Assembly (NCBI GenBank): GCA_015493615.1
Contig: WGCV01000010.1
Location: 28,836-92,835 of the forward strand
Direction of reading: 5' to 3'
DNA from: Melioribacteraceae bacterium
Lineage (GTDB): Bacteria > Bacteroidota > Ignavibacteria > Ignavibacteriales > Melioribacteraceae
Length of the DNA stretch: 64,000 nucleotides
Shown: one piece after another, positions 1 through 64,000 of the stretch
Numbering within the stretch: position 1 is the stretch's first letter
Layout: the number at the start of each line of letters is the position of its first letter
Program-made: the position numbers and the translations under genes
Notes under the pieces: model-generated
What the model was told of the DNA's origin: nothing
Database searches by the model: none
The model's input: the letters and a program-made list of their open reading frames with translations, nothing else

Positions 1-309
1 CTGATAGGCTACGAACACATAGAGGGGAATCGTATTATTTCCCGTGAACACGTCGTGGAGCGAAGTTCCCGATAAGAATGCGAGATGAAGATTTCCAATT
101 ACTCCGCCCGCTCCGCTGAAGCTTAATGAATATCCGACGGAAATCCATAGGACGGTTGTCCATCCCAATGAAACAAAGCTTTGTATCATAATTGTCAAAA
201 CGTTTTTACGGCCTACAAGTCCGCCGTAAAAAAAAGCTAACCCCGGAGTCATTAACATCACCAAACTTGTGGCAACGAGCATAAATCCGGTACTTCCGGT
301 ATCAATCAT
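1..309 (-). CDS. amtB: Ammonium transporter, Amt family (5' part only; gene continues beyond the left edge)
   Basis: Absent from the ORF track because it is open at the window edge. The reverse complement from the ATG (complement of 307-309) reads MIDTGSTGFMLVATSLVMLMTPGLAFFYGGLVGRKNVLTIMIQ. This contains the conserved Amt/MEP motif MTPGLAFFYGG..R.KN. Confidence 0.8.
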   Translation of the reverse strand, partial: MIDTGSTGFMLVATSLVMLMTPGLAFFYGGLVGRKNVLTIMIQSFVSLGWTTVLWISVGYSLSFSGAGGVIGNLHLAFLSGTSLHDVFTGNNTIPLYVFVAYQ

Positions 310-333
310 AATAACCTCTGATAATTTTATTAA

Positions 334-1089
334 TTAAATAGATAATCCGAAAATCAAATAGGAGATTTCGGCTTTGGGATTAATTGTATAGGAAACCGAA
401 AGAGGAATCGAGAAACTGTTTGTCAGCTTAATTTCTCTTTGCAGCTTAACTCCTAAATTTATTATGTTAAATTTTTCAGTTCCGTAATAAGCGGGATTGG
501 TTTTGCTTCCGCCCGCCGCTCCTACGAATAAATCAAAATCATAGTCCGAAACGGAATATGAATAATCCAATTCAAAATAAGCGTTGCGTCCTTCGTCGTT
601 ATAAACATTAACAAACGCGGAAAGCGACAAGGGAAATGAATTGTTTCCGGAAAGTGAGAATCCGAGTTCCAAGGTATGCGCGCCTGCGCCGTTGGGATTA
701 TCGTAATTATTAAAATTTCCGAGTCTGATTCCCGCTTGCGGGAAGTAATAATCGGTGATAAAAGTTGAAAAGCCTATCCCGTTTTTGAAGCGGTAAGAAT
801 AACTTGCCCAAGTATCAATTTCCTGACTTACTCCGAAATCATCTTCCGATTTATTGATTTTGGATAAAGCGTAAGAACCCCAAAACCCGAAGCTCAATCC
901 CGAATATGAAACCGAAAGAGCCGGCTGAACATTCGGAGCGTCGTTAACCAAAGTTCCCCGCCAAACATACCGGCTTACAAAATCGGCAGAAGCCGAAGCG
1001 GAAAATGAACTTTGAGAAAAAACCGCCGTTGAAAGAAGAAGCGCGGAGAGAACTGCGAGAAATGAAACTCGTTTTGTTGATATTTTCAT
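334..1089 (-). CDS. Secreted outer-membrane beta-barrel/porin-like protein (TorF/Gcw_chp-like), directly upstream of amtB on the same strand
   Basis: N-terminal signal peptide (MKISTKRVSFLAVLSALLLSTAVFSQ). Alternating aromatic/hydrophilic beta-strand pattern, C-terminal LIFGLSI, and a VSRYVWRG motif typical of this porin family. 24-nt gap to amtB. Confidence 0.5.
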   Translation of the reverse strand: MKISTKRVSFLAVLSALLLSTAVFSQSSFSASASADFVSRYVWRGTLVNDAPNVQPALSVSYSGLSFGFWGSYALSKINKSEDDFGVSQEIDTWASYSYRFKNGIGFSTFITDYYFPQAGIRLGNFNNYDNPNGAGAHTLELGFSLSGNNSFPLSLSAFVNVYNDEGRNAYFELDYSYSVSDYDFDLFVGAAGGSKTNPAYYGTEKFNIINLGVKLQREIKLTNSFSIPLSVSYTINPKAEISYLIFGLSI

Positions 1090-1260
1090 GCAAATACCTT
1101 AAAAGTTATTTATGTTTCCGAAACTTATTTTAATTAATGAAATCAGTGAAACACTAAATCAACGAACGGGACATATTTGTTGTTAGCGGGACAGAAAATC
1201 GATGTTTTTTAGTCCGGAATTTTTATATTAAAGTTTTGTTGAAATAATACTGACCGGTAA

Positions 1261-2052
1261 ATGGACGATACTGAAAAAATAAATATTTTAATTATAGATA
1301 ATCACATTAGCACTGAGATTGATTTTTCCGGAATATTTATTGAATCTAAATTCAAGATTTATCTTTCCGACGGAATTGAAAACGGACTTGAAATTGCCGC
1401 GCGTTATCTGCCCCATATAATAATTTGTTCAATTACTGATTTTGACGCCGGAAGAAAATTAATAGTTAATATTTATAACGAAGAACGCACACGTTTCCTT
1501 CCGGTGATTTATATCTCATCGTCGGTTTGGGATAAAAATGAATTCAGAGCAATAATGAATCTCGGCGCGGCGGATTATTTCCCGGCGGATTTTAAATCTG
1601 AGGATTTGGTTAAATCGGTTCAAAGAAGGGTGGCGCAAAGAATTGAGTTTAAAACTCAGATAATGGAAACTTGCCAGCGCGCTTTTGAAACTGAGAATCT
1701 GACGAAGAAAGATCATATTTTAATTACAGTCGGGAAAAGACTTCAGCTCGTAAAGTATGATCAAATTGTTTGTATCTCGGCGGAAAAGGAATATTCAAAA
1801 ATCAGAACAATGAAGGGGAAAGCCATTATTGTCCGGAAGTCGTTAAAAAGCTGGCTGGAAATTTTACCTCCGAATGACTTTTTGCGAATTCACCGTCAGA
1901 ATATCATTAACGTAAATTCAATTGAAAAAATTGAAAAAACAAAGTCGAGGAGTTATGTCGTTTATCTTAAAACTCTCTCGAAACCTCTCGAACTGAGCCG
2001 TCGCTACTCGGCAATAATGCGAAAAACTTTCTCGGGTAAAACAGAATTATAA
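1261..2052 (+). CDS. LytTR-family DNA-binding regulator with a degenerate (pseudo-)receiver domain
   Basis: The C-terminal ~100 aa match the LytTR pattern (ILITVGKRLQLVKYDQIVCISAEKEYSKIRT...FLRIHRQNIINVNSIEKI). The N-terminal CheY-like fold has IIDNH instead of DD, Ser at the expected phospho-Asp position (IIICSITDF), and no conserved Lys (DYFPAD). Confidence 0.75.
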   Translation: MDDTEKINILIIDNHISTEIDFSGIFIESKFKIYLSDGIENGLEIAARYLPHIIICSITDFDAGRKLIVNIYNEERTRFLPVIYISSSVWDKNEFRAIMNLGAADYFPADFKSEDLVKSVQRRVAQRIEFKTQIMETCQRAFETENLTKKDHILITVGKRLQLVKYDQIVCISAEKEYSKIRTMKGKAIIVRKSLKSWLEILPPNDFLRIHRQNIINVNSIEKIEKTKSRSYVVYLKTLSKPLELSRRYSAIMRKTFSGKTEL

Positions 2053-2070
2053 CGGACTTGTGTTGTTCTG

Positions 2071-2853
2071 TTATCTGTGAAATTTCCCAAACAGATATTT
2101 TTTTATTTTACCCGGGTAGTTTGTCGTTAAAGCGTCCGCGCCGAGATTAGTCATATTTAAGGCGTCTTCCGGAGTGTTGACATCGTAAAGCACGAAATCG
2201 TAGCCGCGTTTTTGTATCTCACGAATTATGTTCCCGCTGATTCCTTTGGAAAAATTCATGTCGATCCCATCGGCGTTAATCATATCAAGCGTCGTTAGCA
2301 GTTTGGATAAAACCGACTTCATGTTGTTGCAATCATCTTTGAACAGCCATTCAAAAATCCAATAAGCTTTAATGTCAGGGAAGTATTTTTTACCGCTTGT
2401 AATTACTTTTGGGTCGAAGGAAATTATTCTAATCAGCCGATGAGGAAATTTTGTTCGCCGGAGAATGTTGTTCAACTCCTCAAGGAATTTTTCCCGCCCG
2501 TCTTTTATTTCAATAAAAATCCCTTTCCCTTCGGGTATGATTTTCAATAAATCTTCGAGCAGAAGAATTCTTGTGTTTTTAAACTTCTCGCTTTTCCAAT
2601 CTCCGAAATCGAGATTCTCCATTTCCTCATACGTTGACTTAACAACGTTCATGTTTGTTTGATGCGGCGCGGTTCTAAGCGTGTGTTTATCGTGCAGACA
2701 AACAATCCGATTATCCTCGGTCAGCCAAAAATCTCCTTCAATAAAATCGGCGTCTTCCTTGAAGGCAAGAAGAAAGCTTGGCAGTGTGTTTTCCGGCGCC
2801 GCATAGGAAGCGCCGCGATGCGCAACGATGAAAGGCATTTTACGTACATTCAT
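2071..2853 (-). CDS. Glycerophosphodiester phosphodiesterase (GDPD family)
   Basis: Has the GDPD signature FIVAHRGASYAAPENTLPSF...IEGDFWLTEDNRIVCLHD. I start it at the internal Met (MNVRKMPF, 2853) because the longest ORF (to 2919) would overlap the glpD stop at 2859. Confidence 0.8.
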   Translation of the reverse strand: MNVRKMPFIVAHRGASYAAPENTLPSFLLAFKEDADFIEGDFWLTEDNRIVCLHDKHTLRTAPHQTNMNVVKSTYEEMENLDFGDWKSEKFKNTRILLLEDLLKIIPEGKGIFIEIKDGREKFLEELNNILRRTKFPHRLIRIISFDPKVITSGKKYFPDIKAYWIFEWLFKDDCNNMKSVLSKLLTTLDMINADGIDMNFSKGISGNIIREIQKRGYDFVLYDVNTPEDALNMTNLGADALTTNYPGKIKKYLFGKFHR

Positions 2854-2858
2854 TTGTT

Positions 2859-4475
2859 TTACTCCAATAAATAACCTTTTGCAAGCGATGTGTAATTTGC
2901 AATTTGCTCCTTTTCCCATTCCCGTGATTTTCCAAACTCGCGCTTCAGCAAACTTGCAACGGCAGGCGCGGCTTCAATACTGGCTTTGGCGTCAAGGAAA
3001 AGGGAACGGGTTCTTCGCGCGAGAATATCTTCAACGGTTAATGCCATTTCGTGTCTTGCCGCCCAGATAACTTCCGCTTTGATGTAAGGCAAATCGGGAT
3101 GAAGTTTTTCTCTCAGCGCTGGCGACTTGGCGAGAATGTCATTCTCAATCGCTTCTTTGTCCGCGCCGTAATAATGAAGAGGCTCGCTCGGGTTAAAATT
3201 TTTAACATATCCGTGAATCGGCATATTTTCCGTTACGGATTTTCTTTCCTCCAGTCCGCCTACGAGAATAGCTTTGTCGATAACATCTTCGCCCATTTTT
3301 CTGTAGGTTGTCCATTTTCCGCCCGTTATTGTTATTAATCCGGAAAGTGAAACCGTGATTTGATGTTTGCGGGAAATTTCTTTCGTCTCGGTCGGACTGT
3401 CGGGTGAAACGGCAAGGGGACGAAGTCCGGCAAAAATACTCAGAACGTCTTTTCTTCCGGGCGGACGGTTTAAATACTGCGCTGAAGTCGAAAGGAGAAA
3501 TTCAATTTCTTCATCAAGCGCGCGTGGTTCAAGCGTTATGTTATCGACCGGCGTATCAGTTGTGCCTACGATTACCTTATTGTGCCAGGGGACGGCAAAT
3601 AAAACTCGTCCGTCGGAAGTATGCGGAATCATTATTGCGGAATCTCCTTCGAGAAATGATTTATCCAATACGATATGCACGCCTTGACTCGGGCGAATTA
3701 AGGAAGGGGAATCGGGATTGTCAAGCTCGGCAATTTTGCCGGCAAAAACTCCGGCGGCATTAATTATTGTTTTTCCTTTCACTATAAATTCTTCGTCGTT
3801 AACTAAATCTTTAACCGAAACTCCTTCGATAAATCCATCTTTATCTTTCAATAATCCGGAAACTCGAGTGTAATTAACCGGAAGCCCCCCGTTTTCGGTA
3901 AATGTTTGCGCAAGATTAATCGCAAGGCGGGAATCATCAAATTGCCCGTCGTAATAAATTACTCCCCCTTTTAACCCGTCGTCGTTAAGGTTGGGGATTA
4001 ATCTCATGATTGTTTCTTTGTCAATTTTTCTTGAATGCCCGAACCCGAGCTTGCCCGCCATTCTGTCGTAAACTTTCATTCCGATTGAATAGAAAGGACC
4101 TTCCCACCATTCGTAATTTGGTATGATAAATTCTCTGTCCGATACAAGATGAGGAGCGTTTTGCATTAAGAGTCCGCGCTCGCGCAGGGCTTCAAACACA
4201 AGTGAAATATCACCTTCGGCAAGATAGCGAACGCCGCCGTGAACTAACTTGGTGCTCCGGCTGGAAGTCCCCTTTGCAAAATCCGCTTGCTCAAAAAGAA
4301 TCGCCGAAAATCCTCGTGAGGCGGCGTCAACTGCGGCTCCCAGTCCGGTTGCGCCTCCGCCGATAATTATTACATCCCAGATTTTGTCGGGCGATTCCTT
4401 TATTTTACTTAAGATATATTCTCTGTTCATTTTAGTCCCAGTTTTAATAGATAGAGCATAGGAAATTGTGCTCAA
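2859..4475 (-). CDS. glpD: FAD-dependent glycerol-3-phosphate dehydrogenase
   Basis: Dinucleotide-binding motif WDVIIIGGGATGLGAAVDAASRG, then KGTSSRSTKLVHGGVRYL, with GlpD-type length and C-terminal domain. An alternative start at 4430 (MNREYIL) is equally plausible. Forms an operon with the downstream GDPD gene. Confidence 0.85.
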   Translation of the reverse strand: MSTISYALSIKTGTKMNREYILSKIKESPDKIWDVIIIGGGATGLGAAVDAASRGFSAILFEQADFAKGTSSRSTKLVHGGVRYLAEGDISLVFEALRERGLLMQNAPHLVSDREFIIPNYEWWEGPFYSIGMKVYDRMAGKLGFGHSRKIDKETIMRLIPNLNDDGLKGGVIYYDGQFDDSRLAINLAQTFTENGGLPVNYTRVSGLLKDKDGFIEGVSVKDLVNDEEFIVKGKTIINAAGVFAGKIAELDNPDSPSLIRPSQGVHIVLDKSFLEGDSAIMIPHTSDGRVLFAVPWHNKVIVGTTDTPVDNITLEPRALDEEIEFLLSTSAQYLNRPPGRKDVLSIFAGLRPLAVSPDSPTETKEISRKHQITVSLSGLITITGGKWTTYRKMGEDVIDKAILVGGLEERKSVTENMPIHGYVKNFNPSEPLHYYGADKEAIENDILAKSPALREKLHPDLPYIKAEVIWAARHEMALTVEDILARRTRSLFLDAKASIEAAPAVASLLKREFGKSREWEKEQIANYTSLAKGYLLE

Positions 4476-4635
4476 AATTCATCTGTTATCAAAATTTTAA
4501 TGCCGTAATTTTCAATTTACATTTTTTCTTAAACAAAAAATGAATTTTTAAGAAATTTCTCTTTGGGAATTAAACCTTTTTAGATAATTTTCCTTTGTAC
4601 TAATTATTATTTAAACAAAAAAATGAGAAGTAAAA

Positions 4636-5922
4636 ATGACAAATAAGAATTTCAACCCATTTGAGATGGCTCAGAAACAATTTGATAATGTTGCCGAGCT
4701 ATTAAATCTTGACGAAGGAACTCGCGAGCTTCTTCGTAATCCTTTGCGGGAGTTTCAGTTTCTGATTCCCGTAAAAATGGACGACGGAAGCGTGAAAGTT
4801 TTTCGCGGTTTCCGTGTCCAGCACAATGATGCGCGCGGTCCGGCTAAAGGCGGAATCCGTTTTCACCCGCAGGAAACAATTGATACCGTACGCGCATTAT
4901 CGATGTGGATGACTTGGAAATGCGCCGTTGTCGATATTCCTCTCGGCGGCGGAAAAGGGGGAGTGATATGCGATCCGCACAATTTAAGCGCAAGCGAACA
5001 GGAACAAATCAGCCGCGGCTGGGTCCGCCAGATGGCGAAGAATGTAGGTCCGCTGAATGACGTTCCCGCTCCCGACGTAATGACAAACGCTCAGCACATG
5101 ATTTGGATGCTTGACGAATATGAAGCGATTCACGGCGCAAAATATCCCGGATTTATTACCGGAAAGCCTGTCGGCTTGGGCGGTTCGCTCGGAAGAACCG
5201 AAGCGACGGGATTCGGAGTAATCTTTACTCTGCGTGAAGCTATGAAAGCCAAAGGTGTAAATCCGGCGGATACCGTTGCAAGCGTTCAGGGATTCGGAAA
5301 CGTGGCGCAATATGCAATCAGAAAATACACCGAGCTTGGCGGCAAAGTTATTTCCGTCTCAAGCTGGGATCAGGAAGACCAAACTTCGTACATGTTTAAG
5401 CGCGAAAGCGGAATCGATATTGACGAACTTCTCGGCATAACCGATAAGTTCGGCGGAATCGACAAAGAAGCCGCAAAAAATCTCGGTTACGAAGTTCTGC
5501 CGGGTGACGAGTGGATTAAGCAGGATGTGGACGTTTTAATTCCCGCCGCTTTGGAAAACCAAATCCGCGAAGACAACATCAACAGTATCAGCGACAAAGT
5601 GAAATTTATTGTTGAAGGAGCTAACGGTCCGACTACTCCCGAAGCCGATGAAGTGATTAAAGAAAAAGGAATTTTTGTCGTTCCCGATTTCTTAGCAAAC
5701 GCAGGCGGAGTAACTTGCAGCTATTTCGAACAGGTTCAATCGAATATGAATTTCTTCTGGACTAAGGAAGAAGTGCTGACAAAGTTAGACGAAAAAATGA
5801 CCGCGGCTTTTAAGGCTGTTTATGAACTTTCGGAAAAGAAGAAGATTTACATGCGCGACGCCGCTTACGTAATTTCCGTAAGCCGCGTAGCCGATGCTTG
5901 CAAAAAAAGAGGCTGGGTTTAG
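4636..5922 (+). CDS. gdhA: Glutamate dehydrogenase (Glu/Leu/Phe/Val dehydrogenase family)
   Basis: Motifs GPAKGGIRFHP and IPLGGGKGGV (catalytic Lys region), a GFGNVA Rossmann motif, and a typical length of 428 aa. Confidence 0.9.
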   Translation: MTNKNFNPFEMAQKQFDNVAELLNLDEGTRELLRNPLREFQFLIPVKMDDGSVKVFRGFRVQHNDARGPAKGGIRFHPQETIDTVRALSMWMTWKCAVVDIPLGGGKGGVICDPHNLSASEQEQISRGWVRQMAKNVGPLNDVPAPDVMTNAQHMIWMLDEYEAIHGAKYPGFITGKPVGLGGSLGRTEATGFGVIFTLREAMKAKGVNPADTVASVQGFGNVAQYAIRKYTELGGKVISVSSWDQEDQTSYMFKRESGIDIDELLGITDKFGGIDKEAAKNLGYEVLPGDEWIKQDVDVLIPAALENQIREDNINSISDKVKFIVEGANGPTTPEADEVIKEKGIFVVPDFLANAGGVTCSYFEQVQSNMNFFWTKEEVLTKLDEKMTAAFKAVYELSEKKKIYMRDAAYVISVSRVADACKKRGWV

Positions 5923-5947
5923 TTAAAAACGCTCAGCTGTAAAATTT

Positions 5948-5985
5948 AAACTGCCCGTGACTTAATGGCTCGGGCAGTTTTTCTG
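5948..5985 (+). terminator. Rho-independent terminator of gdhA
   Basis: aaactgcccg / cgggcagttt form a 10-bp stem (5948-5957 with 5971-5980), followed by a T-rich tail (ttttctgtttct). Confidence 0.7.
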
Positions 5986-6026
5986 TTTCTGATATTAAGA
6001 ATTATACGGTAGAATATTTAAGTCAT

Positions 6027-6225
6027 TTAATAGGTGTCTTTGCATAACCTAATTTATTTGTCATTCTGATCCCGCCAATGCGGGAGAAGAATCTCATAAC
6101 CGGTAATTATACCGAATTTAGAGATATTTCGGACGGCTTACACCTTCGCCCCCGCCGAAAATCGGTCGGGGTAAACGTGGCGAACTCAATATGACAATTT
6201 TAGGTTTTGCAAAGGTTTCTATTAG
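6027..6225. repeat. MITE-like intergenic element, copy 1 (long imperfect terminal inverted repeats, internal hairpins)
   Basis: The left arm ctttgcataacctaatttatttgtcattctg pairs with the reverse complement of the right arm caatatgacaattttaggttttgcaaag. The core gaagaatctca.aaccggtaattatac.ga.tttagagatatttcggacggctt recurs at 57833-57988. Confidence 0.6.
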
Positions 6226-6291
6226 AAAAAAGAAAAAATTGATTGAGAATTTAATATCTTAATCTTAAAGTAAAAATAAAATTGGTTTGCA

Positions 6292-9200
6292 ATGAACGAA
6301 ATTCCCACCCCCTACGAAAATAATTCCACCGACGAAATAAGAGAGCTGAATTGCATCTTCAAAATTGAGGAGATCCTGAAACGCCAGGATATAACAATCA
6401 AAGAAAAATATATGAAGATTGTTGAGGCGATTCCCGACAGCATGTCCGCTCCGGAATATATTGCGGCACAGATGACTTTGTACGATGAAATTTATAAAAC
6501 TAAGAATTTTAAATATACACCTTGGACGCTTTCATTTCCGATTGTTGTGCAGGGAGATGAAGTCGGAAGCATCACGGTAGTTTATCGTAAGCGTGTTTTT
6601 AAGGATCGGGAGGAGCAGTTTACTCGCGACGAGAAGCAGCTTCTTAACACAATAGCCAACCGTTTGGAACACTTTATTTTATACCAGGACCTTAAAAATA
6701 TTTTTTCCGATTTAAGCGCCGCGAACAAACAGTTTAAAAACCAGAAGCGTCCGGCGTGGAAAATAATACTGAAAATGCTTCGTAAAACCGACCCGCCTCT
6801 ATTTATGCGGATTTTGAGAAAAATACTTTTGATTCTTTCTTCAAAGGAGATTGAAGAAGCAAATGTTTTAATCAATCAGGCAAGTATTTCTTATTTTGGC
6901 GAAGACGAGGAACAGGTTGATGAAAACCGTCCGATTAAGAAGAAGAAAATTAACACTTACGACGATTACATCAAGGAGATAATAGAGCTTGCCCAAAAGC
7001 ACATTAAGGATAGCGATCTTGAGCAAAGTCTTGAACAGTGGATGCTCCTGAATAAGGCGATTCCTCTTATCAAAATTTTGGAATCGGAAAGCACTTCGCT
7101 GACCGAGATTTCGGAATCCATTAGGAAGTATTTCCATATTGCTCCGGAAAAAATAAGGTTGACAGAAAGTTTGATTAAAGGTTTAAGGGTGTCTCTCTTA
7201 CGCCGTTTTTTCACCGACGATTTACAATATATTTCCGTGGCGAAGGAATATATTAAGCTGACGGATTTTTATGATTTAATCGATAAAACGATTTTTATGC
7301 CTTCGAGTCACGGAAAACTCGGTGGAAAAAGCTCGGGACTTTTTGTCGCTTCTTCAATTTTGCGGAATAAGGCTGAAGAAAATCCTATGCTTCGGGAAAT
7401 TTACACGCCTAAAACTTGGTACATGTCGTCCGATGGAATTCTTTATTTTATGCACTACAATGATTTGGAGGAGATGCTCGAATACAAATACAAGTCTGTA
7501 GATGAAATTCGTATTGAGTATGATCACATTGTTCAGATGTTTAAGAACTCTAAATTTCCCCTTGAACTTGTGCACGGATTTTCCCTTGCCCTTGACGATT
7601 TCGGCGATAACCCGCTTGTTGTGCGCAGTTCAAGTTTGTTGGAAGATCAAGTCGGAGCTTCATTCTCAGGGAAGTACAAATCTCTTTTCCTTGCCAATCA
7701 AGGACCTAAATCTCAGCGTATGGAAGAGCTGATGGACGCAATTACGGAAGTTTACGCTTCCACATTCGGACCGGACCCGATTGAATACCGCTCGGAAAAA
7801 GGGCTGCTTGATTTTCACGAAGAGATGGCGGTGATGATACAAGAAGTTGTCGGGACAAAAATAGGCGATTATTTCCTACCTTCGTTTGCCGGAGTAGCCT
7901 TCAGCAACAACGAATTCCGCTGGTCGCCGCGAATCCGTTTGACGGACGGTTTGGTGCGTCTTGTGCCCGGACTCGGCACACGCGCGGTTGACAGAATAGG
8001 AAACGATTTCCCGATTCTCGCCGCCCCGGGGCAGCCGTCCCTCCGGGTGAATACGACAATCCGAGAAATGATAAAATATTCTCCAAAATATGTCGATGTC
8101 ATCAATCTGAAAAACAATGAGTTTGAGACAGTTCCCCTTGATAAAATTATCAGGGAACACGGAGACGAATATCCGGGAATAGAAAAGATTCTTTCCGTTA
8201 TTGAAGGGGACATGCTTCAGCAGCCGATGAAATTCAGAACGGATTTTGAGAAAGACGATTTTGTGGTAACATTTGAAGGACTGTTTAAAAATGATAAATT
8301 TTTACAGCGCATTAATGAAATGCTTCATACACTTCAGAAGTCGTTTAATTCGCCCGTGGATATTGAATTTGCTTCCGACGGAAATAAATTATATCTGCTG
8401 CAGTGCAGACCTCAAAGCCACAGCACACAAGAGCATCCGGAAGTTATTCCGCATAATGTTCCTATGGATAGATTATTATTCCGAGCTAATAAGTTTGTAA
8501 CTAACGGCACAATAGAAGATATTAATTACGTTGTTTATGTTGATCCGGTTAAATACGGCGAAGCCGAGAATAAGGAAAAGCTGCTTAAAATTGGGGAAAT
8601 AATCGGGGCGCTCAATAAACATCTTCCTCGTAAAAAGTTTATTTTAATGGGTCCGGGAAGATGGGGCAGCCGCGGCGATATTAAACTTGGAGTACATGTT
8701 ACTTACGCGGATATAAACAACACAGCGATGCTTATTGAGATTGCTAAGAAGAAAGGGGAATATACACCCGACCTTTCTTTCGGCACCCACTTTTTTCAAG
8801 ATTTAGTCGAAGCCAAAATCAGATACTTACCCCTTTATCCCGACGAAGAAGATGGATTTTTAAATGAAGTTTTTATTAAGAAAAGAACGAATATTTTATC
8901 CGAAATATTACCTGAACATAAAGAGTTCAGCGATTACATACGCGTGATTAATCTTAAGGAAAAAAACAAGGAGTGTTCTCTTACCGTTTTGATGAACGCC
9001 AATGAAGATGAAGCCGTAGGTATTCTGGTTGACAGCGAGGGGATCAAAAACTCATACTATCGCACAATAAAAAACAGAATTTCTTCCGGTAAGATAAATA
9101 CCGCCGATGACTTTATGGCGGCGTTGTCGCTCGGCATCAGAACTTCCGAAATGAAGATCACTAAGATATTCTGGGCTAAAATTGATAAAGATGAAATCGT

Positions 9201-9420
9201 TTGCGCATTCATTCTTAAAAATAAAAAGAGCGCAAACGCTTTTGATAATTGGAGAAAAGGGTGGGAAAACGCTTACTATCTGATTAAGAAAAAAGGGGAA
9301 GAGAAAAAGGAATTTGAACTTTCTCCGTTCTATTTTTCCGTTAAAGAAGAACCCGAAGCCGTTAAAACTATTAAAGAATATTCCGATAATATAAACGAGA
9401 TAAATTTGGAAGAGGAATGA
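6292..9420 (+). CDS. Large PEP/pyruvate-binding domain protein (PPDK_N / PEP-synthase N-terminal type), possibly with an N-terminal GAF-like domain
   Basis: HGKLGGKSSGLFVASSIL and LVVRSSSLLEDQVGASFSGKYKSLFL match the ATP-grasp PEP/pyruvate-binding domain signature. 1042 aa. I saw no phospho-histidine swivel motif. Confidence 0.6.
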   Translation: MNEIPTPYENNSTDEIRELNCIFKIEEILKRQDITIKEKYMKIVEAIPDSMSAPEYIAAQMTLYDEIYKTKNFKYTPWTLSFPIVVQGDEVGSITVVYRKRVFKDREEQFTRDEKQLLNTIANRLEHFILYQDLKNIFSDLSAANKQFKNQKRPAWKIILKMLRKTDPPLFMRILRKILLILSSKEIEEANVLINQASISYFGEDEEQVDENRPIKKKKINTYDDYIKEIIELAQKHIKDSDLEQSLEQWMLLNKAIPLIKILESESTSLTEISESIRKYFHIAPEKIRLTESLIKGLRVSLLRRFFTDDLQYISVAKEYIKLTDFYDLIDKTIFMPSSHGKLGGKSSGLFVASSILRNKAEENPMLREIYTPKTWYMSSDGILYFMHYNDLEEMLEYKYKSVDEIRIEYDHIVQMFKNSKFPLELVHGFSLALDDFGDNPLVVRSSSLLEDQVGASFSGKYKSLFLANQGPKSQRMEELMDAITEVYASTFGPDPIEYRSEKGLLDFHEEMAVMIQEVVGTKIGDYFLPSFAGVAFSNNEFRWSPRIRLTDGLVRLVPGLGTRAVDRIGNDFPILAAPGQPSLRVNTTIREMIKYSPKYVDVINLKNNEFETVPLDKIIREHGDEYPGIEKILSVIEGDMLQQPMKFRTDFEKDDFVVTFEGLFKNDKFLQRINEMLHTLQKSFNSPVDIEFASDGNKLYLLQCRPQSHSTQEHPEVIPHNVPMDRLLFRANKFVTNGTIEDINYVVYVDPVKYGEAENKEKLLKIGEIIGALNKHLPRKKFILMGPGRWGSRGDIKLGVHVTYADINNTAMLIEIAKKKGEYTPDLSFGTHFFQDLVEAKIRYLPLYPDEEDGFLNEVFIKKRTNILSEILPEHKEFSDYIRVINLKEKNKECSLTVLMNANEDEAVGILVDSEGIKNSYYRTIKNRISSGKINTADDFMAALSLGIRTSEMKITKIFWAKIDKDEIVCAFILKNKKSANAFDNWRKGWENAYYLIKKKGEEKKEFELSPFYFSVKEEPEAVKTIKEYSDNINEINLEEE

Positions 9421-9866
9421 TTTATATTATCGACTATGATAAGGAAGGAGCTGAAAACGCGGCTCGGATGATTGCGGAATTTTCAGACGATGTGAAAATC
9501 GGGAAGAACGAAATGGAAATCGTCGGCTCCGATAAAATAATTTTACCGGATACATCTTCTCCTAAGAAAGCTTTGAAGAAACTGCATCTTCTGAATTTGT
9601 TCAGCGCGCTTCGGATTTACAGCAAACCTATGCTTGGTATAGGCGCCGGATTTGCTTTAATGTGTTACAGATTTAATGAACAGAACGCACTCGGATTTTT
9701 TAATTGCAAAGCGGAAGGTAATAACTCTGAATATGAAGTTTTTGATTTGGCGAACAATAAAAAAATTATCGTTCCAAAAATAATTTCCAACAGCTACTGG
9801 GGAATCCCGGATTTGTCCGACAAAGAATCGGTAAAACGAATAATTAAAGAATTTGTCGAACTATAA
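9417..9866 (+). CDS. Truncated HisH-like class-I glutamine amidotransferase homologue lacking the catalytic Cys (probable pseudoenzyme)
   Basis: MIYIIDYD...DKIILPDTSS...KPMLGIGAGFALMC aligns with HisH (IIDYG.GN...LILPGVG...P.LGICLGMQLL), with Cys replaced by Gly. It has 149 aa versus ~200, so the His/Glu end of the triad is missing. Its start overlaps the upstream stop (ATGA). Confidence 0.45.
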   Translation: MIYIIDYDKEGAENAARMIAEFSDDVKIGKNEMEIVGSDKIILPDTSSPKKALKKLHLLNLFSALRIYSKPMLGIGAGFALMCYRFNEQNALGFFNCKAEGNNSEYEVFDLANNKKIIVPKIISNSYWGIPDLSDKESVKRIIKEFVEL

Positions 9867-9887
9867 GTTTAACCGATTCCGAAGGTT

Positions 9888-10340
9888 CTATTCAACCTCT
9901 TCAAGTGTAATGGTAGGAGGAAGCCAAGTAATTACTTTCCCTTTATAGAAAATCACATCGCCGAAATGTTCTTTTGTATAGCTGTAGCGCCAAATTACGC
10001 TGATTCCTTTTTTAATAAATTTCGGCTTACCCAATATCGAAAGGACTTGGTTTTTGCTCATCCCGACTTTCAGAATATACCATTTGGCATACTTGCCTGT
10101 TCTGACAGTTGAGGTTGAGTCCTCAACCGTGGTCGTTTCAATATTATCCTGAATCCTGTTGGGAACGCCGACGTCGATTACTTTTGAAGAAGTCAGATCG
10201 TCGCTTTCGGATTTGTTCTGGACAACTTTTATTATTTTTGCCGGAGGAGCTTGATTATACATTGTGAGAATAACGGCAAATTCAATAACCGCAATTAAAA
10301 AAAATACCGAGGTTAAAATAACCCACCCTTTTTTAGACAT
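9888..10340 (-). CDS. Membrane-anchored protein with a BamE/SmpA_OmlA-like C-terminal domain
   Basis: N-terminal TM helix (WVILTSVFFLIAVIEFAVILTM). The C-terminal GMSKNQVLSILGKPKF...YKGKVITW resembles the SmpA/OmlA fold. Confidence 0.35.
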   Translation of the reverse strand: MSKKGWVILTSVFFLIAVIEFAVILTMYNQAPPAKIIKVVQNKSESDDLTSSKVIDVGVPNRIQDNIETTTVEDSTSTVRTGKYAKWYILKVGMSKNQVLSILGKPKFIKKGISVIWRYSYTKEHFGDVIFYKGKVITWLPPTITLEEVE

Positions 10341-10561
10341 ATTTCCTCATCTTTTTTTTAAATTTACGACATTATATCGAAATAATAAAAAATAATTTTT
10401 CCCCGGATTACGGAAAATAAATCTTGGCGAAATGTTTTGCTGACGCCTTAGAGGTAAAATCTTTATTCAAATTTTTCCTCTGTTATCTGTAATATGTATA
10501 TTTACTATCGGATTTATTAGAGAAAAAATTAGTTAAAAATAAAACAGAACGGGTAATTGCA

Positions 10562-11407
10562 GTGAATTATTTACGAAATTCGGTAAACGGTAATGCATAT
10601 AAAATTGTGATTATTATTATTCTTTTTTTTTCAGCCGTAAATTACGGACAAGTAAAAACAGATGTTGAAAATCCCGGAAATGTTTTTCTCTCTGATTTTT
10701 ATTCCGCAGTTGATGACGGCATTACAGTTGCAAAAAGTCCATTGGAGTTTACTCAATCGGATTGGGTGACTGTCGGAATTATTACTGCCGGCACGGCGGC
10801 GCTTTTTACAGTCGATAAAAGCGTACGTTCATTTGCGCTTTCAAATCAGAGCGGCTTTAATAATGTGTTGTTCGGAATTGACCGTTTTTACGGAAGCGGT
10901 TATACTCCGCTATTGACTGCCGGAATTTACGGCGCAGGGTTGTTCACGGGAAATGAACAAATCAGAAAGTTGGGACTTTACTCTTCGGAAGCGTTAATTT
11001 TCTCGGGGATAATTACAACGGCGCTGAAAGTTGTAATCGGGCGGAGAAGACCTTACGCAGGGAATTCAAACTTATTTTTTAAACCGCCGCAATTTTTTGA
11101 TAATGATTATCAATCGCTGCCGAGCGGACATACAACAGTTGCATTTGCAGTTTCGACCGTGATGGCAAAAAGCATAGATAACATCTACTGGAAAGTTCTT
11201 TGGTACGGCGCAGCCGGAGCAACGGCTCTTTCGAGGATTTACCACAACCAGCATTGGGTGTCGGATGTATTTCTCGGAGCTGCGATAGGTTATTATGTGG
11301 GGAAATTTGTAGTTGAGATTAACAAAACCGGAAGTATAGATAATGCGTCGATTCGTATTCTTCCTTCAGTTTCATTTAACGGAGTTGGAGTTTCTGTTTG
11401 GTTTTAG
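10562..11407 (+). CDS. PAP2-family membrane phosphatase
   Basis: All three PAP2 motifs are present: KVVIGRRRPY, PSGHT, SRIYHNQHWVSDV. GTG start as in the ORF track. Confidence 0.8.
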   Translation: MNYLRNSVNGNAYKIVIIIILFFSAVNYGQVKTDVENPGNVFLSDFYSAVDDGITVAKSPLEFTQSDWVTVGIITAGTAALFTVDKSVRSFALSNQSGFNNVLFGIDRFYGSGYTPLLTAGIYGAGLFTGNEQIRKLGLYSSEALIFSGIITTALKVVIGRRRPYAGNSNLFFKPPQFFDNDYQSLPSGHTTVAFAVSTVMAKSIDNIYWKVLWYGAAGATALSRIYHNQHWVSDVFLGAAIGYYVGKFVVEINKTGSIDNASIRILPSVSFNGVGVSVWF

Positions 11408-11513
11408 TTTTTTTTATCATCAATAAGTGATTGATTCTTTGCAAAAATTTTTCGTCATCTCTCAGCCAAGGAATATAATCTTCCCTTCGGCTTTTCGAAA
11501 TAGTAATTCTCAT
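11376..11513 (-). pseudogene. Remnant of a YoeB/Txe-family toxin gene (about the first 33 codons only)
   Basis: Below the ORF-track size cut-off. Its ATG overlaps the yefM stop (TAATG). MRITISKSRREDYIPWLRDDEKFLQRINHLL aligns position-for-position with the E. coli YoeB N-terminus (MKLIWSEESWDDYLYWQETDKRIVKKINELI). The reading frame then runs into the 3' end of the convergent PAP2 gene and stops after 45 codons. Confidence 0.6.
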
Positions 11514-11767
11514 TAGTCGTCAATCAAGTCGTGTTTTACAATCTCACCCTTTCTCATTTGCTGAATTGACTCGTAAAGTCTGTCGGCATTAGCTTTTGAA
11601 TTAAACAAATAAAGAGTTTCTAAAATCAGATTGTACTCGTTCAATGAGATCAAGACAACTCCTTTTTCGGGTTCTCTTTTTATCACTAATTTCTCATAGT
11701 CGTTTTCAACTCTATCGAGAAATTTTGTTAACTCGTTTTTAAAATCTGCAAAATTAACAGTGAGCAT
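11513..11767 (-). CDS. yefM: Phd/YefM-family antitoxin
   Basis: 84 aa. FADFKNELTKFLDRVENDYEKLVIKR...GVVLISLNEYNLILETLYL is the YefM/Phd fold pattern. Positioned directly upstream of the YoeB remnant. Confidence 0.8.
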   Translation of the reverse strand: MLTVNFADFKNELTKFLDRVENDYEKLVIKREPEKGVVLISLNEYNLILETLYLFNSKANADRLYESIQQMRKGEIVKHDLIDD

Positions 11768-11813
11768 CTTTTTGTCCTGCTTTTTTTTACTAAAAAATTT
11801 GCTTCTATTTTTC

Positions 11814-11848
11814 TAATCACTAATGACTGATGACTAATGACTAATGAC
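11814..11848. repeat. Tandem heptamer array (taatcac taatgac tgatgac taatgac taatgac)
   Basis: Five consecutive 7-nt units read directly from the sequence. The array lies 5 nt beyond the stop of the 11854 gene, in the yefM upstream region. Confidence 0.85.
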
Positions 11849-11853
11849 CAAAT

Positions 11854-13683
11854 TTATCCGGCTTCCAAATTGTGTTTAAAGGAACTTAAATTTCCGACTA
11901 TTTCATTAAAGTACTTCTGCATATCGGATAGATCATTCAGCGCGCTTTCGTAGGAGTTTTTTAACGCTTCCTTTTGTTCGTCGAACATTTTTTTATAGTA
12001 CTCAATTCCGCTTGTTAAATTATCGGTAAACGTATCAAAGTACTTTATTTGTTTCTCGGTAAAAGAAGGCGCGGCATCGTCAATTTTCTTTTTCAAAAAA
12101 TCAAGGTAAAGCTTCAATTCTTTAATGAACATATTGGGACGGTTTGTTGTGTTGAGTATGTTAGCGCGGTCGTAAATATGATCAACCATTTGTTTAAGAG
12201 AAAACTTGCCCGAATAATACGCCATATTTGGGCCCGGACAAACCGAAACCGCTTCTCCTTCCATTTTGTAGTCGAGATTGTTAACTACAAGCGCCGAGCT
12301 GGAAAGTCCGTTGCAGAGGCATTCTTTCGCAATCACTTTCTCATATTCTCTATCGAACTCTTCCTTCGGGAGATTTTCGTTTTTTAGCTGCTCCAATTTT
12401 AGATTAATATATTGAGAAGACGCGGTGCAAATCGGAATGTCGGTAAACTCAGTGTTGAATGTCAAATATTTTTTTGGACAAGGACTGCCCGGTTTTCCTT
12501 CTTCGGCTAATTCAATACGTTCGATGTCTTTTGAACTGCCGCGCACATTGTTAAAGGGAACGCCGAGGGGAGAAGCATCGGAAAGATATAAATCATCCTC
12601 GGTTGCGTCGCTTAAAAGCTGCATTGTTTCTTCGTCAATAGTTGTCGCTTCGGGAACAAGGAGAAAAGGCGTACCCCAACCGACGGAATCAATATTGTAA
12701 TTATTCAGAAGAAACTTGTGTTCCTCGCCGGTGCCGACTCCGCCTTGCGCTGTAATCTTTAATTCCGGAATTTCTTCGGGAACGGGTCTTCCTTTCCTTT
12801 CAAGCGCCGTTTTAAAAATCTCATAAGTCGTTTTGTGAAGGGTAACTCTATCTTTCTTAAATTCCTCAAGAATCGGTCCAAGCAAAAATCCATCGGACGC
12901 AAACGCATGTCCGCCGCAGTTTAAGCCGGATTCTATTCTGTATTCGGAAACCCAAAGTCCCTTTTTTGCAAAAAATTTACCTTGTATAATTGCCGAACGG
13001 TAATCGCTGACTTTAATAATAATTTTTTTCTTTATCTTACCTTCTGCGTCCGGGTAAAAATCGGAGAAGTTTTCCATATAGGTGAATAATCTCGGGTTCA
13101 TTCCGGCGGATAAAATTAAGGAAGATTCAAGCTCGCTTTTTGCGTATCCTCTTATTGCGGCGTGAGCGTCGTTCTGTTCGATCGGAAGCTGCTTTTTCCC
13201 TTTGTAGTTTGGGCCGTCAACTTTTGTCATTATGTTAACGTCAATACTTCCAATCGATAAATTTTCATAAAGCCAATTTTTGATTTCTTTAATGTTGTCG
13301 GAATTATTCTTAACGATTCTATCCCATTGTTTGGTAAGCTCGGATGCCGTGGGTAGAAGCTCAAAATATTTTCCTATTTCGTTGTAACCGTCGGCAACGG
13401 AAGCGATAAGCGCGTCATATTTTTCGTGAACTATTTCGTTAACTAGGTTAAGATAAGCTGTAATCCGCTTGGCTCTGAAATCTTCGGTTTTGGTGGTAAT
13501 TGCTTCGTAAGGCTTATTGAATTTATCCGCGTAAAACTTCCTCATTTTCTCAACAAGATTATGCTCGAAGATTGACATTACCGAAGAAATTCCAAGATGC
13601 GCAACTTTTATCGGAGAATCGATTGTATAACTTAATCCCATGACAGGAATATGAAATGTATGCGGTGATTTTGAGTTTGCCAT
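11854..13683 (-). CDS. Conserved hypothetical cytoplasmic protein, 609 aa (possibly an FMN-dependent TIM-barrel-like core)
   Basis: Long clean ORF. The motifs ESGLNCGGHAF and ITAQGGVGTGEEH resemble nitronate-monooxygenase/IMPDH-type barrels. I cannot assign a family. Confidence 0.3.
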   Translation of the reverse strand: MANSKSPHTFHIPVMGLSYTIDSPIKVAHLGISSVMSIFEHNLVEKMRKFYADKFNKPYEAITTKTEDFRAKRITAYLNLVNEIVHEKYDALIASVADGYNEIGKYFELLPTASELTKQWDRIVKNNSDNIKEIKNWLYENLSIGSIDVNIMTKVDGPNYKGKKQLPIEQNDAHAAIRGYAKSELESSLILSAGMNPRLFTYMENFSDFYPDAEGKIKKKIIIKVSDYRSAIIQGKFFAKKGLWVSEYRIESGLNCGGHAFASDGFLLGPILEEFKKDRVTLHKTTYEIFKTALERKGRPVPEEIPELKITAQGGVGTGEEHKFLLNNYNIDSVGWGTPFLLVPEATTIDEETMQLLSDATEDDLYLSDASPLGVPFNNVRGSSKDIERIELAEEGKPGSPCPKKYLTFNTEFTDIPICTASSQYINLKLEQLKNENLPKEEFDREYEKVIAKECLCNGLSSSALVVNNLDYKMEGEAVSVCPGPNMAYYSGKFSLKQMVDHIYDRANILNTTNRPNMFIKELKLYLDFLKKKIDDAAPSFTEKQIKYFDTFTDNLTSGIEYYKKMFDEQKEALKNSYESALNDLSDMQKYFNEIVGNLSSFKHNLEAG

Positions 13684-14167
13684 AGTTTCCTTAGTGAATT
13701 TTATTTATAAAGAATATAAATCTAATAAATATTCAATAATTCCGAAAAGAAAACATAAAGTATTTTTTCTTCAGAAGAACAAAAAAAATTCTAACTTCTG
13801 ACCTCTTTTTTTGTTATCTCAAATCTGCTACATTTTAGTTTACTTTCCTTCAAGGCGCTTGTTCCTTGAAGGCATACGAAAGGAGAATTGGAGACAATAG
13901 TCCGGTAGATTTTGTTCCGTTGACTATTTGGGCTTTTTCAACACCCCGACTTTCGTCTCCGCACCCTCCGGCGAAACCCACCCTTCGCCTTGGCGAATCA
14001 AGAGGGGAATTTTGTTTGCCACGGCGAATTATCCTATCTCAGTTCCTCGTTATGGGATTGTCGAAATAAAGTAATTTTAAGATGTGTCAAATCCACGACA
14101 GTTTAAACTCCGGCTTCGTGTTAGATTTGTATCAGAACTTAAAACTAAAATAAAAACGGAGTACAAA

Positions 14168-14623
14168 ATGAAAACAAGAATTTCTGTAACATCAGCATTA
14201 ATAGCCGGATTTATCGGTACGATTGCAATGACGGCTTTTACCTATATGGCGCCGCTAATGGGATTCAAGATGGACATTCCCGCAATGCTTGCTCACACAA
14301 TGCACGCGCCTATTATCGTAGGATGGTTAGCTCACTTTATGGTCGGCGAAACTCTCGCAATCGGATATGTGTTATATATTAACATACTTAATCAAGATGC
14401 GAATGCAAAAACCGGCGCATTGTATGGCGTTCTGCCCTGGTTATTGGCACAGCTTGTTGTAATGCCTATGATGATGGTTATGAACGGTATGTCCTATTCC
14501 GCCGGATTATTTTCCGGTTCGTTAATGGTTGCAATGGCTAGTTTGGTCGGACATTTAATTTACGGCGCGTTTGTCGGCGTTATCTATAAACCTGAACTGC
14601 AGACCGCAGAAGCTGTTTCTTAA
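14168..14623 (+). CDS. Small integral membrane protein (about 4 TM helices)
   Basis: Started at the internal Met (MKTRISVTSALIAGFIGTIAMTAF), which is preceded by a ggag. The rest is four hydrophobic segments. The longer track ORF (14084) adds a basic, non-protein-like leader. Confidence 0.55.
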   Translation: MKTRISVTSALIAGFIGTIAMTAFTYMAPLMGFKMDIPAMLAHTMHAPIIVGWLAHFMVGETLAIGYVLYINILNQDANAKTGALYGVLPWLLAQLVVMPMMMVMNGMSYSAGLFSGSLMVAMASLVGHLIYGAFVGVIYKPELQTAEAVS

Positions 14624-14648
14624 ATCTAAAATATCGGAGAATATAAAA

Positions 14649-15203
14649 ATGAACGGATTATATAGAATGAAAAAAGAAAAAGCTTCGCCAAGACTAAATA
14701 TGATATTCAATAATATCGAATCGTCTTACGGAAAAGTGCCTAACCTCTATTCGATAATGGGAAACTCTGAAAATGCTTTGGATTCATATCTTAAGTTTTC
14801 GGGAGCGCAAAACAACAATTCATTCTCTCCCGAAGAAAGGGAAATAATTTATCTGGTAACATCGGAAACAAACGGCTGTATCTATTGCGTTTCCGCTCAT
14901 ACGTTAAAAGCTAAAACGCTCGGATTAAGAGAGGATGAAATAATTGAAATTCGGGAAGGAAGCCATCCCGACCCTAAAATTGACGCGCTGATTAAAGTTA
15001 CTAAGGAGATAATCATTCAAAGAGGGAATGTTGAACAAGAGACAGCAGATGACTTTTATGCTGCCGGATTTAATCAAATAAACATGATTGATTTGTTAGG
15101 TTTGATTACTGAAATGACATTCTCAAATTATTTGGGACGCTTGGCAAAACCGAGCGTGGATTTTGAAAAAGCTCCTATTTTATCGGGCGAAGTTATCATA
15201 TAG
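14649..15203 (+). CDS. Carboxymuconolactone decarboxylase / AhpD-like family protein
   Basis: ETNGCIYCVSAHT is the CxxC-containing CMD/AhpD motif. The start at 14649 (MNGLYRM) follows ggag. The longer track ORF overlaps the preceding gene. Confidence 0.7.
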   Translation: MNGLYRMKKEKASPRLNMIFNNIESSYGKVPNLYSIMGNSENALDSYLKFSGAQNNNSFSPEEREIIYLVTSETNGCIYCVSAHTLKAKTLGLREDEIIEIREGSHPDPKIDALIKVTKEIIIQRGNVEQETADDFYAAGFNQINMIDLLGLITEMTFSNYLGRLAKPSVDFEKAPILSGEVII

Positions 15204-15229
15204 CATCCCCCTACCATAGCCCCCAACAT

Positions 15230-15261
15230 AGTGCGATTGCAATTTTGCTTTCGCACTTTTC
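15230..15261 (+). terminator. Possible terminator between convergent genes
   Basis: agtgcga ... tcgcact stem followed by tttt. The loop is long, so this is a weak call. Confidence 0.3.
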
Positions 15262-15950
15262 TATTCGACAATCTCTTTCAATTTTTTCTTATCGTTAATT
15301 ATTAGTTTATTTCTGTCGAAATCAATTAAACCTCTCTTTCTCAAACTTGTTAGTATCGTGTTCACAGTCTGGCGCGAACAAGCCGTAAGTTCACCGATAG
15401 TCTGATGTTTTAGGAAAGGTTTAACAAAAATTTGTTCGCCGACGGTTTTCCCGTTTTTCTCTGCATAGCGCAAAACAAAAGATGTAACGCGTTGATCGGC
15501 GTCCTTAAAAATTAAATCCTCAATCCGCTCCGAAAATTTTTTCAGCTTAAGTCCGATTACTTTTGTCATCTTCAAATTCAGCGCCGGATTTTTCTCGATA
15601 AACGCCGCCAAATCATTTTTATTGATTGCGCAGATGCGCGCCGGGTCAACGGTAACTGCGTAATCATGCCTTTCTTTTTCGTCGAGGAAAGCCATTTCGC
15701 CGAAGACTTCTCCGGGGTTAATTATTGCAATAATCTTCTCGCTTCCGTCCGGAAGGTACTTGGTTATTTTAACACGTCCTTTTTTTAGAAAATATATTGT
15801 TTGCGAAGGGTCGCTTTCAAAATAAACAGGCTCGTTGGTTTGCGTTTCGGTATCGATAATCAATTTATCCAACTCCATCATACTTTTGGAATCGAGGTTT
15901 TCAAAGAGATTAAAGTTTTCCAAATACCACAGTTTCGATTTATCAGCCAT
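15261..15950 (-). CDS. Crp/Fnr-family transcriptional regulator
   Basis: cNMP-binding beta-roll (FLKKGRVKITK...GEVFGEMAFLD) plus a C-terminal HTH (QTIGELTACSRQTVNTILTSLRKRGLI). Confidence 0.85.
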   Translation of the reverse strand: MADKSKLWYLENFNLFENLDSKSMMELDKLIIDTETQTNEPVYFESDPSQTIYFLKKGRVKITKYLPDGSEKIIAIINPGEVFGEMAFLDEKERHDYAVTVDPARICAINKNDLAAFIEKNPALNLKMTKVIGLKLKKFSERIEDLIFKDADQRVTSFVLRYAEKNGKTVGEQIFVKPFLKHQTIGELTACSRQTVNTILTSLRKRGLIDFDRNKLIINDKKKLKEIVE

Positions 15951-16001
15951 TTTTTACCCGAATTGTTCTTTCCGATACTTTAATGTATTTATTAATATTG
16001 A

Positions 16002-16045
16002 TTACTCCAAATTATTTCTTTTCAGCGCGTTAAAACTTGATGTTC
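16002..16045 (-). pseudogene. Displaced relic of the 3' end of the sigma-54 response-regulator gene
   Basis: 16002-16022 (ttactccaaattatttctttt) is identical to 16796-16816. The relic translates on the minus strand to SSFNALKRNNLE*, versus SSLYKMLKRNNLE* for the intact gene. Confidence 0.7.
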
Positions 16046-16109
16046 AATTTTTTTTGCGAATCATTATCCGTAAGCGTTGAAAAGATTCCTAATTCTTGAA
16101 CGTCTTTGA

Positions 16110-16391
16110 CTAAAGTTTTTGTTTGGAATGATGAATTGTTAAAATTATTATTTCTTTATTTTTCTCGTTAATTTTATAAACAATTCTGTATTTCCCTTTA
16201 ATAATTTCACGAATGCTCTCATCGGAAAATTCCGGTACAACTCGGCCAAGTTGAGGTAAATTTTCCAATTTATTTATGTAACTTTTTACAGAAACCACCC
16301 ATTTTTTGGCTGCCGGAATATTGTCCTCTGAAATAAATCCTACAATGTCAACCAAGTCAGATTTTGCCTGAGAAGAAAAGAGTATCTTCAT
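16110..16391 (-). CDS. parE: ParE/RelE-superfamily toxin
   Basis: 93 aa. MKILFSSQAKSDLVDIVGFISEDN...YRIVYKINEKNKEIIILTIHHSKQ fits the ParE_toxin pattern. 2-nt gap to the upstream antitoxin. Confidence 0.8.
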   Translation of the reverse strand: MKILFSSQAKSDLVDIVGFISEDNIPAAKKWVVSVKSYINKLENLPQLGRVVPEFSDESIREIIKGKYRIVYKINEKNKEIIILTIHHSKQKL

Positions 16392-16393
16392 CC

Positions 16394-16678
16394 TTATTCT
16401 GCTTTAGTAATTATTTTACTAATCTCGTTAAAGACTTCAGATTTGGAATGGACTTTATCTTTTTTGTAATCGTCAAGACCGCGTACTATTTTTTTCATAA
16501 AATCAATTTGGTCTTGCATTTGTTGAAATTCATCTACATTTAAGATTACTGCCGCGCTCTTCCCGTGCTGAGTTATTACCATTGGTTTCTTGGATGAGTT
16601 TAGCTCTTGTATATATTTTTTTATGTTGTTTCTAAATTCGGATAATGGTTTAATGTTTCTAATATCCAAGGTTTCCAT
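16394..16678 (-). CDS. Phd/YefM-type antitoxin partner of ParE
   Basis: 94 aa. LSEFRNNIKKYIQELNSSKKPMVITQHGKSAAVILNVDEFQQMQ is a Phd/YefM N-terminal domain. Confidence 0.8.
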   Translation of the reverse strand: METLDIRNIKPLSEFRNNIKKYIQELNSSKKPMVITQHGKSAAVILNVDEFQQMQDQIDFMKKIVRGLDDYKKDKVHSKSEVFNEISKIITKAE

Positions 16679-16795
16679 TTTTGCTCCGTTTGAGATTATA
16701 TGTCATTTAAATGTACAATAAAGCGTCAGAACTTGCAACTTATAAAAGAATTTAATCTATGGGTTGAAAAATAAATTTTATTGTTAAAAAGAATT

Positions 16796-18202
16796 TTACT
16801 CCAAATTATTTCTTTTAAGCATTTTATATAAACTTGAACGGTTAAGCCCTAAACTCTGTGCAGCTTTTGAGATATTTCCGTTAAACTTTTTCAGTAAGTT
16901 TTTTAAGAATATTTTTTCAATTTCACGACTTACCTGTTCGGCGGCTTTTCTTCTCACAAAATCCATTTCTTCCCAAGTTTCGGGGATTTTATCAATCACA
17001 AAATCTATGGAAGAATTTTCTCCTTTCAGCTTCGAGTCGAGATCTTGCTTCTTAACGGTGTCATCTTCCGATGAAATGATTGCTCGTGTAACATGGTTTT
17101 GTAATTCACGTATATTTCCGGGCCAATTGTACTTCGTCATGATTGTTATAGCTTCTTCCGAAAAAATCTTTTTCTTAATTTTCAAGTCATAGCAAATTTG
17201 CTCGGAAAAATGTTCAACCAATTCGGGAATATCTTCTTTTCGATTTCGTAACGGAGGAACTTCAATCGGGAGAACATCAATTCTGTAAAACAAATCTTCC
17301 CGGAATTTTCCATTTTCAATCATCGCCTCCAGATTTCTGTTTGTGGCAACAATAATTCGCGCGCTGTTCTTTATTGTCTTAGTTCCGCCTACCCGTTCAA
17401 ACTCCCTGTTTTGGATTATTCTTAAAAGTTTTACCTGCGCATCCAAACTAAGCTCTGAAATCTCATCAAGAAAAATTGTTCCCGGAGACGCCAACTCAAA
17501 TTTACCGAGCTTTTGTTTTGTGGCCCCTGTAAAAGCGCCTTTCTCATGACCGAACAACTCGCTTTCGATTAATTCTTTTGGAATAGCGGCGCAATTAACC
17601 GCCACAAACGCTTCATTTTTAACGCTGCTGTTTAAATGAATTTGCCGCGCAACCAGTTCTTTTCCCACCCCGCTTTCACCGGTAATTAATACTGTATTCA
17701 AGTTGTGGGCGTAAAGTAAAATCTTCTCTTTCAGTTTTTTGATTTCTTTGCTTGTGCCTACTATTTTGTAGAACTCTTTGGAAGCGTCTTTTTTCAGAGA
17801 GTCCGTTTTTCTTTTATATTCCGATAAATCGATTGACTGACGAATTTTAAGAAGGAGTTCTTTCATGTTAGGCGTTTTGGAAACATAATCGTAAGCTCCT
17901 TGTTTCATCGCGTCCAGAACGGTATCGACTGAAGCATAATCGGTAATCATAATGACGGGAATATTGGGATCAATCTTTTTTATTTTCTTTAAAATCTCAA
18001 TTCCGTTTTCCTTTTCCTCGAACATTAAATCTAGTAAAATCACGTCAATATTATTTTGCTTAATTATTTCAATTCCTTCTTCTCCATCCTCGGCGGATAG
18101 ACATTCGAAGTAATCCTTCAATAACATCAGGAAGTCGGAAGAAAAATCATAATCGTCGTCAATCAATAGTAGCAAGGGTTTGGCTGTTTTGTGGGTAGTC
18201 AT
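16796..18202 (-). CDS. Sigma-54-dependent response regulator (NtrC family: REC + AAA+ + Fis-type HTH)
   Basis: REC motifs LLIDDD, DVILLDLMF, VIMITD. AAA+ Walker A GESGVGKE. The sigma-54 contact loop ELFGHEKGAFTGA. C-terminal HTH NISKAAQSLGLNRSSLYKMLK. Confidence 0.9.
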   Translation of the reverse strand: MTTHKTAKPLLLLIDDDYDFSSDFLMLLKDYFECLSAEDGEEGIEIIKQNNIDVILLDLMFEEKENGIEILKKIKKIDPNIPVIMITDYASVDTVLDAMKQGAYDYVSKTPNMKELLLKIRQSIDLSEYKRKTDSLKKDASKEFYKIVGTSKEIKKLKEKILLYAHNLNTVLITGESGVGKELVARQIHLNSSVKNEAFVAVNCAAIPKELIESELFGHEKGAFTGATKQKLGKFELASPGTIFLDEISELSLDAQVKLLRIIQNREFERVGGTKTIKNSARIIVATNRNLEAMIENGKFREDLFYRIDVLPIEVPPLRNRKEDIPELVEHFSEQICYDLKIKKKIFSEEAITIMTKYNWPGNIRELQNHVTRAIISSEDDTVKKQDLDSKLKGENSSIDFVIDKIPETWEEMDFVRRKAAEQVSREIEKIFLKNLLKKFNGNISKAAQSLGLNRSSLYKMLKRNNLE

Positions 18203-21200
18203 TTACTTTATAATTCCTTCGTTTAGTTCGATGATGAATGTTGTTTTTTCATCGGAACTTGATTTTAGAAAAATTCTGCCGTCGTATTTTTTAAGAATCT
18301 TCGACGCTTCAAATAATCCGCGCCCGGTACTTTTACTCTCAGAATATCCTTGCTCAAAAATCAGAGCTGATTTATTTTCCGGTATTTTTTCGCCGGTATT
18401 GCTCCAGCTGATAATAATTCTCGGAGATTCCTTTTTTACAATTATTTCAATTCTTTTCACCGGCGAGGTTTTCATGAAACGGATTGAGTTATGAAGAAGG
18501 TTGTCAATTATATTTGCCAGTTCGTGACTTTTAATAAGCGCCGGAATTTTTTGTGAAAACAATTTCTTTTTCTCAATAATGATATTGTTGTCAGCAATTA
18601 GGGATGAAGTTTCATTTATAACATTATTAATAACTTCTGTCGGGAAGGAAGAAGACCGTGAAAATACAATATCCCTGATTTCTTTTATTCCCGTCCTGAT
18701 AATTGAGAGCTGGATAGCAAGGGAGTTCATATTAATTTTCTCAATATCTTTGAGCCGTTCTGGAATACCGGACTCAATCTCTGTCAGGGCATCAAAAATT
18801 GTTTTTAACTCTTTATTGTTAGGCTCAATTGCCTTTTCAATATTTAAGATTTCCGACAGAGCGGGCAACGTTAATTTGTTGAATGTCTCAAATCTTAACT
18901 TCAGCTTAGTTTTGAACTCGTTGTTAGATTCCCAATCAGGGGAAGGATTTTGACATAATAAAATTAATGAATTTAAGTTTCTTAGCGCCCATTTTCCATG
19001 CGAGAAGGATATTACAAGTTGCAGCAATCTTTCATCGTGAAGTTTAATTTCATCACGAGATAATTTTTTTAAACCGACTAAAATTGTTAGCGGTAAAATA
19101 CCGCTTAATAGGGCAACGCTTAAAGGAACTAAATATCGTAGATATTCATTGCTTGAAAATGAAGCTACATAAACCGAAACGGAAAAAAGAGTTAAATCAA
19201 GCAGCGAGAAAACAAGCAGTTTTTTACTTGTGAAATAGTTGTTTTTGTAACTGTATCGGAGTCCAAAAAAAATTATTAGCAGAGATAATATAATTATGAA
19301 AAAGTATATTTGATTTTCTGTTTGAGAAGCAAAGCGGAAAATAACGCCGGGTAAAAGGAAAAAAGTTTTTTGAATTCCTGAATATTCATGAACGTCTAAA
19401 GTAGTTCCTTGTTTTACGAGTGGGAAATAAATTTCTTTGCCTGATGAGAATTTGATTTTTACAGCCGAGCTTTTTGCCGATCCGAGACCGAAATGGATTG
19501 TAAAAGTATTCCTTTGATTTCTGAAAGTTTCGCTTGCGCCAAGCTGCTTATACCCGAGGAGAAGGTTTCTATTGTCGGTTTTTTCTTTCTGAAAAGCCCA
19601 AACTTTTGCTCCTTTGGCTTCGGTTGTTGATTCTATTCCATGCAGTTTGATATTAATAAAATTATTACGATCAAGATTGTTCAAATAAAGTAAATTATGT
19701 TTCTTGGTAGTGCAGTAAATATCCAAATCACCGTCGTCGTCAATATCTGTAATGGCGGAATGGATTATAGAAAGGTTTTTAGATGAGATAACTATCGAAT
19801 CAGCGCTAAAATCTCTGCCGTTGTTATTTTTAATAAGAACTAATTTATGTTTACCGTTAAAATTTAATTGAGCAACAATATCACAAAAACCGTCGTTATT
19901 GAAATCTCCGAGATTAAACATTTCAACCGAAGGTTTTGAATTATGTTTTTCAAAAGGAGTCAAATGAATTTTATTGGAATAATCAATAAACTTATCATTT
20001 CCGTCATTTTTATAAAGGTTCAATTTGCCGGAAGTAAAAAGAGTGAATATGTCCAAATCCCCATCGTTATCAAAATCCGATAAAAGCGTGTTCGAAGATT
20101 CGCCTTTTAAGAATAGACTGTCGGCAAGTTTGTACTTCATTTTATTGTTACTCGAAATATTAATTCCGAGTTCATCTGATGCCCAGTAATTTGAAAGAAT
20201 AAAATCGGTTTTATCATCGTTGTTTAAGTCGGCAAATGTTATCGAAGAGTTCCATTTGTTTGTCAGCGGTTTGAGCGTAGTATCGGGAGAAAACACGCTT
20301 CCCCAATAGCTGTTATTATATATTAAAACGTAGCCCGGTTTATTTTTTGCTCCGTAATATGATGTAACAATTATGTCATCGTCCCCATCATTGTCATAAT
20401 CGAATGTTGAAAGCTGCCGAATCCCAAATATTTGAAAGTCTGAAGGAATTTCGATTTCCTTTTTTAATCTGAACTTAAATTCACCGAGATTTTCGTAGAT
20501 CATTATTTTGTGGAGTGTGTCAGGTATTCCTTCAAGAATAACGTCGATTAAGCCATCTTTATTTAAATCGGACAGAGCAAAAAAATTAATTCTGAATCTG
20601 TTAAAGGGGAGTCCCGAGGTTGAAGTCAGGTTTGCAAACGGCGAGTTTTCGACTCCTTTGAATAATCCCAAAAAATTTCTTGACGAATTATTTGTTAAAA
20701 GCAAATCCGGAATTTTATCATTGTTTGCGTCAAAAAATGCGGCGCCGGTATTTTGAGAATTAGGAAGGTCGTCAACTCTGTAAACAGCGGCGGCTTCAGT
20801 AAAATTGTTTTCGTCTGAATTTCGGGAGATGTAAATGTTTCCGTCTTTCGAAAGGAGCGCAAAACTGCTATCGTTAAAACTCACGCTATTTTGGATATTG
20901 TAGTTTTCCGGAAATTGTAAAATGATTTTTTCTCCGGATTTATTGAAATCAGCAACATAACCGTATCCCAAATGGCTCTTAATTAAATTCGGGAAAAAGA
21001 TTTCAAGAATCTCTTTATCTTTTATTTCTGTCAGACCGTCATCCCCAATTCGGAAAATTATCCCTCTTATTGATTTACCGTAAACTTTGTCCCTAATTAT
21101 TTTCAACTCTTTAATAATTCGGTAGGTTGAGTTATTGTAATGGAAAAAGTCTTTTCCGTCAAATCGAAAGATTCCTTCTTTTCGTGTTGATAGGTAAAGT

Positions 21201-21709
21201 TTGCCGTTATATGTAATTCCTGAAATTATATGAGAATCAAAAGGCGTTTTAATTCGAGACCAGTTATTTCCGTCTAATTTGATTAACGTTCCTTCATCGC
21301 CGCCGATAAAATAGGAATTTTTCAGCTTGAAAATTTGATGCAACGGAGCGTTTGAACTAAAATTGAATTTATGCCAAATTCCGTTGGTTATTCTAAAAAT
21401 TACTCCGTGCCAATTAAGGTCCGTAGCGGAACAAAGAAAATTATTTTCACTTATTTCATAATAAAACGCCAATTTGAATTTACCGGGGGGTTGCAAAAAG
21501 AGAGGTCTAAAATTTTTTATGTTAATTAGAATTCCGTTTGAGGTCTGTACCGAAAAATTGCTTTTGTTTTTTCCGGATACAAAATGGAGGGGAACTCCCG
21601 TGCCGGTTTCAATCTTTAGCCAACTAAAGTTTAGATATTTACTTGTTTTATCTCCGGGAAAAAGAATTATCGGAAAAGCAACAAGAAAGATGATTATTAA
21701 TTTTCTCAT
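18203..21709 (-). CDS. Sensor histidine kinase with a very large extracytoplasmic domain (propeller-like region, FG-GAP/VCBS repeats, UnbV_ASPIC-like module)
   Basis: Signal/TM at MRKLIIIFLVAFPIILF (start moved to 21709). Repeated DxDxDGDxD loops (DYDNDGDDDI, DFDNDGDLDI, DIDDDGDLDI). ASPIC-like GAKVWAF...FGLGSAKSSAVKIKFSSGKEIYF. Three TM helices. H-box-like FSHGKWALRN. HATPase N/G boxes IIDNLLHNSIRF and GRGLF. Confidence 0.8.
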   Translation of the reverse strand: MRKLIIIFLVAFPIILFPGDKTSKYLNFSWLKIETGTGVPLHFVSGKNKSNFSVQTSNGILINIKNFRPLFLQPPGKFKLAFYYEISENNFLCSATDLNWHGVIFRITNGIWHKFNFSSNAPLHQIFKLKNSYFIGGDEGTLIKLDGNNWSRIKTPFDSHIISGITYNGKLYLSTRKEGIFRFDGKDFFHYNNSTYRIIKELKIIRDKVYGKSIRGIIFRIGDDGLTEIKDKEILEIFFPNLIKSHLGYGYVADFNKSGEKIILQFPENYNIQNSVSFNDSSFALLSKDGNIYISRNSDENNFTEAAAVYRVDDLPNSQNTGAAFFDANNDKIPDLLLTNNSSRNFLGLFKGVENSPFANLTSTSGLPFNRFRINFFALSDLNKDGLIDVILEGIPDTLHKIMIYENLGEFKFRLKKEIEIPSDFQIFGIRQLSTFDYDNDGDDDIIVTSYYGAKNKPGYVLIYNNSYWGSVFSPDTTLKPLTNKWNSSITFADLNNDDKTDFILSNYWASDELGINISSNNKMKYKLADSLFLKGESSNTLLSDFDNDGDLDIFTLFTSGKLNLYKNDGNDKFIDYSNKIHLTPFEKHNSKPSVEMFNLGDFNNDGFCDIVAQLNFNGKHKLVLIKNNNGRDFSADSIVISSKNLSIIHSAITDIDDDGDLDIYCTTKKHNLLYLNNLDRNNFINIKLHGIESTTEAKGAKVWAFQKEKTDNRNLLLGYKQLGASETFRNQRNTFTIHFGLGSAKSSAVKIKFSSGKEIYFPLVKQGTTLDVHEYSGIQKTFFLLPGVIFRFASQTENQIYFFIIILSLLIIFFGLRYSYKNNYFTSKKLLVFSLLDLTLFSVSVYVASFSSNEYLRYLVPLSVALLSGILPLTILVGLKKLSRDEIKLHDERLLQLVISFSHGKWALRNLNSLILLCQNPSPDWESNNEFKTKLKLRFETFNKLTLPALSEILNIEKAIEPNNKELKTIFDALTEIESGIPERLKDIEKINMNSLAIQLSIIRTGIKEIRDIVFSRSSSFPTEVINNVINETSSLIADNNIIIEKKKLFSQKIPALIKSHELANIIDNLLHNSIRFMKTSPVKRIEIIVKKESPRIIISWSNTGEKIPENKSALIFEQGYSESKSTGRGLFEASKILKKYDGRIFLKSSSDEKTTFIIELNEGIIK

Positions 21710-21860
21710 TCGGAAATATATCAAAATAATATTTCCTGTTAAAAAAAATGTTGACCGGCAAGGCAACATTTTTCACCGCAAGGGCGACAATTCTAAGGCG
21801 TTTGTCAATTTAATAAAAGCTAAGTCATTTAATAATAAGCTCTTACAAATGAAATTATCT

Positions 21861-21876
21861 TGGCACTATGCTTGCA
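21861..21876 (+). promoter_or_regulatory. Sigma-54 (-24/-12) promoter
   Basis: TGGCAC-tatgc-TTGCA matches the TGGCAC-N5-TTGCW consensus, with GG at 21862-3 and GC at 21874-5. It lies 26 nt upstream of the ATG at 21902 and is divergent from the kinase/NtrC-type operon. Confidence 0.75.
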
Positions 21877-21901
21877 GTAGTTTAATAAAAAATGGTGAAC
21901 A

Positions 21902-22108
21902 ATGAAATTCTATAAAATTTGCACAAAATGCAATTATTTCACAAGAGTTGAAGCTCCGGATGATTTTTGTCCTAATTGCGGTACAAAATTGATTTCGGAA
22001 TGCCGCAATTGCAGCGAAAAAATTGATAACCCATATGCAAACTATTGTAAGAAGTGTGGTAAACAATTAAGAGATGAAAAAGAGAATGAATCAATAATTA
22101 ATTTCTAA
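21902..22108 (+). CDS. Small double zinc-ribbon protein
   Basis: 68 aa with four CxxC pairs (CTKC, CPNC, CRNC, CKKC). Confidence 0.6.
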   Translation: MKFYKICTKCNYFTRVEAPDDFCPNCGTKLISECRNCSEKIDNPYANYCKKCGKQLRDEKENESIINF

Positions 22109-22119
22109 AAGGAGAAAAA

Positions 22120-23997
22120 ATGAAAAAAATATTATTTGCCCTTGTAGTGTTTTTGGCAGCTTCTGTGTTTGCTGAAAACATTGTATCGCCCGAAAATACA
22201 ATGTCGGGCGCAACTATTAACGGCAGAGTAACAAATTCGGTTAACGGGACGGGACTTCAAGGCGCGCAAGTACAAATAGCGGGGTTAACAACCGTAACGG
22301 ATGCTTCAGGCAATTACGAAATCAGCGGCATTCCGGAAGCGGTTTTAACCGCTCGTTTTTCAGGAAGTCCGGTTTCGGGTACTGCACCGTTAACCGTAAA
22401 CTTTACTGATCAATCGACTGACGCGGCTCATGTTCTTGTTGTTACCGCTTCCGGTTACAGCACATATACAAATTCGCATGTAGTAATTGCCGATGGTGAA
22501 ACGTTAACAATGGATGTTTCCCTTTCGCCAACAATATCCGCTGGAGAACTTCGAATTGTTCTCAACTGGGGGGAATATCCGCACGATTTGGATTCCTTCT
22601 TAAAAACTCCTCCAATCGAAGGAAACGAATATACGGTTTATTACAGCTCAAGAGGAGATTCAGCTTCGCCGCCTTATGCAACTTTAGACCACGATGACCA
22701 AGACGGATACGGACCGGAGACAATAACAATTTATCAAAGAGCTTCCGGAACTTACAAATACTATGTTCATCAGTATTCGTCAACAGGCACGCTGATTACT
22801 TCAAATGCGGTTGTGCAGGTTTATGATGCTTCGGGCTTGATTGCTTCCGTTAATGTTCCTACCGAAGGGGATGGGAGATATTGGAACGTGCTTACAATTG
22901 ACGGAGCTACCGGCGATATAACAATAATTAATGAAATACTTGATACCGCTCCCAGCAAGCTATTGGTATTCCCGGGAGAGAAAAAGAATGAAGTAGCAGT
23001 GAATTTAAATGTGAAAAGCAGTAAGGATATTACAAGCTGGTTGTGGAATTTCGGAGACGGAACAACGTCAACCGAGCAGAATCCTTCGCATACTTACACT
23101 TCGGCGGGGACTTACACTGTTACATTAACCGTTGACAACGGTACAACAGAAAATACCGAAACTAAAACGGATTATATAAACGTAACCGGCGGGGCAGTGA
23201 CCGGAACAATTTTGCAAGAGAATTTTGACGGAGATGTTTTTCCTCCCGCAGGCTGGACGCAGACGTCAACGCAAGTCGATTATACTTGGCAGAAAGGTAA
23301 TCCCACCGACCATCCATTTTCCGGGATTGATGCAACTAGCGTTTACTCGGCAATTTGTCCTTGGGTGGCTCAGAACCAGGAAGAACGGCTATTTTCACGT
23401 TCGTTTAACATCGGAAACGGAAATGCAACTTTAACTTTTTGGGCGGGCTACAGCACAAACTGGCTGTCGCAAGCTACGGTAAAGCTTAAGATTACAACCG
23501 ACAACGGAAACAATTGGACTCAAATTTGGGAAGCTGAAAACGACGGCGGTTCATGGGAATGGAGAGAATTTACCATCGATTTAAGTTCGTACAAAAACCA
23601 TGACGGAATAATAATGCAGTGGGTTTATATCGGAAACGACGGCGATCTGGTTGGAATAGATAATGTTTTAATTGAAGGAACGCTCTCCGACGTAAATGAC
23701 AGCGGGGAAGCGCTTAGAGGATTTTCTTTAAGTCAAAATTATCCGAATCCGTTTTCCAAAAGCGCACAAGGAAAAGCGGCGACTTCAATCAATTACTCGA
23801 TTCCCAACGCTAACTTTGTAACAATAAATGTTTATAATACTCTGGGACAAAATGTTGCAACCTTAATAAATCAAAATCAGAACAGAGGCAATTACTCTGT
23901 AACTTTTGAATCGGAGAATCTGCCGACGGGAATTTATTTTTACACAATTAAAGCGGGTAATTTTACTCAAACGAAAAAGATGTTACTAATCAAATAA
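22120..23997 (+). CDS. Secreted multidomain T9SS cargo protein (CarboxypepD_reg-like, YfaP-like, PKD, MAM-like, Por_Secre_tail)
   Basis: Signal peptide. INGRVTNSVNGTGLQGAQVQI. LNWGEYPHDLDSFL...DHDDQDGYGPE (YfaP-like). WNFGDGTTSTEQNPSHTYTSAGTYTVTLTV (PKD). C-terminal NYPNPF...GIYFYTIKAGNFTQTKKMLLIK. Confidence 0.8.
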   Translation: MKKILFALVVFLAASVFAENIVSPENTMSGATINGRVTNSVNGTGLQGAQVQIAGLTTVTDASGNYEISGIPEAVLTARFSGSPVSGTAPLTVNFTDQSTDAAHVLVVTASGYSTYTNSHVVIADGETLTMDVSLSPTISAGELRIVLNWGEYPHDLDSFLKTPPIEGNEYTVYYSSRGDSASPPYATLDHDDQDGYGPETITIYQRASGTYKYYVHQYSSTGTLITSNAVVQVYDASGLIASVNVPTEGDGRYWNVLTIDGATGDITIINEILDTAPSKLLVFPGEKKNEVAVNLNVKSSKDITSWLWNFGDGTTSTEQNPSHTYTSAGTYTVTLTVDNGTTENTETKTDYINVTGGAVTGTILQENFDGDVFPPAGWTQTSTQVDYTWQKGNPTDHPFSGIDATSVYSAICPWVAQNQEERLFSRSFNIGNGNATLTFWAGYSTNWLSQATVKLKITTDNGNNWTQIWEAENDGGSWEWREFTIDLSSYKNHDGIIMQWVYIGNDGDLVGIDNVLIEGTLSDVNDSGEALRGFSLSQNYPNPFSKSAQGKAATSINYSIPNANFVTINVYNTLGQNVATLINQNQNRGNYSVTFESENLPTGIYFYTIKAGNFTQTKKMLLIK

Positions 23998-24013
23998 ATA
24001 GAAGGAGAATAAA

Positions 24014-24652
24014 ATGAAATTTATCTCAAAAATATTGGTTGTAGCTATAATCGGAATTTTCATAAGCAGCTGTTCTTCGTCAAATCCGTATATGACCAAA
24101 AGCACAGACGAATACCAAACAGTAACTAATAAATTGCTCGGAGAGTGGGGCGTTACCGGTTATAAAGTTGACGGCAAAGAAATGCTTCATAACAAATACT
24201 CTAAAATGAAAGCTGACTTTGATTTTCTCGGGCGCACGGTACAGTTTGATATTTGGGTTGCGGACGGAACAATATCGGATAAGTTGCTGGACTGGAAAGA
24301 GAAATTTCCGGGAATTAAAGTTGACGAATATAAAATAAGTTATACTGCAGGATGGTATGTAACCGAGGACGGAAAGAATCTGGTACTTACCAATCCCAAT
24401 ACGGATTTGGTAATTAAAGGAGACGGAGAAAACTTTACCGGATTTTATAATTGGGAAAAGTCTAAATTTAATGCTGCAAAATCGATGGATGACGGTTCTT
24501 TATTAGGTTCAGCTCTCGGTTCTTTGGCTAAGTCGGCAACGGGCACCAGCGATTTGTTCCCCGAAATTAGCGATTCATACAAGATTGTAAATATAAAAGA
24601 TAATTTCGTTTTGCTTCGTAACGGACAGAATTCTTTAAGATTAGTCAGATAG
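24014..24652 (+). CDS. Lipoprotein of unknown function
   Basis: Lipobox-like IFISSCSS after a hydrophobic leader. No recognisable domain. Confidence 0.5.
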   Translation: MKFISKILVVAIIGIFISSCSSSNPYMTKSTDEYQTVTNKLLGEWGVTGYKVDGKEMLHNKYSKMKADFDFLGRTVQFDIWVADGTISDKLLDWKEKFPGIKVDEYKISYTAGWYVTEDGKNLVLTNPNTDLVIKGDGENFTGFYNWEKSKFNAAKSMDDGSLLGSALGSLAKSATGTSDLFPEISDSYKIVNIKDNFVLLRNGQNSLRLVR

Positions 24653-24671
24653 GATTTTTCCTAAGATTGAT

Positions 24672-24703
24672 AAGCCGCCATATTGTGGCGGCTTATTTAT
24701 TTT
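24672..24703. terminator. Strong hairpin terminator, plausibly bidirectional
   Basis: aagccgcca-tattg-tggcggctt is a 9-bp GC-rich stem followed by atttatttt. It is preceded by an A-rich stretch on the other strand. Confidence 0.75.
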
Positions 24704-24786
24704 AAAATCTGCATTGCGCGAGTAAAAACCGTATCGGCATTTCTTTATGTATGTCTGGCAATTGGATGAGCAGTATGGTTCTCCCA
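24703..24786 (-). pseudogene. Displaced, decayed copy of the 3' end of the GT9 glycosyltransferase gene (left boundary of the inserted block)
   Basis: 24703-24741 matches 35068-35106 at 38/39. 24744-24786 aligns with 35138-35180 at roughly 70%, with a 29-nt deletion. The minus-strand translation EPYCSSNCQTYIKKC compares with ESYCAANCPADIKQC in the intact gene. Confidence 0.75.
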
Positions 24787-26574
24787 CTATTTTTTTAATA
24801 TTTTGTTGGCGGTAGTTTTAGTTTTCAGGATATAAATCGCGTTTGTTAGTTTTGTCAAATCAAGTAAAACCGATGTTTCATTAAGAATACTTTTACGGGT
24901 TAACTTTGTAACGTCTTGTCCGAGAATATTATAGACTTTAACTTCGCTTAAATTATATTTACTGCCTTTTATGATGATTTTATCCGATGTTGGGTTTGGA
25001 TAGATAAAAATGCTATTGGCAGAAGACGTATTGGAAGAATTACCGACGCTTTGAGGACCGGTATATTCGTAAATTCCCATGTCGAAGCCGGCTCCTTGCG
25101 GACGGGTTACGCCTGCAAAATCTGACAAGGGAGCGTTTTCCGAAGTTCCGGAATCAATACACGGACTTGTTTCTTGCAAATGATAATCTCCGTCGGAGGC
25201 ATTTACAAACAACGGATCGCTGGAAATATTATTTTCTCCCGAAGGCGCCGAAAAACCATTGTTGAAGAAATCCGAATAGATATATTCAAAGTTTACCGTA
25301 TTATCGCCGGCAGCAAAATTATTTACATTAGAAATTATACAATTAACCAATTTATTCCCCGTGTTAGGTCTTTCGCAATTAAAAAGAAAATTTGAATTAT
25401 AAATCAGACAGTTTGCGATTATATTATTATTTACCAGAGCGCTATTGTAAAAGTAAGGATTTAAGTCTATTGCCCATTCCGAATTTTTAATGACACAATT
25501 ATTGAATGAATTATTATTTCCGCAGTAATCCGCGTCTTCTCCCGCCAATATAAAACGGATTCCGGCTTGACAACTTTCTGAAATACAAGCGTTAAACGTA
25601 TTATTGCTCGCTCCTTCTCGTATCATAAAAGCCGAAACGTCGCTCGAAACGCCGCCGAGTGCGGTGCAATTTTTAAATTCGTTGTTTTGTACGCCGGACC
25701 AGCGCACGCTAAAACATCCGGCAATCATATTTTTCACCGTACAATCAACAAACAAATTATTTTGACCGCTTTCCTTTATTTCAAATCCGTGTCCTACATC
25801 TTCCAAATCGCCGTCGCGCTCGGCGTAACAATTTTCTATTACATTATTATTTCCCTTTATTACAAGATAATAATCCATTGAAGTGTAAGTGCCATCTGAA
25901 ATTTGTTGACTTTCATTGCTGTAAATTTTACAATTTTCAATATGATTATTATCTCCCCAAATATCCATTCCCGCTCCGGTAGCATTTACAATAAGACAAT
26001 TTTTTACGCTGTTATTATTTGCTTCCTTCATAGCGATAGCCGTGGAATATTCCCATCCGATATTTTGTAAGAAAATATTTTCCAGGATATGATTGGAATT
26101 TATTGACGTTGTATTCCAGATACTAATTCCAGATAAACTATTTGCTATTTGGATATTTTTAATCGTTATCGAATAAATGTCAGACAGATTAATGCCCTCG
26201 CCTGTATTTCTGTCTCCGGGATTTATCAAAGGCATGAGAGTAGGGTCAACATTGTCGCCATATACAAAATCAAAACCGGATATATCTCCCGGAACATTTT
26301 GATAACCGATAAATGAAATCCTGGCGTCGTTTGCCGAATAATTTTTGTCAATAAATATTTCGTCGTTTCCGTAGTCCCCGGCTTTAATATATACGGTATC
26401 TCCCGCCGTTACCGGACTTGAAGATGACGCCGCATAGCTAATTGTTCTCCAAGCATTTGCTTCGCTTAATCCGGAGTTGCCGTCATTCCCGGTCGTGGAA
26501 ACGAAATATACATTTTGAGCTAAGGTAATTGTTGAAACGACAAACAATAAAATAATTGTAATTAGTTTTTTCAT
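24787..26574 (-). CDS. Right-handed parallel beta-helix (pectin-lyase-fold) protein with a T9SS C-terminal sorting domain
   Basis: Signal peptide. YFVSTTGNDGNSGLSEANAWRTISYA. Many N.I.N repeats. C-terminal IFIYPNPTSDKIIIKG...IYILKTKTTANKILKK. Confidence 0.75.
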   Translation of the reverse strand: MKKLITIILLFVVSTITLAQNVYFVSTTGNDGNSGLSEANAWRTISYAASSSSPVTAGDTVYIKAGDYGNDEIFIDKNYSANDARISFIGYQNVPGDISGFDFVYGDNVDPTLMPLINPGDRNTGEGINLSDIYSITIKNIQIANSLSGISIWNTTSINSNHILENIFLQNIGWEYSTAIAMKEANNNSVKNCLIVNATGAGMDIWGDNNHIENCKIYSNESQQISDGTYTSMDYYLVIKGNNNVIENCYAERDGDLEDVGHGFEIKESGQNNLFVDCTVKNMIAGCFSVRWSGVQNNEFKNCTALGGVSSDVSAFMIREGASNNTFNACISESCQAGIRFILAGEDADYCGNNNSFNNCVIKNSEWAIDLNPYFYNSALVNNNIIANCLIYNSNFLFNCERPNTGNKLVNCIISNVNNFAAGDNTVNFEYIYSDFFNNGFSAPSGENNISSDPLFVNASDGDYHLQETSPCIDSGTSENAPLSDFAGVTRPQGAGFDMGIYEYTGPQSVGNSSNTSSANSIFIYPNPTSDKIIIKGSKYNLSEVKVYNILGQDVTKLTRKSILNETSVLLDLTKLTNAIYILKTKTTANKILKK

Positions 26575-26637
26575 ATTTGTTCATTTTTGTTAAAGTTTTT
26601 CGCGGTTTTAAAAAATTGATTAGTTAAAAGTAACAGT

Positions 26638-27723
26638 TTATTTCATTTCCGTAACGCCGAATTCCAAAACAGCCATTGGTTTATCCGTAAGTTCCGACAT
26701 TCGTTGATAAACTTCATCCAAGGTTTCAGAAAACTCGCGGTATTCATCGCCTTCCTCCACCGGTCCGTAAACGCTAACTCCAATCCAATCTATGTAATCG
26801 TCGCCGGGGTAATAATTCTCGAAGTTATTCCATTCTTCGTCTGGTTCGCTGTCGGCGTCTATGTGAAAAAACCAAGTAATGTTTGTCGCTCCGTTTTGTC
26901 TGCAAATATCAATAATATGACGAAAAGCATCGCGAAATCTTTCCGGTCCGTCCGCGATAGAGTTGTCTCCGTAGCCATCTGTTTGTCCCGCGCCGTTGTA
27001 CAGCCCGTTCCAAGGGAACCAACTGCCGTTAACTTCCGTGCCGAATTCCGCAAGAAGCGGAATGCCCGTACTTGCCGCATCTTTTGCCCACTGCGTCAGT
27101 TCATTGTCAAAATCTCCGTTAATGATTTTTTGCATCGAAAAAAGAGTGTCGGCGGCGTATTCTTCAAAACTTGTTCGCGGCATAAGCCGGATGAACGGGA
27201 TTTTTCCGGTCCCCGAAATTGTTTCCACAGCTTCTGTCGGAAAACTAATTCCGTTTGTCCAATTATTGGAAAAGTAAGCCCAAACAATGTTTTTCCTCGC
27301 CAACTCGACAAACTCATTAATTCTACCGGCGGTAACAATGTCTTCCGTTCCTCCGAAATCCGGAAAAGCGGAATGGTAAATACCGGCGGTTGGGGCAATC
27401 AATTTGCCATTCTGAAAATTTGCGCTTGTCGTAAAAACGGGAGAATTTACGCTTTGCCGGTATGCGTCGAGACTTTCGGGCGAGGAATCTATGCGTAACA
27501 TAACCATTTTACCGTAGTCGTCCCAATTTTCATTCCACCAGGAAATCGCTTTAATCCTCGGATAGTTGCCGCTTTCAAAAGCAACGAAAGCGTTTTTTAT
27601 CCATTCGGCTTTTTTGTTGCCCGGATCATTTACATTATTAACATTATGATTATTACACGAAATAAAAGCAATTGCAATTAATGTAAATAATACTCTGATT
27701 TTATTATTTGTATTCATTTTCAT
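26638..27723 (-). CDS. Glycoside hydrolase family 26-like (beta-mannanase-type) protein
   Basis: LLAEFGTEVNGSWFPWNG (acid/base Glu region), YPGDDYIDWIGVSVYG, and KPMAVLEFGV (nucleophile Glu region). Signal/lipoprotein leader. Confidence 0.65.
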   Translation of the reverse strand: MKMNTNNKIRVLFTLIAIAFISCNNHNVNNVNDPGNKKAEWIKNAFVAFESGNYPRIKAISWWNENWDDYGKMVMLRIDSSPESLDAYRQSVNSPVFTTSANFQNGKLIAPTAGIYHSAFPDFGGTEDIVTAGRINEFVELARKNIVWAYFSNNWTNGISFPTEAVETISGTGKIPFIRLMPRTSFEEYAADTLFSMQKIINGDFDNELTQWAKDAASTGIPLLAEFGTEVNGSWFPWNGLYNGAGQTDGYGDNSIADGPERFRDAFRHIIDICRQNGATNITWFFHIDADSEPDEEWNNFENYYPGDDYIDWIGVSVYGPVEEGDEYREFSETLDEVYQRMSELTDKPMAVLEFGVTEMK

Positions 27724-27855
27724 ATTAAGTTTGATGGTTTGGCAATGCGCAGCGCGGGTTTTTGGCGCTTGCTTTTATTTTATGCTGTATTGTATTTAAC
27801 GTTGAATTTTTCATAATAAGCGCTTAAGCCCGCGTTACATTTCGTTGTGTGTTCG

Positions 27856-29187
27856 TTATTTTCTTTTCAATATGTAATTTTTCCCTGTCTGTTCTACTTG
27901 CCATCCGTTATTCAATTCGAGTTTCCAGCCATCTCCCTTCGCTGTTTTATTTGTAATTTCAATTGGCTTTGAGATTATTACTTTATCCCAATTTTTACTT
28001 AATAAAGCTCCATTTTTAACTGTCAAAATTCCCCAATTATCTGTAATTCTAATATTTGGATAAACAGTCCCTAAATCTTTAAATGGCATAATATTCCTTG
28101 GGTCAAAGCTAATATTCATATTTTCAAAATAAATTGTTAAAGTAGGATTCTTGAGAAATTCTATTTCATATTTTGCTATTAATTTTTTGCGTTCGTTTGC
28201 TCTGTTTGTTTCAAAACTTTTTATTTTCTCAAAACCGTAATTATTCTTAATTTTATTGATGATCGCTTTAAATTCGGAAGGATTGATTGGTATGGAAACA
28301 TTAAAAAACTTGGTAATATAGTCGGTTAGGTTTGTTTTTACGGTTATTTCTTTGTTCCAGTTTTGATTTTTCATTTTCATAAAATATCCGTAAACGGGAA
28401 TAGTCACATAGGCAAAAGATCTTACAAATGTTTTATTGTTGTAAAATCTATTTATGGCTTCTATATAATGTTCTTTAAGTTGTATGTCAGTTCTATCGCT
28501 TAAAGTAGAACCGGTATATTCCGCTAATCCTTCATTCATTTCCAAGGCGTTTTCTTCTTCTTTTTCACCGGGATAAAGTTCGTCTCTATAATTTCTAAAA
28601 AATAATGCATTTTGAATATGTTTTTCTCTACCGGTAACATTTTTCGATCTTAATGCTTTTTTTAATGCTTCTAATTCCAGTTTTAGAAAAACGCGCGCAT
28701 TTAAATCATCTAAATGATTACCCGCTTTATTATTCAAGTTTTTAAACCCAAGTTCCGGCTGAATTCTATGGAATAGTTCGTGCGTTAACAGATTTAACCT
28801 TTCATTATAATCTTTCGGCAAAGGCAACATTACCATTGTCCATCTTTTTCCGTTCCAATTATGGGCTGTGTTTGAAATATTGATTTCTTTAGGTAATATT
28901 CCAACGTAAATTTTACCTTTTTTCTTTAGAATACCTTTATCGTCAGGCATATTGGCGAAAATTGTTCGGCTATTTTTATCGACTAAAAGAATGGGACCAT
29001 AGAGTTGGCGGTTCCAGAGTTTTCCATTTTCTTCAGATAAGTATTCTTTCAGGTCTTTAAAAATATGTTCATATTTTGTTATTTGACTTTTACTAATTTT
29101 TACCGTGTTGTTTTGTGCCGTATTAGAAGTGTAACTCAACAAAAAAATTGTAATAAATAAAGCTAATAGTGTTTTGATATTTTTCAT
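27856..29187 (-). CDS. Secreted hypothetical protein with an HExxH motif (putative zinc metallopeptidase)
   Basis: Signal peptide. LLTHELFHRIQPE is the only recognisable motif. Markedly AT-rich. Confidence 0.35.
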   Translation of the reverse strand: MKNIKTLLALFITIFLLSYTSNTAQNNTVKISKSQITKYEHIFKDLKEYLSEENGKLWNRQLYGPILLVDKNSRTIFANMPDDKGILKKKGKIYVGILPKEINISNTAHNWNGKRWTMVMLPLPKDYNERLNLLTHELFHRIQPELGFKNLNNKAGNHLDDLNARVFLKLELEALKKALRSKNVTGREKHIQNALFFRNYRDELYPGEKEEENALEMNEGLAEYTGSTLSDRTDIQLKEHYIEAINRFYNNKTFVRSFAYVTIPVYGYFMKMKNQNWNKEITVKTNLTDYITKFFNVSIPINPSEFKAIINKIKNNYGFEKIKSFETNRANERKKLIAKYEIEFLKNPTLTIYFENMNISFDPRNIMPFKDLGTVYPNIRITDNWGILTVKNGALLSKNWDKVIISKPIEITNKTAKGDGWKLELNNGWQVEQTGKNYILKRK

Positions 29188-29346
29188 TTTTGTACTGCCG
29201 TTAATTTTATTCGTATTTGTTTTATTTTCTTGTATTAATAAATAAATTTAATCGTAAATTTCTTCCCAATTTTCTTGGCAAGAAAGTGTAATTCAGATAA
29301 ATCCATATTTATGGAAATAAGCGAAACGCCGGCTATCATTTGGTAG

Positions 29347-29790
29347 TCAGCCAGCTACTCGATTGTGGGTTCGTTGTTTTAACATTTTGCTAAGTTCTTT
29401 CAATTTTTTATTTCTATTTTTTAGATTATTGATTTCGCATTGCCAAATAACAACAACTTTCCACCCCTGTATTTCTAAAGATTCATAATTTTCTTGGTCT
29501 CTTTTAATGTTTGCCTCAATTTTTGTTTTCCAAAATTCATAATTAGTTTCAGGAAGTTTTGATTTCGGGCAGTTTTTATGTCCGTGCCAGAAACAACCGT
29601 TAATAAAAATAACGGTTTTATATTTGGGCAAAACAATATCCGGCTTACCTGGATATCTTTTATCATTTTTTCTATATCTAAATCCTTTCGAAAAAAGATA
29701 TTTCCTTACCATAATTTCCGGTTTTGTCTCTTTGCCCGAAATGTTAGACATTATTTCAGACCTTTTATCTTTTGTAAATATATCAGCCAA
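29347..29790 (-). CDS. vsr: Very-short-patch repair endonuclease
   Basis: RSEIMSNISGKETKPEIMVRKYLFSKGFRYRKN...PGKPDIVLPKYKTVIFINGCFWHGH is the Vsr family signature. Overlaps dcm by 8 nt. Confidence 0.9.
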   Translation of the reverse strand: MADIFTKDKRSEIMSNISGKETKPEIMVRKYLFSKGFRYRKNDKRYPGKPDIVLPKYKTVIFINGCFWHGHKNCPKSKLPETNYEFWKTKIEANIKRDQENYESLEIQGWKVVVIWQCEINNLKNRNKKLKELSKMLKQRTHNRVAG

Positions 29791-30805
29791 TTTTTTCTTC
29801 TATATGTCGTTTAATATTATTTGCTTGAGCATAACTAAATTTAGGAGGTAATGCATTTCCGATAAGAAGAGCTAATTTGGTTTTAGGTATGTCAATAGGT
29901 AGTTTGTAATTAATAGGAAAAGATTGTAGTAAAGCTGCTTCTCTTGCAGAAATACACCGGTCTTCTTCCGGGTGTAAAAACCTTCCTTTTGACGGATTTA
30001 AACAACCTCCGGTAATGGTTGTAGAATAATCTTCCCAACGCAATCTTCCATAAACATCATTAAAACCGACATTCGGTTTTTTATGACAGTCCAATGTGAA
30101 TTCCGGTACATCTTTTCTTCCACCTCCGTTTTTAGGGATTTGCTTTATCATTTCCTTAATCCTTGCGGAATGTTTAGGAAAAATTTTATGTGCCGGATCA
30201 TTTGACTTATCGGGTGAAGGTAATTTACCGATAATATCTTTAACGGTAACTTTAATATTTTGACCTTCTGCAATATTTAAATCACCCAAAATAGAACCTA
30301 CTAAAACTAATCTTTTTCTATTTTGAGGAATGCCATAATTACGAACATTGATTATATTGTATTTTGGATTATACCCCATTTGTTTTAGTTCACGGAATAA
30401 TCGTTTGAATAAATAATAATCTTTTAATCCTGGGACATTTTCCATCATTACCGTTAAAGGTTTTAACTCTTTAACGAATCGCAGAAACTCCAAAACAAGA
30501 TTGTTTCTATCGTCTTTTACGCTTCTTTTTTTATTTAATCGCCTAATTGATGAAAATCCCTGGCAAGGAGGACAACCGGCAAGAAGATGTAAAGGTTCGC
30601 CATTTAGTAAATTTTTAATGTTTTGAGTGTCAAATTCTCTAATATCCTGTTCGTAAACAATAGTATCCGGGTGATTAAGTTTATATCCTTTTACCGCATA
30701 TTCGTCAATTTCAATTGAAGCTAAAACATTAAATCCGGCTTCTTTTAGTCCAAGACTTAAACCGCCTATTCCCGAAAATAAATCTATTGAATTAAGTTGC
30801 ATCAT
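29783..30805 (-). CDS. dcm: DNA (cytosine-5)-methyltransferase
   Basis: Motif I DLFSGIGGLSLG, motif IV GCPPCQGFS, motif VI MENVPG, motif VIII QNRKR, motif X GNALPP. 340 aa. Confidence 0.9.
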   Translation of the reverse strand: MMQLNSIDLFSGIGGLSLGLKEAGFNVLASIEIDEYAVKGYKLNHPDTIVYEQDIREFDTQNIKNLLNGEPLHLLAGCPPCQGFSSIRRLNKKRSVKDDRNNLVLEFLRFVKELKPLTVMMENVPGLKDYYLFKRLFRELKQMGYNPKYNIINVRNYGIPQNRKRLVLVGSILGDLNIAEGQNIKVTVKDIIGKLPSPDKSNDPAHKIFPKHSARIKEMIKQIPKNGGGRKDVPEFTLDCHKKPNVGFNDVYGRLRWEDYSTTITGGCLNPSKGRFLHPEEDRCISAREAALLQSFPINYKLPIDIPKTKLALLIGNALPPKFSYAQANNIKRHIEEKIG

Positions 30806-30806
30806 T

Positions 30807-32150
30807 TTAGTTATCTTTTTTCAGTTTTGAAATATTTTCTTTGATGGAGTCTTTAAGTTCAACCGAAAAATCAGGTAACCCAAATCCGGAAAAATGATTT
30901 GAAATAAATAAGAATAGCGCTGAAATAAAAGGCTCTGATATAGATAATATTTTTTCATATCCATTTAGATGTTTAAGCAACAGTTTTTGATTGGAATTAT
31001 TATCTTCTGGAATATCTATTTCAATTGATGAAAGTTCTCTCGAATTCAAAGCAAAGTCTATATATGTTTCATCTTCTAAAATCATACTTGGTAATATTGT
31101 TAAAAACTCAATTGGTGATGGGTTTACCAAACTTGACAGTGAATAACTTGTCAAGTTGCTATTATTCCGATAATTTAATCTCTTTTTAAAACTTACATTA
31201 TTTTTATCAACCTTGTGTAACTTAATTAATAACAGGTATCCAAGATTTTTATTCCAAAATTTATTAAGATGACAATCTGACGATAAAACAAGAAAATAAT
31301 CTTCTTTATGTTTTAAAATATCACCTTTTCTAATGATATTATCTGTAACTTTATGGTACAATCTATAGTGCCATAATTCTCTAATTTTGTTAACATCTCC
31401 AATATTTTCGTCATCAGTTTTAAGTTCTAAACTATTAATACCAATAGATGTCAATTCATATTTAAGTTTTTCAAGAAATATATCAATAAAATCGGATCCC
31501 GATAATTCTTTTTCACCATTCGCTGCTTTTTCGCCGAATAAACTAATAAATTGATTAAAAGATAGTTTTCCGATTTTTATCAAGATATTATCAATTGATT
31601 GTAATGTATTCTTTTTTAATATTTGATTAAGTTTAAATGAAAACAACTTTAATTTGTTTTCAATATCATTCTTTAATTTTTCAACGGAATTTTCATCGCC
31701 TTTTTTTATTAGCAAAATTCTGTCTTTATAATTGTCAAAATCAGATTCAGATAATACATTTGATACCTCATCATCTTTATCTGCTTCAGTAAAAACAGCA
31801 ATTAAACAATATTTGGTTTTTAATAGTTCTATTAAATTCTTTTTTGGGTCTTTTTCTTCGACATCCTCTCCCATATCCCAGTCAAAAATTACAATATCCG
31901 GTGAGAATAAATTGTCCGAACAATAATCAAAGAAAAATGAATGTTGTGAAAAACCAGTTAATTCGTATTCATCTTCTTTATAAAGATTATCTATTAATTC
32001 ATATAAAGCTATATCATCCCAATTACTTCTCTCTAAACTTAATAGATGTTTAAAATTATTTCTGTTGAAAATACTTTTATCATCCATATAATCGGATAAT
32101 TGAATTGCGGGAATTTTATCATCTAATATGCATATCGAATACTTACTCAT
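30807..32150 (-). CDS. Receiver (REC)-domain protein with an uncharacterised ~280-aa C-terminal (putative effector) domain
   Basis: Full CheY signature: ICILDD (D10, D11), PDIVIFDWDMG (D90), LIAVFT (T121), ILLIKKG (K149/150). There is a ~35-aa insert between beta1 and beta3. I recognise no motif in residues 170-447. Its start overlaps the upstream gene's stop (ATGA), and its stop is 1 nt from the dcm start. Confidence 0.7.
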   Translation of the reverse strand: MSKYSICILDDKIPAIQLSDYMDDKSIFNRNNFKHLLSLERSNWDDIALYELIDNLYKEDEYELTGFSQHSFFFDYCSDNLFSPDIVIFDWDMGEDVEEKDPKKNLIELLKTKYCLIAVFTEADKDDEVSNVLSESDFDNYKDRILLIKKGDENSVEKLKNDIENKLKLFSFKLNQILKKNTLQSIDNILIKIGKLSFNQFISLFGEKAANGEKELSGSDFIDIFLEKLKYELTSIGINSLELKTDDENIGDVNKIRELWHYRLYHKVTDNIIRKGDILKHKEDYFLVLSSDCHLNKFWNKNLGYLLLIKLHKVDKNNVSFKKRLNYRNNSNLTSYSLSSLVNPSPIEFLTILPSMILEDETYIDFALNSRELSSIEIDIPEDNNSNQKLLLKHLNGYEKILSISEPFISALFLFISNHFSGFGLPDFSVELKDSIKENISKLKKDN

Positions 32151-34870
32151 TTTTCCTCTTTATTTTTAGGTGTTCTACTGAAATCTATGGTGAAATGTGC
32201 TCCATTCATGTCCGGTAATCTGTCTTTTATCGGAGTTTCGTAAATTTTGGCTTTCATTGAATTCAAATATGTTTTACAAATATATAAACCCAACCCGCTT
32301 TTGGGAACTTTCAAACTATATCCGGGTTCAAATAGATATGGCCTAATAATTTCGCTGATATCAGTTCCGGTATCTGCAAAAATTAAACTTCTGAATTTTG
32401 AATTTATTTTAATCTTAATTTCTCTTTTTACGTTATTTGAATTCTCAATCCAATAAATACTATTATCAAACAAATTCCCTAAGACTTGGTTTATTGCCGA
32501 ATATCTACCGTAAACTTTGAAGTCGTCTTTCTGATTTTCGATACTAAAATCTATGTTTTTTTCTTTCATTCTCCTTTTGAAAACATCATATGAATAATTG
32601 ACGGATTTCAATATATTAAATTCATTATATCGTTCATTTCTTATAGCCCTTAAAGGTCCAAGTCTTTTAAGCTCGGTTTTCAAAGAATATGAAGTTTCTT
32701 TCAAATGTTCCAAATCCAATTTTTCAATATTTTCGCTTTTTATCAGATGTAAAATACTGTGATAAAAATTAGTCGTAATTTTATTGATTTCATGTAATGA
32801 AACGGCAACGGAAATTCCAAAACCGGCTTGTTCAACAAACTGATTTTGCACATCTTCAAGCATTTCAATACTTTTCTTCAATTCTTTAACCGAACTTTCC
32901 AGATTAATTAATCCGTCTTTTCTACCCTCGACGGTTTCCCATAATCCGTCAAAAAATGTATAGGGATCAGTGTCAAAAGGATAATTACTCTTAGCAACAT
33001 TTGATATAAATTTAGAACCGGTTTTTGTTACTTCAGATAATTTTTTAGGATTGGATATTATTCCTTTTGTCAATTTTTTGTATTCATCTCTCTTAGCAAT
33101 GTACCTAGGTTCAAGAATGTTTTTAATTATATTTTTAACCAATAACGATAAATCTTTAAAAGCTTTGTTTTCTATTAGTCCTTCACGATTGGTTTTATCT
33201 GTTAAATCAAAATTAGTGCTTTGCTCTATTTCGACATTTCCAATGAAATCGCGATAGGAAATTCTGTATGTTTGTTTCGTTTTTTCCTCTGTTAGTCCCA
33301 ACCAGTCGGTTTCGGAACCTATTTTTGCATCGAATATTAAAATATTATCTCTATAAATGGACATTCCCCCGAATTCTCCAAGATAATCAGTCAATTCAGT
33401 ATAGTTGGAAATATCTATCCAATCTTTTAATCGATACCATACATCAATATGTAAAAAGAATGCTCCACATTCAGGCACTCTTTTTCCATTTTGCGATCTC
33501 CAATAATTATCATTTGATATTCTTAAATCATAATCGTTATCAATCCATTTTTCCGGAGGAATTTTATCAGTAGGGTGTTTAAATTTTATCTCCGAATCAG
33601 CTATTCCTTTTTCAGAAACTAAAACGTCCAATGTAAAGTTCGGTTCTGATTCCTCGTAAATTAAATGTTTAGGAAGCTCTTCAATTTGAGGGCATTCCAA
33701 AAATGCATTAAAAGGCTTATAAATATTGTTTCTTTGCTTTTTGTTAATTGGAGGGTGCGGTGAATTTAGATTTAAAATAGTTCTATTCAAATCTAAAATA
33801 CTTTCTTCATCCCATTCGAAGCCATCTCGTCCACCATAAATTATAATTTGAGTTCCGGAATCACTTTCTCCATAATCTCTTGAAAGTTTCTGTTTTGATA
33901 TACTTACACCTATACTATCAAGATCAACAAACTCATCAGAGATAATATCGAATTTATCCCAATCTATTTTAAGTACAAGCTCATATTTATTTTCCTTGAC
34001 CTTTGTCCTAATTTCAAGGTGCTTGCCAAGACGATGTGTAGCAAATCTACCGACACCTTTTTCCCCTAATGGTATTCTATTTCCGTGCGCTTTTTTCAGT
34101 TGTTTAATTAAAGCATCAAATTGACCAAGATTTCCAAGTCCTTTTGCTTTTTCCCGTTCTTTTTTGATTTTTTCTTTAATATTTGTTTTAATAGTTGAAG
34201 CCGGGCGTAACCAACCGTTTTCAAGAACATCCTTTGTCATTCCAATACCATTATCTTCAACTAAAATTACGGGACCTGGTAATTCGGGAAATTTATAATC
34301 TTCTTCGTTTAATTTTTTTAAGTTATTTATTTTCTCTATTCTAACTTTGCAATAGGAAGCTTGAGCATCAATTGCATTTTTTATCAATTCTAAAATACCT
34401 ACTTTTTCCGAACCGATTAATTGTTCTCCTAAAACTTTGATAAGGTGAGCATCCGATTTGAAATTATATGATATTTCTCCTTCGAGAATAATCTCATCAA
34501 ATAGTTTTTTTGGAATTTTTCTAACTGCATTTTGTGGATTGTAATGAGGGTTTTCACTTTCAACTAATTTGCCATTTTCATCACGATGTTTGACTGGTTT
34601 TTTAAAACTTTGATAATCTTTAATAATTGCAAAATAATGGTCATTTAATTCATTATCCGGAATCACTTGAACAATCTTACCCGTACCAAAGAATTCACCC
34701 TTTCCGGATTTTACAGGCTCGTAAAAAAGAAAATTGACCGGAAGCTTTTTAAAGTAATTTAAATATGATTTTGGGAAATGATAAAGATATCCGAGGAAAT
34801 TTCGATATTTTCCTCCAGCCCTATATTGTGTTAATATTAATGCTTCTTTTTCGTTCATTATATTTTTCAT
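32147..34870 (-). CDS. Hybrid ATPase/kinase: unknown N-terminal domain + MORC/Hsp90-type GHKL ATPase + histidine-kinase core (DHp + CA)
   Basis: First GHKL module: ELIKNAIDA (161-169), VEDNGIGM (204-211), GEKGVGRF (269-276), then GGMSIYRDNILIF. Kinase core: SLHEINK (His693), LGNLFDNSIYW (798-808), DTGTD (833-837), SGLGLYICK (858-866). 907 aa, no TM segment, very AT-rich. Confidence 0.7.
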   Translation of the reverse strand: MKNIMNEKEALILTQYRAGGKYRNFLGYLYHFPKSYLNYFKKLPVNFLFYEPVKSGKGEFFGTGKIVQVIPDNELNDHYFAIIKDYQSFKKPVKHRDENGKLVESENPHYNPQNAVRKIPKKLFDEIILEGEISYNFKSDAHLIKVLGEQLIGSEKVGILELIKNAIDAQASYCKVRIEKINNLKKLNEEDYKFPELPGPVILVEDNGIGMTKDVLENGWLRPASTIKTNIKEKIKKEREKAKGLGNLGQFDALIKQLKKAHGNRIPLGEKGVGRFATHRLGKHLEIRTKVKENKYELVLKIDWDKFDIISDEFVDLDSIGVSISKQKLSRDYGESDSGTQIIIYGGRDGFEWDEESILDLNRTILNLNSPHPPINKKQRNNIYKPFNAFLECPQIEELPKHLIYEESEPNFTLDVLVSEKGIADSEIKFKHPTDKIPPEKWIDNDYDLRISNDNYWRSQNGKRVPECGAFFLHIDVWYRLKDWIDISNYTELTDYLGEFGGMSIYRDNILIFDAKIGSETDWLGLTEEKTKQTYRISYRDFIGNVEIEQSTNFDLTDKTNREGLIENKAFKDLSLLVKNIIKNILEPRYIAKRDEYKKLTKGIISNPKKLSEVTKTGSKFISNVAKSNYPFDTDPYTFFDGLWETVEGRKDGLINLESSVKELKKSIEMLEDVQNQFVEQAGFGISVAVSLHEINKITTNFYHSILHLIKSENIEKLDLEHLKETSYSLKTELKRLGPLRAIRNERYNEFNILKSVNYSYDVFKRRMKEKNIDFSIENQKDDFKVYGRYSAINQVLGNLFDNSIYWIENSNNVKREIKIKINSKFRSLIFADTGTDISEIIRPYLFEPGYSLKVPKSGLGLYICKTYLNSMKAKIYETPIKDRLPDMNGAHFTIDFSRTPKNKEEK

Positions 34871-35064
34871 TTATCCATTAATATTTTTGTTTCTATAACC
34901 GCTAACATTTCCCATACACGCATTGCTTATATCGGGATTATATGTTAACCTATTGTTCGCTTATCACTTAAAATATTATTAAATGTATGAAAAAGCAAGA
35001 AGTATAAAATAAATTCCGTAAGCGGATTGCGTTTAAGAATTACTCGGAACTTTCACACCAAATC

Positions 35065-36075
35065 TCATAAAATCTGCATTGCGCGTGTAAAAACCGTATC
35101 GGCATTAATTCCTCCGGCGCCTTGGAACCTGCATTGTTTTATGTCCGCAGGGCAATTGGCTGCGCAGTATGATTCTACCGGTTGAATAAAATAGGCGTCG
35201 TTTCCAATCGGACTCCACAACTGAGGCGATGCGGCGGGCAGTCGGCAGAAAAGCGTCAATGTCGGAACTTTAAGCGCGGCGGCGACATGAGACGGTCCTG
35301 TACTGGATGAAATCAATAAATCCGCCATTGCAACATCAATAAAAAATTCTCTCCCCGAGCGGCTTAAATATATTACATTTTCAATGTTCTGCAACTCTGC
35401 CGGGACTTCAAAATCCGTTACGACTACTTTTATTCCTGGCGTTTTTGATAACCGTCTTACCAGTTTGCCGTATTCGGATGCGGGCATGTTCGGCGTTGAA
35501 AATCCGTAAGTTGAATGAACCGCTACAAGCTTTTCGCCGTTGGGGCAGAACATCTTTTTCCGTTCCGCTGATTCCGCTTTTTCCCCTTCGGTAAGATGAA
35601 TTTCAGAAGCATAGTTGAAGGAGTTTATCCCGATTTTTCTGGCGAAATCAAGCGCGTAATCGGCTTCGTGGCGGAGCGGAATGTACTTGTTTCTGCTTAC
35701 GCTTTTTACTCCGGTTACGGCTTGGAAAATTTTCCAGCCTGTCCCGTATCTCTGCTTAATTCCGGCAAAAAAAAGAGCGTAATTAATCCGCTCGTCCGGT
35801 AAAATCATAAATGCGTGAGTAAACTTAAAACGCCTGATTTCTTTTACCTTTTTGAAAAAGTCGGATAATGTTTCCTGCGGAAAATCGTCCCAGAGAATTA
35901 TCCGATCTACGAAAGGATTATTTTCGTAAACGGCTTTAGTATATTTTTTTACGAGAACGGCGACAAAAGAATCGGGGAAATGTTTTTTGATTTCACGGGG
36001 AAGGGGAGTTGAAAGGACTACATCTCCGAGCCGGTCTTGCCTTACAATCAATATCCTTTTCTGTTTATTCCTCAT
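35065..36075 (-). CDS. Glycosyltransferase family 9 (heptosyltransferase-like)
   Basis: RILIVRQDRLGDVVLSTPLPREIKKHFP and LLISSSTGPSHVAAALKVPTLTLF are typical GT9 motifs. Confidence 0.8.
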   Translation of the reverse strand: MRNKQKRILIVRQDRLGDVVLSTPLPREIKKHFPDSFVAVLVKKYTKAVYENNPFVDRIILWDDFPQETLSDFFKKVKEIRRFKFTHAFMILPDERINYALFFAGIKQRYGTGWKIFQAVTGVKSVSRNKYIPLRHEADYALDFARKIGINSFNYASEIHLTEGEKAESAERKKMFCPNGEKLVAVHSTYGFSTPNMPASEYGKLVRRLSKTPGIKVVVTDFEVPAELQNIENVIYLSRSGREFFIDVAMADLLISSSTGPSHVAAALKVPTLTLFCRLPAASPQLWSPIGNDAYFIQPVESYCAANCPADIKQCRFQGAGGINADTVFTRAMQIL

Positions 36076-36078
36076 TTT

Positions 36079-37194
36079 TCAAACAAAGTAGCGCTTCACT
36101 TTTTCAAACTCATTTTCCCAGTTAAGCTCTTCTCTTGCGGACGCCGCATTCAACTTGTATTTTTCAAGGAGTTCGGAGTTCTCGGATAATTTTTTAACGG
36201 CGTCGTTTATCTCTTCCTGATTTTCCGGATTAACGGTTTCGCCCACTTTATATTCGTCAACAATCTTTTTCATTTGCGGAAGAGGAGAAGAAAGAACGCA
36301 AAGCCCCGCATTCAGATATTCAAACAGTTTGTTGGGAAGCGCATAATAATAACTTGTGCTGATATTTTCAATCAGCGTTAAACCGATGTCGCCGGAAGCC
36401 GTGTAATTAAGAAGCTCTTTATGTTCAACCGCTCCCGTAAGGAAAACTTTGTCCCGGAGATTTTCTTCATCAATCAGCATTTTGATTTTATCTTCATCTG
36501 GCCCGTAACCGATTAAAACAAGAGCGGTGTTGGCAATCGTTTTAACCGCTTCAATCGATTGATAAATCCCGCGCCCTTTCTGCAGCATTCCCTGGTAAAT
36601 AAGAATTACGCTTTTCTCGGGGATACCGAATTTCTCACGCAGATTGAAAATTTTCTCCGGCTTTGGGGAAATTTTACGGGGAATATTTCTGATTACAATT
36701 ATCTCTTTGGGATGATAAAGCTTCTCGATAAACTCTTTGTCCATTTCTCCGGTTACTGTAACAACATCAACATATTTGATGAAAAATTTTTCGATTGCCG
36801 CAATTAATTTTTGCACGGATGATTTACCCGCAAGACCTCCGATTGAAGTATAAAACTCGCGACTGTTGTAGTAGAGCTTTTTTCTTCTCCCTTTCGCAAT
36901 TATCGCGGTTACGGGAAGTGTGTAAACATCTTCGGCTACATAAATATCCGCTGTAATATCAAGCAGTTTAAAAAATAGTTTTGCGGCAGATTTTAAGTAG
37001 AACAAAAAAGCGGGGCGGCGGTTAATCTTATAAATAAACCAATCTTTGGGATTATCGTAATTTCCCGAATACCAATTAAATCCGATTACATTAACATCTT
37101 TGCCGAGCGCGGAAAGTGATTCGTAGATATTTGTGATTCGCGAATCGGTGTGGGGATTTCCCAGAAATGCAAAACAAATATCGGCGCGCGCCAT
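36079..37194 (-). CDS. Glycosyltransferase family 4/1
   Basis: GT-B C-terminal pattern LPNKLFEYLNAGLCVLSSP. 371 aa. 3-nt gap to the GT9 gene. Confidence 0.7.
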   Translation of the reverse strand: MARADICFAFLGNPHTDSRITNIYESLSALGKDVNVIGFNWYSGNYDNPKDWFIYKINRRPAFLFYLKSAAKLFFKLLDITADIYVAEDVYTLPVTAIIAKGRRKKLYYNSREFYTSIGGLAGKSSVQKLIAAIEKFFIKYVDVVTVTGEMDKEFIEKLYHPKEIIVIRNIPRKISPKPEKIFNLREKFGIPEKSVILIYQGMLQKGRGIYQSIEAVKTIANTALVLIGYGPDEDKIKMLIDEENLRDKVFLTGAVEHKELLNYTASGDIGLTLIENISTSYYYALPNKLFEYLNAGLCVLSSPLPQMKKIVDEYKVGETVNPENQEEINDAVKKLSENSELLEKYKLNAASAREELNWENEFEKVKRYFV

Positions 37195-37196
37195 CT

Positions 37197-38162
37197 CTAT
37201 CTCAATTTAAGTCTGAGAGTATTGCGCATAACCGTTTTGGCATCAAACTTTTCCTTAAAGTTGATTAAGCTCATGCTTGGCGTCATTGGGTTTGCGGCTT
37301 TAGTGTCCTGTGAGACGCCGATGTCAACATATTTGTAGCCGCGCTCGGTGGAATATTTTACAACCTCGTACATCACTCTCTGAATCGGTTTCAGATGCTG
37401 ATAATCATAAAGGAGCATATTGTAAAAACAGAGCGCGACATTTTTGTTGGTGAAGAACATCGAGGAGCCGGCAATCGGTTTGTTTTTGTAGTAAACCATA
37501 AAGAGTTTCAGAGCGCCGGGCATTAATTTATTCAGTTTCAGCAAATCTTCGTAGGAGTGCGTCGGCTTAACGTTGTGCCGCGCTTTGTTATCAAGCAGAA
37601 TCGGATAAAACTCGTCGTAGCGTTCGTTAATCTCAACGCGGATGTCGGGATTGCGTAGTGATTTTCGCACGTTGCGCCGGATAGTCGGGGAAAAGCGGGA
37701 GATGATTTCGCGTTCTTTATCAAGTTTAATCGCGCTTGAAATGTAGTGTAAATCAAATTTAAATCCCGACCAAAGCATTGCAAAATCAAGATTCTGGTTC
37801 TGAACGGTTTCGTAAATTTGCGGAGCCGCTGTCAGAAGGTATTCGGAAAAACCTTTTTTCTTGCCGTAGTCAATTATCGTTTCGACGATTTTTAAGGTCT
37901 TTTCAAATTTAATATCTTTAGTTACAATCGAACCGTAACTCGCGCCAATCGGGGACTCAAAAATATTGCCTTCAACAATAGAGCCGGGTAAAAGCGCAAC
38001 TATGTTCCCTTTATCCAAAACAATTAAATGGTTAAAATTAAATTTACCGGGAGTGTGATAATCAAAAAAAATCTGTTTGTGGAACATCGTCCCGTTGTTG
38101 GATTCGTCCACAAAGCGGTCCCACTTTTCTTTCCATTCCTCGCTGTATTCAACAACTTCCAT
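37197..38162 (-). CDS. FemAB-like / GNAT-fold acyltransferase-family protein
   Basis: Size and N-terminal pattern (EEWKEKWDRFVDESNNGTMFHKQIFFDYH) resemble FemAB/BioF2-like acetyltransferases found in polysaccharide loci. Tentative. Confidence 0.4.
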   Translation of the reverse strand: MEVVEYSEEWKEKWDRFVDESNNGTMFHKQIFFDYHTPGKFNFNHLIVLDKGNIVALLPGSIVEGNIFESPIGASYGSIVTKDIKFEKTLKIVETIIDYGKKKGFSEYLLTAAPQIYETVQNQNLDFAMLWSGFKFDLHYISSAIKLDKEREIISRFSPTIRRNVRKSLRNPDIRVEINERYDEFYPILLDNKARHNVKPTHSYEDLLKLNKLMPGALKLFMVYYKNKPIAGSSMFFTNKNVALCFYNMLLYDYQHLKPIQRVMYEVVKYSTERGYKYVDIGVSQDTKAANPMTPSMSLINFKEKFDAKTVMRNTLRLKLR

Positions 38163-38174
38163 AAAAGAAAATCC

Positions 38175-39077
38175 TTAAAAAGTATATTGTATTGAAATGA
38201 TGTTCGAGTTACCGAGCGCGTAATCGAACGGAGCAAACGCGTAATCAAAATTAAATCCGCGCCAGTTTAAGCCGAGTCCCACCGAATAGGAACGCGCTTC
38301 ATAGCCGGTTATATATCCGGCGCGCACAAAAACAAAATCTTTAAATCCTACTTCCGCTCCGGTGTGAAGATGAAAATTATTGTCGTCAAAATATTTTCGA
38401 ACCGCGGTAAACAGTTCGACGCTGAAATTATTAACCGGCTGCGGAATAAAATAACCTGCGCCGCCGGAAATCGAAGCGGGCAGCTTGGTAGCGTCATTTT
38501 TCAGCTGATTCATCGATCCGATATTACGAACCGCAAATGTCAAATTGAGATTACTGATTATGTTTTTATAAATAGCTCCGAAATCAAACGCCCAGCCGGT
38601 AGCCTCATCTGCATAAATTCCCTGATACAAAAACTTAACTGTTCCGCCTACCGAAATTGATTTATTCAAGTTAAACGCCGAGGAAAGCGCCGCCGCAAAA
38701 TAATTAACATTAAATGTTCCGAGCGCTTCGCCCGGTTTTTGTCTCAGCTCAATATTGTTGATAGCGGAGCTGTTGATGTATGCGGCAAAAGGAAGTCCGA
38801 ACATATAAAATTTAGCTCCGAGCATTTCGCTTCTGACGTCGGTCATCCAGCTGTTGTGAGATAAAGTGATTTGCGAATTATCGTTTAGGGTAAGAAGAGC
38901 GGGATTGTATGCCGAAGCCGTTGAGTTGTTTGCCGAAATAACTCCGGCGTCTCCAAGCGCAATGTTTCTTGCTCCGAAGCCGATTTTTAAAAATGACATT
39001 CCGCTCTTGACCTCTGTCTGTGCAAACAAACTTGCCGTAAACAGAATTATTGTTATCAGAATTGATTTTAACTTCAA
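38175..39077 (-). CDS. PorV/PorQ-family-like outer-membrane beta-barrel
   Basis: Signal peptide. GMSFLKIGFGARNIALGDAGV and YNPALL motifs. Ends in an aromatic residue (IQYTF). Confidence 0.5.
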   Translation of the reverse strand: MKLKSILITIILFTASLFAQTEVKSGMSFLKIGFGARNIALGDAGVISANNSTASAYNPALLTLNDNSQITLSHNSWMTDVRSEMLGAKFYMFGLPFAAYINSSAINNIELRQKPGEALGTFNVNYFAAALSSAFNLNKSISVGGTVKFLYQGIYADEATGWAFDFGAIYKNIISNLNLTFAVRNIGSMNQLKNDATKLPASISGGAGYFIPQPVNNFSVELFTAVRKYFDDNNFHLHTGAEVGFKDFVFVRAGYITGYEARSYSVGLGLNWRGFNFDYAFAPFDYALGNSNIISIQYTF

Positions 39078-39215
39078 TTTATTTTCCTTAAAAATTTAAA
39101 TATTAAAAATAAGAAAATTACTTTTCAATTTTTGTTCATTATTTCCCGGCTAAATTATTTTTATCTGCTAGGGAAATTTAGTTTAATCAAATTTCTCTCT
39201 GCGTTATTTAAAGTT

Positions 39216-39453
39216 CAACTGCTCCGCAGTTGCGTCGTTTTTTTATTGTTACCCCGAACTTCGTTCGGGGCTATTCAAATTCGACTGCTTCACAGTCGGT
39301 GAAAATCTAACTTCTCGTAAGTATGATGCAATTTTATTTGTGAAACAAAGCAAGTTTATGCAACAGGAAGTGCGAAGCACTTCAATTTGAATAACTATGG
39401 ACGAAGTCCATAGGCAAACAAAACCAAAAATCCAAGGAACTACGAAGTAGTTC
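39216..39453. repeat. Array of six short GNA-triloop hairpins in a 477-bp non-coding gap
   Basis: caactgc-tcc-gcagttg (39216-32), ccccgaac-ttc-gttcgggg (39252-70), cgactg-cttca-cagtcg (39282-98), gaagtgc-gaa-gcacttc (39367-83), ctatggac-gaa-gtccatag (39395-413), gaactac-gaa-gtagttc (39437-53). Confidence 0.8.
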
Positions 39454-39554
39454 AACTAAGTATGTAGAGTTGGAGTGGTTTTATAAATAATATATTTCCA
39501 GCACATCAAAAAATAATTTAACCTATTTTCTACAAATGAGGATTTAAAAACAAT

Positions 39555-40544
39555 CTACAACCCGAGAACAATCCCGACAATGTGTCTGTCGCCGGTAGAG
39601 TAAGGTTCGTAAACATAAGCATAGTTAACTCCCGCCTCAACGCCAAGCAGCTGATGCGAATATTCAAATCCGAATGAAAAAAGAGCGGGTTCGTCGAAAT
39701 TGGAAATGTTTAATCTGTTAATTCCGGCGCGGAAGAATAAGCGTTCCATTGGATTATACTCAACTCCCGCCCGTAAATAATTTGTCGCCGCAGAAGAACG
39801 CTCGTATTCAAGAGAGAAAGTGGAGTTAAATGATTTAATAAAATATGAAGTCCCGAGTTTTGCCAGCCAGGGAAAAGCGTCCTCGCTGATTTTTCCGTAG
39901 ATTGAATAGAGCGATGAAGTATCCCACTTGTAGGAGCTGTTTAAATCCGTTACGACAAAAGATACGTTCATCTTGTCATTTACGCGGTAAAGCGCTCCGA
40001 GATCAAAACCGAGTGAAGTTGATGAGATTTTTTCGTAGAGCTTGAAGTAGTAAAACTTCATCGATAGACCTACCGCGAGTTTATCTCCGACCATCTTTGA
40101 GATTGAAATTAAAAATTGATTCTCGGAAGTTGAGAGTTCGCCGGTGGAAAAGCCCTGATTGTCGCGTCCCGAAATTCCGCTTACTCCCGCGTTTATTATG
40201 CCAAGACTAACGCCTGCGGTTGAACGGGCTTTTCCCGTTTTTTTATCTTTTCCAATAGAAAACTTTTTTGTAAAGCCGACGAAGTTCAGATGTCTGTCGA
40301 AAGAAAGAGAGCTGTAAGCCGCTTGAAAACGGTTCCCTTTTTGAAAAACCGATAACGCCGGATTGTAGTAAGCGGAAAGAGAACCGCTTGTAACCGACGA
40401 CATTGCGTTGCCCATTGCAATTCCTCTTGCGCCGAATCCCATTCTGCTGAAGGCGCCCGGCATACTTGCAATTTTGCTCATTTCCGGCTGGGCGTAAATA
40501 AATGTAAAACTAAAAAACAATAAAATTGACAGAAGCTTTTTCAA
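39555..40544 (-). CDS. PorV/PorQ-family-like outer-membrane beta-barrel (paralogue of 38175-39077)
   Basis: Signal peptide. PGAFSRMGFGARGIAMGNAMS and YYNPALS motifs. Confidence 0.5.
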   Translation of the reverse strand: MKKLLSILLFFSFTFIYAQPEMSKIASMPGAFSRMGFGARGIAMGNAMSSVTSGSLSAYYNPALSVFQKGNRFQAAYSSLSFDRHLNFVGFTKKFSIGKDKKTGKARSTAGVSLGIINAGVSGISGRDNQGFSTGELSTSENQFLISISKMVGDKLAVGLSMKFYYFKLYEKISSTSLGFDLGALYRVNDKMNVSFVVTDLNSSYKWDTSSLYSIYGKISEDAFPWLAKLGTSYFIKSFNSTFSLEYERSSAATNYLRAGVEYNPMERLFFRAGINRLNISNFDEPALFSFGFEYSHQLLGVEAGVNYAYVYEPYSTGDRHIVGIVLGL

Positions 40545-40560
40545 TGCTTTCTCCTAAAAT

Positions 40561-42165
40561 TTATCTGATAACCATTATTTTTCCGTAGGAATTAAACGAA
40601 TCATTTTCCTCAATCGTATAAAAATAAACGCCGTTCGGAACGACATTTCCGTTTTCGTCCCGTCCGTCCCAAGTTTCAATGTCTTCTCCGTAATCGCGGG
40701 AGGCGTTTTGAACAACAGTTTTAATAATCTGCATATTGAAATTCATTATACGGATTGTAACTTTATTACCGCCGCTGTTAACATTGAACTTTATTCGCAA
40801 GTTACCGAAATCGGGATTGAACGGGTTCGGCATCGCATAGGATGTTTCGCCGGAACCTGAAAGGGGACGGCTTGCGAGGAAAACGCTCCAAGTTCCGCTC
40901 CAGGGAATAGCGCCTTCTTCAAGTTTAGCCAAACCGTTTGCGGAGCCGAGCCAAATCGTCGCTCCGGAAGCGGATGAATTTTGAACAGCTGCAGCATAAA
41001 AAACATTTGTCTCAATTGTCAGACTTCCGCCGGTTTCTCTGATTTGCCCGGGGAGCGTCCAGCTTTGTCCGTTGTGGGAGCTTCTGAAAACTCCGTTATC
41101 CGTTGTAACAAATACGTCCGATGAATTATTGCCGTTATTTTTGAATGCAAAGGAATGACCTTTTTCTCCAGATAAAAACACGCTCCATGTATTTCCGCCA
41201 TCCGAAGAAGCGGAGACACCGTAAAAAGCGTAAGCGTCGATTGCGGGCCAAGTTGTAGCCCAAACAGTGTTTGTGTTGTTATCGTAATTGAGCGAGGTGA
41301 TAAAATTACCGCTTATCGAATGACTTTGATTCTGGTGATTGAATTTGGTCCAACTTATTCCACCGTCTGTGGATTTGTTAATTCCGTTTGCAGTGCCAAC
41401 ATAAATAAATCCGGAATCGCTGACTGCGATTGAGAAGGAAACATGATTCAAATATTGCTCGGGACCAAATGCGCCGGCAACAGGCTGAAGCGAAAAGTGG
41501 AGAGTATCGTCAGGACTGATGGAATCAAGATAATCAGGCGGAAGAACCACGCGCTCAAAGTTTGTTCCCGGATTTGCCAGAAATTTTCCGAGGGGAATTC
41601 TTCTCAATCCGCCCGCCCATGAAGCCGTGTAAAGAGTGTCGTTCAACACCGCCATATCGTAAGTTACATTTTGCTGGGGCACGGTTACCGGCAGCGCTCT
41701 TATATGATTGATTCCGTAAACAATAATCGAATCGCCCGGGTCGTCCGTTGACTGCGGCGCCGATTCCCAAGTTACTCCGCCATCGGTTGAAAATCTTATC
41801 CCGGAGCCGGTCGGCACGCTCTCTCCCGCAAGTCCGGTTTCGGTGTGTCCGGTTGCGGCAAAAATTATTCCGTCATAAATAAGCAAAGAATAAATCGCTT
41901 CTGTTCCGAAAGCGTCTGTTCCGTAAAAGTTTGTCCAGTTTTCGCCGCCGTCGGTAGTGTAGCTTAGTCCCCTTGAAGTTCCTATCCAGACTGTGTCTCC
42001 TTGAATCTCGATTTCGGAAACAGAGTTGCTCAAAGGATTTTTTGTTTGAGTTACATTACCTTTTAATATTTTATTATTCCCAATCAAAAATTTTTCGGGG
42101 CGGATTTGCGCCGAAAGAAAATAGGGAAGCAATAGAGCTAGAGCCGCTAAAAGTTTTATTCTCAT
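40561..42165 (-). CDS. BNR/Asp-box beta-propeller protein with a C-terminal FlgD-Ig/T9SS-type sorting domain
   Basis: Asp-boxes TTDGGENWT, STDGGVTWES, STDGGISWTKF, SSDGGNTWSV, SHNGQSWT. C-terminal PNPFNPD...WDGRDENGNVVPNGVYFYTIE. Confidence 0.75.
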   Translation of the reverse strand: MRIKLLAALALLLPYFLSAQIRPEKFLIGNNKILKGNVTQTKNPLSNSVSEIEIQGDTVWIGTSRGLSYTTDGGENWTNFYGTDAFGTEAIYSLLIYDGIIFAATGHTETGLAGESVPTGSGIRFSTDGGVTWESAPQSTDDPGDSIIVYGINHIRALPVTVPQQNVTYDMAVLNDTLYTASWAGGLRRIPLGKFLANPGTNFERVVLPPDYLDSISPDDTLHFSLQPVAGAFGPEQYLNHVSFSIAVSDSGFIYVGTANGINKSTDGGISWTKFNHQNQSHSISGNFITSLNYDNNTNTVWATTWPAIDAYAFYGVSASSDGGNTWSVFLSGEKGHSFAFKNNGNNSSDVFVTTDNGVFRSSHNGQSWTLPGQIRETGGSLTIETNVFYAAAVQNSSASGATIWLGSANGLAKLEEGAIPWSGTWSVFLASRPLSGSGETSYAMPNPFNPDFGNLRIKFNVNSGGNKVTIRIMNFNMQIIKTVVQNASRDYGEDIETWDGRDENGNVVPNGVYFYTIEENDSFNSYGKIMVIR

Positions 42166-42962
42166 TATTGAACCGTTAAATTGTGTGAAATAATATTGCT
42201 CAGGGAATCCTGATAATCAATCGCCCGGAAATCCATTCGCCAAACTCCGGCAGGCTGTCCGGAGGGAATTAAAAGCTGCATTGTGTAAATTCCGTCGCCG
42301 GCTGTTACATCGCCCGATTCTGAAGTGTCGCCGCTGTCTGAAAGGGGAAATTCCGAAATCCCTTGGCTGTTTACAATCAAAGCGCCGTCCGGTTTGTATA
42401 ATTTGTAGTAAACTTCCCTGACATCACTAGCTCCGTTTATATCATAAACATCAACGTGGAAAGTAAATTTCTCATTGAAAGCGACTGTATCGGGAATTAC
42501 CAAATTGGAAAGAACCGGAGGAGAGTTTTCGTAAATCCTTTTAATGTAAATGTATTTTACCGCCAATTTTTCGGATAATCCTGAAATAAGCGTAACTGCA
42601 AAATCAATCGAATAGACGCCCGACGTAAATGTGGTATCTATTCCGAATGACGCCGAGTATTCGGCTGTTGTATCATTGAACTGCGCGGATTGACTTAACG
42701 CGACAGTTGCAAGGGGAATGTTATCCCTAAAGTCGTTGAGCGTTGCCGTAACCGATTTTATCTCCTCGGGATGAGATAAAACAATTTTTGCCGTGAAAGT
42801 TGTGACCACGGAATAAGTAAGAGTGTCGGGAGAATCAACGGAAACTACAGCAACGCGAGAGTTTGCTCCGTTTGTTACAGGGTCAACGATTGTCCCGTCT
42901 TCCTTTGCGCATCCGTAAAAGAAGAGCAAAGGGAGAAAAATCATAACAATAATTTTTTTCAT
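42165..42962 (-). CDS. Lipoprotein of unknown function (Ig-like repeats likely)
   Basis: Lipobox LLFFYGC. Beta-rich sequence. 1-nt overlap with the downstream gene. Confidence 0.45.
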   Translation of the reverse strand: MKKIIVMIFLPLLFFYGCAKEDGTIVDPVTNGANSRVAVVSVDSPDTLTYSVVTTFTAKIVLSHPEEIKSVTATLNDFRDNIPLATVALSQSAQFNDTTAEYSASFGIDTTFTSGVYSIDFAVTLISGLSEKLAVKYIYIKRIYENSPPVLSNLVIPDTVAFNEKFTFHVDVYDINGASDVREVYYKLYKPDGALIVNSQGISEFPLSDSGDTSESGDVTAGDGIYTMQLLIPSGQPAGVWRMDFRAIDYQDSLSNIISHNLTVQ

Positions 42963-43145
42963 CAGATAGCCTTTATTGAATCAGCGAGGTATTTTCGAGA
43001 TGAAAACACCGAGAAAACAGTTAATTATTTAAAATAAAATGTAGAAATTTTCTCAGTCTTTTTCCTTTTTGGTTTTTTTTGTTTCTAAGTATATGAATGA
43101 TATTGCAAATTGTCAAGTTATGTTCAAGGAATAGGGCGGCGCCGT

Positions 43146-43187
43146 CTCATAACTCATAACTCATAACTCATTACTCATAACTCAAAG
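43146..43187. repeat. Tandem heptamer array (ctcataa x3, ctcatta, ctcataa, ctcaaag)
   Basis: Read directly from the sequence. It starts 12 nt beyond the stop of the 43199 gene. Confidence 0.85.
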
Positions 43188-43198
43188 CACATCACTTT

Positions 43199-44356
43199 CT
43201 AACTTTCGACAACTGAAACCGGTTCGACCAGTTTTGTCAATTTATTGTAATTAATAATTTTTGATAATGTTGCGAGATTCAGCTCCGTTCCTTTCGGCAG
43301 AAGCAAGAATCCATTCGAATCTTTCAAATTTTCAACTAAAATATCGCCTTCTTTTAATTCCGGAATTGTTTTTAAAACTACAAGTTTTTTATCTTCGATT
43401 CCTTCAACTTCCGCAACCAATGCTCCGAAAATTTTCTCATCATATTTAACGCCGACATATTTCTCCATTTCCCTTAATGCAATGGATTCATTATACTCTT
43501 TGGCGTTCAGTTCAAAAAAATCGTTCAGCGTTTTAAGAATTCTTCCGGCAAATGGAATTTCGGTTCCGCTCTTTTTATATTCGGACAATGAATGTTTGTA
43601 ATCAACGTATTGATAATAAACGCTTTCAGCGACGTAATCCAAACGGGGGATATTCCTGAGAAGTTTTGCCCCGAGTTTCGGATGAGAATAGAACATCTCG
43701 CTTTCCGATTCGGATATCTCAAAGCCGTGCAGTTTCTTTTCAATTATGTCGTTGGGAACGCTGACCAGACCGATCTGCGATACAAGCGCCGCAATTTCAA
43801 TTTCCCACAAGTTATTTCTCTGAAGTCTTTTCGCAATTTTAACGGAATATTTGCTCAGCCTTGACGAGAGATTAAATACCAGCGGATTGACGACGGATAA
43901 AATATCAATTAACGCTTTTACGCTTCCTCGTAAAGTTTTGTTCAGCAGTTCCTTTTCGACTCTGACCAGTTCATATTGCCGTATTCCTTCATCAATTGTT
44001 TTTTTTAGTTTTTCAACCGGACAAGGTTTTGTGAGAAATCTGAAAATATGTCCTTCGTTTACGGCGTCCATTGTAATATTCAAATCGGCAAAGCCCGTTA
44101 ACATAATGCGTACGGTATCTTTTGAAATTTCCTTAACCTTTTTAAGAAACGTAACTCCATCAATTCCCGGCATTTTAAAATCCGAAACAACAACCGCAAA
44201 AGGCCCATGATTTTTTAGCATTGATAATCCTTGTTCGCCGCCTTGAGCTACAAAGATTTCATAATCCAGTCTCAAATTTCTTCTATAAGCATTTAAAACA
44301 TTTACTTCGTCGTCAACCAATAAAACTTTCGCTCCTTTTCTACTCTCCATAATCAA
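43199..44356 (-). CDS. Response regulator: canonical REC + degenerate HD-GYP-like output domain
   Basis: REC motifs LLVDDE, VVVSDFKMPGIDG, IMLTGF, FLTKP. The output region aligns with HD-GYP, but SQIGL replaces HDIGK, YYQY replaces HHE, and there is no GYP. TTG start. Confidence 0.7.
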   Translation of the reverse strand: MIMESRKGAKVLLVDDEVNVLNAYRRNLRLDYEIFVAQGGEQGLSMLKNHGPFAVVVSDFKMPGIDGVTFLKKVKEISKDTVRIMLTGFADLNITMDAVNEGHIFRFLTKPCPVEKLKKTIDEGIRQYELVRVEKELLNKTLRGSVKALIDILSVVNPLVFNLSSRLSKYSVKIAKRLQRNNLWEIEIAALVSQIGLVSVPNDIIEKKLHGFEISESESEMFYSHPKLGAKLLRNIPRLDYVAESVYYQYVDYKHSLSEYKKSGTEIPFAGRILKTLNDFFELNAKEYNESIALREMEKYVGVKYDEKIFGALVAEVEGIEDKKLVVLKTIPELKEGDILVENLKDSNGFLLLPKGTELNLATLSKIINYNKLTKLVEPVSVVES

Positions 44357-45516
44357 CTCCGTTGATTTTTTAATAATGAAATTATTTCCGGAAAATCTTT
44401 CTCAAGATTCAATTCTCTCAGATACTCTGTGTCGATTTTTGCTATCTCAGCAGCTGCGTTTGCTACATATAGAGCAACCGGAAGCATATTTTTCGATTCC
44501 TTAATTTTTTCGGGATTGTGGTGAAAAGCAACCGCCTCAACAATGTCGTACGGCATTCCCCAGAGACTAAGCAAATATGCTCCGACCTCGGCATGTGTAA
44601 CGCCAAGCGTTGATTTTTCAACCGTAAGCAAATCCTCGGTTCCGGTAACATATTCTTCCAAGATTTTCCCGCTCAATTCTTCAGAAGAAAATATTATTAC
44701 TTTCCCGATGTCGTGAAACATTCCGGCGAGAAAAGCTTTTTCTTCGTTTTCTTTCCCTGCCGTTTTTAAAGCGGCGTACTTCTTTGCCCCCATCGCAACC
44801 GTAAGACTGTGTCTTTGAATATGAGCCAGCAAAAACTCAAGGGATTTCTTTTTCCCGAGGGAGTTGAAAATCTTAAATGTAAGGACTAATGTTTTGATTG
44901 TTTCAACGCCTATCAGAATAACCGCTTCAAAAATTGAGTTTATATTTCTTCTTACAGTGAAAAAACCTGAATTTACAATTCTTAAAATTTTTGCCGACAT
45001 CGCTAAATCTTTCTCTATTAATCCCGCTATTTTTTTAATTGAAAAATCCGGCTTTATCAGTTCGTCGGTAATCTGCAAATAAATTTCCGGAAGCGACGGA
45101 AGAGATTCTACTTTTGCGATTGTCTTTTTCAGTTCTTTGTTTTCCAAAATAGATTGAACATAAAAACCTTGCTCTATTTTCTTTTTTAATTCATCCGGAG
45201 AAAAAGGTTTGCTTAGGAAATAGTGGGCAAAGTTAAGCGAGTTAAACAGTTTCTCCTTTTTAGTTTCATCCGTAAATATTATTCTGATTATCGATGAATT
45301 TATTTCCTTTACTTTTTTAAGGAGCGGTTTCCCGTCGTCGGCGAGAACAAGCAGCTCCGAAACAACCACGTCAATTTTTTCTTCACCGATTAATCGTAGA
45401 GCCTCTTCGGAATCGGTTGTGAAAAACATTTCCCATTCGTCCCTGAACGAGCGTAGCGTTCTTTTGATTCCGTTAAGCACATTTGTCTCTTCATCTACAA
45501 AAATTACTTTTAACAT
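44353..45516 (-). CDS. Pseudo-receiver + HDOD-domain signalling protein
   Basis: The CheY-like N-terminus has FVDEE and Glu at the phospho-acceptor position (VVVSELLV). The HDOD-type region contains MFHDIGKVII and AFHHNPE. Confidence 0.65.
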   Translation of the reverse strand: MLKVIFVDEETNVLNGIKRTLRSFRDEWEMFFTTDSEEALRLIGEEKIDVVVSELLVLADDGKPLLKKVKEINSSIIRIIFTDETKKEKLFNSLNFAHYFLSKPFSPDELKKKIEQGFYVQSILENKELKKTIAKVESLPSLPEIYLQITDELIKPDFSIKKIAGLIEKDLAMSAKILRIVNSGFFTVRRNINSIFEAVILIGVETIKTLVLTFKIFNSLGKKKSLEFLLAHIQRHSLTVAMGAKKYAALKTAGKENEEKAFLAGMFHDIGKVIIFSSEELSGKILEEYVTGTEDLLTVEKSTLGVTHAEVGAYLLSLWGMPYDIVEAVAFHHNPEKIKESKNMLPVALYVANAAAEIAKIDTEYLRELNLEKDFPEIISLLKNQRS

Positions 45517-48500
45517 TTACTTATCCTCCCTATTTTCTAACGGTAATTTGATTATGAACATGCTTCCTTTTCCAAGAGTTGATTCAACTTTTAGTATTCC
45601 CTTATGCTTGTTCACTATTATGTCATGAGCAATCGCCAATCCTTGTCCGGTACCTTTGCCTACTTCCTTTGTAGTAAAAAAAGGATCGAAAATTTTATCT
45701 AAATTCTCTTTCGGTATTCCAGTACCGGTGTCGGAAATTTTAATAATTGCGTAGTTGTCATCGTGTTCGGTAGTAATTAAAATTTTACCTTTTTTCTCTG
45801 GACGAGAGCCTAATTTTTCTGCTATTGCCTGCGCCGCATTTACCGTAATGTTAAGCAATACCTGATTTATTTCATCAATAACGCATTTTACCGGCGGGAG
45901 ATTTTCATCGAGCGCCAGCTCCATCTCAGCTGCGTATTTCCATTCATTTCGTGAAATCATAACCGTACTTTCGATGCTTTTATTCAAGTCTGCAAAAACT
46001 TTTTCTTTAGCGCCCTCGTGCGAAAACTCCTTAACGGCTTTTACAATTTTAGAAACTCTGTCAATCCCTTCGAGCGTCTGCTCGATTGCCGCCGGCACCT
46101 CTTCCATCAGAAAATCGAAGTCGTGCTCCTTCTCTTTGTCTCTTATAAAACCGGTAAGTTCAGTGATTTTATGTTCGGAATTTTCCTCTAATTTTTCATT
46201 CAGCTCCTTAATGAAGGATATAATAGACTCAAAACTTTCTTTTAGAAAATTGGTGTTATCACCGATAAACTGCATCGGCGTATTTATTTCGTGAGCGATT
46301 CCGGCTGCAAGCTCTCCGATAGCCTCCATTTTTCTCATTAAGGCGAGCTGATTCTCAACTTGCAGTTTTTCGGTAATGTCTTCCTTGATGGCGATATAAT
46401 TTACGATTCTTCCGTTTTTATTTTTTACCGGCGAGATTATTGCGCTTTCCCAAAAATAAGAACCTTCTTTTCTTTTATTCTTAAAAATTCCACGCCAAGT
46501 TTTTCCGGATGTAATCGTTTCCCAAAGCTCTTTGTATTCTTCATCCGTGGTATATCCCGATTTTAAAATTCTGGGATTTTCCCCGATTACTTCATTTTCA
46601 TTGTAACCTGTTATTTTTTCAAATGCAGGATTAACATATTCGATATTTCCCGATACATCGGTAATCACAATACTGCTTTCACTCTGCTCAACAGCTTGAA
46701 TAAATTTTTTCATTTGAAGCGAGGTTTTCTCTTTTTCTTCAGCTTCTAAAAATTGCATATAGGAGTTGCTTAGTATCTCGGAAAGAAGCTGCAGAAGAAC
46801 TATAATTTCATTTTCAAGAGAGATTTTTTTATCGGTAAATTCCAGTAATATTATTCCGGAAAACTCTCCTTTAACGTAGGAGGCAATTACAACGGCGCTT
46901 CGGGCGTTTCTGGCTCTTAACAAAACTTTTTCAAGTTTATCGGAGTTTTCCGAATTTACAACTGCAACTCCTTTTTTCATCAGTTCATTTAGAAGGGTTG
47001 AAAATTTTCTTAACGGAATATTTTTTAACGATTGAATCAGGGAGTCCGCATTTTCGGCGGTCCATTCGTATAAACATGTAAGGTCGTGTTTTTCCTTGGA
47101 AATAATAAAGAAAGAAGCTCTCGAAGCTCCGAAAAATTCTCCCGCTCTCTTCAACGAATTCTGAAAAGCGTTTGAAAAATTCTGCAATCCTTCATGTAAA
47201 AACAGTGATGAAATTCCCGAAATAATTTTCTCAAAATCAGCTTTGTACTTCAAAAGTTGTTCGTCATATTTTCGCTGTGAAATATCGGAAATAAAGAAAG
47301 TGAAAAAGCGTTTATTGTTCGAGATCCAGCTTCCCAAACTATATTCCGCAAAGAAAAAATCACCTCCTTTTTTTATTCCTTTTATCTCGAGATTGGTTAG
47401 TTCGGATTCATCTTGAGCTTCCGATAAATAACCGATTAACGGTTTCTGTTTATCCTTAAAATCGAGAATATTAAAAATCGATAATTTTTTAAGTTCATTT
47501 GAATCGTAACCGAAAATTACAGACGCAAAATTATTCGATTCAACTACGCGCCCTTTATCATCTGTAATTATTATTGCAACCGATGCAAATTGGATTATTG
47601 ATCTGAACTTGTATTCACTTTCCTTAATTATCAGCGCAGACGTTCGTCGGAATAGATAATCCTTAAGCTTGTTCACAGTTTCGCTTAGCAAATTCAATAA
47701 ATTTTCGCCAAATGCGGGAACTTCCCTGTCAGTTTTCCCCGCTTCGAGATAAAATATTTTGGAGCCGGGAGCTTCAATTCTTTCGGCGAAGAGAAGATTT
47801 TTATTTATGTAATTCGGAGATGAAAAATCTATGTTTTTACTTCTTAACCTCGCCCAATATCGTTTCCCGAGGACTTTATGCAGAAGCCCGATTATTTCCG
47901 TGAAAACCTCGTCTTCCGGACGGTTTGTGTTCGCGGTAATATTGGAGATTCGGTGCAGCGCATCAAATACTTCGGCTAGCGTTCGTGAATTATTTTCGCT
48001 GACAATAAGTTCTTCCTTTGTCGCAATTATCTTAATTACGAAAGCAATTCTATCGGCAATAAATTCAAGGAAATTTTTTTCCATATCGGAAAAAGGAACG
48101 TTCTCTCCATACCTCTGCATTACAATTGCGCCCCACACTTTTCCGTCCACAATTATCGGTATTCCCGCCCAATACTCCGGAATTTCTCCAATAATATCAA
48201 TTTCACCGAGTTTATTCAGTTTTAGGATATCTTCTCTTGAGGCGATTACTGATTGTTTTGTTCGTATTATATATTCGGTAAGCCCCCGTTTAAATTCCCT
48301 TGTTTTGGGGGATTCGTCTTTTTCATCGTAAAATAAAACAAAATTAAGCTTTTTCTCATCTTCAATTTTTACCAGATAATAATTACTTACGAAAATAATT
48401 TTAGAAAAAATTTCCGTTATAAAAGGATAAAAATCTTCGATAGTTTCAGCGCCAAGGAGGCTTTTGGTTAGAATTTGAATTGTGTCTTTAAACTTTTTGT

Positions 48501-48927
48501 CCGAAATTTCTTTATCCGCATTTGTTATTTCGGAAAATAACGCGACAAGATTTCCTTGGCGATCATAAATCTTGCTTACTTTTTCTTTTACGTAGATCGA
48601 TTTATTGGAGCCGGTAATCAATCGGTAGTATGATAAGTCGGTTGCGTGGATTTTTTTATCGGATGAAAATTTTTTTATTTCTTCCTTGTAACGCTCGACT
48701 TCGTTTGCGGGAAGAAGATTTACAAAAGGCTTTTCCCCGCTAAGAATTTCATCGCGGCTTAATGCCAACTTCTTTTCTATATTTGGAGAAATGTATATTG
48801 TTTCAAGTTCGCTATTGGGAATAATAACTTTAATTAAAATGTCGGACATTTCATAAATGTTATCGAGCGTAGTTGTTTCAACGTTCAAGTATTTTTTTAA
48901 CAATTTATTATTCTTAATCCGAGTCAT
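45517..48927 (-). CDS. Cytoplasmic multi-sensor (PAS/GAF/PAS) histidine kinase
   Basis: H-box [15 protein letters not shown]. HATPase boxes [25 protein letters not shown]. Several PAS-like and GAF-like segments. 1136 aa, no TM segment. Confidence 0.85.
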
Positions 48928-49091
48928 TTTTTTACTCTCTTTCTTAAGATTATTATCGAAAATTAATATTTAAAATTCACTATTTTTTATGCAAAAAACG
49001 TTTGTTCAAAAGAGTTATTTGTGACTGCCATTACACGTAATTAAAAAAATATTTCTATATTATTTTTTTTAATTTAAAATATTGAGACCGA

Positions 49092-49316
49092 ATGAAAATA
49101 GAATTTGAAGAAAAGCTCTGTCAAGAAAATAGATGCACCGTTGATCCTATCTTAAAAGTTTGCCCCAAATGTTTCCGGACTCTCGAAGAAATTGACTTCT
49201 GGGATGAATATTCCTACGTGGACAAATTAATGATTTTTCGAGCGACGCAAAAAAGAAGACGGCTCCACCAAGAATTTGAGGATTCCCTTTCTCAGGACTT
49301 AAGTATTATTATATGA
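49092..49316 (+). CDS. DUF1289-family small Cys-rich protein
   Basis: CQENRCTVDPILKVCPKCFRTLEEIDFW matches the DUF1289 pattern (C..C..C.GC.RT..EI..W). Confidence 0.6.
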   Translation: MKIEFEEKLCQENRCTVDPILKVCPKCFRTLEEIDFWDEYSYVDKLMIFRATQKRRRLHQEFEDSLSQDLSIII

Positions 49317-49840
49317 TTGAAAAGGGATACATACAAGTTTACACCGGAAACGGAAAAGGAAAAACTTCCGCGGCAATCGGTATCTCCGTAAGAGCAGCAG
49401 GCGCGGGCTTAAAAACTTACTTTGTTCAATTCATGAAAGTTTTTCCATACAGCGAAATTGAAAGTCTGAAACAACTCTCCGAATTTATTGAAGTTGAGCA
49501 GTTTGGTAAAGATGATTTTATATTTCGTAAGGAAGAGCCGAATGAAGAAGAAAAAAAAGAGGCAAAGCAGGGACTGGTACGAGCCGAAGAAAAAATGCTC
49601 TCGGGTGAATTTGACTTGGTTATTCTCGATGAGATTTGCGTTTCAATCTATTTTAAGCTTTTTGCGATAGAACAAGTCTTATCCTTTATCGAAAAAAAAC
49701 CGGATAAGGTTGAACTTATTTTAACAGGTCGATATTGTCCCGAAGCAATTTTAGAAAAAGCAGATTTGATAAGCAACATTGAGGAAGTAAAACATTATTA
49801 CACCCAAGGCGTTCTTTCCCGCAAAGGAATTGACTCCTAA
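49313..49840 (+). CDS. cobO: Cob(I)yrinic acid a,c-diamide adenosyltransferase (CobO/BtuR type)
   Basis: GYIQVYTGNGKGKTSAAIGISVRAAGAG (P-loop) and FDLVILDE. 175 aa. Confidence 0.85.
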   Translation: MIEKGYIQVYTGNGKGKTSAAIGISVRAAGAGLKTYFVQFMKVFPYSEIESLKQLSEFIEVEQFGKDDFIFRKEEPNEEEKKEAKQGLVRAEEKMLSGEFDLVILDEICVSIYFKLFAIEQVLSFIEKKPDKVELILTGRYCPEAILEKADLISNIEEVKHYYTQGVLSRKGIDS

Positions 49841-50952
49841 TTTTTAAGCTCCGGATACCACTCCTTAACCTTTTTAATAAAATGTTCAGCCGAATTTTCC
49901 CACTTAAATTTTGCCGCCCACTTTTTTGCGTTTTCGCCTAGTTTGTTTCGCAATTTGTCATCTTCTATCAGTGCAATAATCTTTTTAGCGACTTCCGTTT
50001 TATCATTGGAATTCACAAGCAAGCCTGTCTCGCGATCGACGATTGAATCCCTCAAACCTTCAACATCGGCTCCCACAACCGGAGTTCCCATTGCGTTTGC
50101 TTCAATCACGGTAATTCCCCAGCCTTCTTTAGCAGGAAGCGTAACAAAAATCCACGCTTTCCCCAGTTCTTCAGCTTTCTCTTTTTCAGTCAAAAATCCG
50201 AGGAAAGTTACATGTTCGGTTAATTTCTTCTTTCCAACATATTCCGTCAATTCTTTCAGATGATCTCCTTTTCCGCCAATTCTAAGTTCAAGATTCGGGA
50301 ACTCCGGAAGGAGTAAATCGAGCGTATCAACAATTTTTTCCAACTGCTTGTATTTTTTTATTCTCCCGATATATGCGATTGTAGGATGCTCTGATTTTTC
50401 TACGTGAACATTTTCAAAAAGCTCGTGATTAACCGCATTGTAGAGTAAATCAATTTTTTCAGGGGAGCACCCCATTAAAATCAGTTCGTTTCTTGTGCTT
50501 GGAGAAACGGCAAAAATCGGAGTGTTTCGATAAACTTCCGGAATTTTCTTCTCCTTTGAAATTATGTAATATGCCATTGGAGCGGGAATTTCCTGGTAAA
50601 GGGAATTACCGTGAATGTGGTGAATTATCCCGACTAAAGGTTTTTTAACGTAATTCGGTGTGCCGAGGGGAATTTTGGAAATGTCGTCAACAACCAAATC
50701 GTAATTTTCATTTTTCAGTTTGGTTTTGTAGAGTCTTTTAAACTGCTTATCGAATAAATATTTATTGCCGTGGCGTATTATTTTAATCCCGTCGATTACT
50801 TCGCGTTCAGGCGCTCCGGAAAATGCATGCGCAACAAGTGTTACGTCATTACCGGCTTTCACAATATTCTTAAAAATTTCGTGCATGTGAACTTCAGCCC
50901 CGCCCGCTTCGGGATTTTTAATGCAGCGCCAATTGACGACAAGAATTTTCAT
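49837..50952 (-). CDS. Glycosyltransferase family 4
   Basis: MKILVVNW...GGAEVH N-terminus and EGWGITVIEANAMGTPVVGADVEGLRDSI (E-x7-E region). Confidence 0.8.
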   Translation of the reverse strand: MKILVVNWRCIKNPEAGGAEVHMHEIFKNIVKAGNDVTLVAHAFSGAPEREVIDGIKIIRHGNKYLFDKQFKRLYKTKLKNENYDLVVDDISKIPLGTPNYVKKPLVGIIHHIHGNSLYQEIPAPMAYYIISKEKKIPEVYRNTPIFAVSPSTRNELILMGCSPEKIDLLYNAVNHELFENVHVEKSEHPTIAYIGRIKKYKQLEKIVDTLDLLLPEFPNLELRIGGKGDHLKELTEYVGKKKLTEHVTFLGFLTEKEKAEELGKAWIFVTLPAKEGWGITVIEANAMGTPVVGADVEGLRDSIVDRETGLLVNSNDKTEVAKKIIALIEDDKLRNKLGENAKKWAAKFKWENSAEHFIKKVKEWYPELKN

Positions 50953-51010
50953 TCGATTTTCTCAACTAAATATTAACTTGATATTATAATTAAAAATATT
51001 TGAACCGATT

Positions 51011-51649
51011 ATGCAATTATACAAAAAGTTTAATCCTCTCGTATCTATAATTTTGCCTGCATTTAACCGCGCAGCTCTACTGCCCCGAGCAATTGGGTCG
51101 GTATTTCAGCAGACCGAAAAGAATTTTGAGCTTATTGTGATTGACGACGGAAGTACTGATAACACATTTGATGTTATTAACAGTTACATCAAATCTAATG
51201 AAAATATCCGTTATGTTAAACAGCAGAATATGAAACTTCCTATCGCTTTAAATGTGGGAATTAAATTCTCGGCAGGAAAATATATTACTTTTCTCGGAAG
51301 CGACGATGAATATAAACCTGAGCATATAAGATTAAGAGCGGAATATTTGGAGCGGCATCCCGGAACGGATTTGTTGCACGGCGGAGTGGAAATTGTCGGG
51401 AATAAATTTGTTAAGGATAAAAATGATTTATCTAAAATGATTAAAATTGAAGATTGCGCGGTAGGCGGAACTTTTTTCGGAAAGCGCGAAGTTTTTATCG
51501 AGCTTAACGGGTTTAAGGATATTCCGTATAGCGAGGATTCTGAATTTTTAGAAAGAGCGGGAAAAATGTTTAAAATTGAAAAATACGATAAACATAAAAC
51601 TTACGTTTATTACAGAGATTCCGAAGACAGCATTTGCAACACAATTTGA
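51011..51649 (+). CDS. Glycosyltransferase family 2
   Basis: VSIILPAFNRAALLPRAIGSVFQQTEKNFELIVIDDGSTDNT. Confidence 0.85.
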   Translation: MQLYKKFNPLVSIILPAFNRAALLPRAIGSVFQQTEKNFELIVIDDGSTDNTFDVINSYIKSNENIRYVKQQNMKLPIALNVGIKFSAGKYITFLGSDDEYKPEHIRLRAEYLERHPGTDLLHGGVEIVGNKFVKDKNDLSKMIKIEDCAVGGTFFGKREVFIELNGFKDIPYSEDSEFLERAGKMFKIEKYDKHKTYVYYRDSEDSICNTI

Positions 51650-51695
51650 GTAATTTTGAGGGACAATTTTCACCTTTTTAAATTATTTTTACAGC

Positions 51696-52988
51696 ATGAA
51701 ACAAATACTAAAGCTCGCAGTCCCGAACATACTGACCAACCTCTCCGTTCCGCTTCTCAGTTCGGTTGATACCGCCGTGGTAGGTCATCTTGATAAAATC
51801 AGCTATCTTGGCGCGATTGCTATCGGATCGATGATTTTTAATTTTATTTACTGGGGATTCGGGTTCCTGAGAATGGGAACAACCGGAATGACGGCAATTG
51901 GTTTCGGGAAAAACGATAATACGGAAACCGCTTCAATCAGCGGAAGAGCTATGGTTATTGCCATTGTCGCGGGCATTTTTCTTATTTTGTTAAGAACGCC
52001 GATAAATGATTTGAGTTTTTACCTTGTAAACGCTTCTCCCGAAGTTGAAAAATATGCCTCGCAATATTTTTATATCCGTATTTTTGCAGCCCCCGCAACG
52101 CTTGCGATTTACGTTTTTCACGGCTGGTTTCTTGGGATGCAGAATGCGAAATATCCTCTTATTTTACTTGTTACCGTAAATACGCTTAATATTTTATTCA
52201 ATCTCCTTTTTATTTATCAATTCGGAATGAAATCTGACGGAGTAGCTTGGGGGACGCTTGTCGCTCAATATTCCGGACTGCTTCTTGCTGTATTTCTTTA
52301 TTTGAAAAAATATTCCTCTCAACTCAGGTTTTTCAAATTTGAGAGCATTTTTCACATAGAAGAATTAAAACGGTTTTTTAAAATCAACACCGATATTTTC
52401 TTTCGTACTTTAGCTTTGATTTTTACGCTTAGTTTCTTCACTGCGGAATCAGCGCAATTCGGCGACAATGTTCTGGCTGCAAATACAATACTGCTCCAAC
52501 TTTGGATTTTCCTCTCTTACGCTGTTGACGGATTTGCTTTCGCCGGGGAATCGCTTGTAGGAAAATATAAAGGCGAGAAAAATCAGGCTATGCTTAAAAC
52601 AGTTGTAAAAAAATTATTCTTATCGGGATTTATCATCGCAATATTTTTTACGCTTGTATATCTCTTATGGGAAAAACAAATTCTCTATCTTTTCACGAAC
52701 GATAAAGCGGTGGTAGAACTTGCCGTTACATATTTCCTCTGGACAGCTTTAACTCCGGTAATCAACAGCATCAGCTTTCTCTGGGACGGAATTTACATCG
52801 GAGCGACGGCTACAGCCCCGATGCGCAACACAATGATTTTCAGCGCTGTTTTTATTTTTCTTCCCACTTACTATTTATTTAAAGACTCTATCGGTAACGA
52901 GGCGCTTTGGCTTGCTATGGTATTGTTCATGATTGCGCGCGCAATCGGTTTAACTTTAACCTCAAAGAAATATATCTTTAATATTTAA
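51696..52988 (+). CDS. MATE-family efflux transporter
   Basis: 12-TM profile. N-terminal LAVPNILTNLSVPLLSSVDTAVVGHL. 430 aa. Confidence 0.8.
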   Translation: MKQILKLAVPNILTNLSVPLLSSVDTAVVGHLDKISYLGAIAIGSMIFNFIYWGFGFLRMGTTGMTAIGFGKNDNTETASISGRAMVIAIVAGIFLILLRTPINDLSFYLVNASPEVEKYASQYFYIRIFAAPATLAIYVFHGWFLGMQNAKYPLILLVTVNTLNILFNLLFIYQFGMKSDGVAWGTLVAQYSGLLLAVFLYLKKYSSQLRFFKFESIFHIEELKRFFKINTDIFFRTLALIFTLSFFTAESAQFGDNVLAANTILLQLWIFLSYAVDGFAFAGESLVGKYKGEKNQAMLKTVVKKLFLSGFIIAIFFTLVYLLWEKQILYLFTNDKAVVELAVTYFLWTALTPVINSISFLWDGIYIGATATAPMRNTMIFSAVFIFLPTYYLFKDSIGNEALWLAMVLFMIARAIGLTLTSKKYIFNI

Positions 52989-53120
52989 GTAAGGTTTAAT
53001 CTTCGAGTTTTTAGTTTTGCGCGAATATTAATATTCCCTTTTTTTCTTATATTAATTTTATCGGAAATGAAAATTTTGTTATTTATCTTTTTTGATAAAA
53101 ATGCATGAGGGAAAATAAAA

Positions 53121-54002
53121 ATGGGATATTTTATTAGCGCGGAAAAAATTTATGATAAGATTTACTTCATTAGAGGGAAGCATGTAATGTTAGACGAAGA
53201 TTTAGCTATAATTTATGGAGTAGAAACAAAATATCTTAACAGAGCGGTCAAAAGAAATATTGAACGTTTTCCGGAAAAATTTCGTTTTCAATTATCGTCT
53301 AAAGAGTATAAAATTTTGAGGTTCCAAATTGGCACCACAAAAAAGGAAGGCAGAGGCGGCAGACAATATTTCCCCTATGTATTTACTGAACAAGGAGTCT
53401 CTATGCTCTCAGCTGTTTTAAGAAGTGAAACGGCTGTTAATGTAAGCATTCAAATAATGGATGCTTTTGTGGAAATGAGGAAGTTTTTAAATAATAATGC
53501 AAGATTGTTCCAACAAATAGAAAATATTGAAACAAAACTGTTGACATATCAAATAAAAACGGATAAAAAAATAGACTTACTTTTTGAAGCCATTAGTGAA
53601 AAAAGTTTAACCCCTTCTCATGGAGTATTTTTTAACGGACAAATTTTTGACGCTTACAAACTGACTTCCGACATAATCAGAAAAGCAAAAAAAACGATTA
53701 TTCTTATTGATAATTATATTGACGAAACCGTGCTTTTTCTTTTTACGAAAAGGAGAAATAAAGTTAAAACTACAATTTATACGAAAAGTATTTCGAAAAC
53801 GCTAATGCTGGACTTAGAGAAATTCAATTCACAATACGAGCCGATTGAGATTAAAAAATTGAAACATTCTCACGACAGATTCTTAATCATCGACGAAAAA
53901 ACGATCTATCATTTTGGAGCGTCGTTAAAGGATTTAGGCAAACAGTGGTTTGCATTTTCAAAGTTAAAAATAGACCCGAAAATTATAATTGAGAAATTAT
54001 AA
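53121..54002 (+). CDS. ORF6N (KilA-N-related) DNA-binding domain protein with a shared PLD-like C-terminal module
   Basis: IYFIRGKHVMLDEDLAIIYGVETKYLNRAVKRNIERFPEKFRFQLS is the ORF6N signature. The C-terminal 127 aa are nearly identical to those of the next gene. Confidence 0.7.
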   Translation: MGYFISAEKIYDKIYFIRGKHVMLDEDLAIIYGVETKYLNRAVKRNIERFPEKFRFQLSSKEYKILRFQIGTTKKEGRGGRQYFPYVFTEQGVSMLSAVLRSETAVNVSIQIMDAFVEMRKFLNNNARLFQQIENIETKLLTYQIKTDKKIDLLFEAISEKSLTPSHGVFFNGQIFDAYKLTSDIIRKAKKTIILIDNYIDETVLFLFTKRRNKVKTTIYTKSISKTLMLDLEKFNSQYEPIEIKKLKHSHDRFLIIDEKTIYHFGASLKDLGKQWFAFSKLKIDPKIIIEKL

Positions 54003-54063
54003 GATTTAAAATTTTCCTTGTTTCAAAAAATCTTTTATTAAAAAATCAATTAAATTAAAAAGA

Positions 54064-54918
54064 GTGTCAAATATGAAAAATGAAATAGTTGTTTTTCAAT
54101 CTGAAAATAGTCCAATCAAATTAGAAGTTCGAGTGGAAGATGAAACTATTTGGTTAACTCAAAATCAGATTGTTGAATTATTTGAAAGCAGCAAAGCAAA
54201 TATTAGCGAGCATATCAAAAATATTTTTTTGACGGGAGAACTCAATCACGACGCAACTGTTCGGAAATTCCGAACAGTTCAAAAAGAGGGGAACAGAACA
54301 GTCGCAAGAAACATAACATATTACAACCTTGATATTATTATCTCGGTTGGTTATCGAGTGAATTCTATCAGGGGCACACAATTTCGTATCTGGGCGAATA
54401 AAATACTGAAAGAATATTTATTGAAGGGGTATTCATTAAATAGAAGAATTGGGCATATTGAAAGTAATGTAAAAAAACTTAACGACAAAGTTGAACAGAT
54501 TGATCTGAGAATTAATTCAAGTTCACTCCCTAATCAAGGAGTATTTTTTAACGGGCAAATCTTTGACGCTTACAAACTGACTTCCGACATAATCAGAAAA
54601 GCAAAAAAATCGATTATTCTTATTGATAATTATATTGACGAAACCGTGCTTTTTCTTTTTACGAAAAGGAGAAAGAAAGTTAAAACTACAATTTATACGA
54701 AAAGTATTTCGAAAACGCTAATGCTGGACTTAGATAAATTCAATTCACAATACGAGCCGATTGAGATTAAAAAATTGAGACAGTCTCACGACAGATTCTT
54801 AATCATCGACGAAAAAACGATCTATCATTTCGGCGCATCGTTAAAGGATTTAGGCAAACAGTGGTTTGCATTTTCAAAGTTAAAAATAGACCCGAAAATT
54901 ATTATTGAGAAATTATGA
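54064..54918 (+). CDS. RhuM-family N-terminal domain protein with the same PLD-like C-terminal module
   Basis: IWLTQNQIVELFESSKANISEHIKNIF...TVRKFRTVQKEGNRTVARNITYYNLDIIISVGYRVNSIRGTQFRIWA is RhuM-like. GTG start (an ATG at 54073 is also possible). Confidence 0.7.
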   Translation: MSNMKNEIVVFQSENSPIKLEVRVEDETIWLTQNQIVELFESSKANISEHIKNIFLTGELNHDATVRKFRTVQKEGNRTVARNITYYNLDIIISVGYRVNSIRGTQFRIWANKILKEYLLKGYSLNRRIGHIESNVKKLNDKVEQIDLRINSSSLPNQGVFFNGQIFDAYKLTSDIIRKAKKSIILIDNYIDETVLFLFTKRRKKVKTTIYTKSISKTLMLDLDKFNSQYEPIEIKKLRQSHDRFLIIDEKTIYHFGASLKDLGKQWFAFSKLKIDPKIIIEKL

Positions 54919-54921
54919 ATA

Positions 54922-56871
54922 TTATTTCTCAATTTTGGTTTCGACTTCAACGGCAACTCTCCTAACGGTAACATTTTGAATTATATTTCCCCCGGGATTA
55001 ATCATCCAATCAGGACGGTAAATTTCGGAATATTTAGCTGTGAGATTAACTCCGCCGAGAATCTCGTATCTCAATAAAATATATTCTGAAATACCTTCCC
55101 CGTAAAAAATTCCCATATTGAAAACTCCGTTTAAGTCATTTTCATAGAGATAAATTCGGGAATCATAAGTAGGAGTTTCAAAAAAAATAATTCGTCCGTA
55201 GAGAGTAAAATTATCAAATAATGTGCTCCTTATTTCCTCTGAAAGAGAATACCCTGTTTCACTTTTTATAGCGCTTCTGAAAGCCGATATATCCAGCTGG
55301 GAAGTTAGTCTGAATTGTTTGCCGAGATTGTAATAGAGAGCAAATCTAAATCTTTCGGTTACAAGATTTGTTAACGTTTTAGTCTCGTAATTTTCAAGCG
55401 CAAGATAATGCTCTTTCAGCTCTCGGTGATAGCGTAAACGAAATCTCCCGTTTGAAAATATTGGCGAGTAATAATCAACCAAGTAATCATTCCGTTTCAC
55501 CGGAAAAGGTTCGGTCGTCGTACGGAAAAGAGTTTTATTGAAATCGTAGTAAAAATTTAATCTTCCTAACTTTGTATTTATCCGTATTCCGTTGTAAATA
55601 CCTTTTTCATTATTAGTGTTTTTTCTTTCGCCGAATCCGTTTGAAAAAAGAGCAAAGTAATTTTGTGGATAATATCTGAAACCTGAAATTACATTAACAT
55701 ATTTTGATATTAAAAATTGGGCGGAATAATTATGGGCAACTACGCCATTAGTGGCGCACACTTCTCCGGAAATACGCAGCCGCTTTAATCCGATTCTGAA
55801 AAATCCGGAAATAGAGATTTGCCGTTTGAAAAGATTCTCGGGAAACAGCCTGCTGTAAAAAGGAACTGAAAAGTTGTTTCTCAAATAGAGAAGTTTTACT
55901 GAAATATTTCTACTGTTGTTTCGGTAACCGGCAATTAATCCTTCCGTACTAATTTTCAGGTTCTTCTTTTTTGAGATTTCAGTGGGCGTGCGAAAAAGTC
56001 CTGACATATTCAAAGATGTAAAACCGGAAGAATCAAGGACGCCTGACGTTTTTTGAACTGAATAAAACGGGATTAGTGTGAAATCTTCCCAAGCAATTTC
56101 CGTTGCGCCGCCGTAAAGGAAACGGTTTTCGCCGCTTGAAGTGTATGCCGATATTCCATGCGGGTGTTTTACCACACTGTTTACCGCATCGGCAGATTTT
56201 GAAAATGCGTACGGACTCCAAACCGCAAGCCCATGCCCGAATTCAACGGTGTAACTTCCCAGTATTACTTTCTTAACTAAACTCTTTCCGAGATATGAAA
56301 TGTTGTAAGAATAAAAATCAGCATAATTTTTTTCTCCAGCGTCTTTATCGGCAAGCGCATTAACATAAATCATGTTAGCGTAATTTAGTTTTATTCTGTT
56401 ATTGATTTTCAGATTATTTCCCTCAAAGTCAGGTTCGTCCAACTCCGGATATTTCGAGATTCCGTAGCTTCTCGTCTTTAATGAACCATAATTCATTTTA
56501 TCGGATTTTATCGGCTTTCCCGTTGAGACAAACGGCATAATCATATCCGCCACCTCTTTCCTGATTCCGCATTTGTACAATTCGTTTATTGAGCGGAACT
56601 CCTTTTTCCGTCTTCTGTAGTCAATAATTTTCTCAATGGCATAGTAATCCAAAACCGGCAGCTGACTAAGCTCAGAATAACCTGCGCTGTTAAGATCAAT
56701 CGGATGCTCATGAATATTTTCAAAAAAATCATATAACGACGAATTTTCTTCTTCCTCACTCGTCATTCGTACAAAACGGTTTATTATTTCATCCAATTTT
56801 ATTCCGGATACTGCTTGAGCCGATATTAATGAAGATAGATTCAATAATATCAGAATTACAATCAGCTTCAT
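54922..56871 (-). CDS. Helix-hairpin-helix (ComEA-like) domain protein with a large beta-rich, probably outer-membrane C-terminal region
   Basis: Signal peptide. LNSAGYSELSQLPVLDYYAIEKIIDYRRRKKEFRSINELYK is a ComEA-type HhH. The remaining ~500 aa are rich in alternating aromatic strands. Confidence 0.45.
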   Translation of the reverse strand: MKLIVILILLNLSSLISAQAVSGIKLDEIINRFVRMTSEEEENSSLYDFFENIHEHPIDLNSAGYSELSQLPVLDYYAIEKIIDYRRRKKEFRSINELYKCGIRKEVADMIMPFVSTGKPIKSDKMNYGSLKTRSYGISKYPELDEPDFEGNNLKINNRIKLNYANMIYVNALADKDAGEKNYADFYSYNISYLGKSLVKKVILGSYTVEFGHGLAVWSPYAFSKSADAVNSVVKHPHGISAYTSSGENRFLYGGATEIAWEDFTLIPFYSVQKTSGVLDSSGFTSLNMSGLFRTPTEISKKKNLKISTEGLIAGYRNNSRNISVKLLYLRNNFSVPFYSRLFPENLFKRQISISGFFRIGLKRLRISGEVCATNGVVAHNYSAQFLISKYVNVISGFRYYPQNYFALFSNGFGERKNTNNEKGIYNGIRINTKLGRLNFYYDFNKTLFRTTTEPFPVKRNDYLVDYYSPIFSNGRFRLRYHRELKEHYLALENYETKTLTNLVTERFRFALYYNLGKQFRLTSQLDISAFRSAIKSETGYSLSEEIRSTLFDNFTLYGRIIFFETPTYDSRIYLYENDLNGVFNMGIFYGEGISEYILLRYEILGGVNLTAKYSEIYRPDWMINPGGNIIQNVTVRRVAVEVETKIEK

Positions 56872-57725
56872 TTCAAATCCATTCCGATATCAATCATTTT
56901 TCTTCTTCTGCTTATGTCTGTTAAAGCAATAATCAAGCTTACTTGATGCGACAGCGGCAAATCCTCGTGTGTGAAAACGGCGTAATCAAGCTCAAAATAT
57001 TTGTACTTCAAACCGATTCCTCCCGTGTATGCGTTCGGCTCGGTTCGGTAACCGAATCTTAAATCAATATTTCGGAATATTCCGTATTCCAGTCCGAAGC
57101 GAGCGGAGAGGGGATATTCCAGGTCTTTACAAATAGCGGCATTCAGCGTGATTTCATCAATCGGATTAACGCTTGTTCCAATTGAAATTATCGTGGGAAT
57201 TTGATTTTGATAGTTTCCGTATGTTGAACGGGTAAAGTTTTTTACAACAAAACCGAATCGTACCTGCTTGAAAAGGTAGAACATGCACCCGAAATTCAAT
57301 AAAAGAGAACCGGCGTTTCCGTATCGGGCAATTTTCAAATGTCTGTAGCTGATACCAAGTCCAAGCAAAACCCGGTGGAAAAATATTCTTGAGAATGAAA
57401 CGGAAACTGTTGTTTCGCGATATAAATCGAAACCGTAAGTTGAAAATCCGCCGGATACTACGCCAAATGAAAACGGAACTAAAGCTGCGGCGGACCCGGT
57501 TGCTAATTCTTTTACCCCGAAATAAGATGGTGCGTAATAAGCTGAGAGTTCGCTCCAATCAATTTGAGCGCTTCCCGCCGGATTTCCGAAAAGAGCCATA
57601 ACGTTATCCGACAGCGCCACATCGGAATTACCCAACGCTATCTCTTTTGCTCCGTAGTTTATTTGAGCATAGATAAATATTGAATTAAAAAACAGAACAA
57701 GAAAAAATAGTTCGATTTGCCTCAT
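56868..57725 (-). CDS. PorV/PorQ-family-like outer-membrane beta-barrel (third paralogue)
   Basis: Start moved to MRQIELFFLVLFFNSIFIYAQ. Motifs GAKEIALGNSDVAL and FGNPAG. 4-nt overlap with the downstream HhH gene. Confidence 0.45.
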   Translation of the reverse strand: MRQIELFFLVLFFNSIFIYAQINYGAKEIALGNSDVALSDNVMALFGNPAGSAQIDWSELSAYYAPSYFGVKELATGSAAALVPFSFGVVSGGFSTYGFDLYRETTVSVSFSRIFFHRVLLGLGISYRHLKIARYGNAGSLLLNFGCMFYLFKQVRFGFVVKNFTRSTYGNYQNQIPTIISIGTSVNPIDEITLNAAICKDLEYPLSARFGLEYGIFRNIDLRFGYRTEPNAYTGGIGLKYKYFELDYAVFTHEDLPLSHQVSLIIALTDISRRRKMIDIGMDLK

Positions 57726-57832
57726 TTTTACCCCAAAAGAATTTTTCAAAAATCACTTTGCCCCGAACAGCAATAATTGTATTTGACAAGTTATTAAAAT
57801 TTTCATTAAATTCAATGTAATTTTTTGGTCAA

Positions 57833-57988
57833 TTAATTTCAGAAGGCTTTGCATAAATGTCATTCTGAATGGAACGAAGTGGAATGAAGAATCTCAGAAC
57901 CGGTAATTATACAGAGTTTAGAGATATTTCGGACGGCTTCGACCGTCCTCAATATGACAATTTTAGGTTTTGTAAAAGTATCTATTAG
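57833..57988. repeat. MITE-like intergenic element, copy 2
   Basis: Shares ctttgcataa..tgtcattctga, gaagaatctca.aaccggtaattatac.ga.tttagagatatttcggacggctt and caatatgacaattttaggtttt.(t/c)aaa with 6027-6225. It lacks the ~45-nt GC-rich insert of copy 1 and has the hairpin ggacgg-cttcga-ccgtcc instead. Confidence 0.6.
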
Positions 57989-58022
57989 ACATGAGACATG
58001 AAACGTAAAACGCGAAAACAAA
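57988..58022. repeat. Degenerate tandem heptamer array (gacatga gacatga aacgtaa aacgcga aaacaaa)
   Basis: Read directly from the sequence. It abuts the right end of MITE-like copy 2. Confidence 0.6.
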
Positions 58023-58100
58023 AATTGGCTTAAAGAAAAAACAATATTGTTAGACAGATTTCGCAGCTGATTAATCATTAACAACAGAATAATTTAGAAA

Positions 58101-58997
58101 ATGAAAAAAATATTTTTGGTTCTCTTTTTCTTTCCCTTATTTATTTTCGGGCAGGAACTAAACGCAACTGTAACCGTGAACGTTGACCAGCTTCCAAGCC
58201 AATACAAAGAAAAATTGAATGGCTTTGCCCAGACAGTTCAGGAATATTTAAACGGTAATCATTACGCTGTGGAAGGTTGGGAAGGAGACAAAATTGATTG
58301 TTCGTTTAATATTTTTTTCCTTACCGGTTCCGGGGATGTTAATTATACAGCACAAGCGGTAATTACAAGCACAAGACCGATTTACAACTCGCAGAAAAGC
58401 TCGCTTATGCTCAACATAATGGATGATAAATGGTCATTTTCCTATGAGCAGGGGCAGTCGATGAATTTTGATTTAAACACTTTCGACGGATTGAAAAGCT
58501 TTCTTGATTTTTACGCTCTTGTTATAATCGGAGTGGACGCCGATTCCTACGACCCGTTCGGCGGAAGCCCTTATTTTTCAAAGGCGATTGAACTATCGGT
58601 GCTCGGAGCTTCCTCTACGAAATCAAAAGGGTGGTTTGTCCAGAGTTCCGCATACAACCGGAGAGTTTATGTTAATGACTTGATGGATTCAAAACTGCAG
58701 CAGTTCCGGAAAGATTTTTTCAATTATCATTACAACGGATTGGATTTACTTTTCAGCGGACCTAAATTCAAACCTATCGGTCAGAAAAATATGGCAAAGC
58801 TTATAATCGACCTTTACAACAACAAAATGATTAATCCGACCAGGAATGTTGTCCTCAATGTTTTTTTTAATGCCAAAGCGGGCGAAATTGCCGAAAATCT
58901 TGCCGACTATCCCGATAAATCAATTTTTAATAAATTAATCAAAATTAATCCTTCAAATTCCGCTAAATATTTAAAAGCTGTTGAAAAAGAAAATTGA
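58101..58997 (+). CDS. DUF4835-family protein (the family that, as I recall, includes T9SS PorD)
   Basis: Signal peptide, then QELNATVTVNVDQLPS...IDCSFNIFF...TSTRPIYNSQKSS...FYALVIIGVDADSYDPFGGSPYF. This follows the DUF4835 pattern (QELNC.V.VN..Q, SSRP.FNS, LGLDAD.F) as I remember it. Confidence 0.7.
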   Translation: MKKIFLVLFFFPLFIFGQELNATVTVNVDQLPSQYKEKLNGFAQTVQEYLNGNHYAVEGWEGDKIDCSFNIFFLTGSGDVNYTAQAVITSTRPIYNSQKSSLMLNIMDDKWSFSYEQGQSMNFDLNTFDGLKSFLDFYALVIIGVDADSYDPFGGSPYFSKAIELSVLGASSTKSKGWFVQSSAYNRRVYVNDLMDSKLQQFRKDFFNYHYNGLDLLFSGPKFKPIGQKNMAKLIIDLYNNKMINPTRNVVLNVFFNAKAGEIAENLADYPDKSIFNKLIKINPSNSAKYLKAVEKEN

Positions 58998-59094
58998 TTT
59001 TAATCAATAAAAACAATAGTTTTGCTCATTAATATTAAAAAGAGGAGGAGTATCGGCTATTTTTCTACAATTTAGGAACAACTTGCTTTAACTT

Positions 59095-62000
59095 TTGAAA
59101 AAGAAAATTTTATTTTTTATCGATTCTTATTTTTCCGGAATTAATATTATCCCCGTAATTTTAGCTGTTGCGGGATTTTTTATTTTTTTCGAAGCGACTA
59201 ATTTCGCGGAAAGCCCGAAAGATTCATCCGAAGGAGAAGCCGCTTCAGATTTCCCCTTTTTATATCTTCTTGATTCCAATAATGTCGCCTCCGATTCGTC
59301 TTCCGACAGTTTGAAAAAACTATTATCCGATTCCTTAGCCGCTGCAAATGACACAACTTTTAAAGACTCTACGGCAAGGGTAAAATATTTCCATTACAAA
59401 CCTAAGCCGCATCTTTTTACTCAGTTTAATCAACCGCATCAGACAAGCTTTTTTGCCCGTCCGAGCAATCGGCTACTCCAGAGAGTTGTTTCAATAGATT
59501 CGACCGGAAAATATGTAATTATTAAAGAATTATTGGGCGGCAAGGAATACCGACCGCCGTTGGTAATTCCGTTAGACGAGTATATCAAAATGGAATTGGC
59601 GGTCAATCGGAAAAAGATAATCGAAAACGAAGCGAGGAAATATACTCTAAAAGGAAAAGAAGATGAACTTGGCAACATTATGTCAAGTATTACAAACATC
59701 TCCATTCCGCTTCCGAACAGCGGATTTTTAAGTATTTTTGGCCCGCCGAAAATCAGTTTGAAGATAAACGGCGCGGTCGATATACACGGCGCTTGGCGAA
59801 ATGAAACCACCGAAGGTTTAACGGCTTCGCTTCTTGGCGGAACAAAAAACGAACCTGATTTTAAACAGCAGGTGCAGGTTAACGTTACGGGAACAATAGG
59901 GGATAAGCTGAATATCTCGGCGGATTGGAATACGGAACGTACATTCGAATATCAGAATACGCTGAAAATTAAATATACAGGTTATTCCGACGAGATAATT
60001 CAAAGCATTGAAGGGGGTAATGTAAGCATGAAAACCACTCCGCTTATTCAGGGAGGCGAAGCGCTTTTCGGCGTTAAAGCCAAGTTCCAGTTGGGTCCTC
60101 TTTCCCTTACTACGATTGCTTCGCAGAAAAAAGGAGAAATTGAGCAGGTTGACGTCAAGGGTGGGGCGCAGACTAAGGATTTTAAAGTTCACGTCTGGGA
60201 TTATTCGGAAAAACACTTTTTTGTCGATAAAGTTTATGCCGATACTTCAGCCGATTACAATTTCTTTAACAATTATTTCGGACAGCCCGTTTTCAATCCT
60301 TCGGCAAACCAAAGCTACTATCATATTAAAAAATTGGAAGTGTGGAAATCAGCATCGGGTCTGCCTGATATATCGAAAGAGAGAAAAGGAAACGCCTTTA
60401 TAGATTTGCCAGGAATTCATCAGGGCGAGACGTATAATTCAAGTTACCGCGATACGCTTACCACGGCGGTTAACGGGAGAAACAAAATTGGAATCTCTTT
60501 TACAATGTTAGATCCTAATACCGATTACACCTACAACGAATACGCCGGGTTCATCAGTTTCAAAACAAACATTCAGAAGAACGAAGTTGTCGCGGTCGCT
60601 TATCGTATAGAAGGACCGACAACTTCCAACGATGATGATATATTCTTCGGTGATTTTCAGAACCAAATTGCCAACGACACGGGAAAAGTGATTCTGCTTA
60701 AATTGATTAAGCCCGACAATCTTAAACCGGGTGGCGATTACGCAGAAGCGTGGAGTTTAATGTTGAAAAATATTTACTTTATCGGCGGAATGGATATCAA
60801 GAAAGAAGGTTTCGATCTCGATTTAACGTATTCAATCCCGGGACAGGAACCTGTAAACGAATTGAACGGTAAAAGACTTTTACAGCTGTTCGGACTCGAT
60901 GAAACAGACGCAGTCGGTTCAAGCACAAGACCGGACGGACATTTTGACTTTTTCCCGGATAAGACAATTTTCCCCGCGACAGGGGAAGTGATTTTTCCGG
61001 TTCTCGAGCCTTTCGGAAAGCAGTTTCCTTCCGATTTGCCCGACTCGTTACGCTATCAGGCTGTTTACGATACAAACAAAACTTTTGCGAAGCAGGATAT
61101 TGAAAAGGACAGATTTTTGATAAGCGGTAAATATTCCGCTTCCACGACTTCAACTTTCAGCATAGGTTTTAATGTCGTTGAAAATTCCGTTAAAGTATAT
61201 CTCGGCGGAAGACTTCTGCAGGAAGGAAAAGATTACCAGGTTGATTACAATATCGGGCAGGTAATTATCAGAAACGATGCCGCGCTTGTTCCGGGCGCGG
61301 ATTTGAAAATCACTTACGAGCAGAACGATCTTTTTTCCCTTGCTTCCAAAACGCTGGTCGGAGCGCGCGCTATTTATGAATTTAACAAGGACGTTCATCT
61401 TGGAATGACGTTTATGAACGTTACGCAGCAGTCTCTCAACGATAAAGTCCGTCTGGGGGAAGAGCCGATGAGTAACTCGATTTATGGTTTGGATTTCCAG
61501 TCGAAATTCGATTTGCCTGTTGTTACAAAACTTTTAAATAATGTGATTTCGACAAGCGCAAAATCATCTTTTACGTTAAACGGCGAGTATGCTTATATCA
61601 ATCCCGACCCTAATACTAAAAGAAGTACTATTCTTGGGGATAACGGCGAAAGTATTGCTTACTTGGATGATTTCGAAGGCGCAAGAAGAACAATACCGAT
61701 AGGAGTTTCATTTGCCGGTTGGAAGGATTTATCTCCTCCTGACAGTCTTGAATATCATATCGGGGAACGGGATAGAATGAATTTGATGAACTACAAGGCG
61801 CAAACATACTGGTTTAACCGGATACCTACGCGTGTAAAAGTTAATGAAATCTGGCCCGAAAAGCAGGTTGCGCAGCAAAATCAGAATGTTGTTGTTCTTG
61901 ATTTGGTTTATAATCCGGGAAAGAAAGGTTTTTATAATTATAATGAAAATTGGCAAAATAACAGCGACACTGCGTATAAAAACTGGGGCGGGTTTGAGCA

Positions 62001-64000
62001 TCTGATTTCTTCGACCGCCAATAACCTTGTCGATCAAAAGATCGAGTTTGTCGAGTTTTGGGCAAAGATTGAGGACGCTCCGTCGAACGCGAAACTTTAC
62101 ATTGATCTCGGTCAGATAGACGAAGATGTAATCCCGAATAACGCTTTTAATACAGAAGACAAACCTCCACAAAATGGGCGTTTGGACGAAGGCGAAGATA
62201 CCGGATTAGACGGCGTTACGGACCCCGGGGAACCCGGCTACAACTCCTCAACTAACCACGATCCCGCAAATGACGATTTTGCGCTTAACGCCGTTCAAGG
62301 TCAATATGAAAGAATCAACGGAACGGAAGGCAACGCAAAGCTGACAGATTTGGGAATTACGCCGGATACCGAAGATCTCAATCACAATTTTCATCTTGAT
62401 ATGGCGGATAATTATTTCAGATATGAAATTCCGCTTGATACCGCGCGTTCCCGAAATCCGTACATTGCCGGCGGCGGGCATAACGGCTGGTATCAGTTTA
62501 AAATACCGTTGAAAGACTTTAAGAAAACTTTCGGATCGCCTACATTTACGTTTGTTGAAACAATAAGGTTTTTCTTCCAGGGGGTTGATTCTCTTATCTA
62601 TTTAAGAATGACGGAAATTAATCTTGTCGGCAATCAATGGGAACAGGTAAAAAAAGCGAATCAGGAGGCGGACGACAAAGTAGTTACCGTTTCGACTATC
62701 AATATTGAGGACAACCCGGAATACTACTCGCCCCCCGGCGTAACAAGAGAACGTGACAGAACGCAGCCGAATCAGACTATTTATAAAAACGAGCAATCGC
62801 TCAATCTTATTATTCAGGATTTGCCGGACGGCGGATACCGCGACATAATCAAATATTTGCCGCAACGAATTGATATTTTCAACTATAAAGAGATGAAGCT
62901 TTTCTTCCATGGCGATATGAATAATCAGAATACAAGCGTTTCATATTACGGCGCTCCCGACGACTACAACACAAGAATATATTTCCGTTTCGGTGAAGAT
63001 ACTACAAACTTTTACGAATATTCTTTTCCGTTGAAATCCGACTGGCAGACGCTTGCCATAACGCTGAAAGATTTGCCCGCGCTAAAGGAAGCGAGAACTC
63101 TCGACACAGCCGTTTACAGGCAGCCCGTTCCGGGAAGACCTGAAGATTTTTACGGCGTAAAAGGAAATCCTTCCTTGACGAAAATTTCCTTCTTCCTGAT
63201 AAGGATAGAAAATCCGGATAATGTGGGACCGCCTCTGTCAACTTCCGGTTCAATTTGGGTTAACGAATTACGAATACTCGGGGCGGATAATACGCCCGGC
63301 TGGGCTTATACTGCGTCCTCTTCGTTAAAGCTGGCTGATTTGTTTACCGTAAGCGGAAACGTTACCAGGCAGGATCCCTATTTTCATAAAATTAACGAAC
63401 GATTCGGCTCGAGGAACGACAACAACAGGTGGGGAGTTTCGGTAAACCTGAACTTGCTGAAATTTCTTCCGTTCAATACTGAAGGAAGCAATCTTTCGCT
63501 GAATTATCAGCATTCCGAATCGGTAACTAATCCGCTTTATATGCCCTCGAGCGATATTGCGGTTGATAAAGCCGTAGGGCAAATAAAACGTAAAGTGATT
63601 GAAAACGGCGGAAGCTCCGCCGACGCCGACCAGGCTGCCAAAGATTTAATCGCTGAAGTGCAGAGTTTATCCACAAGCGAAGCGATAACCTTATCTAATA
63701 TTAAGATGAAAATTCCATCGCGAAGTTGGTGGATTAAAAATACCATAAACGCGCTGGTATTTAATTTTAACTTCAGCCGCGCATTTTCGCGTTCTCCATC
63801 GATTGCAAAAAACGAAATGTGGACGTGGAAAGGTTCAGGAAATTACAGTGTAAACTTCGGTCGGGATATGTATATAAAATATCACGACATCCCGCTGCTT
63901 GGCTCCGCGCTTGATTTTATCCACAGTTATAAAAACGCTAAGTTCAGATTTTTACCGAATTCCTTCTCCACAAGTTTTTCGGTAAACCGGAAATATAATT
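59095..64000 (+). CDS. sprA: T9SS translocon SprA/Sov (5' ~1635 codons; continues beyond the right edge)
   Basis: Absent from the ORF track because it has no stop in the window. Frame 1 is open from the stop at 59089-91 to 64000. It translates to ...INGAVDIHGAWRNETTEG...GNVSMKTTPLIQGGEALFGVKAKFQLGPLSLTTIASQKKGEIEQVDVKGGAQTKDFKVHVWDYSEKHFF..., which is SprA-like. The only in-frame start before the hydrophobic N-terminus (KKKILFFIDSYFSGINIIPVILAVAGFFIFF) is TTG at 59095. Confidence 0.75.
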   Translation, partial: MKKKILFFIDSYFSGINIIPVILAVAGFFIFFEATNFAESPKDSSEGEAASDFPFLYLLDSNNVASDSSSDSLKKLLSDSLAAANDTTFKDSTARVKYFHYKPKPHLFTQFNQPHQTSFFARPSNRLLQRVVSIDSTGKYVIIKELLGGKEYRPPLVIPLDEYIKMELAVNRKKIIENEARKYTLKGKEDELGNIMSSITNISIPLPNSGFLSIFGPPKISLKINGAVDIHGAWRNETTEGLTASLLGGTKNEPDFKQQVQVNVTGTIGDKLNISADWNTERTFEYQNTLKIKYTGYSDEIIQSIEGGNVSMKTTPLIQGGEALFGVKAKFQLGPLSLTTIASQKKGEIEQVDVKGGAQTKDFKVHVWDYSEKHFFVDKVYADTSADYNFFNNYFGQPVFNPSANQSYYHIKKLEVWKSASGLPDISKERKGNAFIDLPGIHQGETYNSSYRDTLTTAVNGRNKIGISFTMLDPNTDYTYNEYAGFISFKTNIQKNEVVAVAYRIEGPTTSNDDDIFFGDFQNQIANDTGKVILLKLIKPDNLKPGGDYAEAWSLMLKNIYFIGGMDIKKEGFDLDLTYSIPGQEPVNELNGKRLLQLFGLDETDAVGSSTRPDGHFDFFPDKTIFPATGEVIFPVLEPFGKQFPSDLPDSLRYQAVYDTNKTFAKQDIEKDRFLISGKYSASTTSTFSIGFNVVENSVKVYLGGRLLQEGKDYQVDYNIGQVIIRNDAALVPGADLKITYEQNDLFSLASKTLVGARAIYEFNKDVHLGMTFMNVTQQSLNDKVRLGEEPMSNSIYGLDFQSKFDLPVVTKLLNNVISTSAKSSFTLNGEYAYINPDPNTKRSTILGDNGESIAYLDDFEGARRTIPIGVSFAGWKDLSPPDSLEYHIGERDRMNLMNYKAQTYWFNRIPTRVKVNEIWPEKQVAQQNQNVVVLDLVYNPGKKGFYNYNENWQNNSDTAYKNWGGFEHLISSTANNLVDQKIEFVEFWAKIEDAPSNAKLYIDLGQIDEDVIPNNAFNTEDKPPQNGRLDEGEDTGLDGVTDPGEPGYNSSTNHDPANDDFALNAVQGQYERINGTEGNAKLTDLGITPDTEDLNHNFHLDMADNYFRYEIPLDTARSRNPYIAGGGHNGWYQFKIPLKDFKKTFGSPTFTFVETIRFFFQGVDSLIYLRMTEINLVGNQWEQVKKANQEADDKVVTVSTINIEDNPEYYSPPGVTRERDRTQPNQTIYKNEQSLNLIIQDLPDGGYRDIIKYLPQRIDIFNYKEMKLFFHGDMNNQNTSVSYYGAPDDYNTRIYFRFGEDTTNFYEYSFPLKSDWQTLAITLKDLPALKEARTLDTAVYRQPVPGRPEDFYGVKGNPSLTKISFFLIRIENPDNVGPPLSTSGSIWVNELRILGADNTPGWAYTASSSLKLADLFTVSGNVTRQDPYFHKINERFGSRNDNNRWGVSVNLNLLKFLPFNTEGSNLSLNYQHSESVTNPLYMPSSDIAVDKAVGQIKRKVIENGGSSADADQAAKDLIAEVQSLSTSEAITLSNIKMKIPSRSWWIKNTINALVFNFNFSRAFSRSPSIAKNEMWTWKGSGNYSVNFGRDMYIKYHDIPLLGSALDFIHSYKNAKFRFLPNSFSTSFSVNRKYN

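Follow-up and report, generated by a model that had tools for sequence, protein, structure and literature searches.

We studied a window of 64,000 nucleotides from Melioribacteraceae bacterium (contig WGCV01000010.1), in which four minus-strand genes lie at 29347-34870 (Table 1). The genes overlap or abut in operon order: the kinase and receiver genes overlap by 4 nt, a single nucleotide separates the receiver gene from the methylase gene, and the methylase and Vsr genes overlap by 8 nt. These coordinates and junctions reproduced those given by an earlier interpretation made from the letters alone (here, the sequence-only reading), and the operon of four genes is real. It is also more AT-rich than its surroundings, as had been claimed, with a G+C content of 0.26 to 0.32 over 28-35 kb versus 0.39 to 0.44 on either side. 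This AT-rich block of the window looks foreign; a search for direct repeats flanking it found none. In the window, the operon is flanked by genes for glycosyltransferases and a glycoside hydrolase rather than by defence genes.

Table 1. Genes and protein domains of the operon, with positions in the window and the basis of each assignment.
Feature	Position	Strand	Basis
907-aa paraMORC-type GHKL ATPase + histidine-kinase core fusion	32147-34870	minus	ORF, Pfam, Foldseek
N-terminal beta-rich domain of the kinase, aa 1-135	34466-34870	minus	confident model, conserved columns
GHKL ATPase + middle (transducer-like) region + coiled coil of the kinase, ~aa 138-650	32921-34459	minus	invariant residues, BLASTP
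DHp helix pair (H693-E694) + catalytic ATP-binding domain of the kinase, ~aa 654-900	32171-32911	minus	invariants, ThkA/HK853 matches
447-aa response regulator	30807-32150	minus	ORF, AlphaFold model, Foldseek
MazF/CcdB-like barrel of the response regulator (predicted), with GDI ... (S/A)DC(H/D)L motif	30807-31343 (stop codon included)	minus	fold prediction, conservation
340-aa C5 DNA methyltransferase	29783-30805	minus	Pfam DNA_methylase, TIGR00675
147-aa Vsr T:G mismatch endonuclease, TTG start	29347-29790	minus	Pfam Vsr, TIGR00632

The linkage of three of these genes is obligate within their clade: in all 22 distinct loci that hold a relative of the 447-aa protein, this receiver is accompanied by the kinase and by an orthologue of the C5 methylase, which bears out the co-occurrence of the large genes with methyltransferases that the sequence-only reading had proposed as a check. 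The loci span at least seven phyla, with hosts among Bacteroidota, Aminicenantes, Thermodesulfovibrionia, Spirochaetes, Verrucomicrobiota, Syntrophales and Planctomycetes. Two of them have a permuted gene order, and no further gene is widely common to the 22. The pairwise identities of the three proteins are correlated (Spearman 0.68 to 0.76, with 0 of 2000 Mantel permutations as high), the receiver protein being the fastest evolving (mean identity of 0.32; kinase 0.53, methylase 0.57). Decayed or split copies occur (loci L026 and L011), and in one distant relative the kinase has a partner of 667 aa and lacks a methylase next to it.

In the 907-aa protein, Pfam matched HATPase_c_3 (residues 158-308, E=4e-13) and HATPase_c (residues 791-897, E=2.7e-14), while Foldseek matched its first half to ATPase modules (SMCHD1, Hsp90 and MORC3) and its last 250 residues to HK853 and ThkA. 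Homologue clusters at an identity of at least 52% number more than 120. Across 26 homologues, N165, D206, G208, G210 and the lid PLGEKGVGRFA are invariant in the GHKL module, as are H693, E694, N799, N803, D833, G835, G859 and G861 in the kinase core. The core matches ThkA in the PDB by sequence (E=1.6e-11) and resembles HK853 DHp-CA structures in Foldseek; the pLDDT of the DHp region is low, in line with monomer modelling. Judged by these residues, both ATPase catalytic cores and the H-box are intact. The fusion of a GHKL ATPase to a complete histidine-kinase core was read correctly from the start. The N-terminal domain was confidently modelled (block pLDDT mostly 77-90) and has 26 invariant columns, a YHFP motif among them. 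It is possibly EVE/PUA-like, given weak, sub-threshold but in-register matches of Pfam EVE in a minority of members (best E 0.023); a profile search of PDB sequences gave no match. This domain of about 135 aa is clade specific, being missing in the kinases of E. coli UTI89, Campylobacter, Rhizorhabdus and loci L034 and L036, and most of the wider family is without it.

The AlphaFold model of the 447-aa protein (pLDDT 86) comprises a receiver (aa 1-166), a helical linker (170-264) and a C-terminal beta-barrel (270-447). Its sole Pfam match was a sub-threshold one to Response_reg_2 (E=0.005, 17.5 bits versus a cut-off of 27). The N-terminal part is predicted to adopt a receiver fold and matches receiver domains in Foldseek; D90 is invariant in 60 homologues, and the 28 closer ones all have D10 and K150 and nearly all have D11, in agreement with the conserved receiver residues noted earlier. 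A search of a library of representatives at 50% identity found 326 such proteins, and nearly all of the 150 listed had the full-length architecture.

The sequence-only reading had left open whether the C-terminal part of this protein was an ordinary DNA-binding output. No DNA-binding output domain was detected in either large protein, and the region is instead predicted to form a MazF/CcdB-like, effector-like barrel. Foldseek matched residues 270-447 to MazF structures from three organisms, including 1ub4_A (E=6e-4, TM 0.66), 5ckh_B, MazF-mt1 and S. aureus MazF, with E values from 6e-4 to 1.4e-2 and target TM scores of 0.55 to 0.66. The predicted fold is like that of the MazF/PemK/CcdB toxins down to the GD-turn at the first strand, but the family has its own (S/A)DC(H/D)L motif with an invariant Cys (C293 in all 60 homologues), and neither Pfam, a PDB profile search nor profile-profile comparison with MazF/ChpB gave a sequence link. 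R263, Y265, D270, R274, G276, D277, P407 and F408 show a conservation of 90% or more in the 60 homologues, and an hhhhxPxCD motif is retained in the very distant partner proteins of Campylobacter, Rhizorhabdus and UTI89. Unlike those toxins, the barrel is encoded in an operon without an antitoxin gene, and the receiver fused to it would exert the control.

Given that the barrel has no MazF sequence similarity and that the catalytic Arg and Thr of MazF are not locatable without a sequence alignment, the relay might be real and the barrel not a toxin but an adaptor for DNA, the kinase or a host factor (nuclease, gyrase), with the effector encoded outside the operon. CcdB, which has the same fold as MazF, acts by binding gyrase and not by catalysis, a precedent for action through binding, and the extra NOV_C/DUF3883 gene found downstream of the methylase gene in 3 loci would fit as well. 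We consider an adaptor rather unlikely, since no partner gene is common across loci, and the invariant Cys with the conserved Arg/Asp cluster suggests a chemical or tight-binding site.

The 340-aa protein is a C5 methyltransferase, as first described, matching Pfam DNA_methylase (E=2.8e-59) as well as TIGR00675 and carrying the motifs FSGIGG, PPCQ, ENV, QNRKR and GNALPP in its translation. Residues 221-300, its most conserved stretch, are the putative target-recognition region. The nearest plasmid-borne methylase (48% identity) has as its partner a 661-aa GHKL protein that scored E=1.9e-90 and 304 bits, under the 550-bit cut-off, against the BbrUII/HgiDII restriction-enzyme model. The GHKL module of the window can be aligned to this protein, with a BLASTP E=7e-8 to a GHKL restriction-enzyme relative of the family; the 907-aa protein reached 23 bits against the same 550-bit cut-off and weakly matched NCBIfam NF050001 (E=2.1e-5). 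On this evidence, restriction-modification systems of the HgiDII/BbrUII type (GTCGAC) are relatives of both the methylase and the GHKL module. Two m5C methylases of that type have been characterised, M.HgiDII and M.BbrUII, the former with the site GTCGAC (PMC5867850), and by analogy the methylase studied here may recognise GTCGAC too. This hexamer was observed 0 times in the window versus 5.5 to 7.2 expected and 13 times versus 25 expected in other carriers, ranking third and second, respectively, among 64 palindromic hexamers by depletion, a statistically modest effect that other palindromes equal in the window and that was measured in carriers only.

This relatedness, with the depletion of GTCGAC in carriers, raises the reading that the operon is a conventional restriction-modification system, in which the 907-aa protein would be the restriction enzyme, with an unrecognised nuclease site in mid-protein, and kinase and receiver would merely tune activity or expression. 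REBASE lists a protein of the same GHKL-plus-kinase architecture as the putative enzyme R.EcoUTORF4938P (N-terminal GHKL, C-terminal histidine-kinase domain; Orlowski & Bujnicki 2008, PMC2441816), and R.HgiDII, a proven enzyme, has an N-terminal GHKL followed by a C-terminal domain whose fold is unassigned (PMC2441816). R.HgiDII and R.BbrUII share with the window an N-terminal GHKL ATPase gene beside a related C5 methylase, but their own C-terminal domain replaces the kinase core and they have no receiver partner. The similarity of the 907-aa protein to this family ends past the GHKL domain, and the remainder matches transducer, coiled-coil and kinase structures. Besides Vsr, no nuclease family was detected in the operon by Pfam, NCBIfam or PADLOC, as the sequence-only reading had found by eye. 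A restriction enzyme would also leave unexplained why the receiver protein, whose phospho-acceptor Asp never varies and which carries an additional conserved domain, should be obligatory, and we regard this reading as improbable.

The fourth gene proved to be Vsr, with matches above both cut-offs (Pfam Vsr, E=1.3e-35; TIGR00632, E=3.2e-42). The profiles start at residue 1-2 of the 147-aa ORF, the public annotation being a shorter, 134-aa Vsr, and the combination of TTG start and 8-nt overlap is seen again in 6 distinct genomes. Vsr is found in 18 of the 22 loci, at variable positions. Because it is optional, and because two of the four Vsr-less loci (L007 and L036) contain an HhH-GPD glycosylase gene, Vsr looks like a repair accessory rather than the effector.

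Most loci are thus accompanied by Vsr or a glycosylase, and in E. coli the GHKL ATPase MutL and Vsr have a functional interaction, according to a reference cited in PMC2292703. Both fit a housekeeping or epigenetic circuit outside defence, in which a MutL-like GHKL protein would monitor methylation or T:G damage and coordinate Vsr repair or methylase activity through the receiver protein; so do the ordinary polysaccharide-metabolism genes around the operon and the regulatory role preferred by the authors of a 2021 survey (PMC8011034; see below). Against it stand the absence of Vsr from 4 of 22 loci, the patchy, cross-phylum distribution, the foreign-looking block, the decayed or split copies and a fast-evolving receiver protein without DNA-binding output. 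Moreover, relatives occupy mobile or defence settings: on conjugative Campylobacter pTet plasmids, beside GmrSD and prophage genes, adjoining AbiE, close to a resolvase and an integrase, and, in UTI89, in an island near cdiBAI and hly genes. We give such a circuit little credence.

The sequence-only reading had presented the combination as undescribed, which does not hold. A protein of the GHKL-plus-kinase kind was in REBASE as a putative restriction enzyme by 2008 (Orlowski & Bujnicki, PMC2441816). The gene set itself is known since 2021 from computer analysis, when Bellieny-Rabelo, Pretorius & Moleleki (PMC8011034) reported exactly such sets: kinase-like proteins with HATPase_c_3, HEF_HK and HATPase_c, 91.6% of them linked to Response_reg_2, with C5 methylases and Vsr nearby and Vsr-linked examples in Bacteroides, Chryseobacterium, Prevotella and Akkermansia. 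Those pairs share with the window a soluble kinase-like protein (N-terminal HATPase_c_3, His-acidic DHp, C-terminal HATPase_c), an adjacent receiver-like protein without known output domain and a C5 methylase, often with Vsr, alongside. [quoted passage not shown] The window proteins differ in falling below the Pfam thresholds (HEF_HK gave no match) and in the N-terminal domain added by their clade. We found no paper testing or experimentally characterising the gene set, and, as the sequence-only reading had expected, no PADLOC model, Detocs included, matched either large protein. The label of phosphorelay also has to be given up, the proteins forming a plain two-component His-Asp pair and not a multi-step relay.

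Two further systems are comparable. In Detocs (DtcA kinase, DtcB buffer receiver, DtcC receiver-PNP effector), a relay from a kinase to a receiver-effector works as phage defence (10.1101/2023.01.24.525353). The likeness lies in immune signalling by His-Asp relay to a receiver fused to a toxic effector and not to a DNA-binding domain; the differences are that Detocs has a TPR sensor instead of a GHKL clamp, includes a buffer receiver, uses an ATP nucleosidase as effector and lacks a methylase. MORC/paraMORC ATPases (Iyer, Abhiman & Aravind 2008, PMC2292703) share the GHKL and transducer-like module in the company of cytosine methylases and Vsr; the paraMORC families defined in that paper are reported alongside helicases and nucleases of the restriction fold, and a term search of it gave no hit for a receiver or two-component partner.

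To the 2021 description, the present analysis adds the 22/22 linkage and co-divergence, Vsr as an apparent accessory, the predicted barrel fold with its invariant Cys, the clade-specific N-terminal domain of the kinase and the relatedness to HgiDII/BbrUII with GTCGAC depletion in carriers. The module class, a paraMORC-kinase with a divergent response regulator and a C5 methylase, is so far described only computationally. Our leading interpretation, to which we assign a probability of about 0.45, is a self-contained, methylation-keyed conflict module, which could serve anti-phage or anti-plasmid defence, addiction to its carrier element, or both, by phosphotransfer to a toxin-like output. We count in its favour the complete linkage, the co-divergence, the invariant catalytic residues, the predicted barrel, the failure to detect a DNA-binding output or a nuclease in the two large proteins, the optional nature of Vsr, the relatedness to HgiDII/BbrUII with GTCGAC depletion, the mobile or defence settings of relatives and the precedent of Detocs. 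Against it we count the dependence of the MazF/CcdB assignment on a predicted structure, the sub-threshold EVE matches, the modest size of the GTCGAC depletion, the polysaccharide genes flanking the operon and the distant relative that has no methylase beside its kinase.

In such a module, the methylase would mark host DNA at one fixed site, perhaps GTCGAC, and Vsr, or the HhH-GPD glycosylase in some relatives, would mend the T:G mismatches left by deamination of 5-methylcytosine. The 907-aa protein would be the sensor, its MORC/Hsp90-like clamp inspecting DNA and its N-terminal domain perhaps reading modified bases. The signal, we infer, would be unmarked DNA, either that of an invader or the chromosome once the methylase is lost, and it would switch the kinase on through ATP-driven closure of the clamp and phosphorylation of His693. 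Transfer of the phosphoryl group to Asp90 of the 447-aa protein would then release the MazF/CcdB-like barrel, which, if toxic, would arrest the cell or the invader.

The four minus-strand genes form a tightly packed operon, and its gene content as proposed by the sequence-only reading, namely, a fused GHKL-histidine kinase, a receiver protein, a Dcm-type C5 methylase, and Vsr, was borne out by domain searches and, for the receiver, by a predicted structure. The gene coordinates also held, as did the junctions: the kinase stop and the receiver start overlap by 4 nt, 1 nt separates the receiver gene from the methylase gene, and the latter overlaps vsr by 8 nt. Methylase and Vsr, encoded by neighboring genes, both scored above curated thresholds and thus make up a Dcm-Vsr pair. 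The public annotation gives Vsr as a shorter protein of 134 aa; the TTG start used here is credible because both Vsr profiles start aligning at the first residues of the TTG-started ORF and because the TTG codon and the 8-nt methylase overlap are repeated in six distinct genomes.

Coordinates of the operon genes and of features in related loci. Positions are those of the window or, for L numbers (individual related loci), those within the locus.
Location	Feature	Length (aa)	Coordinates (strand)	Profile matches
Window	GHKL-kinase	907	32147-34870 (-)	HATPase_c_3 158-308 (E=4e-13); HATPase_c 791-897 (E=2.7e-14)
Window	Receiver protein	447	30807-32150 (-)	Response_reg_2 (E=0.005; 17.5 bits, cut-off 27)
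Window	C5 methylase	340	29783-30805 (-)	DNA_methylase (E=2.8e-59); TIGR00675
Window	Vsr, TTG start	147	29347-29790 (-)	Vsr (E=1.3e-35); TIGR00632 (E=3.2e-42)
Window	ORF in AT-rich block	443	27856-29187 (-)	No Pfam match
L007	HhH-GPD glycosylase gene		12583-13236
L036	HhH-GPD glycosylase gene		5277-5939
L011	Split kinase gene		5272-8004
L026	Decayed copy of the system		4809-10377
L012	NOV_C (DUF3883) gene		10358-11194
L017	NOV_C (DUF3883) gene		11241-12077
L026	NOV_C (DUF3883) gene		10463-10741
L027	Distant version, Campylobacter plasmid		4983-9413
L028	Distant version, Rhizorhabdus plasmid		5007-9367
L031	Plasmid-borne methylase and GHKL gene		6950-9968

The operon is AT-richer than its surroundings, as had been noted, with a G+C content of 26 to 32% over the 28- to 35-kb block versus 39 to 44% on either side. 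A match to the window was found in assembly GCA_027055985.1 (contig JALUMD010000021.1), and the Por-secretion tails on the flanking genes fit a Bacteroidota origin. We found no convincing direct or inverted repeats at the island borders, and a scan with sigma-70 promoter and terminator models, which do not cover Bacteroidota promoters, failed to outperform shuffled sequence. The AT-rich block (G+C, 0.30) also contains a 443-aa ORF with a signal-peptide-like N terminus and an HELFH (HExxH) motif, which was rejected as a fifth component because it is absent beside every other copy of the system.

By looking up exact proteins and scanning a single genome for each species, we recovered 22 distinct loci carrying a relative of the 447-aa protein, from Bacteroidota, Aminicenantes, Thermodesulfovibrionia, Spirochaetes, Verrucomicrobiota, Syntrophales, and Planctomycetes. 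The GHKL-kinase gene lay directly upstream of the receiver gene in all 22, and all 22 contained a C5 methylase that was the closest relative of that in the window, its gene being first in two loci and convergent in one. Beyond these three genes, none was widely shared among the loci. The three proteins also co-diverge (Spearman coefficients of 0.68 to 0.76, with none of 2,000 Mantel permutations as high), the receiver protein being the fastest evolving (mean identity of 0.32 versus 0.53 and 0.57). Members of the wider family are present in uropathogenic E. coli, in Bacteroidales of the gut, and on pTet plasmids of Campylobacter; a search of a library of representatives at 50% identity gave 326 receiver-type proteins, hundreds of kinase relatives were found, and phage genomes yielded no relative of the 447-aa protein.

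Some copies are broken, either as true pseudogenes or through errors of assembly. The one in a Prolixibacteraceae MAG (L026) has an intact Vsr, but its kinase is broken into four fragments and its methylase into two, and its receiver protein is truncated; in L011, the kinase gene is divided into two parts. A 278-aa protein with a NOV_C (DUF3883) domain (E ~1e-19) is encoded after the methylase in three loci. Sacsin-type GHKL ATPases often carry this domain as a fusion, so the protein may be an optional addition to the system.

The sequence-only reading offered the combination as a candidate undescribed system, and on this point it was mistaken. Bellieny-Rabelo et al. (2021), who surveyed 644 regions, had already reported a kinase/receiver linkage of 91.6%, an enrichment in C5 methylases and Vsr, and a tie to paraMORC ATPases, in a computational study without experiments that left the second domain of the receiver protein unassigned (PMC8011034). 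Earlier still, Orlowski and Bujnicki (2008) described the putative REBASE enzyme R.EcoUTORF4938P as having an N-terminal GHKL and a C-terminal histidine-kinase domain (PMC2441816). Our literature search for later experimental work on this gene set found none. The window kinase likewise combines an N-terminal HATPase_c_3 with a C-terminal HATPase_c domain, both above cut-offs, and the tight two-gene linkage with a C5 methylase nearby holds in every one of the 22 loci. The Pfam model HEF_HK (PF19191) did not match it even at an E value of ≤1 (a distant relative gave a weak match, E=0.014), and Response_reg_2 (PF19192) reached an E value of ≤0.01 in 14 of 60 members of the receiver family.

The connection was made through E. 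coli UTI89, which carries a methylase, a 986-aa kinase, and a 555-aa receiver-type protein in an island beside the cdiBAI and hly genes; the latter two proteins pass HEF_HK (E=1.5e-25) and Response_reg_2 (E=1.8e-29), and we infer that the 986-aa protein is R.EcoUTORF4938P. The window kinase aligned with it in three collinear BLASTP segments (E values of 8e-11 to 2e-13), the region of H693 giving the value of 2e-13, and a kinase-family profile (25 homologues plus the window protein) matched the UTI89 kinase at E=2.8e-38. Judged by these alignments, the window kinase probably belongs to the HEF_HK-type family. Since the window proteins fall below both Pfam models, we place the operon in a divergent clade, distinguished by its added N-terminal domain, within a class known from computer analysis. 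More distant versions occur on 41 Campylobacter plasmid records, mostly conjugative. Campylobacter coli pTet_BCH-10879 (L027) encodes a 732-aa kinase that lacks the N-terminal domain, a 331-aa receiver protein in which an LTPSCDI motif is retained, and a convergent dcm, with vapD and hicB genes near. On Rhizorhabdus wittichii pUPO218 (L028), a kinase relative is accompanied by a 667-aa hypothetical protein keeping LVLTPVCDL, there is no neighboring methylase, and an AbiEii/AbiEi pair adjoins.

With respect to better-known systems, the window pair has the hallmarks of a classical two-component system (H-box His, N/G1/G2 boxes, acidic pair, phospho-Asp, Thr/Ser, and Lys) but differs in that neither Pfam nor NCBIfam found a DNA-binding or other known output domain on the 447-aa protein. 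[quoted passage not shown] No PADLOC model matched the 907-aa or the 447-aa protein at an E value of ≤1. The WASA GHKL defense proteins of Vibrio cholerae were rejected as the same system, being the GHKL-Shedu nuclease VcSduA. Unlike Type II restriction-modification, the operon pairs no recognizable nuclease with its methylase, and no conserved extra gene supplies one: as the sequence-only reading had it, searches with Pfam, NCBIfam, and PADLOC for PD-(D/E)xK, HNH, GIY-YIG, and PLD signatures detected no nuclease besides Vsr.

The operon is also related to proven restriction systems, and the kinase itself might be an unrecognized restriction enzyme. R.HgiDII is a GHKL protein with a C-terminal domain of unassigned fold (PMC2441816). 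Among plasmid-borne methylases, the nearest (48% identity) lies in a prophage region of Pantoea agglomerans pPagL15_1 (L031), where its gene overlaps that for a 661-aa GHKL protein amid phage replication and lysis genes. This protein scored 304 bits (E=1.9e-90) against the BbrUII/HgiDII restriction-enzyme model, under the 550-bit cut-off. The window GHKL domain resembled it over residues 141 to 344 only (BLASTP E=7e-8), and the window kinase scored 23.3 bits against the same model (NF050001), through its GHKL part only and far from the 550 bits set for full-length members. We regard a restriction activity of the kinase as improbable.

The 907-aa protein has more than 120 homologue clusters at ≥52% identity over the full length. 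Among 26 diverse homologues, the first GHKL site (N165, D206, G208, G210, and the PLGEKGVGRFA lid), the H-box (H693-E694), and the kinase ATP site (N799, N803, D833, G835, G859, and G861) were all invariant. In the AlphaFold model (pLDDT of 74), about 500 columns aligned to the ATPase modules of SMCHD1, Hsp90, and MORC3 by Foldseek, and the last 250 residues matched the kinase cores of HK853 and ThkA; such GHKL and kinase matches dominated the searches of the whole model against PDB and BFVD. With GHKL motifs I to IV, including the GEKGVG lid, and a transducer-like second domain, the protein qualifies as a MORC/paraMORC ATPase. Residues 1 to 135, for which the sequence-only reading had proposed a structure search, form a confidently modeled beta-rich domain with 26 invariant positions. 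It is clade specific, more distant kinases beginning at the GHKL domain itself. A sequence profile search of PDB gave no match, and Pfam EVE matches, although in register, were below threshold and confined to a minority of members (best E=0.023). An EVE-like reader of modified bases is thus a lead suggested by sequence, not a result. One 907-aa homologue (P0054; 62% identity) carries the NCBI label "Candidatus Lokiarchaeota archaeon," which a binning error or a transfer into archaea might explain.

The C-terminal part of the 447-aa protein had not been placed by the sequence-only reading. The AlphaFold model of this protein is good (pLDDT of 86) and comprises a receiver (residues 1 to 166), a helical linker (170 to 264), and a beta-barrel (270 to 447). 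Foldseek retrieved receiver domains and, separately, the MazF toxins of E. coli, M. tuberculosis, and S. aureus (E values of 6e-4 to 1.4e-2, target TM scores of 0.55 to 0.66, and probability of ~1.0), and no separate DNA-binding output domain stood out. The barrel is therefore predicted to have the MazF/PemK/CcdB fold. Sequence comparisons gave no such link: there was no Pfam match to PemK_toxin or CcdB at an E value of ≤10 among 23 C-terminal domains, a profile search of PDB did not reach MazF, hhalign against MazF/ChpB profiles (2 and 19 sequences) gave probabilities of <1%, and the MazF catalytic residues could not be located in the barrel. The receiver has D10, D11, D90, and K150, with Thr or Ser at T119 in the alignment. 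Across 60 homologues, down to 19% identity, the sole invariant residues were the phospho-acceptor D90 and C293, and conserved positions gather around an RxGDI ... (S/A)DC(H/D)L motif; an hhhhxPxCD motif is found also in the very distant partner proteins of Campylobacter, Rhizorhabdus, and E. coli UTI89. That the barrel acts as a toxin is a possibility we hold with considerable doubt, based as it is on a modeled fold; that it is instead a nontoxic adaptor, a reading favored by the failure to locate MazF residues and opposed by the invariant C293, seems unlikely.

In the methylase, the most conserved stretch is the putative target-recognition region (residues 221 to 300), which argues for a single recognition site across the clade. 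Among solved structures, the sequence of the whole methylase is closest to the catalytic domains of eukaryotic DNMT1 (E ~1e-33), with M.HaeIII and M.HhaI coming after them. M.HgiDII and M.BbrUII are characterized m5C methylases, the former with the site GTCGAC (PMC5867850), and depletion of GTCGAC was tested as a single prior guess. The 64-kb window has no copy of it, whereas shuffles predict 7.2 and a fourth-order Markov model predicts 5.5, and it occurred 13 times in 292 kb of other carriers, versus 25 expected; by depletion, it ranks 3rd and 2nd, respectively, among the 64 palindromic hexamers. GTCGAC is a candidate site on suggestive grounds only, since the window is just as poor in some other palindromes and the comparison covers only carriers. 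GAGCTC (0 versus 8.5 expected) and GTATAC (0 versus 4.4) were also missing, and GATATC and CATATG were depleted, which hints at other restriction systems in the host.

Vsr was present in 18 of the 22 loci, either upstream or downstream. Two of the loci without it (L007 and L036) have an HhH-GPD glycosylase gene beside the methylase or receiver gene, suggesting an alternative repair route for 5-methylcytosine deamination. We rejected the idea that Vsr is the effector nuclease otherwise missing here: four loci do without it, its position shifts, and it gives way to the glycosylase in two, a pattern that fits a repair accessory for 5-methylcytosine deamination. The entire operon could be a repair or epigenetic circuit outside defense, for which MutL-Vsr is a precedent; with the kinase, receiver protein, and methylase present also where Vsr is not, we give this little credence.

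The general picture that we favor, with a probability of roughly 0.45, is a conflict module keyed to methylation. The methylase would mark self DNA at a fixed site, and the paraMORC clamp of the kinase would inspect DNA, perhaps assisted in this clade by the N-terminal domain. Under the signal and switch polarity that we infer, unmarked DNA would lead to ATP-dependent closure of the clamp and autophosphorylation of H693, the phosphoryl group would pass to D90, and the receiver would free the barrel domain, whose putative toxicity would stop growth. Vsr would keep the mutational cost of the methylase low. In its fullest form, in which a MORC clamp reading methylation would act through a His-Asp relay on a new, Cys-centered toxin of the MazF/CcdB fold to give restriction-modification-like immunity without a nuclease, the proposal is speculative and may well not hold.

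The gene set itself was already known; the leads added here are a candidate recognition site, a domain that resembles a toxin, and the reading of Vsr as an accessory. With concrete residues and a candidate site to work from, this widespread family, absent from PADLOC, is a good experimental target. If the mechanism holds, methylation would serve to tell self from non-self with growth arrest, not DNA cleavage, as the outcome, and the family would show that self-marking of this kind can act through signaling and a toxin in place of a nuclease. It would also set a precedent, in bacteria, for the reading of DNA methylation by ATPases of the MORC/SMCHD1 type and would offer a tractable bacterial model for the response of MORC-like ATPases to this modification.

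Follow-up and report, generated by a model that had tools for sequence, protein, structure and literature searches.

Results

A four-gene operon within an inserted block

The window (the whole stretch of DNA that we analyzed, 64 kb in length) contains on its minus strand an operon of four genes in the order kinase, response regulator-like gene (RR), C5 methylase and Vsr. The RR gene (30807..32150) encodes 447 amino acids, which we divide into a receiver (REC) domain, a linker and a predicted MazF-fold barrel on the basis of the open reading frame, its homologs and structural models. The cognate kinase (907 aa, 32147..34870) was recognized from Pfam and NCBIfam matches, a fold match and its H-box, and the C5 cytosine DNA methyltransferase (340 aa, 29783..30805) and the Vsr very-short-patch repair endonuclease (147 aa, 29347..29790) were each identified by Pfam, PADLOC and NCBIfam. 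The operon is translationally coupled: the RR start ATG overlaps the kinase stop by 4 nt (ATGA), the methylase starts 1 nt past the RR stop codon, and Vsr overlaps the end of the methylase by 8 nt. A sigma-70 promoter scan of the operon gave no promoters above shuffled expectation.

The RR frame runs from 32150 to 30807 on the minus strand, and the plus-strand reading of the same interval is riddled with stop codons. We collected 40 close homologs, full-length or nearly so, and a profile search against 1.84 billion representative proteins retrieved 322 clusters at 50% identity (252 with E ≤ 1e-10). Among the 150 of these 322 clusters that were listed, the full-length hits span both halves of the profile. 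Given this abundance of homologs, RR is not a chance open reading frame.

The cassette is horizontally acquired and mobile. The four genes lie in an inserted block of 10.3 kb bracketed by 39-nt direct repeats, detected by a repeat search (left copy 24703..24741 and right copy 35068..35106, both on the plus strand, 38/39 identical). The G+C content of the cassette is 29%–30%, compared with 38%–44% for the background, and the RR gene is absent in all 40 relatives of the host that were searched, 8 of them from the same genus. The set of kinase, RR, methylase and Vsr was found in 16 of 16 full-length loci (one without a Vsr match), with no further gene in common. Gene order is identical in 10 of the 16; elsewhere, Vsr or the methylase is found upstream of the kinase. 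These loci span at least eight phyla, with members in Aminicenantes, Bacteroidota, Thermodesulfovibrionia, Spirochaetes, Verrucomicrobiota, Zixibacteria, Syntrophales and Planctomycetes, and three far more divergent cassettes, with RR proteins only 22%–26% identical, carry the same gene set. The neighbors of the other cassette loci include type I restriction–modification (R-M) genes, HNH nucleases and integrases. Searched with tblastn, the collections of plasmids and phages contained no match. In the 16 full loci, RR evolves faster (26%–65% identity) than the kinase (44%–84%) or the methylase (45%–87%).

A divergent branch of a known kinase–receiver class

The kinase consists of an extra N-terminal domain (residues 1–135), a paraMORC-type HATPase_c_3 module (158–308 and beyond), an H-box with the sequence SLHEINK (H693) and a histidine-kinase CA domain (791–897) that matches solved sensor kinases. 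For the N-terminal domain, we obtained weak EVE matches (3/15, best E 0.06) and a 0.29 match to a DNMT3B chain; a PUA/EVE-like base reader is thus possible. Neither PADLOC nor NCBIfam recognized the kinase or RR as a defense gene.

Gene pairs of this type were described by Bellieny-Rabelo, Pretorius and Moleleki in 2021 (PMC8011034), using comparative genomics only, as pairs of a Response_reg_2 protein (PF19192) with a HEF_HK protein (PF19191). The kinases of those pairs usually have an N-terminal HATPase_c_3 domain, and the pairs are enriched beside C5 methylases and Vsr (PMC8011034). The RR/kinase pair analyzed here belongs to the same two-component-like class: it shows the soluble kinase with N-terminal HATPase_c_3, His-Glu H-box and C-terminal HATPase_c, the adjoining REC protein, divergent and with insertions in its loops, a C5 methylase and Vsr nearby, and Bacteroidota among its phyla. 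Vsr also lies downstream of the RR-like gene, as in the published pairs, although here the methylase gene lies between the two. At the profile level, RR reaches 17.5 bits against PF19192 (gathering threshold 27; E = 0.0049) and only over positions 87–163. The same family is matched by 19 of 32 RR homologs at E ≤ 1 (best 5e-6), and three homologs carry a precomputed mark for it. No match to PF19191 was found in the whole kinase at E ≤ 1, or in residues ~610–808 at E ≤ 10, with the His-Glu H-box nevertheless present. Since RR scores below threshold and the kinase does not match PF19191, we regard the pair as a divergent branch of the Response_reg_2/HEF_HK class.

The 2021 study covers the REC part alone, for which it proposes a regulatory link to R-M, and is silent on both the C-terminal half of RR and the additional domain at the N terminus of the kinase (PMC8011034). 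A full-text literature search found no paper that assigns this C-terminal half. Thus the gene pair was already described, and the assignment of its output domain presented below appears to be unpublished in the literature searched.

A divergent receiver domain with a complete signature

The AlphaFold2 model of full-length RR (mean pLDDT 86.5, pTM 0.76) shows a (beta-alpha)5 REC fold followed by a three-helix linker (170–236) and a mainly beta C-terminal domain. The REC-like, Response_reg_2-type domain comprises residues 1–167 (31650..32150, minus strand) and is delimited by Pfam, conservation, AlphaFold2 and Foldseek; when searched against the PDB, the N-terminal part of RR retrieves many receiver domains, with TM scores by target of 0.6–0.75. 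Its signature residues are the acidic pair D10/D11, the phospho-acceptor D90 after beta3, T121 after beta4 and K150 after beta5, within a K149/K150 pair. In a set of 32 RR homologs, 35%–71% identical, D10, D85, D90 and K150 never vary, and D11 is almost invariant. The fold, acidic pair, phospho-acceptor, Thr/Ser and Lys of the REC/CheY-like superfamily are thus all present in RR, whose receiver domain is divergent but catalytically complete by its signature residues. The original prediction, made from the sequence of the locus, had listed this same signature (D10/D11, D90, T121, K149-150); the residues stand where it placed them, in a recovered REC fold.

The same prediction had located an insert of ~35 residues between beta1 and beta3. 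Such an insert exists (residues 12–46, 32013..32117, minus strand) and is modeled with two short helices, but it lies before beta2, between beta1 (4–9) and alpha1 (47–58). Mean pairwise identity is 0.37 within the insert, against 0.44 across the entire REC region. Loop extensions of the REC-like domain have also been described for the Response_reg_2 family (PMC8011034). Behind the receiver, the helical linker spans residues 168–250 (31401..31649, minus strand), with helices modeled at 170–193, 198–205 and 218–236.

A predicted MazF-type barrel at the C terminus

Residues 170–447 have no match in Pfam, NCBIfam, PADLOC or PHROGs, so that the description "unassignable by sequence," as the region was first characterized, is accurate. 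Structure prediction followed by Foldseek had been named as one way to check it, together with a guess, from a loosely matching pattern, that one stretch of the region recalls SH3-barrel toxins of the MazF/PemK/CcdB type. We built a second AlphaFold model for residues 245–447, from an alignment of 77 sequences, which gave a very confident barrel (pLDDT 92.6, pTM 0.85). Searched against the PDB, its best 12 matches are all MazF-type toxins (probability 0.99–1.00, TM by target 0.50–0.65, E 1.7e-3 to 4e-2), including those of K. pneumoniae, D. radiodurans and B. subtilis and MazF-mt1 of M. tuberculosis, and the probability falls to 0.25 at the 13th match. The rmsd of the barrel matches is high (4.6–6.3 Å). 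With the full-length RR model, the MazF matches score about equal to matches to undoubted receivers, and in the independent BFVD viral library the first- and third-ranked matches of the barrel are each a "PemK-like protein." Because both the 12 best PDB matches and the leading BFVD matches are MazF/PemK proteins, the pattern guess is supported at the level of fold. On the predicted model, we consider it very probable that the C-terminal domain (residues 251–447, 30810..31400, minus strand; delimited by model, Foldseek, hhalign and conservation) has a MazF/PemK/Kid-type fold.

Membership of the barrel in PemK/MazF is not supported by sequence. PF02452 (PemK) gave no Pfam match at E ≤ 1 in RR or in 31 homologs; scanned over the host genome, it matches at three other loci, with the RR locus not among them. 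Searches of PDB sequences with phmmer and with the 77-sequence profile returned only noise (macro-domain phosphatase and eIF2B-beta, E > 0.2). In hhalign, we compared the barrel with 30 PemK toxins drawn from genomes of the host's phylum, obtaining P = 0.014 and a probability of 3.2%, with P = 0.4 for a REC control. This alignment does reproduce the motif register originally proposed, pairing RKGDI with RRGEI, YFLVLSS with RPAVIVS and GYLLLIKL with SVIIICPIT. Weak matches to PBECR2 (BECR RNase) in 5 of 32 homologs were rejected as chance, because they fall in the REC region (residues 58–141) and are sub-threshold, as seen in the three of those five that were re-scanned, and contradict the model. 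Pfam detected no recognizable nuclease (PD-(D/E)XK, HNH or other signature) in RR or its homologs.

In the model, the barrel comprises a leading helix (253–264, with W260 and R263), strands at 277–281, 284–288, 305–313, 350–359, 362–377 and 398–404, and two helices near the C terminus (408–420 and 430–442). With MazF/PemK/Kid (PF02452), it shares a beta-barrel, the order of secondary structure elements and, in register, the motifs [RK]-G-[DE]-[IV] in beta1, h-h-V-h-S in beta2 and h-h-h-P-h in beta3. It differs from MazF in carrying insertions of ~35 residues (314–349) and ~20 residues (around 378–397) and extra N- and C-terminal helices, in having invariants of its own (D277, C293, K301) and no HMM-level similarity, and in being fused to a REC domain rather than paired with an antitoxin gene. 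No MazE/PemI-type antitoxin gene was found in the 64-kb window or in 19 inspected loci. A MazE-like antitoxin was considered as a regular neighbor and rejected: PF04014 (MazE_antitoxin) was seen once, 90 bp upstream of the kinase of a distant cassette, and in 0 of 19 other loci, and we therefore treat it as a coincidence.

Conserved residues of the barrel

The stretch on which the toxin guess was based, IRKGDILKH...LHKV, corresponds to residues 273–314 and lies inside the best-conserved segment of RR, residues 251–315, where mean pairwise identity is 0.55 compared with 0.44 for REC. Conservation defines here a motif block (IRKGDIL...SSDCHL..FW.K..G...; 31209..31334, minus strand). Across 77 sequences, G276, C293 and G424 are invariant, D277 is present in 76, and R263, R274, L295, W299, K301, G304, S340, P354, P407 and F408 are at least 90% conserved; position 294 is either H or D. 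C293 is placed at the start of a short helix after beta2. By their position in this segment, D277, C293, K301, R274 and R263 suggest an active or ligand site. The residues used by MazF itself are not among them: in the alignments, the catalytic Arg loop between beta1 and beta2 is absent and replaced by a variable hairpin of 3–12 residues, and no conserved Thr follows beta3, the position after P-L being Y, H or another residue. With both missing, a MazF-type RNase mechanism is not to be assumed for the barrel. Arg, Asp, His and Lys together would be a suitable set for an RNase that, like Kid, needs no metal, and by this analogy the residues of the barrel could fit such an enzyme. The median pI is 4.75 for the acidic N-terminal half of RR and 8.15 for the mildly basic barrel; this split recalls an antitoxin/toxin pair, which we take as weak evidence.

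Discussion

A phosphorylation-controlled effector as the proposed output of the cassette

We suggest that RR is a phosphorylation-controlled MazF-fold effector, acting as the output of a mobile kinase/RR/methylase/Vsr cassette, and we give this reading about an even chance of being correct. A mobile cassette that carries a methylase will normally require some counter-selecting activity. The cassette conserves no further gene, hence there is no separate nuclease, which leaves the barrel of RR as the best output candidate. We infer phosphotransfer, the direction of the switch, toxicity, substrate and a role in defense, as follows. The MORC-like DNA-handling module of the kinase would read DNA relative to the mark of the linked methylase; the kinase would then autophosphorylate at H693 and pass the phosphoryl group to D90 of RR. 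The resulting change in the acidic REC/linker half may unmask the mildly basic barrel, or dimerize it, as MazF needs. The barrel would then be a growth-arresting or restricting effector, most probably acting on RNA, through a noncanonical site around G276-D277, C293(H/D294) and K301.

The reading that best withstands the evidence after this one is that the barrel is a nontoxic adaptor or regulator, with phosphorylated RR binding to and tuning the methylase, Vsr or the paraMORC-kinase in a signaling capacity, such as by setting methylation or repair activity, and with no killing involved. The loss of the MazF catalytic residues would fit such a role, as would the regulatory link to R-M proposed in the 2021 paper (PMC8011034) and the fixed architecture of RR, which is unlike that of typical swappable effectors. 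Among the best 150 of the 322 clusters, the barrel is found solely behind an RR-type REC domain. The original prediction had suggested looking for the domain behind other N-terminal regulators as a sign of effector modularity; no such architecture was seen in these clusters, so this barrel is not exchanged among sensors as an interchangeable output module. Two short, barrel-only hits (L054 and L056) are genes cut at contig ends. A third, in one genome (L055), is a 5′-truncated remnant with intact barrel motifs, directly before a methylase and Vsr and without kinase or REC; its persistence would also fit an adaptor, and suggests that the free barrel may not be strongly toxic or may not be expressed there. 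Against the adaptor stand the conserved polar and nucleophilic residues D277, C293, K301, R274 and R263, with their likeness to an active or ligand site, the top fold matches in both PDB and viral libraries, which are MazF/PemK-type toxins, and the lack of another conserved cassette gene that could serve as the "restriction" arm and so account for the methylase being carried in a mobile cassette. We consider an adaptor role unlikely, if worth keeping in view.

The barrel might instead target DNA or a DNA enzyme, as the missing restriction subunit working with a MORC-like clamp or as a CcdB-like poison of a GHKL/topoisomerase-type ATPase. CcdB itself has the MazF fold and targets gyrase, and the cassette is built on a DNA methylase and Vsr with no recognizable nuclease. 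Furthermore, the GHKL module of the kinase resembles the HgiDII/BbrUII restriction-enzyme family (NF050001) over its first ~160 positions, but this match, confined to the ATPase module, scores 23 bits against a cut-off of 550. The first 50 PDB matches to the barrel do not include CcdB, the top ones being all MazF RNases, and the sequence carries no PD-(D/E)XK, HNH or other nuclease signature, which makes a DNA target quite improbable. That RR is a conventional response regulator of the transcription-factor type, serving a housekeeping two-component system, as its complete REC domain encoded beside a histidine kinase might suggest, is hardly credible and effectively refuted by the fold searches on the model, as no helix-turn-helix or other DNA-binding output is seen by sequence or fold, the gene is missing from all 40 relatives, and it invariably accompanies a methylase and Vsr in mobile surroundings.

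Returning to the phosphorylation-controlled effector, it can be taken one step further, to a more tentative proposal that we think may well be wrong: the cassette could be an R-M system without a restriction enzyme, in which a methylation-sensing kinase fires a MazF-fold toxin, so that the cell is arrested and the DNA left uncut. The MORC-like kinase, perhaps via its N-terminal domain, would tell DNA marked with 5-methylcytosine from unmarked DNA, whether the latter enters from outside or belongs to a host that has lost the cassette. The His-Asp phosphorelay would in turn activate a MazF-fold toxin with a new catalytic center (D277/C293/K301). If true, epigenetic self-marking would be joined to an abortive-infection or addiction output.

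Comparison with known defense systems

The closest parallel in logic is Detocs, in which a relay of kinase (DtcA), buffer receiver (DtcB) and REC-effector (DtcC) has been established experimentally as a bona fide phage defense (Rousset et al.; 10.1101/2023.01.24.525353). In both, a phosphoryl group goes from a cytoplasmic histidine kinase to a receiver whose fusion partner is a cell-arresting effector (transfer and arrest being only proposed here) in place of a DNA-binding domain. Unlike Detocs, our cassette has no DtcB-like buffer receiver, TPR sensor or second receiver gene, no PADLOC model matches its kinase or RR, its candidate effector has a predicted MazF fold rather than being a PNP, REase, TOPRIM or transmembrane protein, and it encodes its own DNA methylase and Vsr. 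In this last respect it resembles the paraMORC R-M loci (Iyer et al. 2008; PMC2292703), mobile R-M-like loci with a MORC/MutL-type ATPase beside a C5 methylase and Vsr. In contrast to those loci, the ATPase here forms one protein with a histidine-kinase core, and its partner is a receiver protein. Our literature search also retrieved MADS and further named defense systems, which were rejected because their components differ.

The kinase/receiver/methylase cassette is widespread, the RR profile alone matching 322 clusters (50% identity) in many phyla. Previously, it was only a bioinformatic prediction of a two-component system tied to R-M, with its output unassigned. A toxin fold for the output domain turns this into a concrete model, a methylation-linked phosphorelay that would fire a MazF-like effector, and singles out the residues D90, H693, D277, C293 and K301. 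If confirmed, the cassette would join Detocs as a second family of two-component systems with a defensive role; it would also provide the first example of R-M-style self-marking tied to a toxin instead of a nuclease, and the MazF fold would gain a new catalytic variant.

Extra N-terminal domain of the cassette kinase

The paraMORC/histidine kinase of the cassette carries an extra N-terminal domain (residues 1-135; window 34466-34870, minus strand), which is well conserved, with Q15, R17, Y30-H31-F32-P33, N114 and V116-R117 invariant across 15 sequences. Pfam offers as a family for these residues just weak EVE/PUA-like matches, in 3 of the 15 members (best E 0.06). The domain could be a modified-base reader. 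The kinases of the distant cassettes (772-798 aa), whose receiver proteins are 22-26% identical, are built without it.

Borders, remnants and neighbors of the cassette

In the window, the cassette lies within a 10.3-kb block flanked by two copies of a 39-nt direct repeat (24703-24741 and 35068-35106; 38/39 identical). This block may be composite, because strong AT-richness is confined to its cassette part, at about 27.9-35.0 kb. The same AT-rich stretch includes, 160 bp 3' of Vsr, a gene for a 443-aa protein (27856-29187, minus strand) with a HELFH (HExxH) motif and an N-terminus that, by eye, is signal-peptide-like. This protein gave no family match and is not kept as a cassette neighbor in the other loci.

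Two homologous loci (coordinates in their own numbering) hold incomplete cassettes. At L055 (GCA_041224435.1, 3893-6043), a 5'-truncated receiver-protein remnant, consisting of the barrel only with its conserved motifs intact, directly precedes the C5 methylase and Vsr; neither the kinase nor the REC domain is present there. L018 (3509-8362) is a decaying copy: Vsr is intact, yet kinase, receiver protein and methylase are each in fragments.

Small genes were also observed upstream of the kinase. Two Bacteroidales cassettes have, directly 5' of the kinase start or overlapping it, an ORF for a putative Xre-type helix-turn-helix protein, identified by eye (L009, 2355-2558; L010, 3058-3276), which resembles R-M controller (C) proteins. 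In a distant cassette, on the contig of P0179 (JGI 3300075153), the kinase gene (1274-3592) is preceded at 90 bp by a same-strand PF04014 MazE_antitoxin gene (950-1183); none was seen beside the cassette in 19 other loci. This MazE_antitoxin gene is of interest because the output domain of the receiver protein has a predicted MazF fold.
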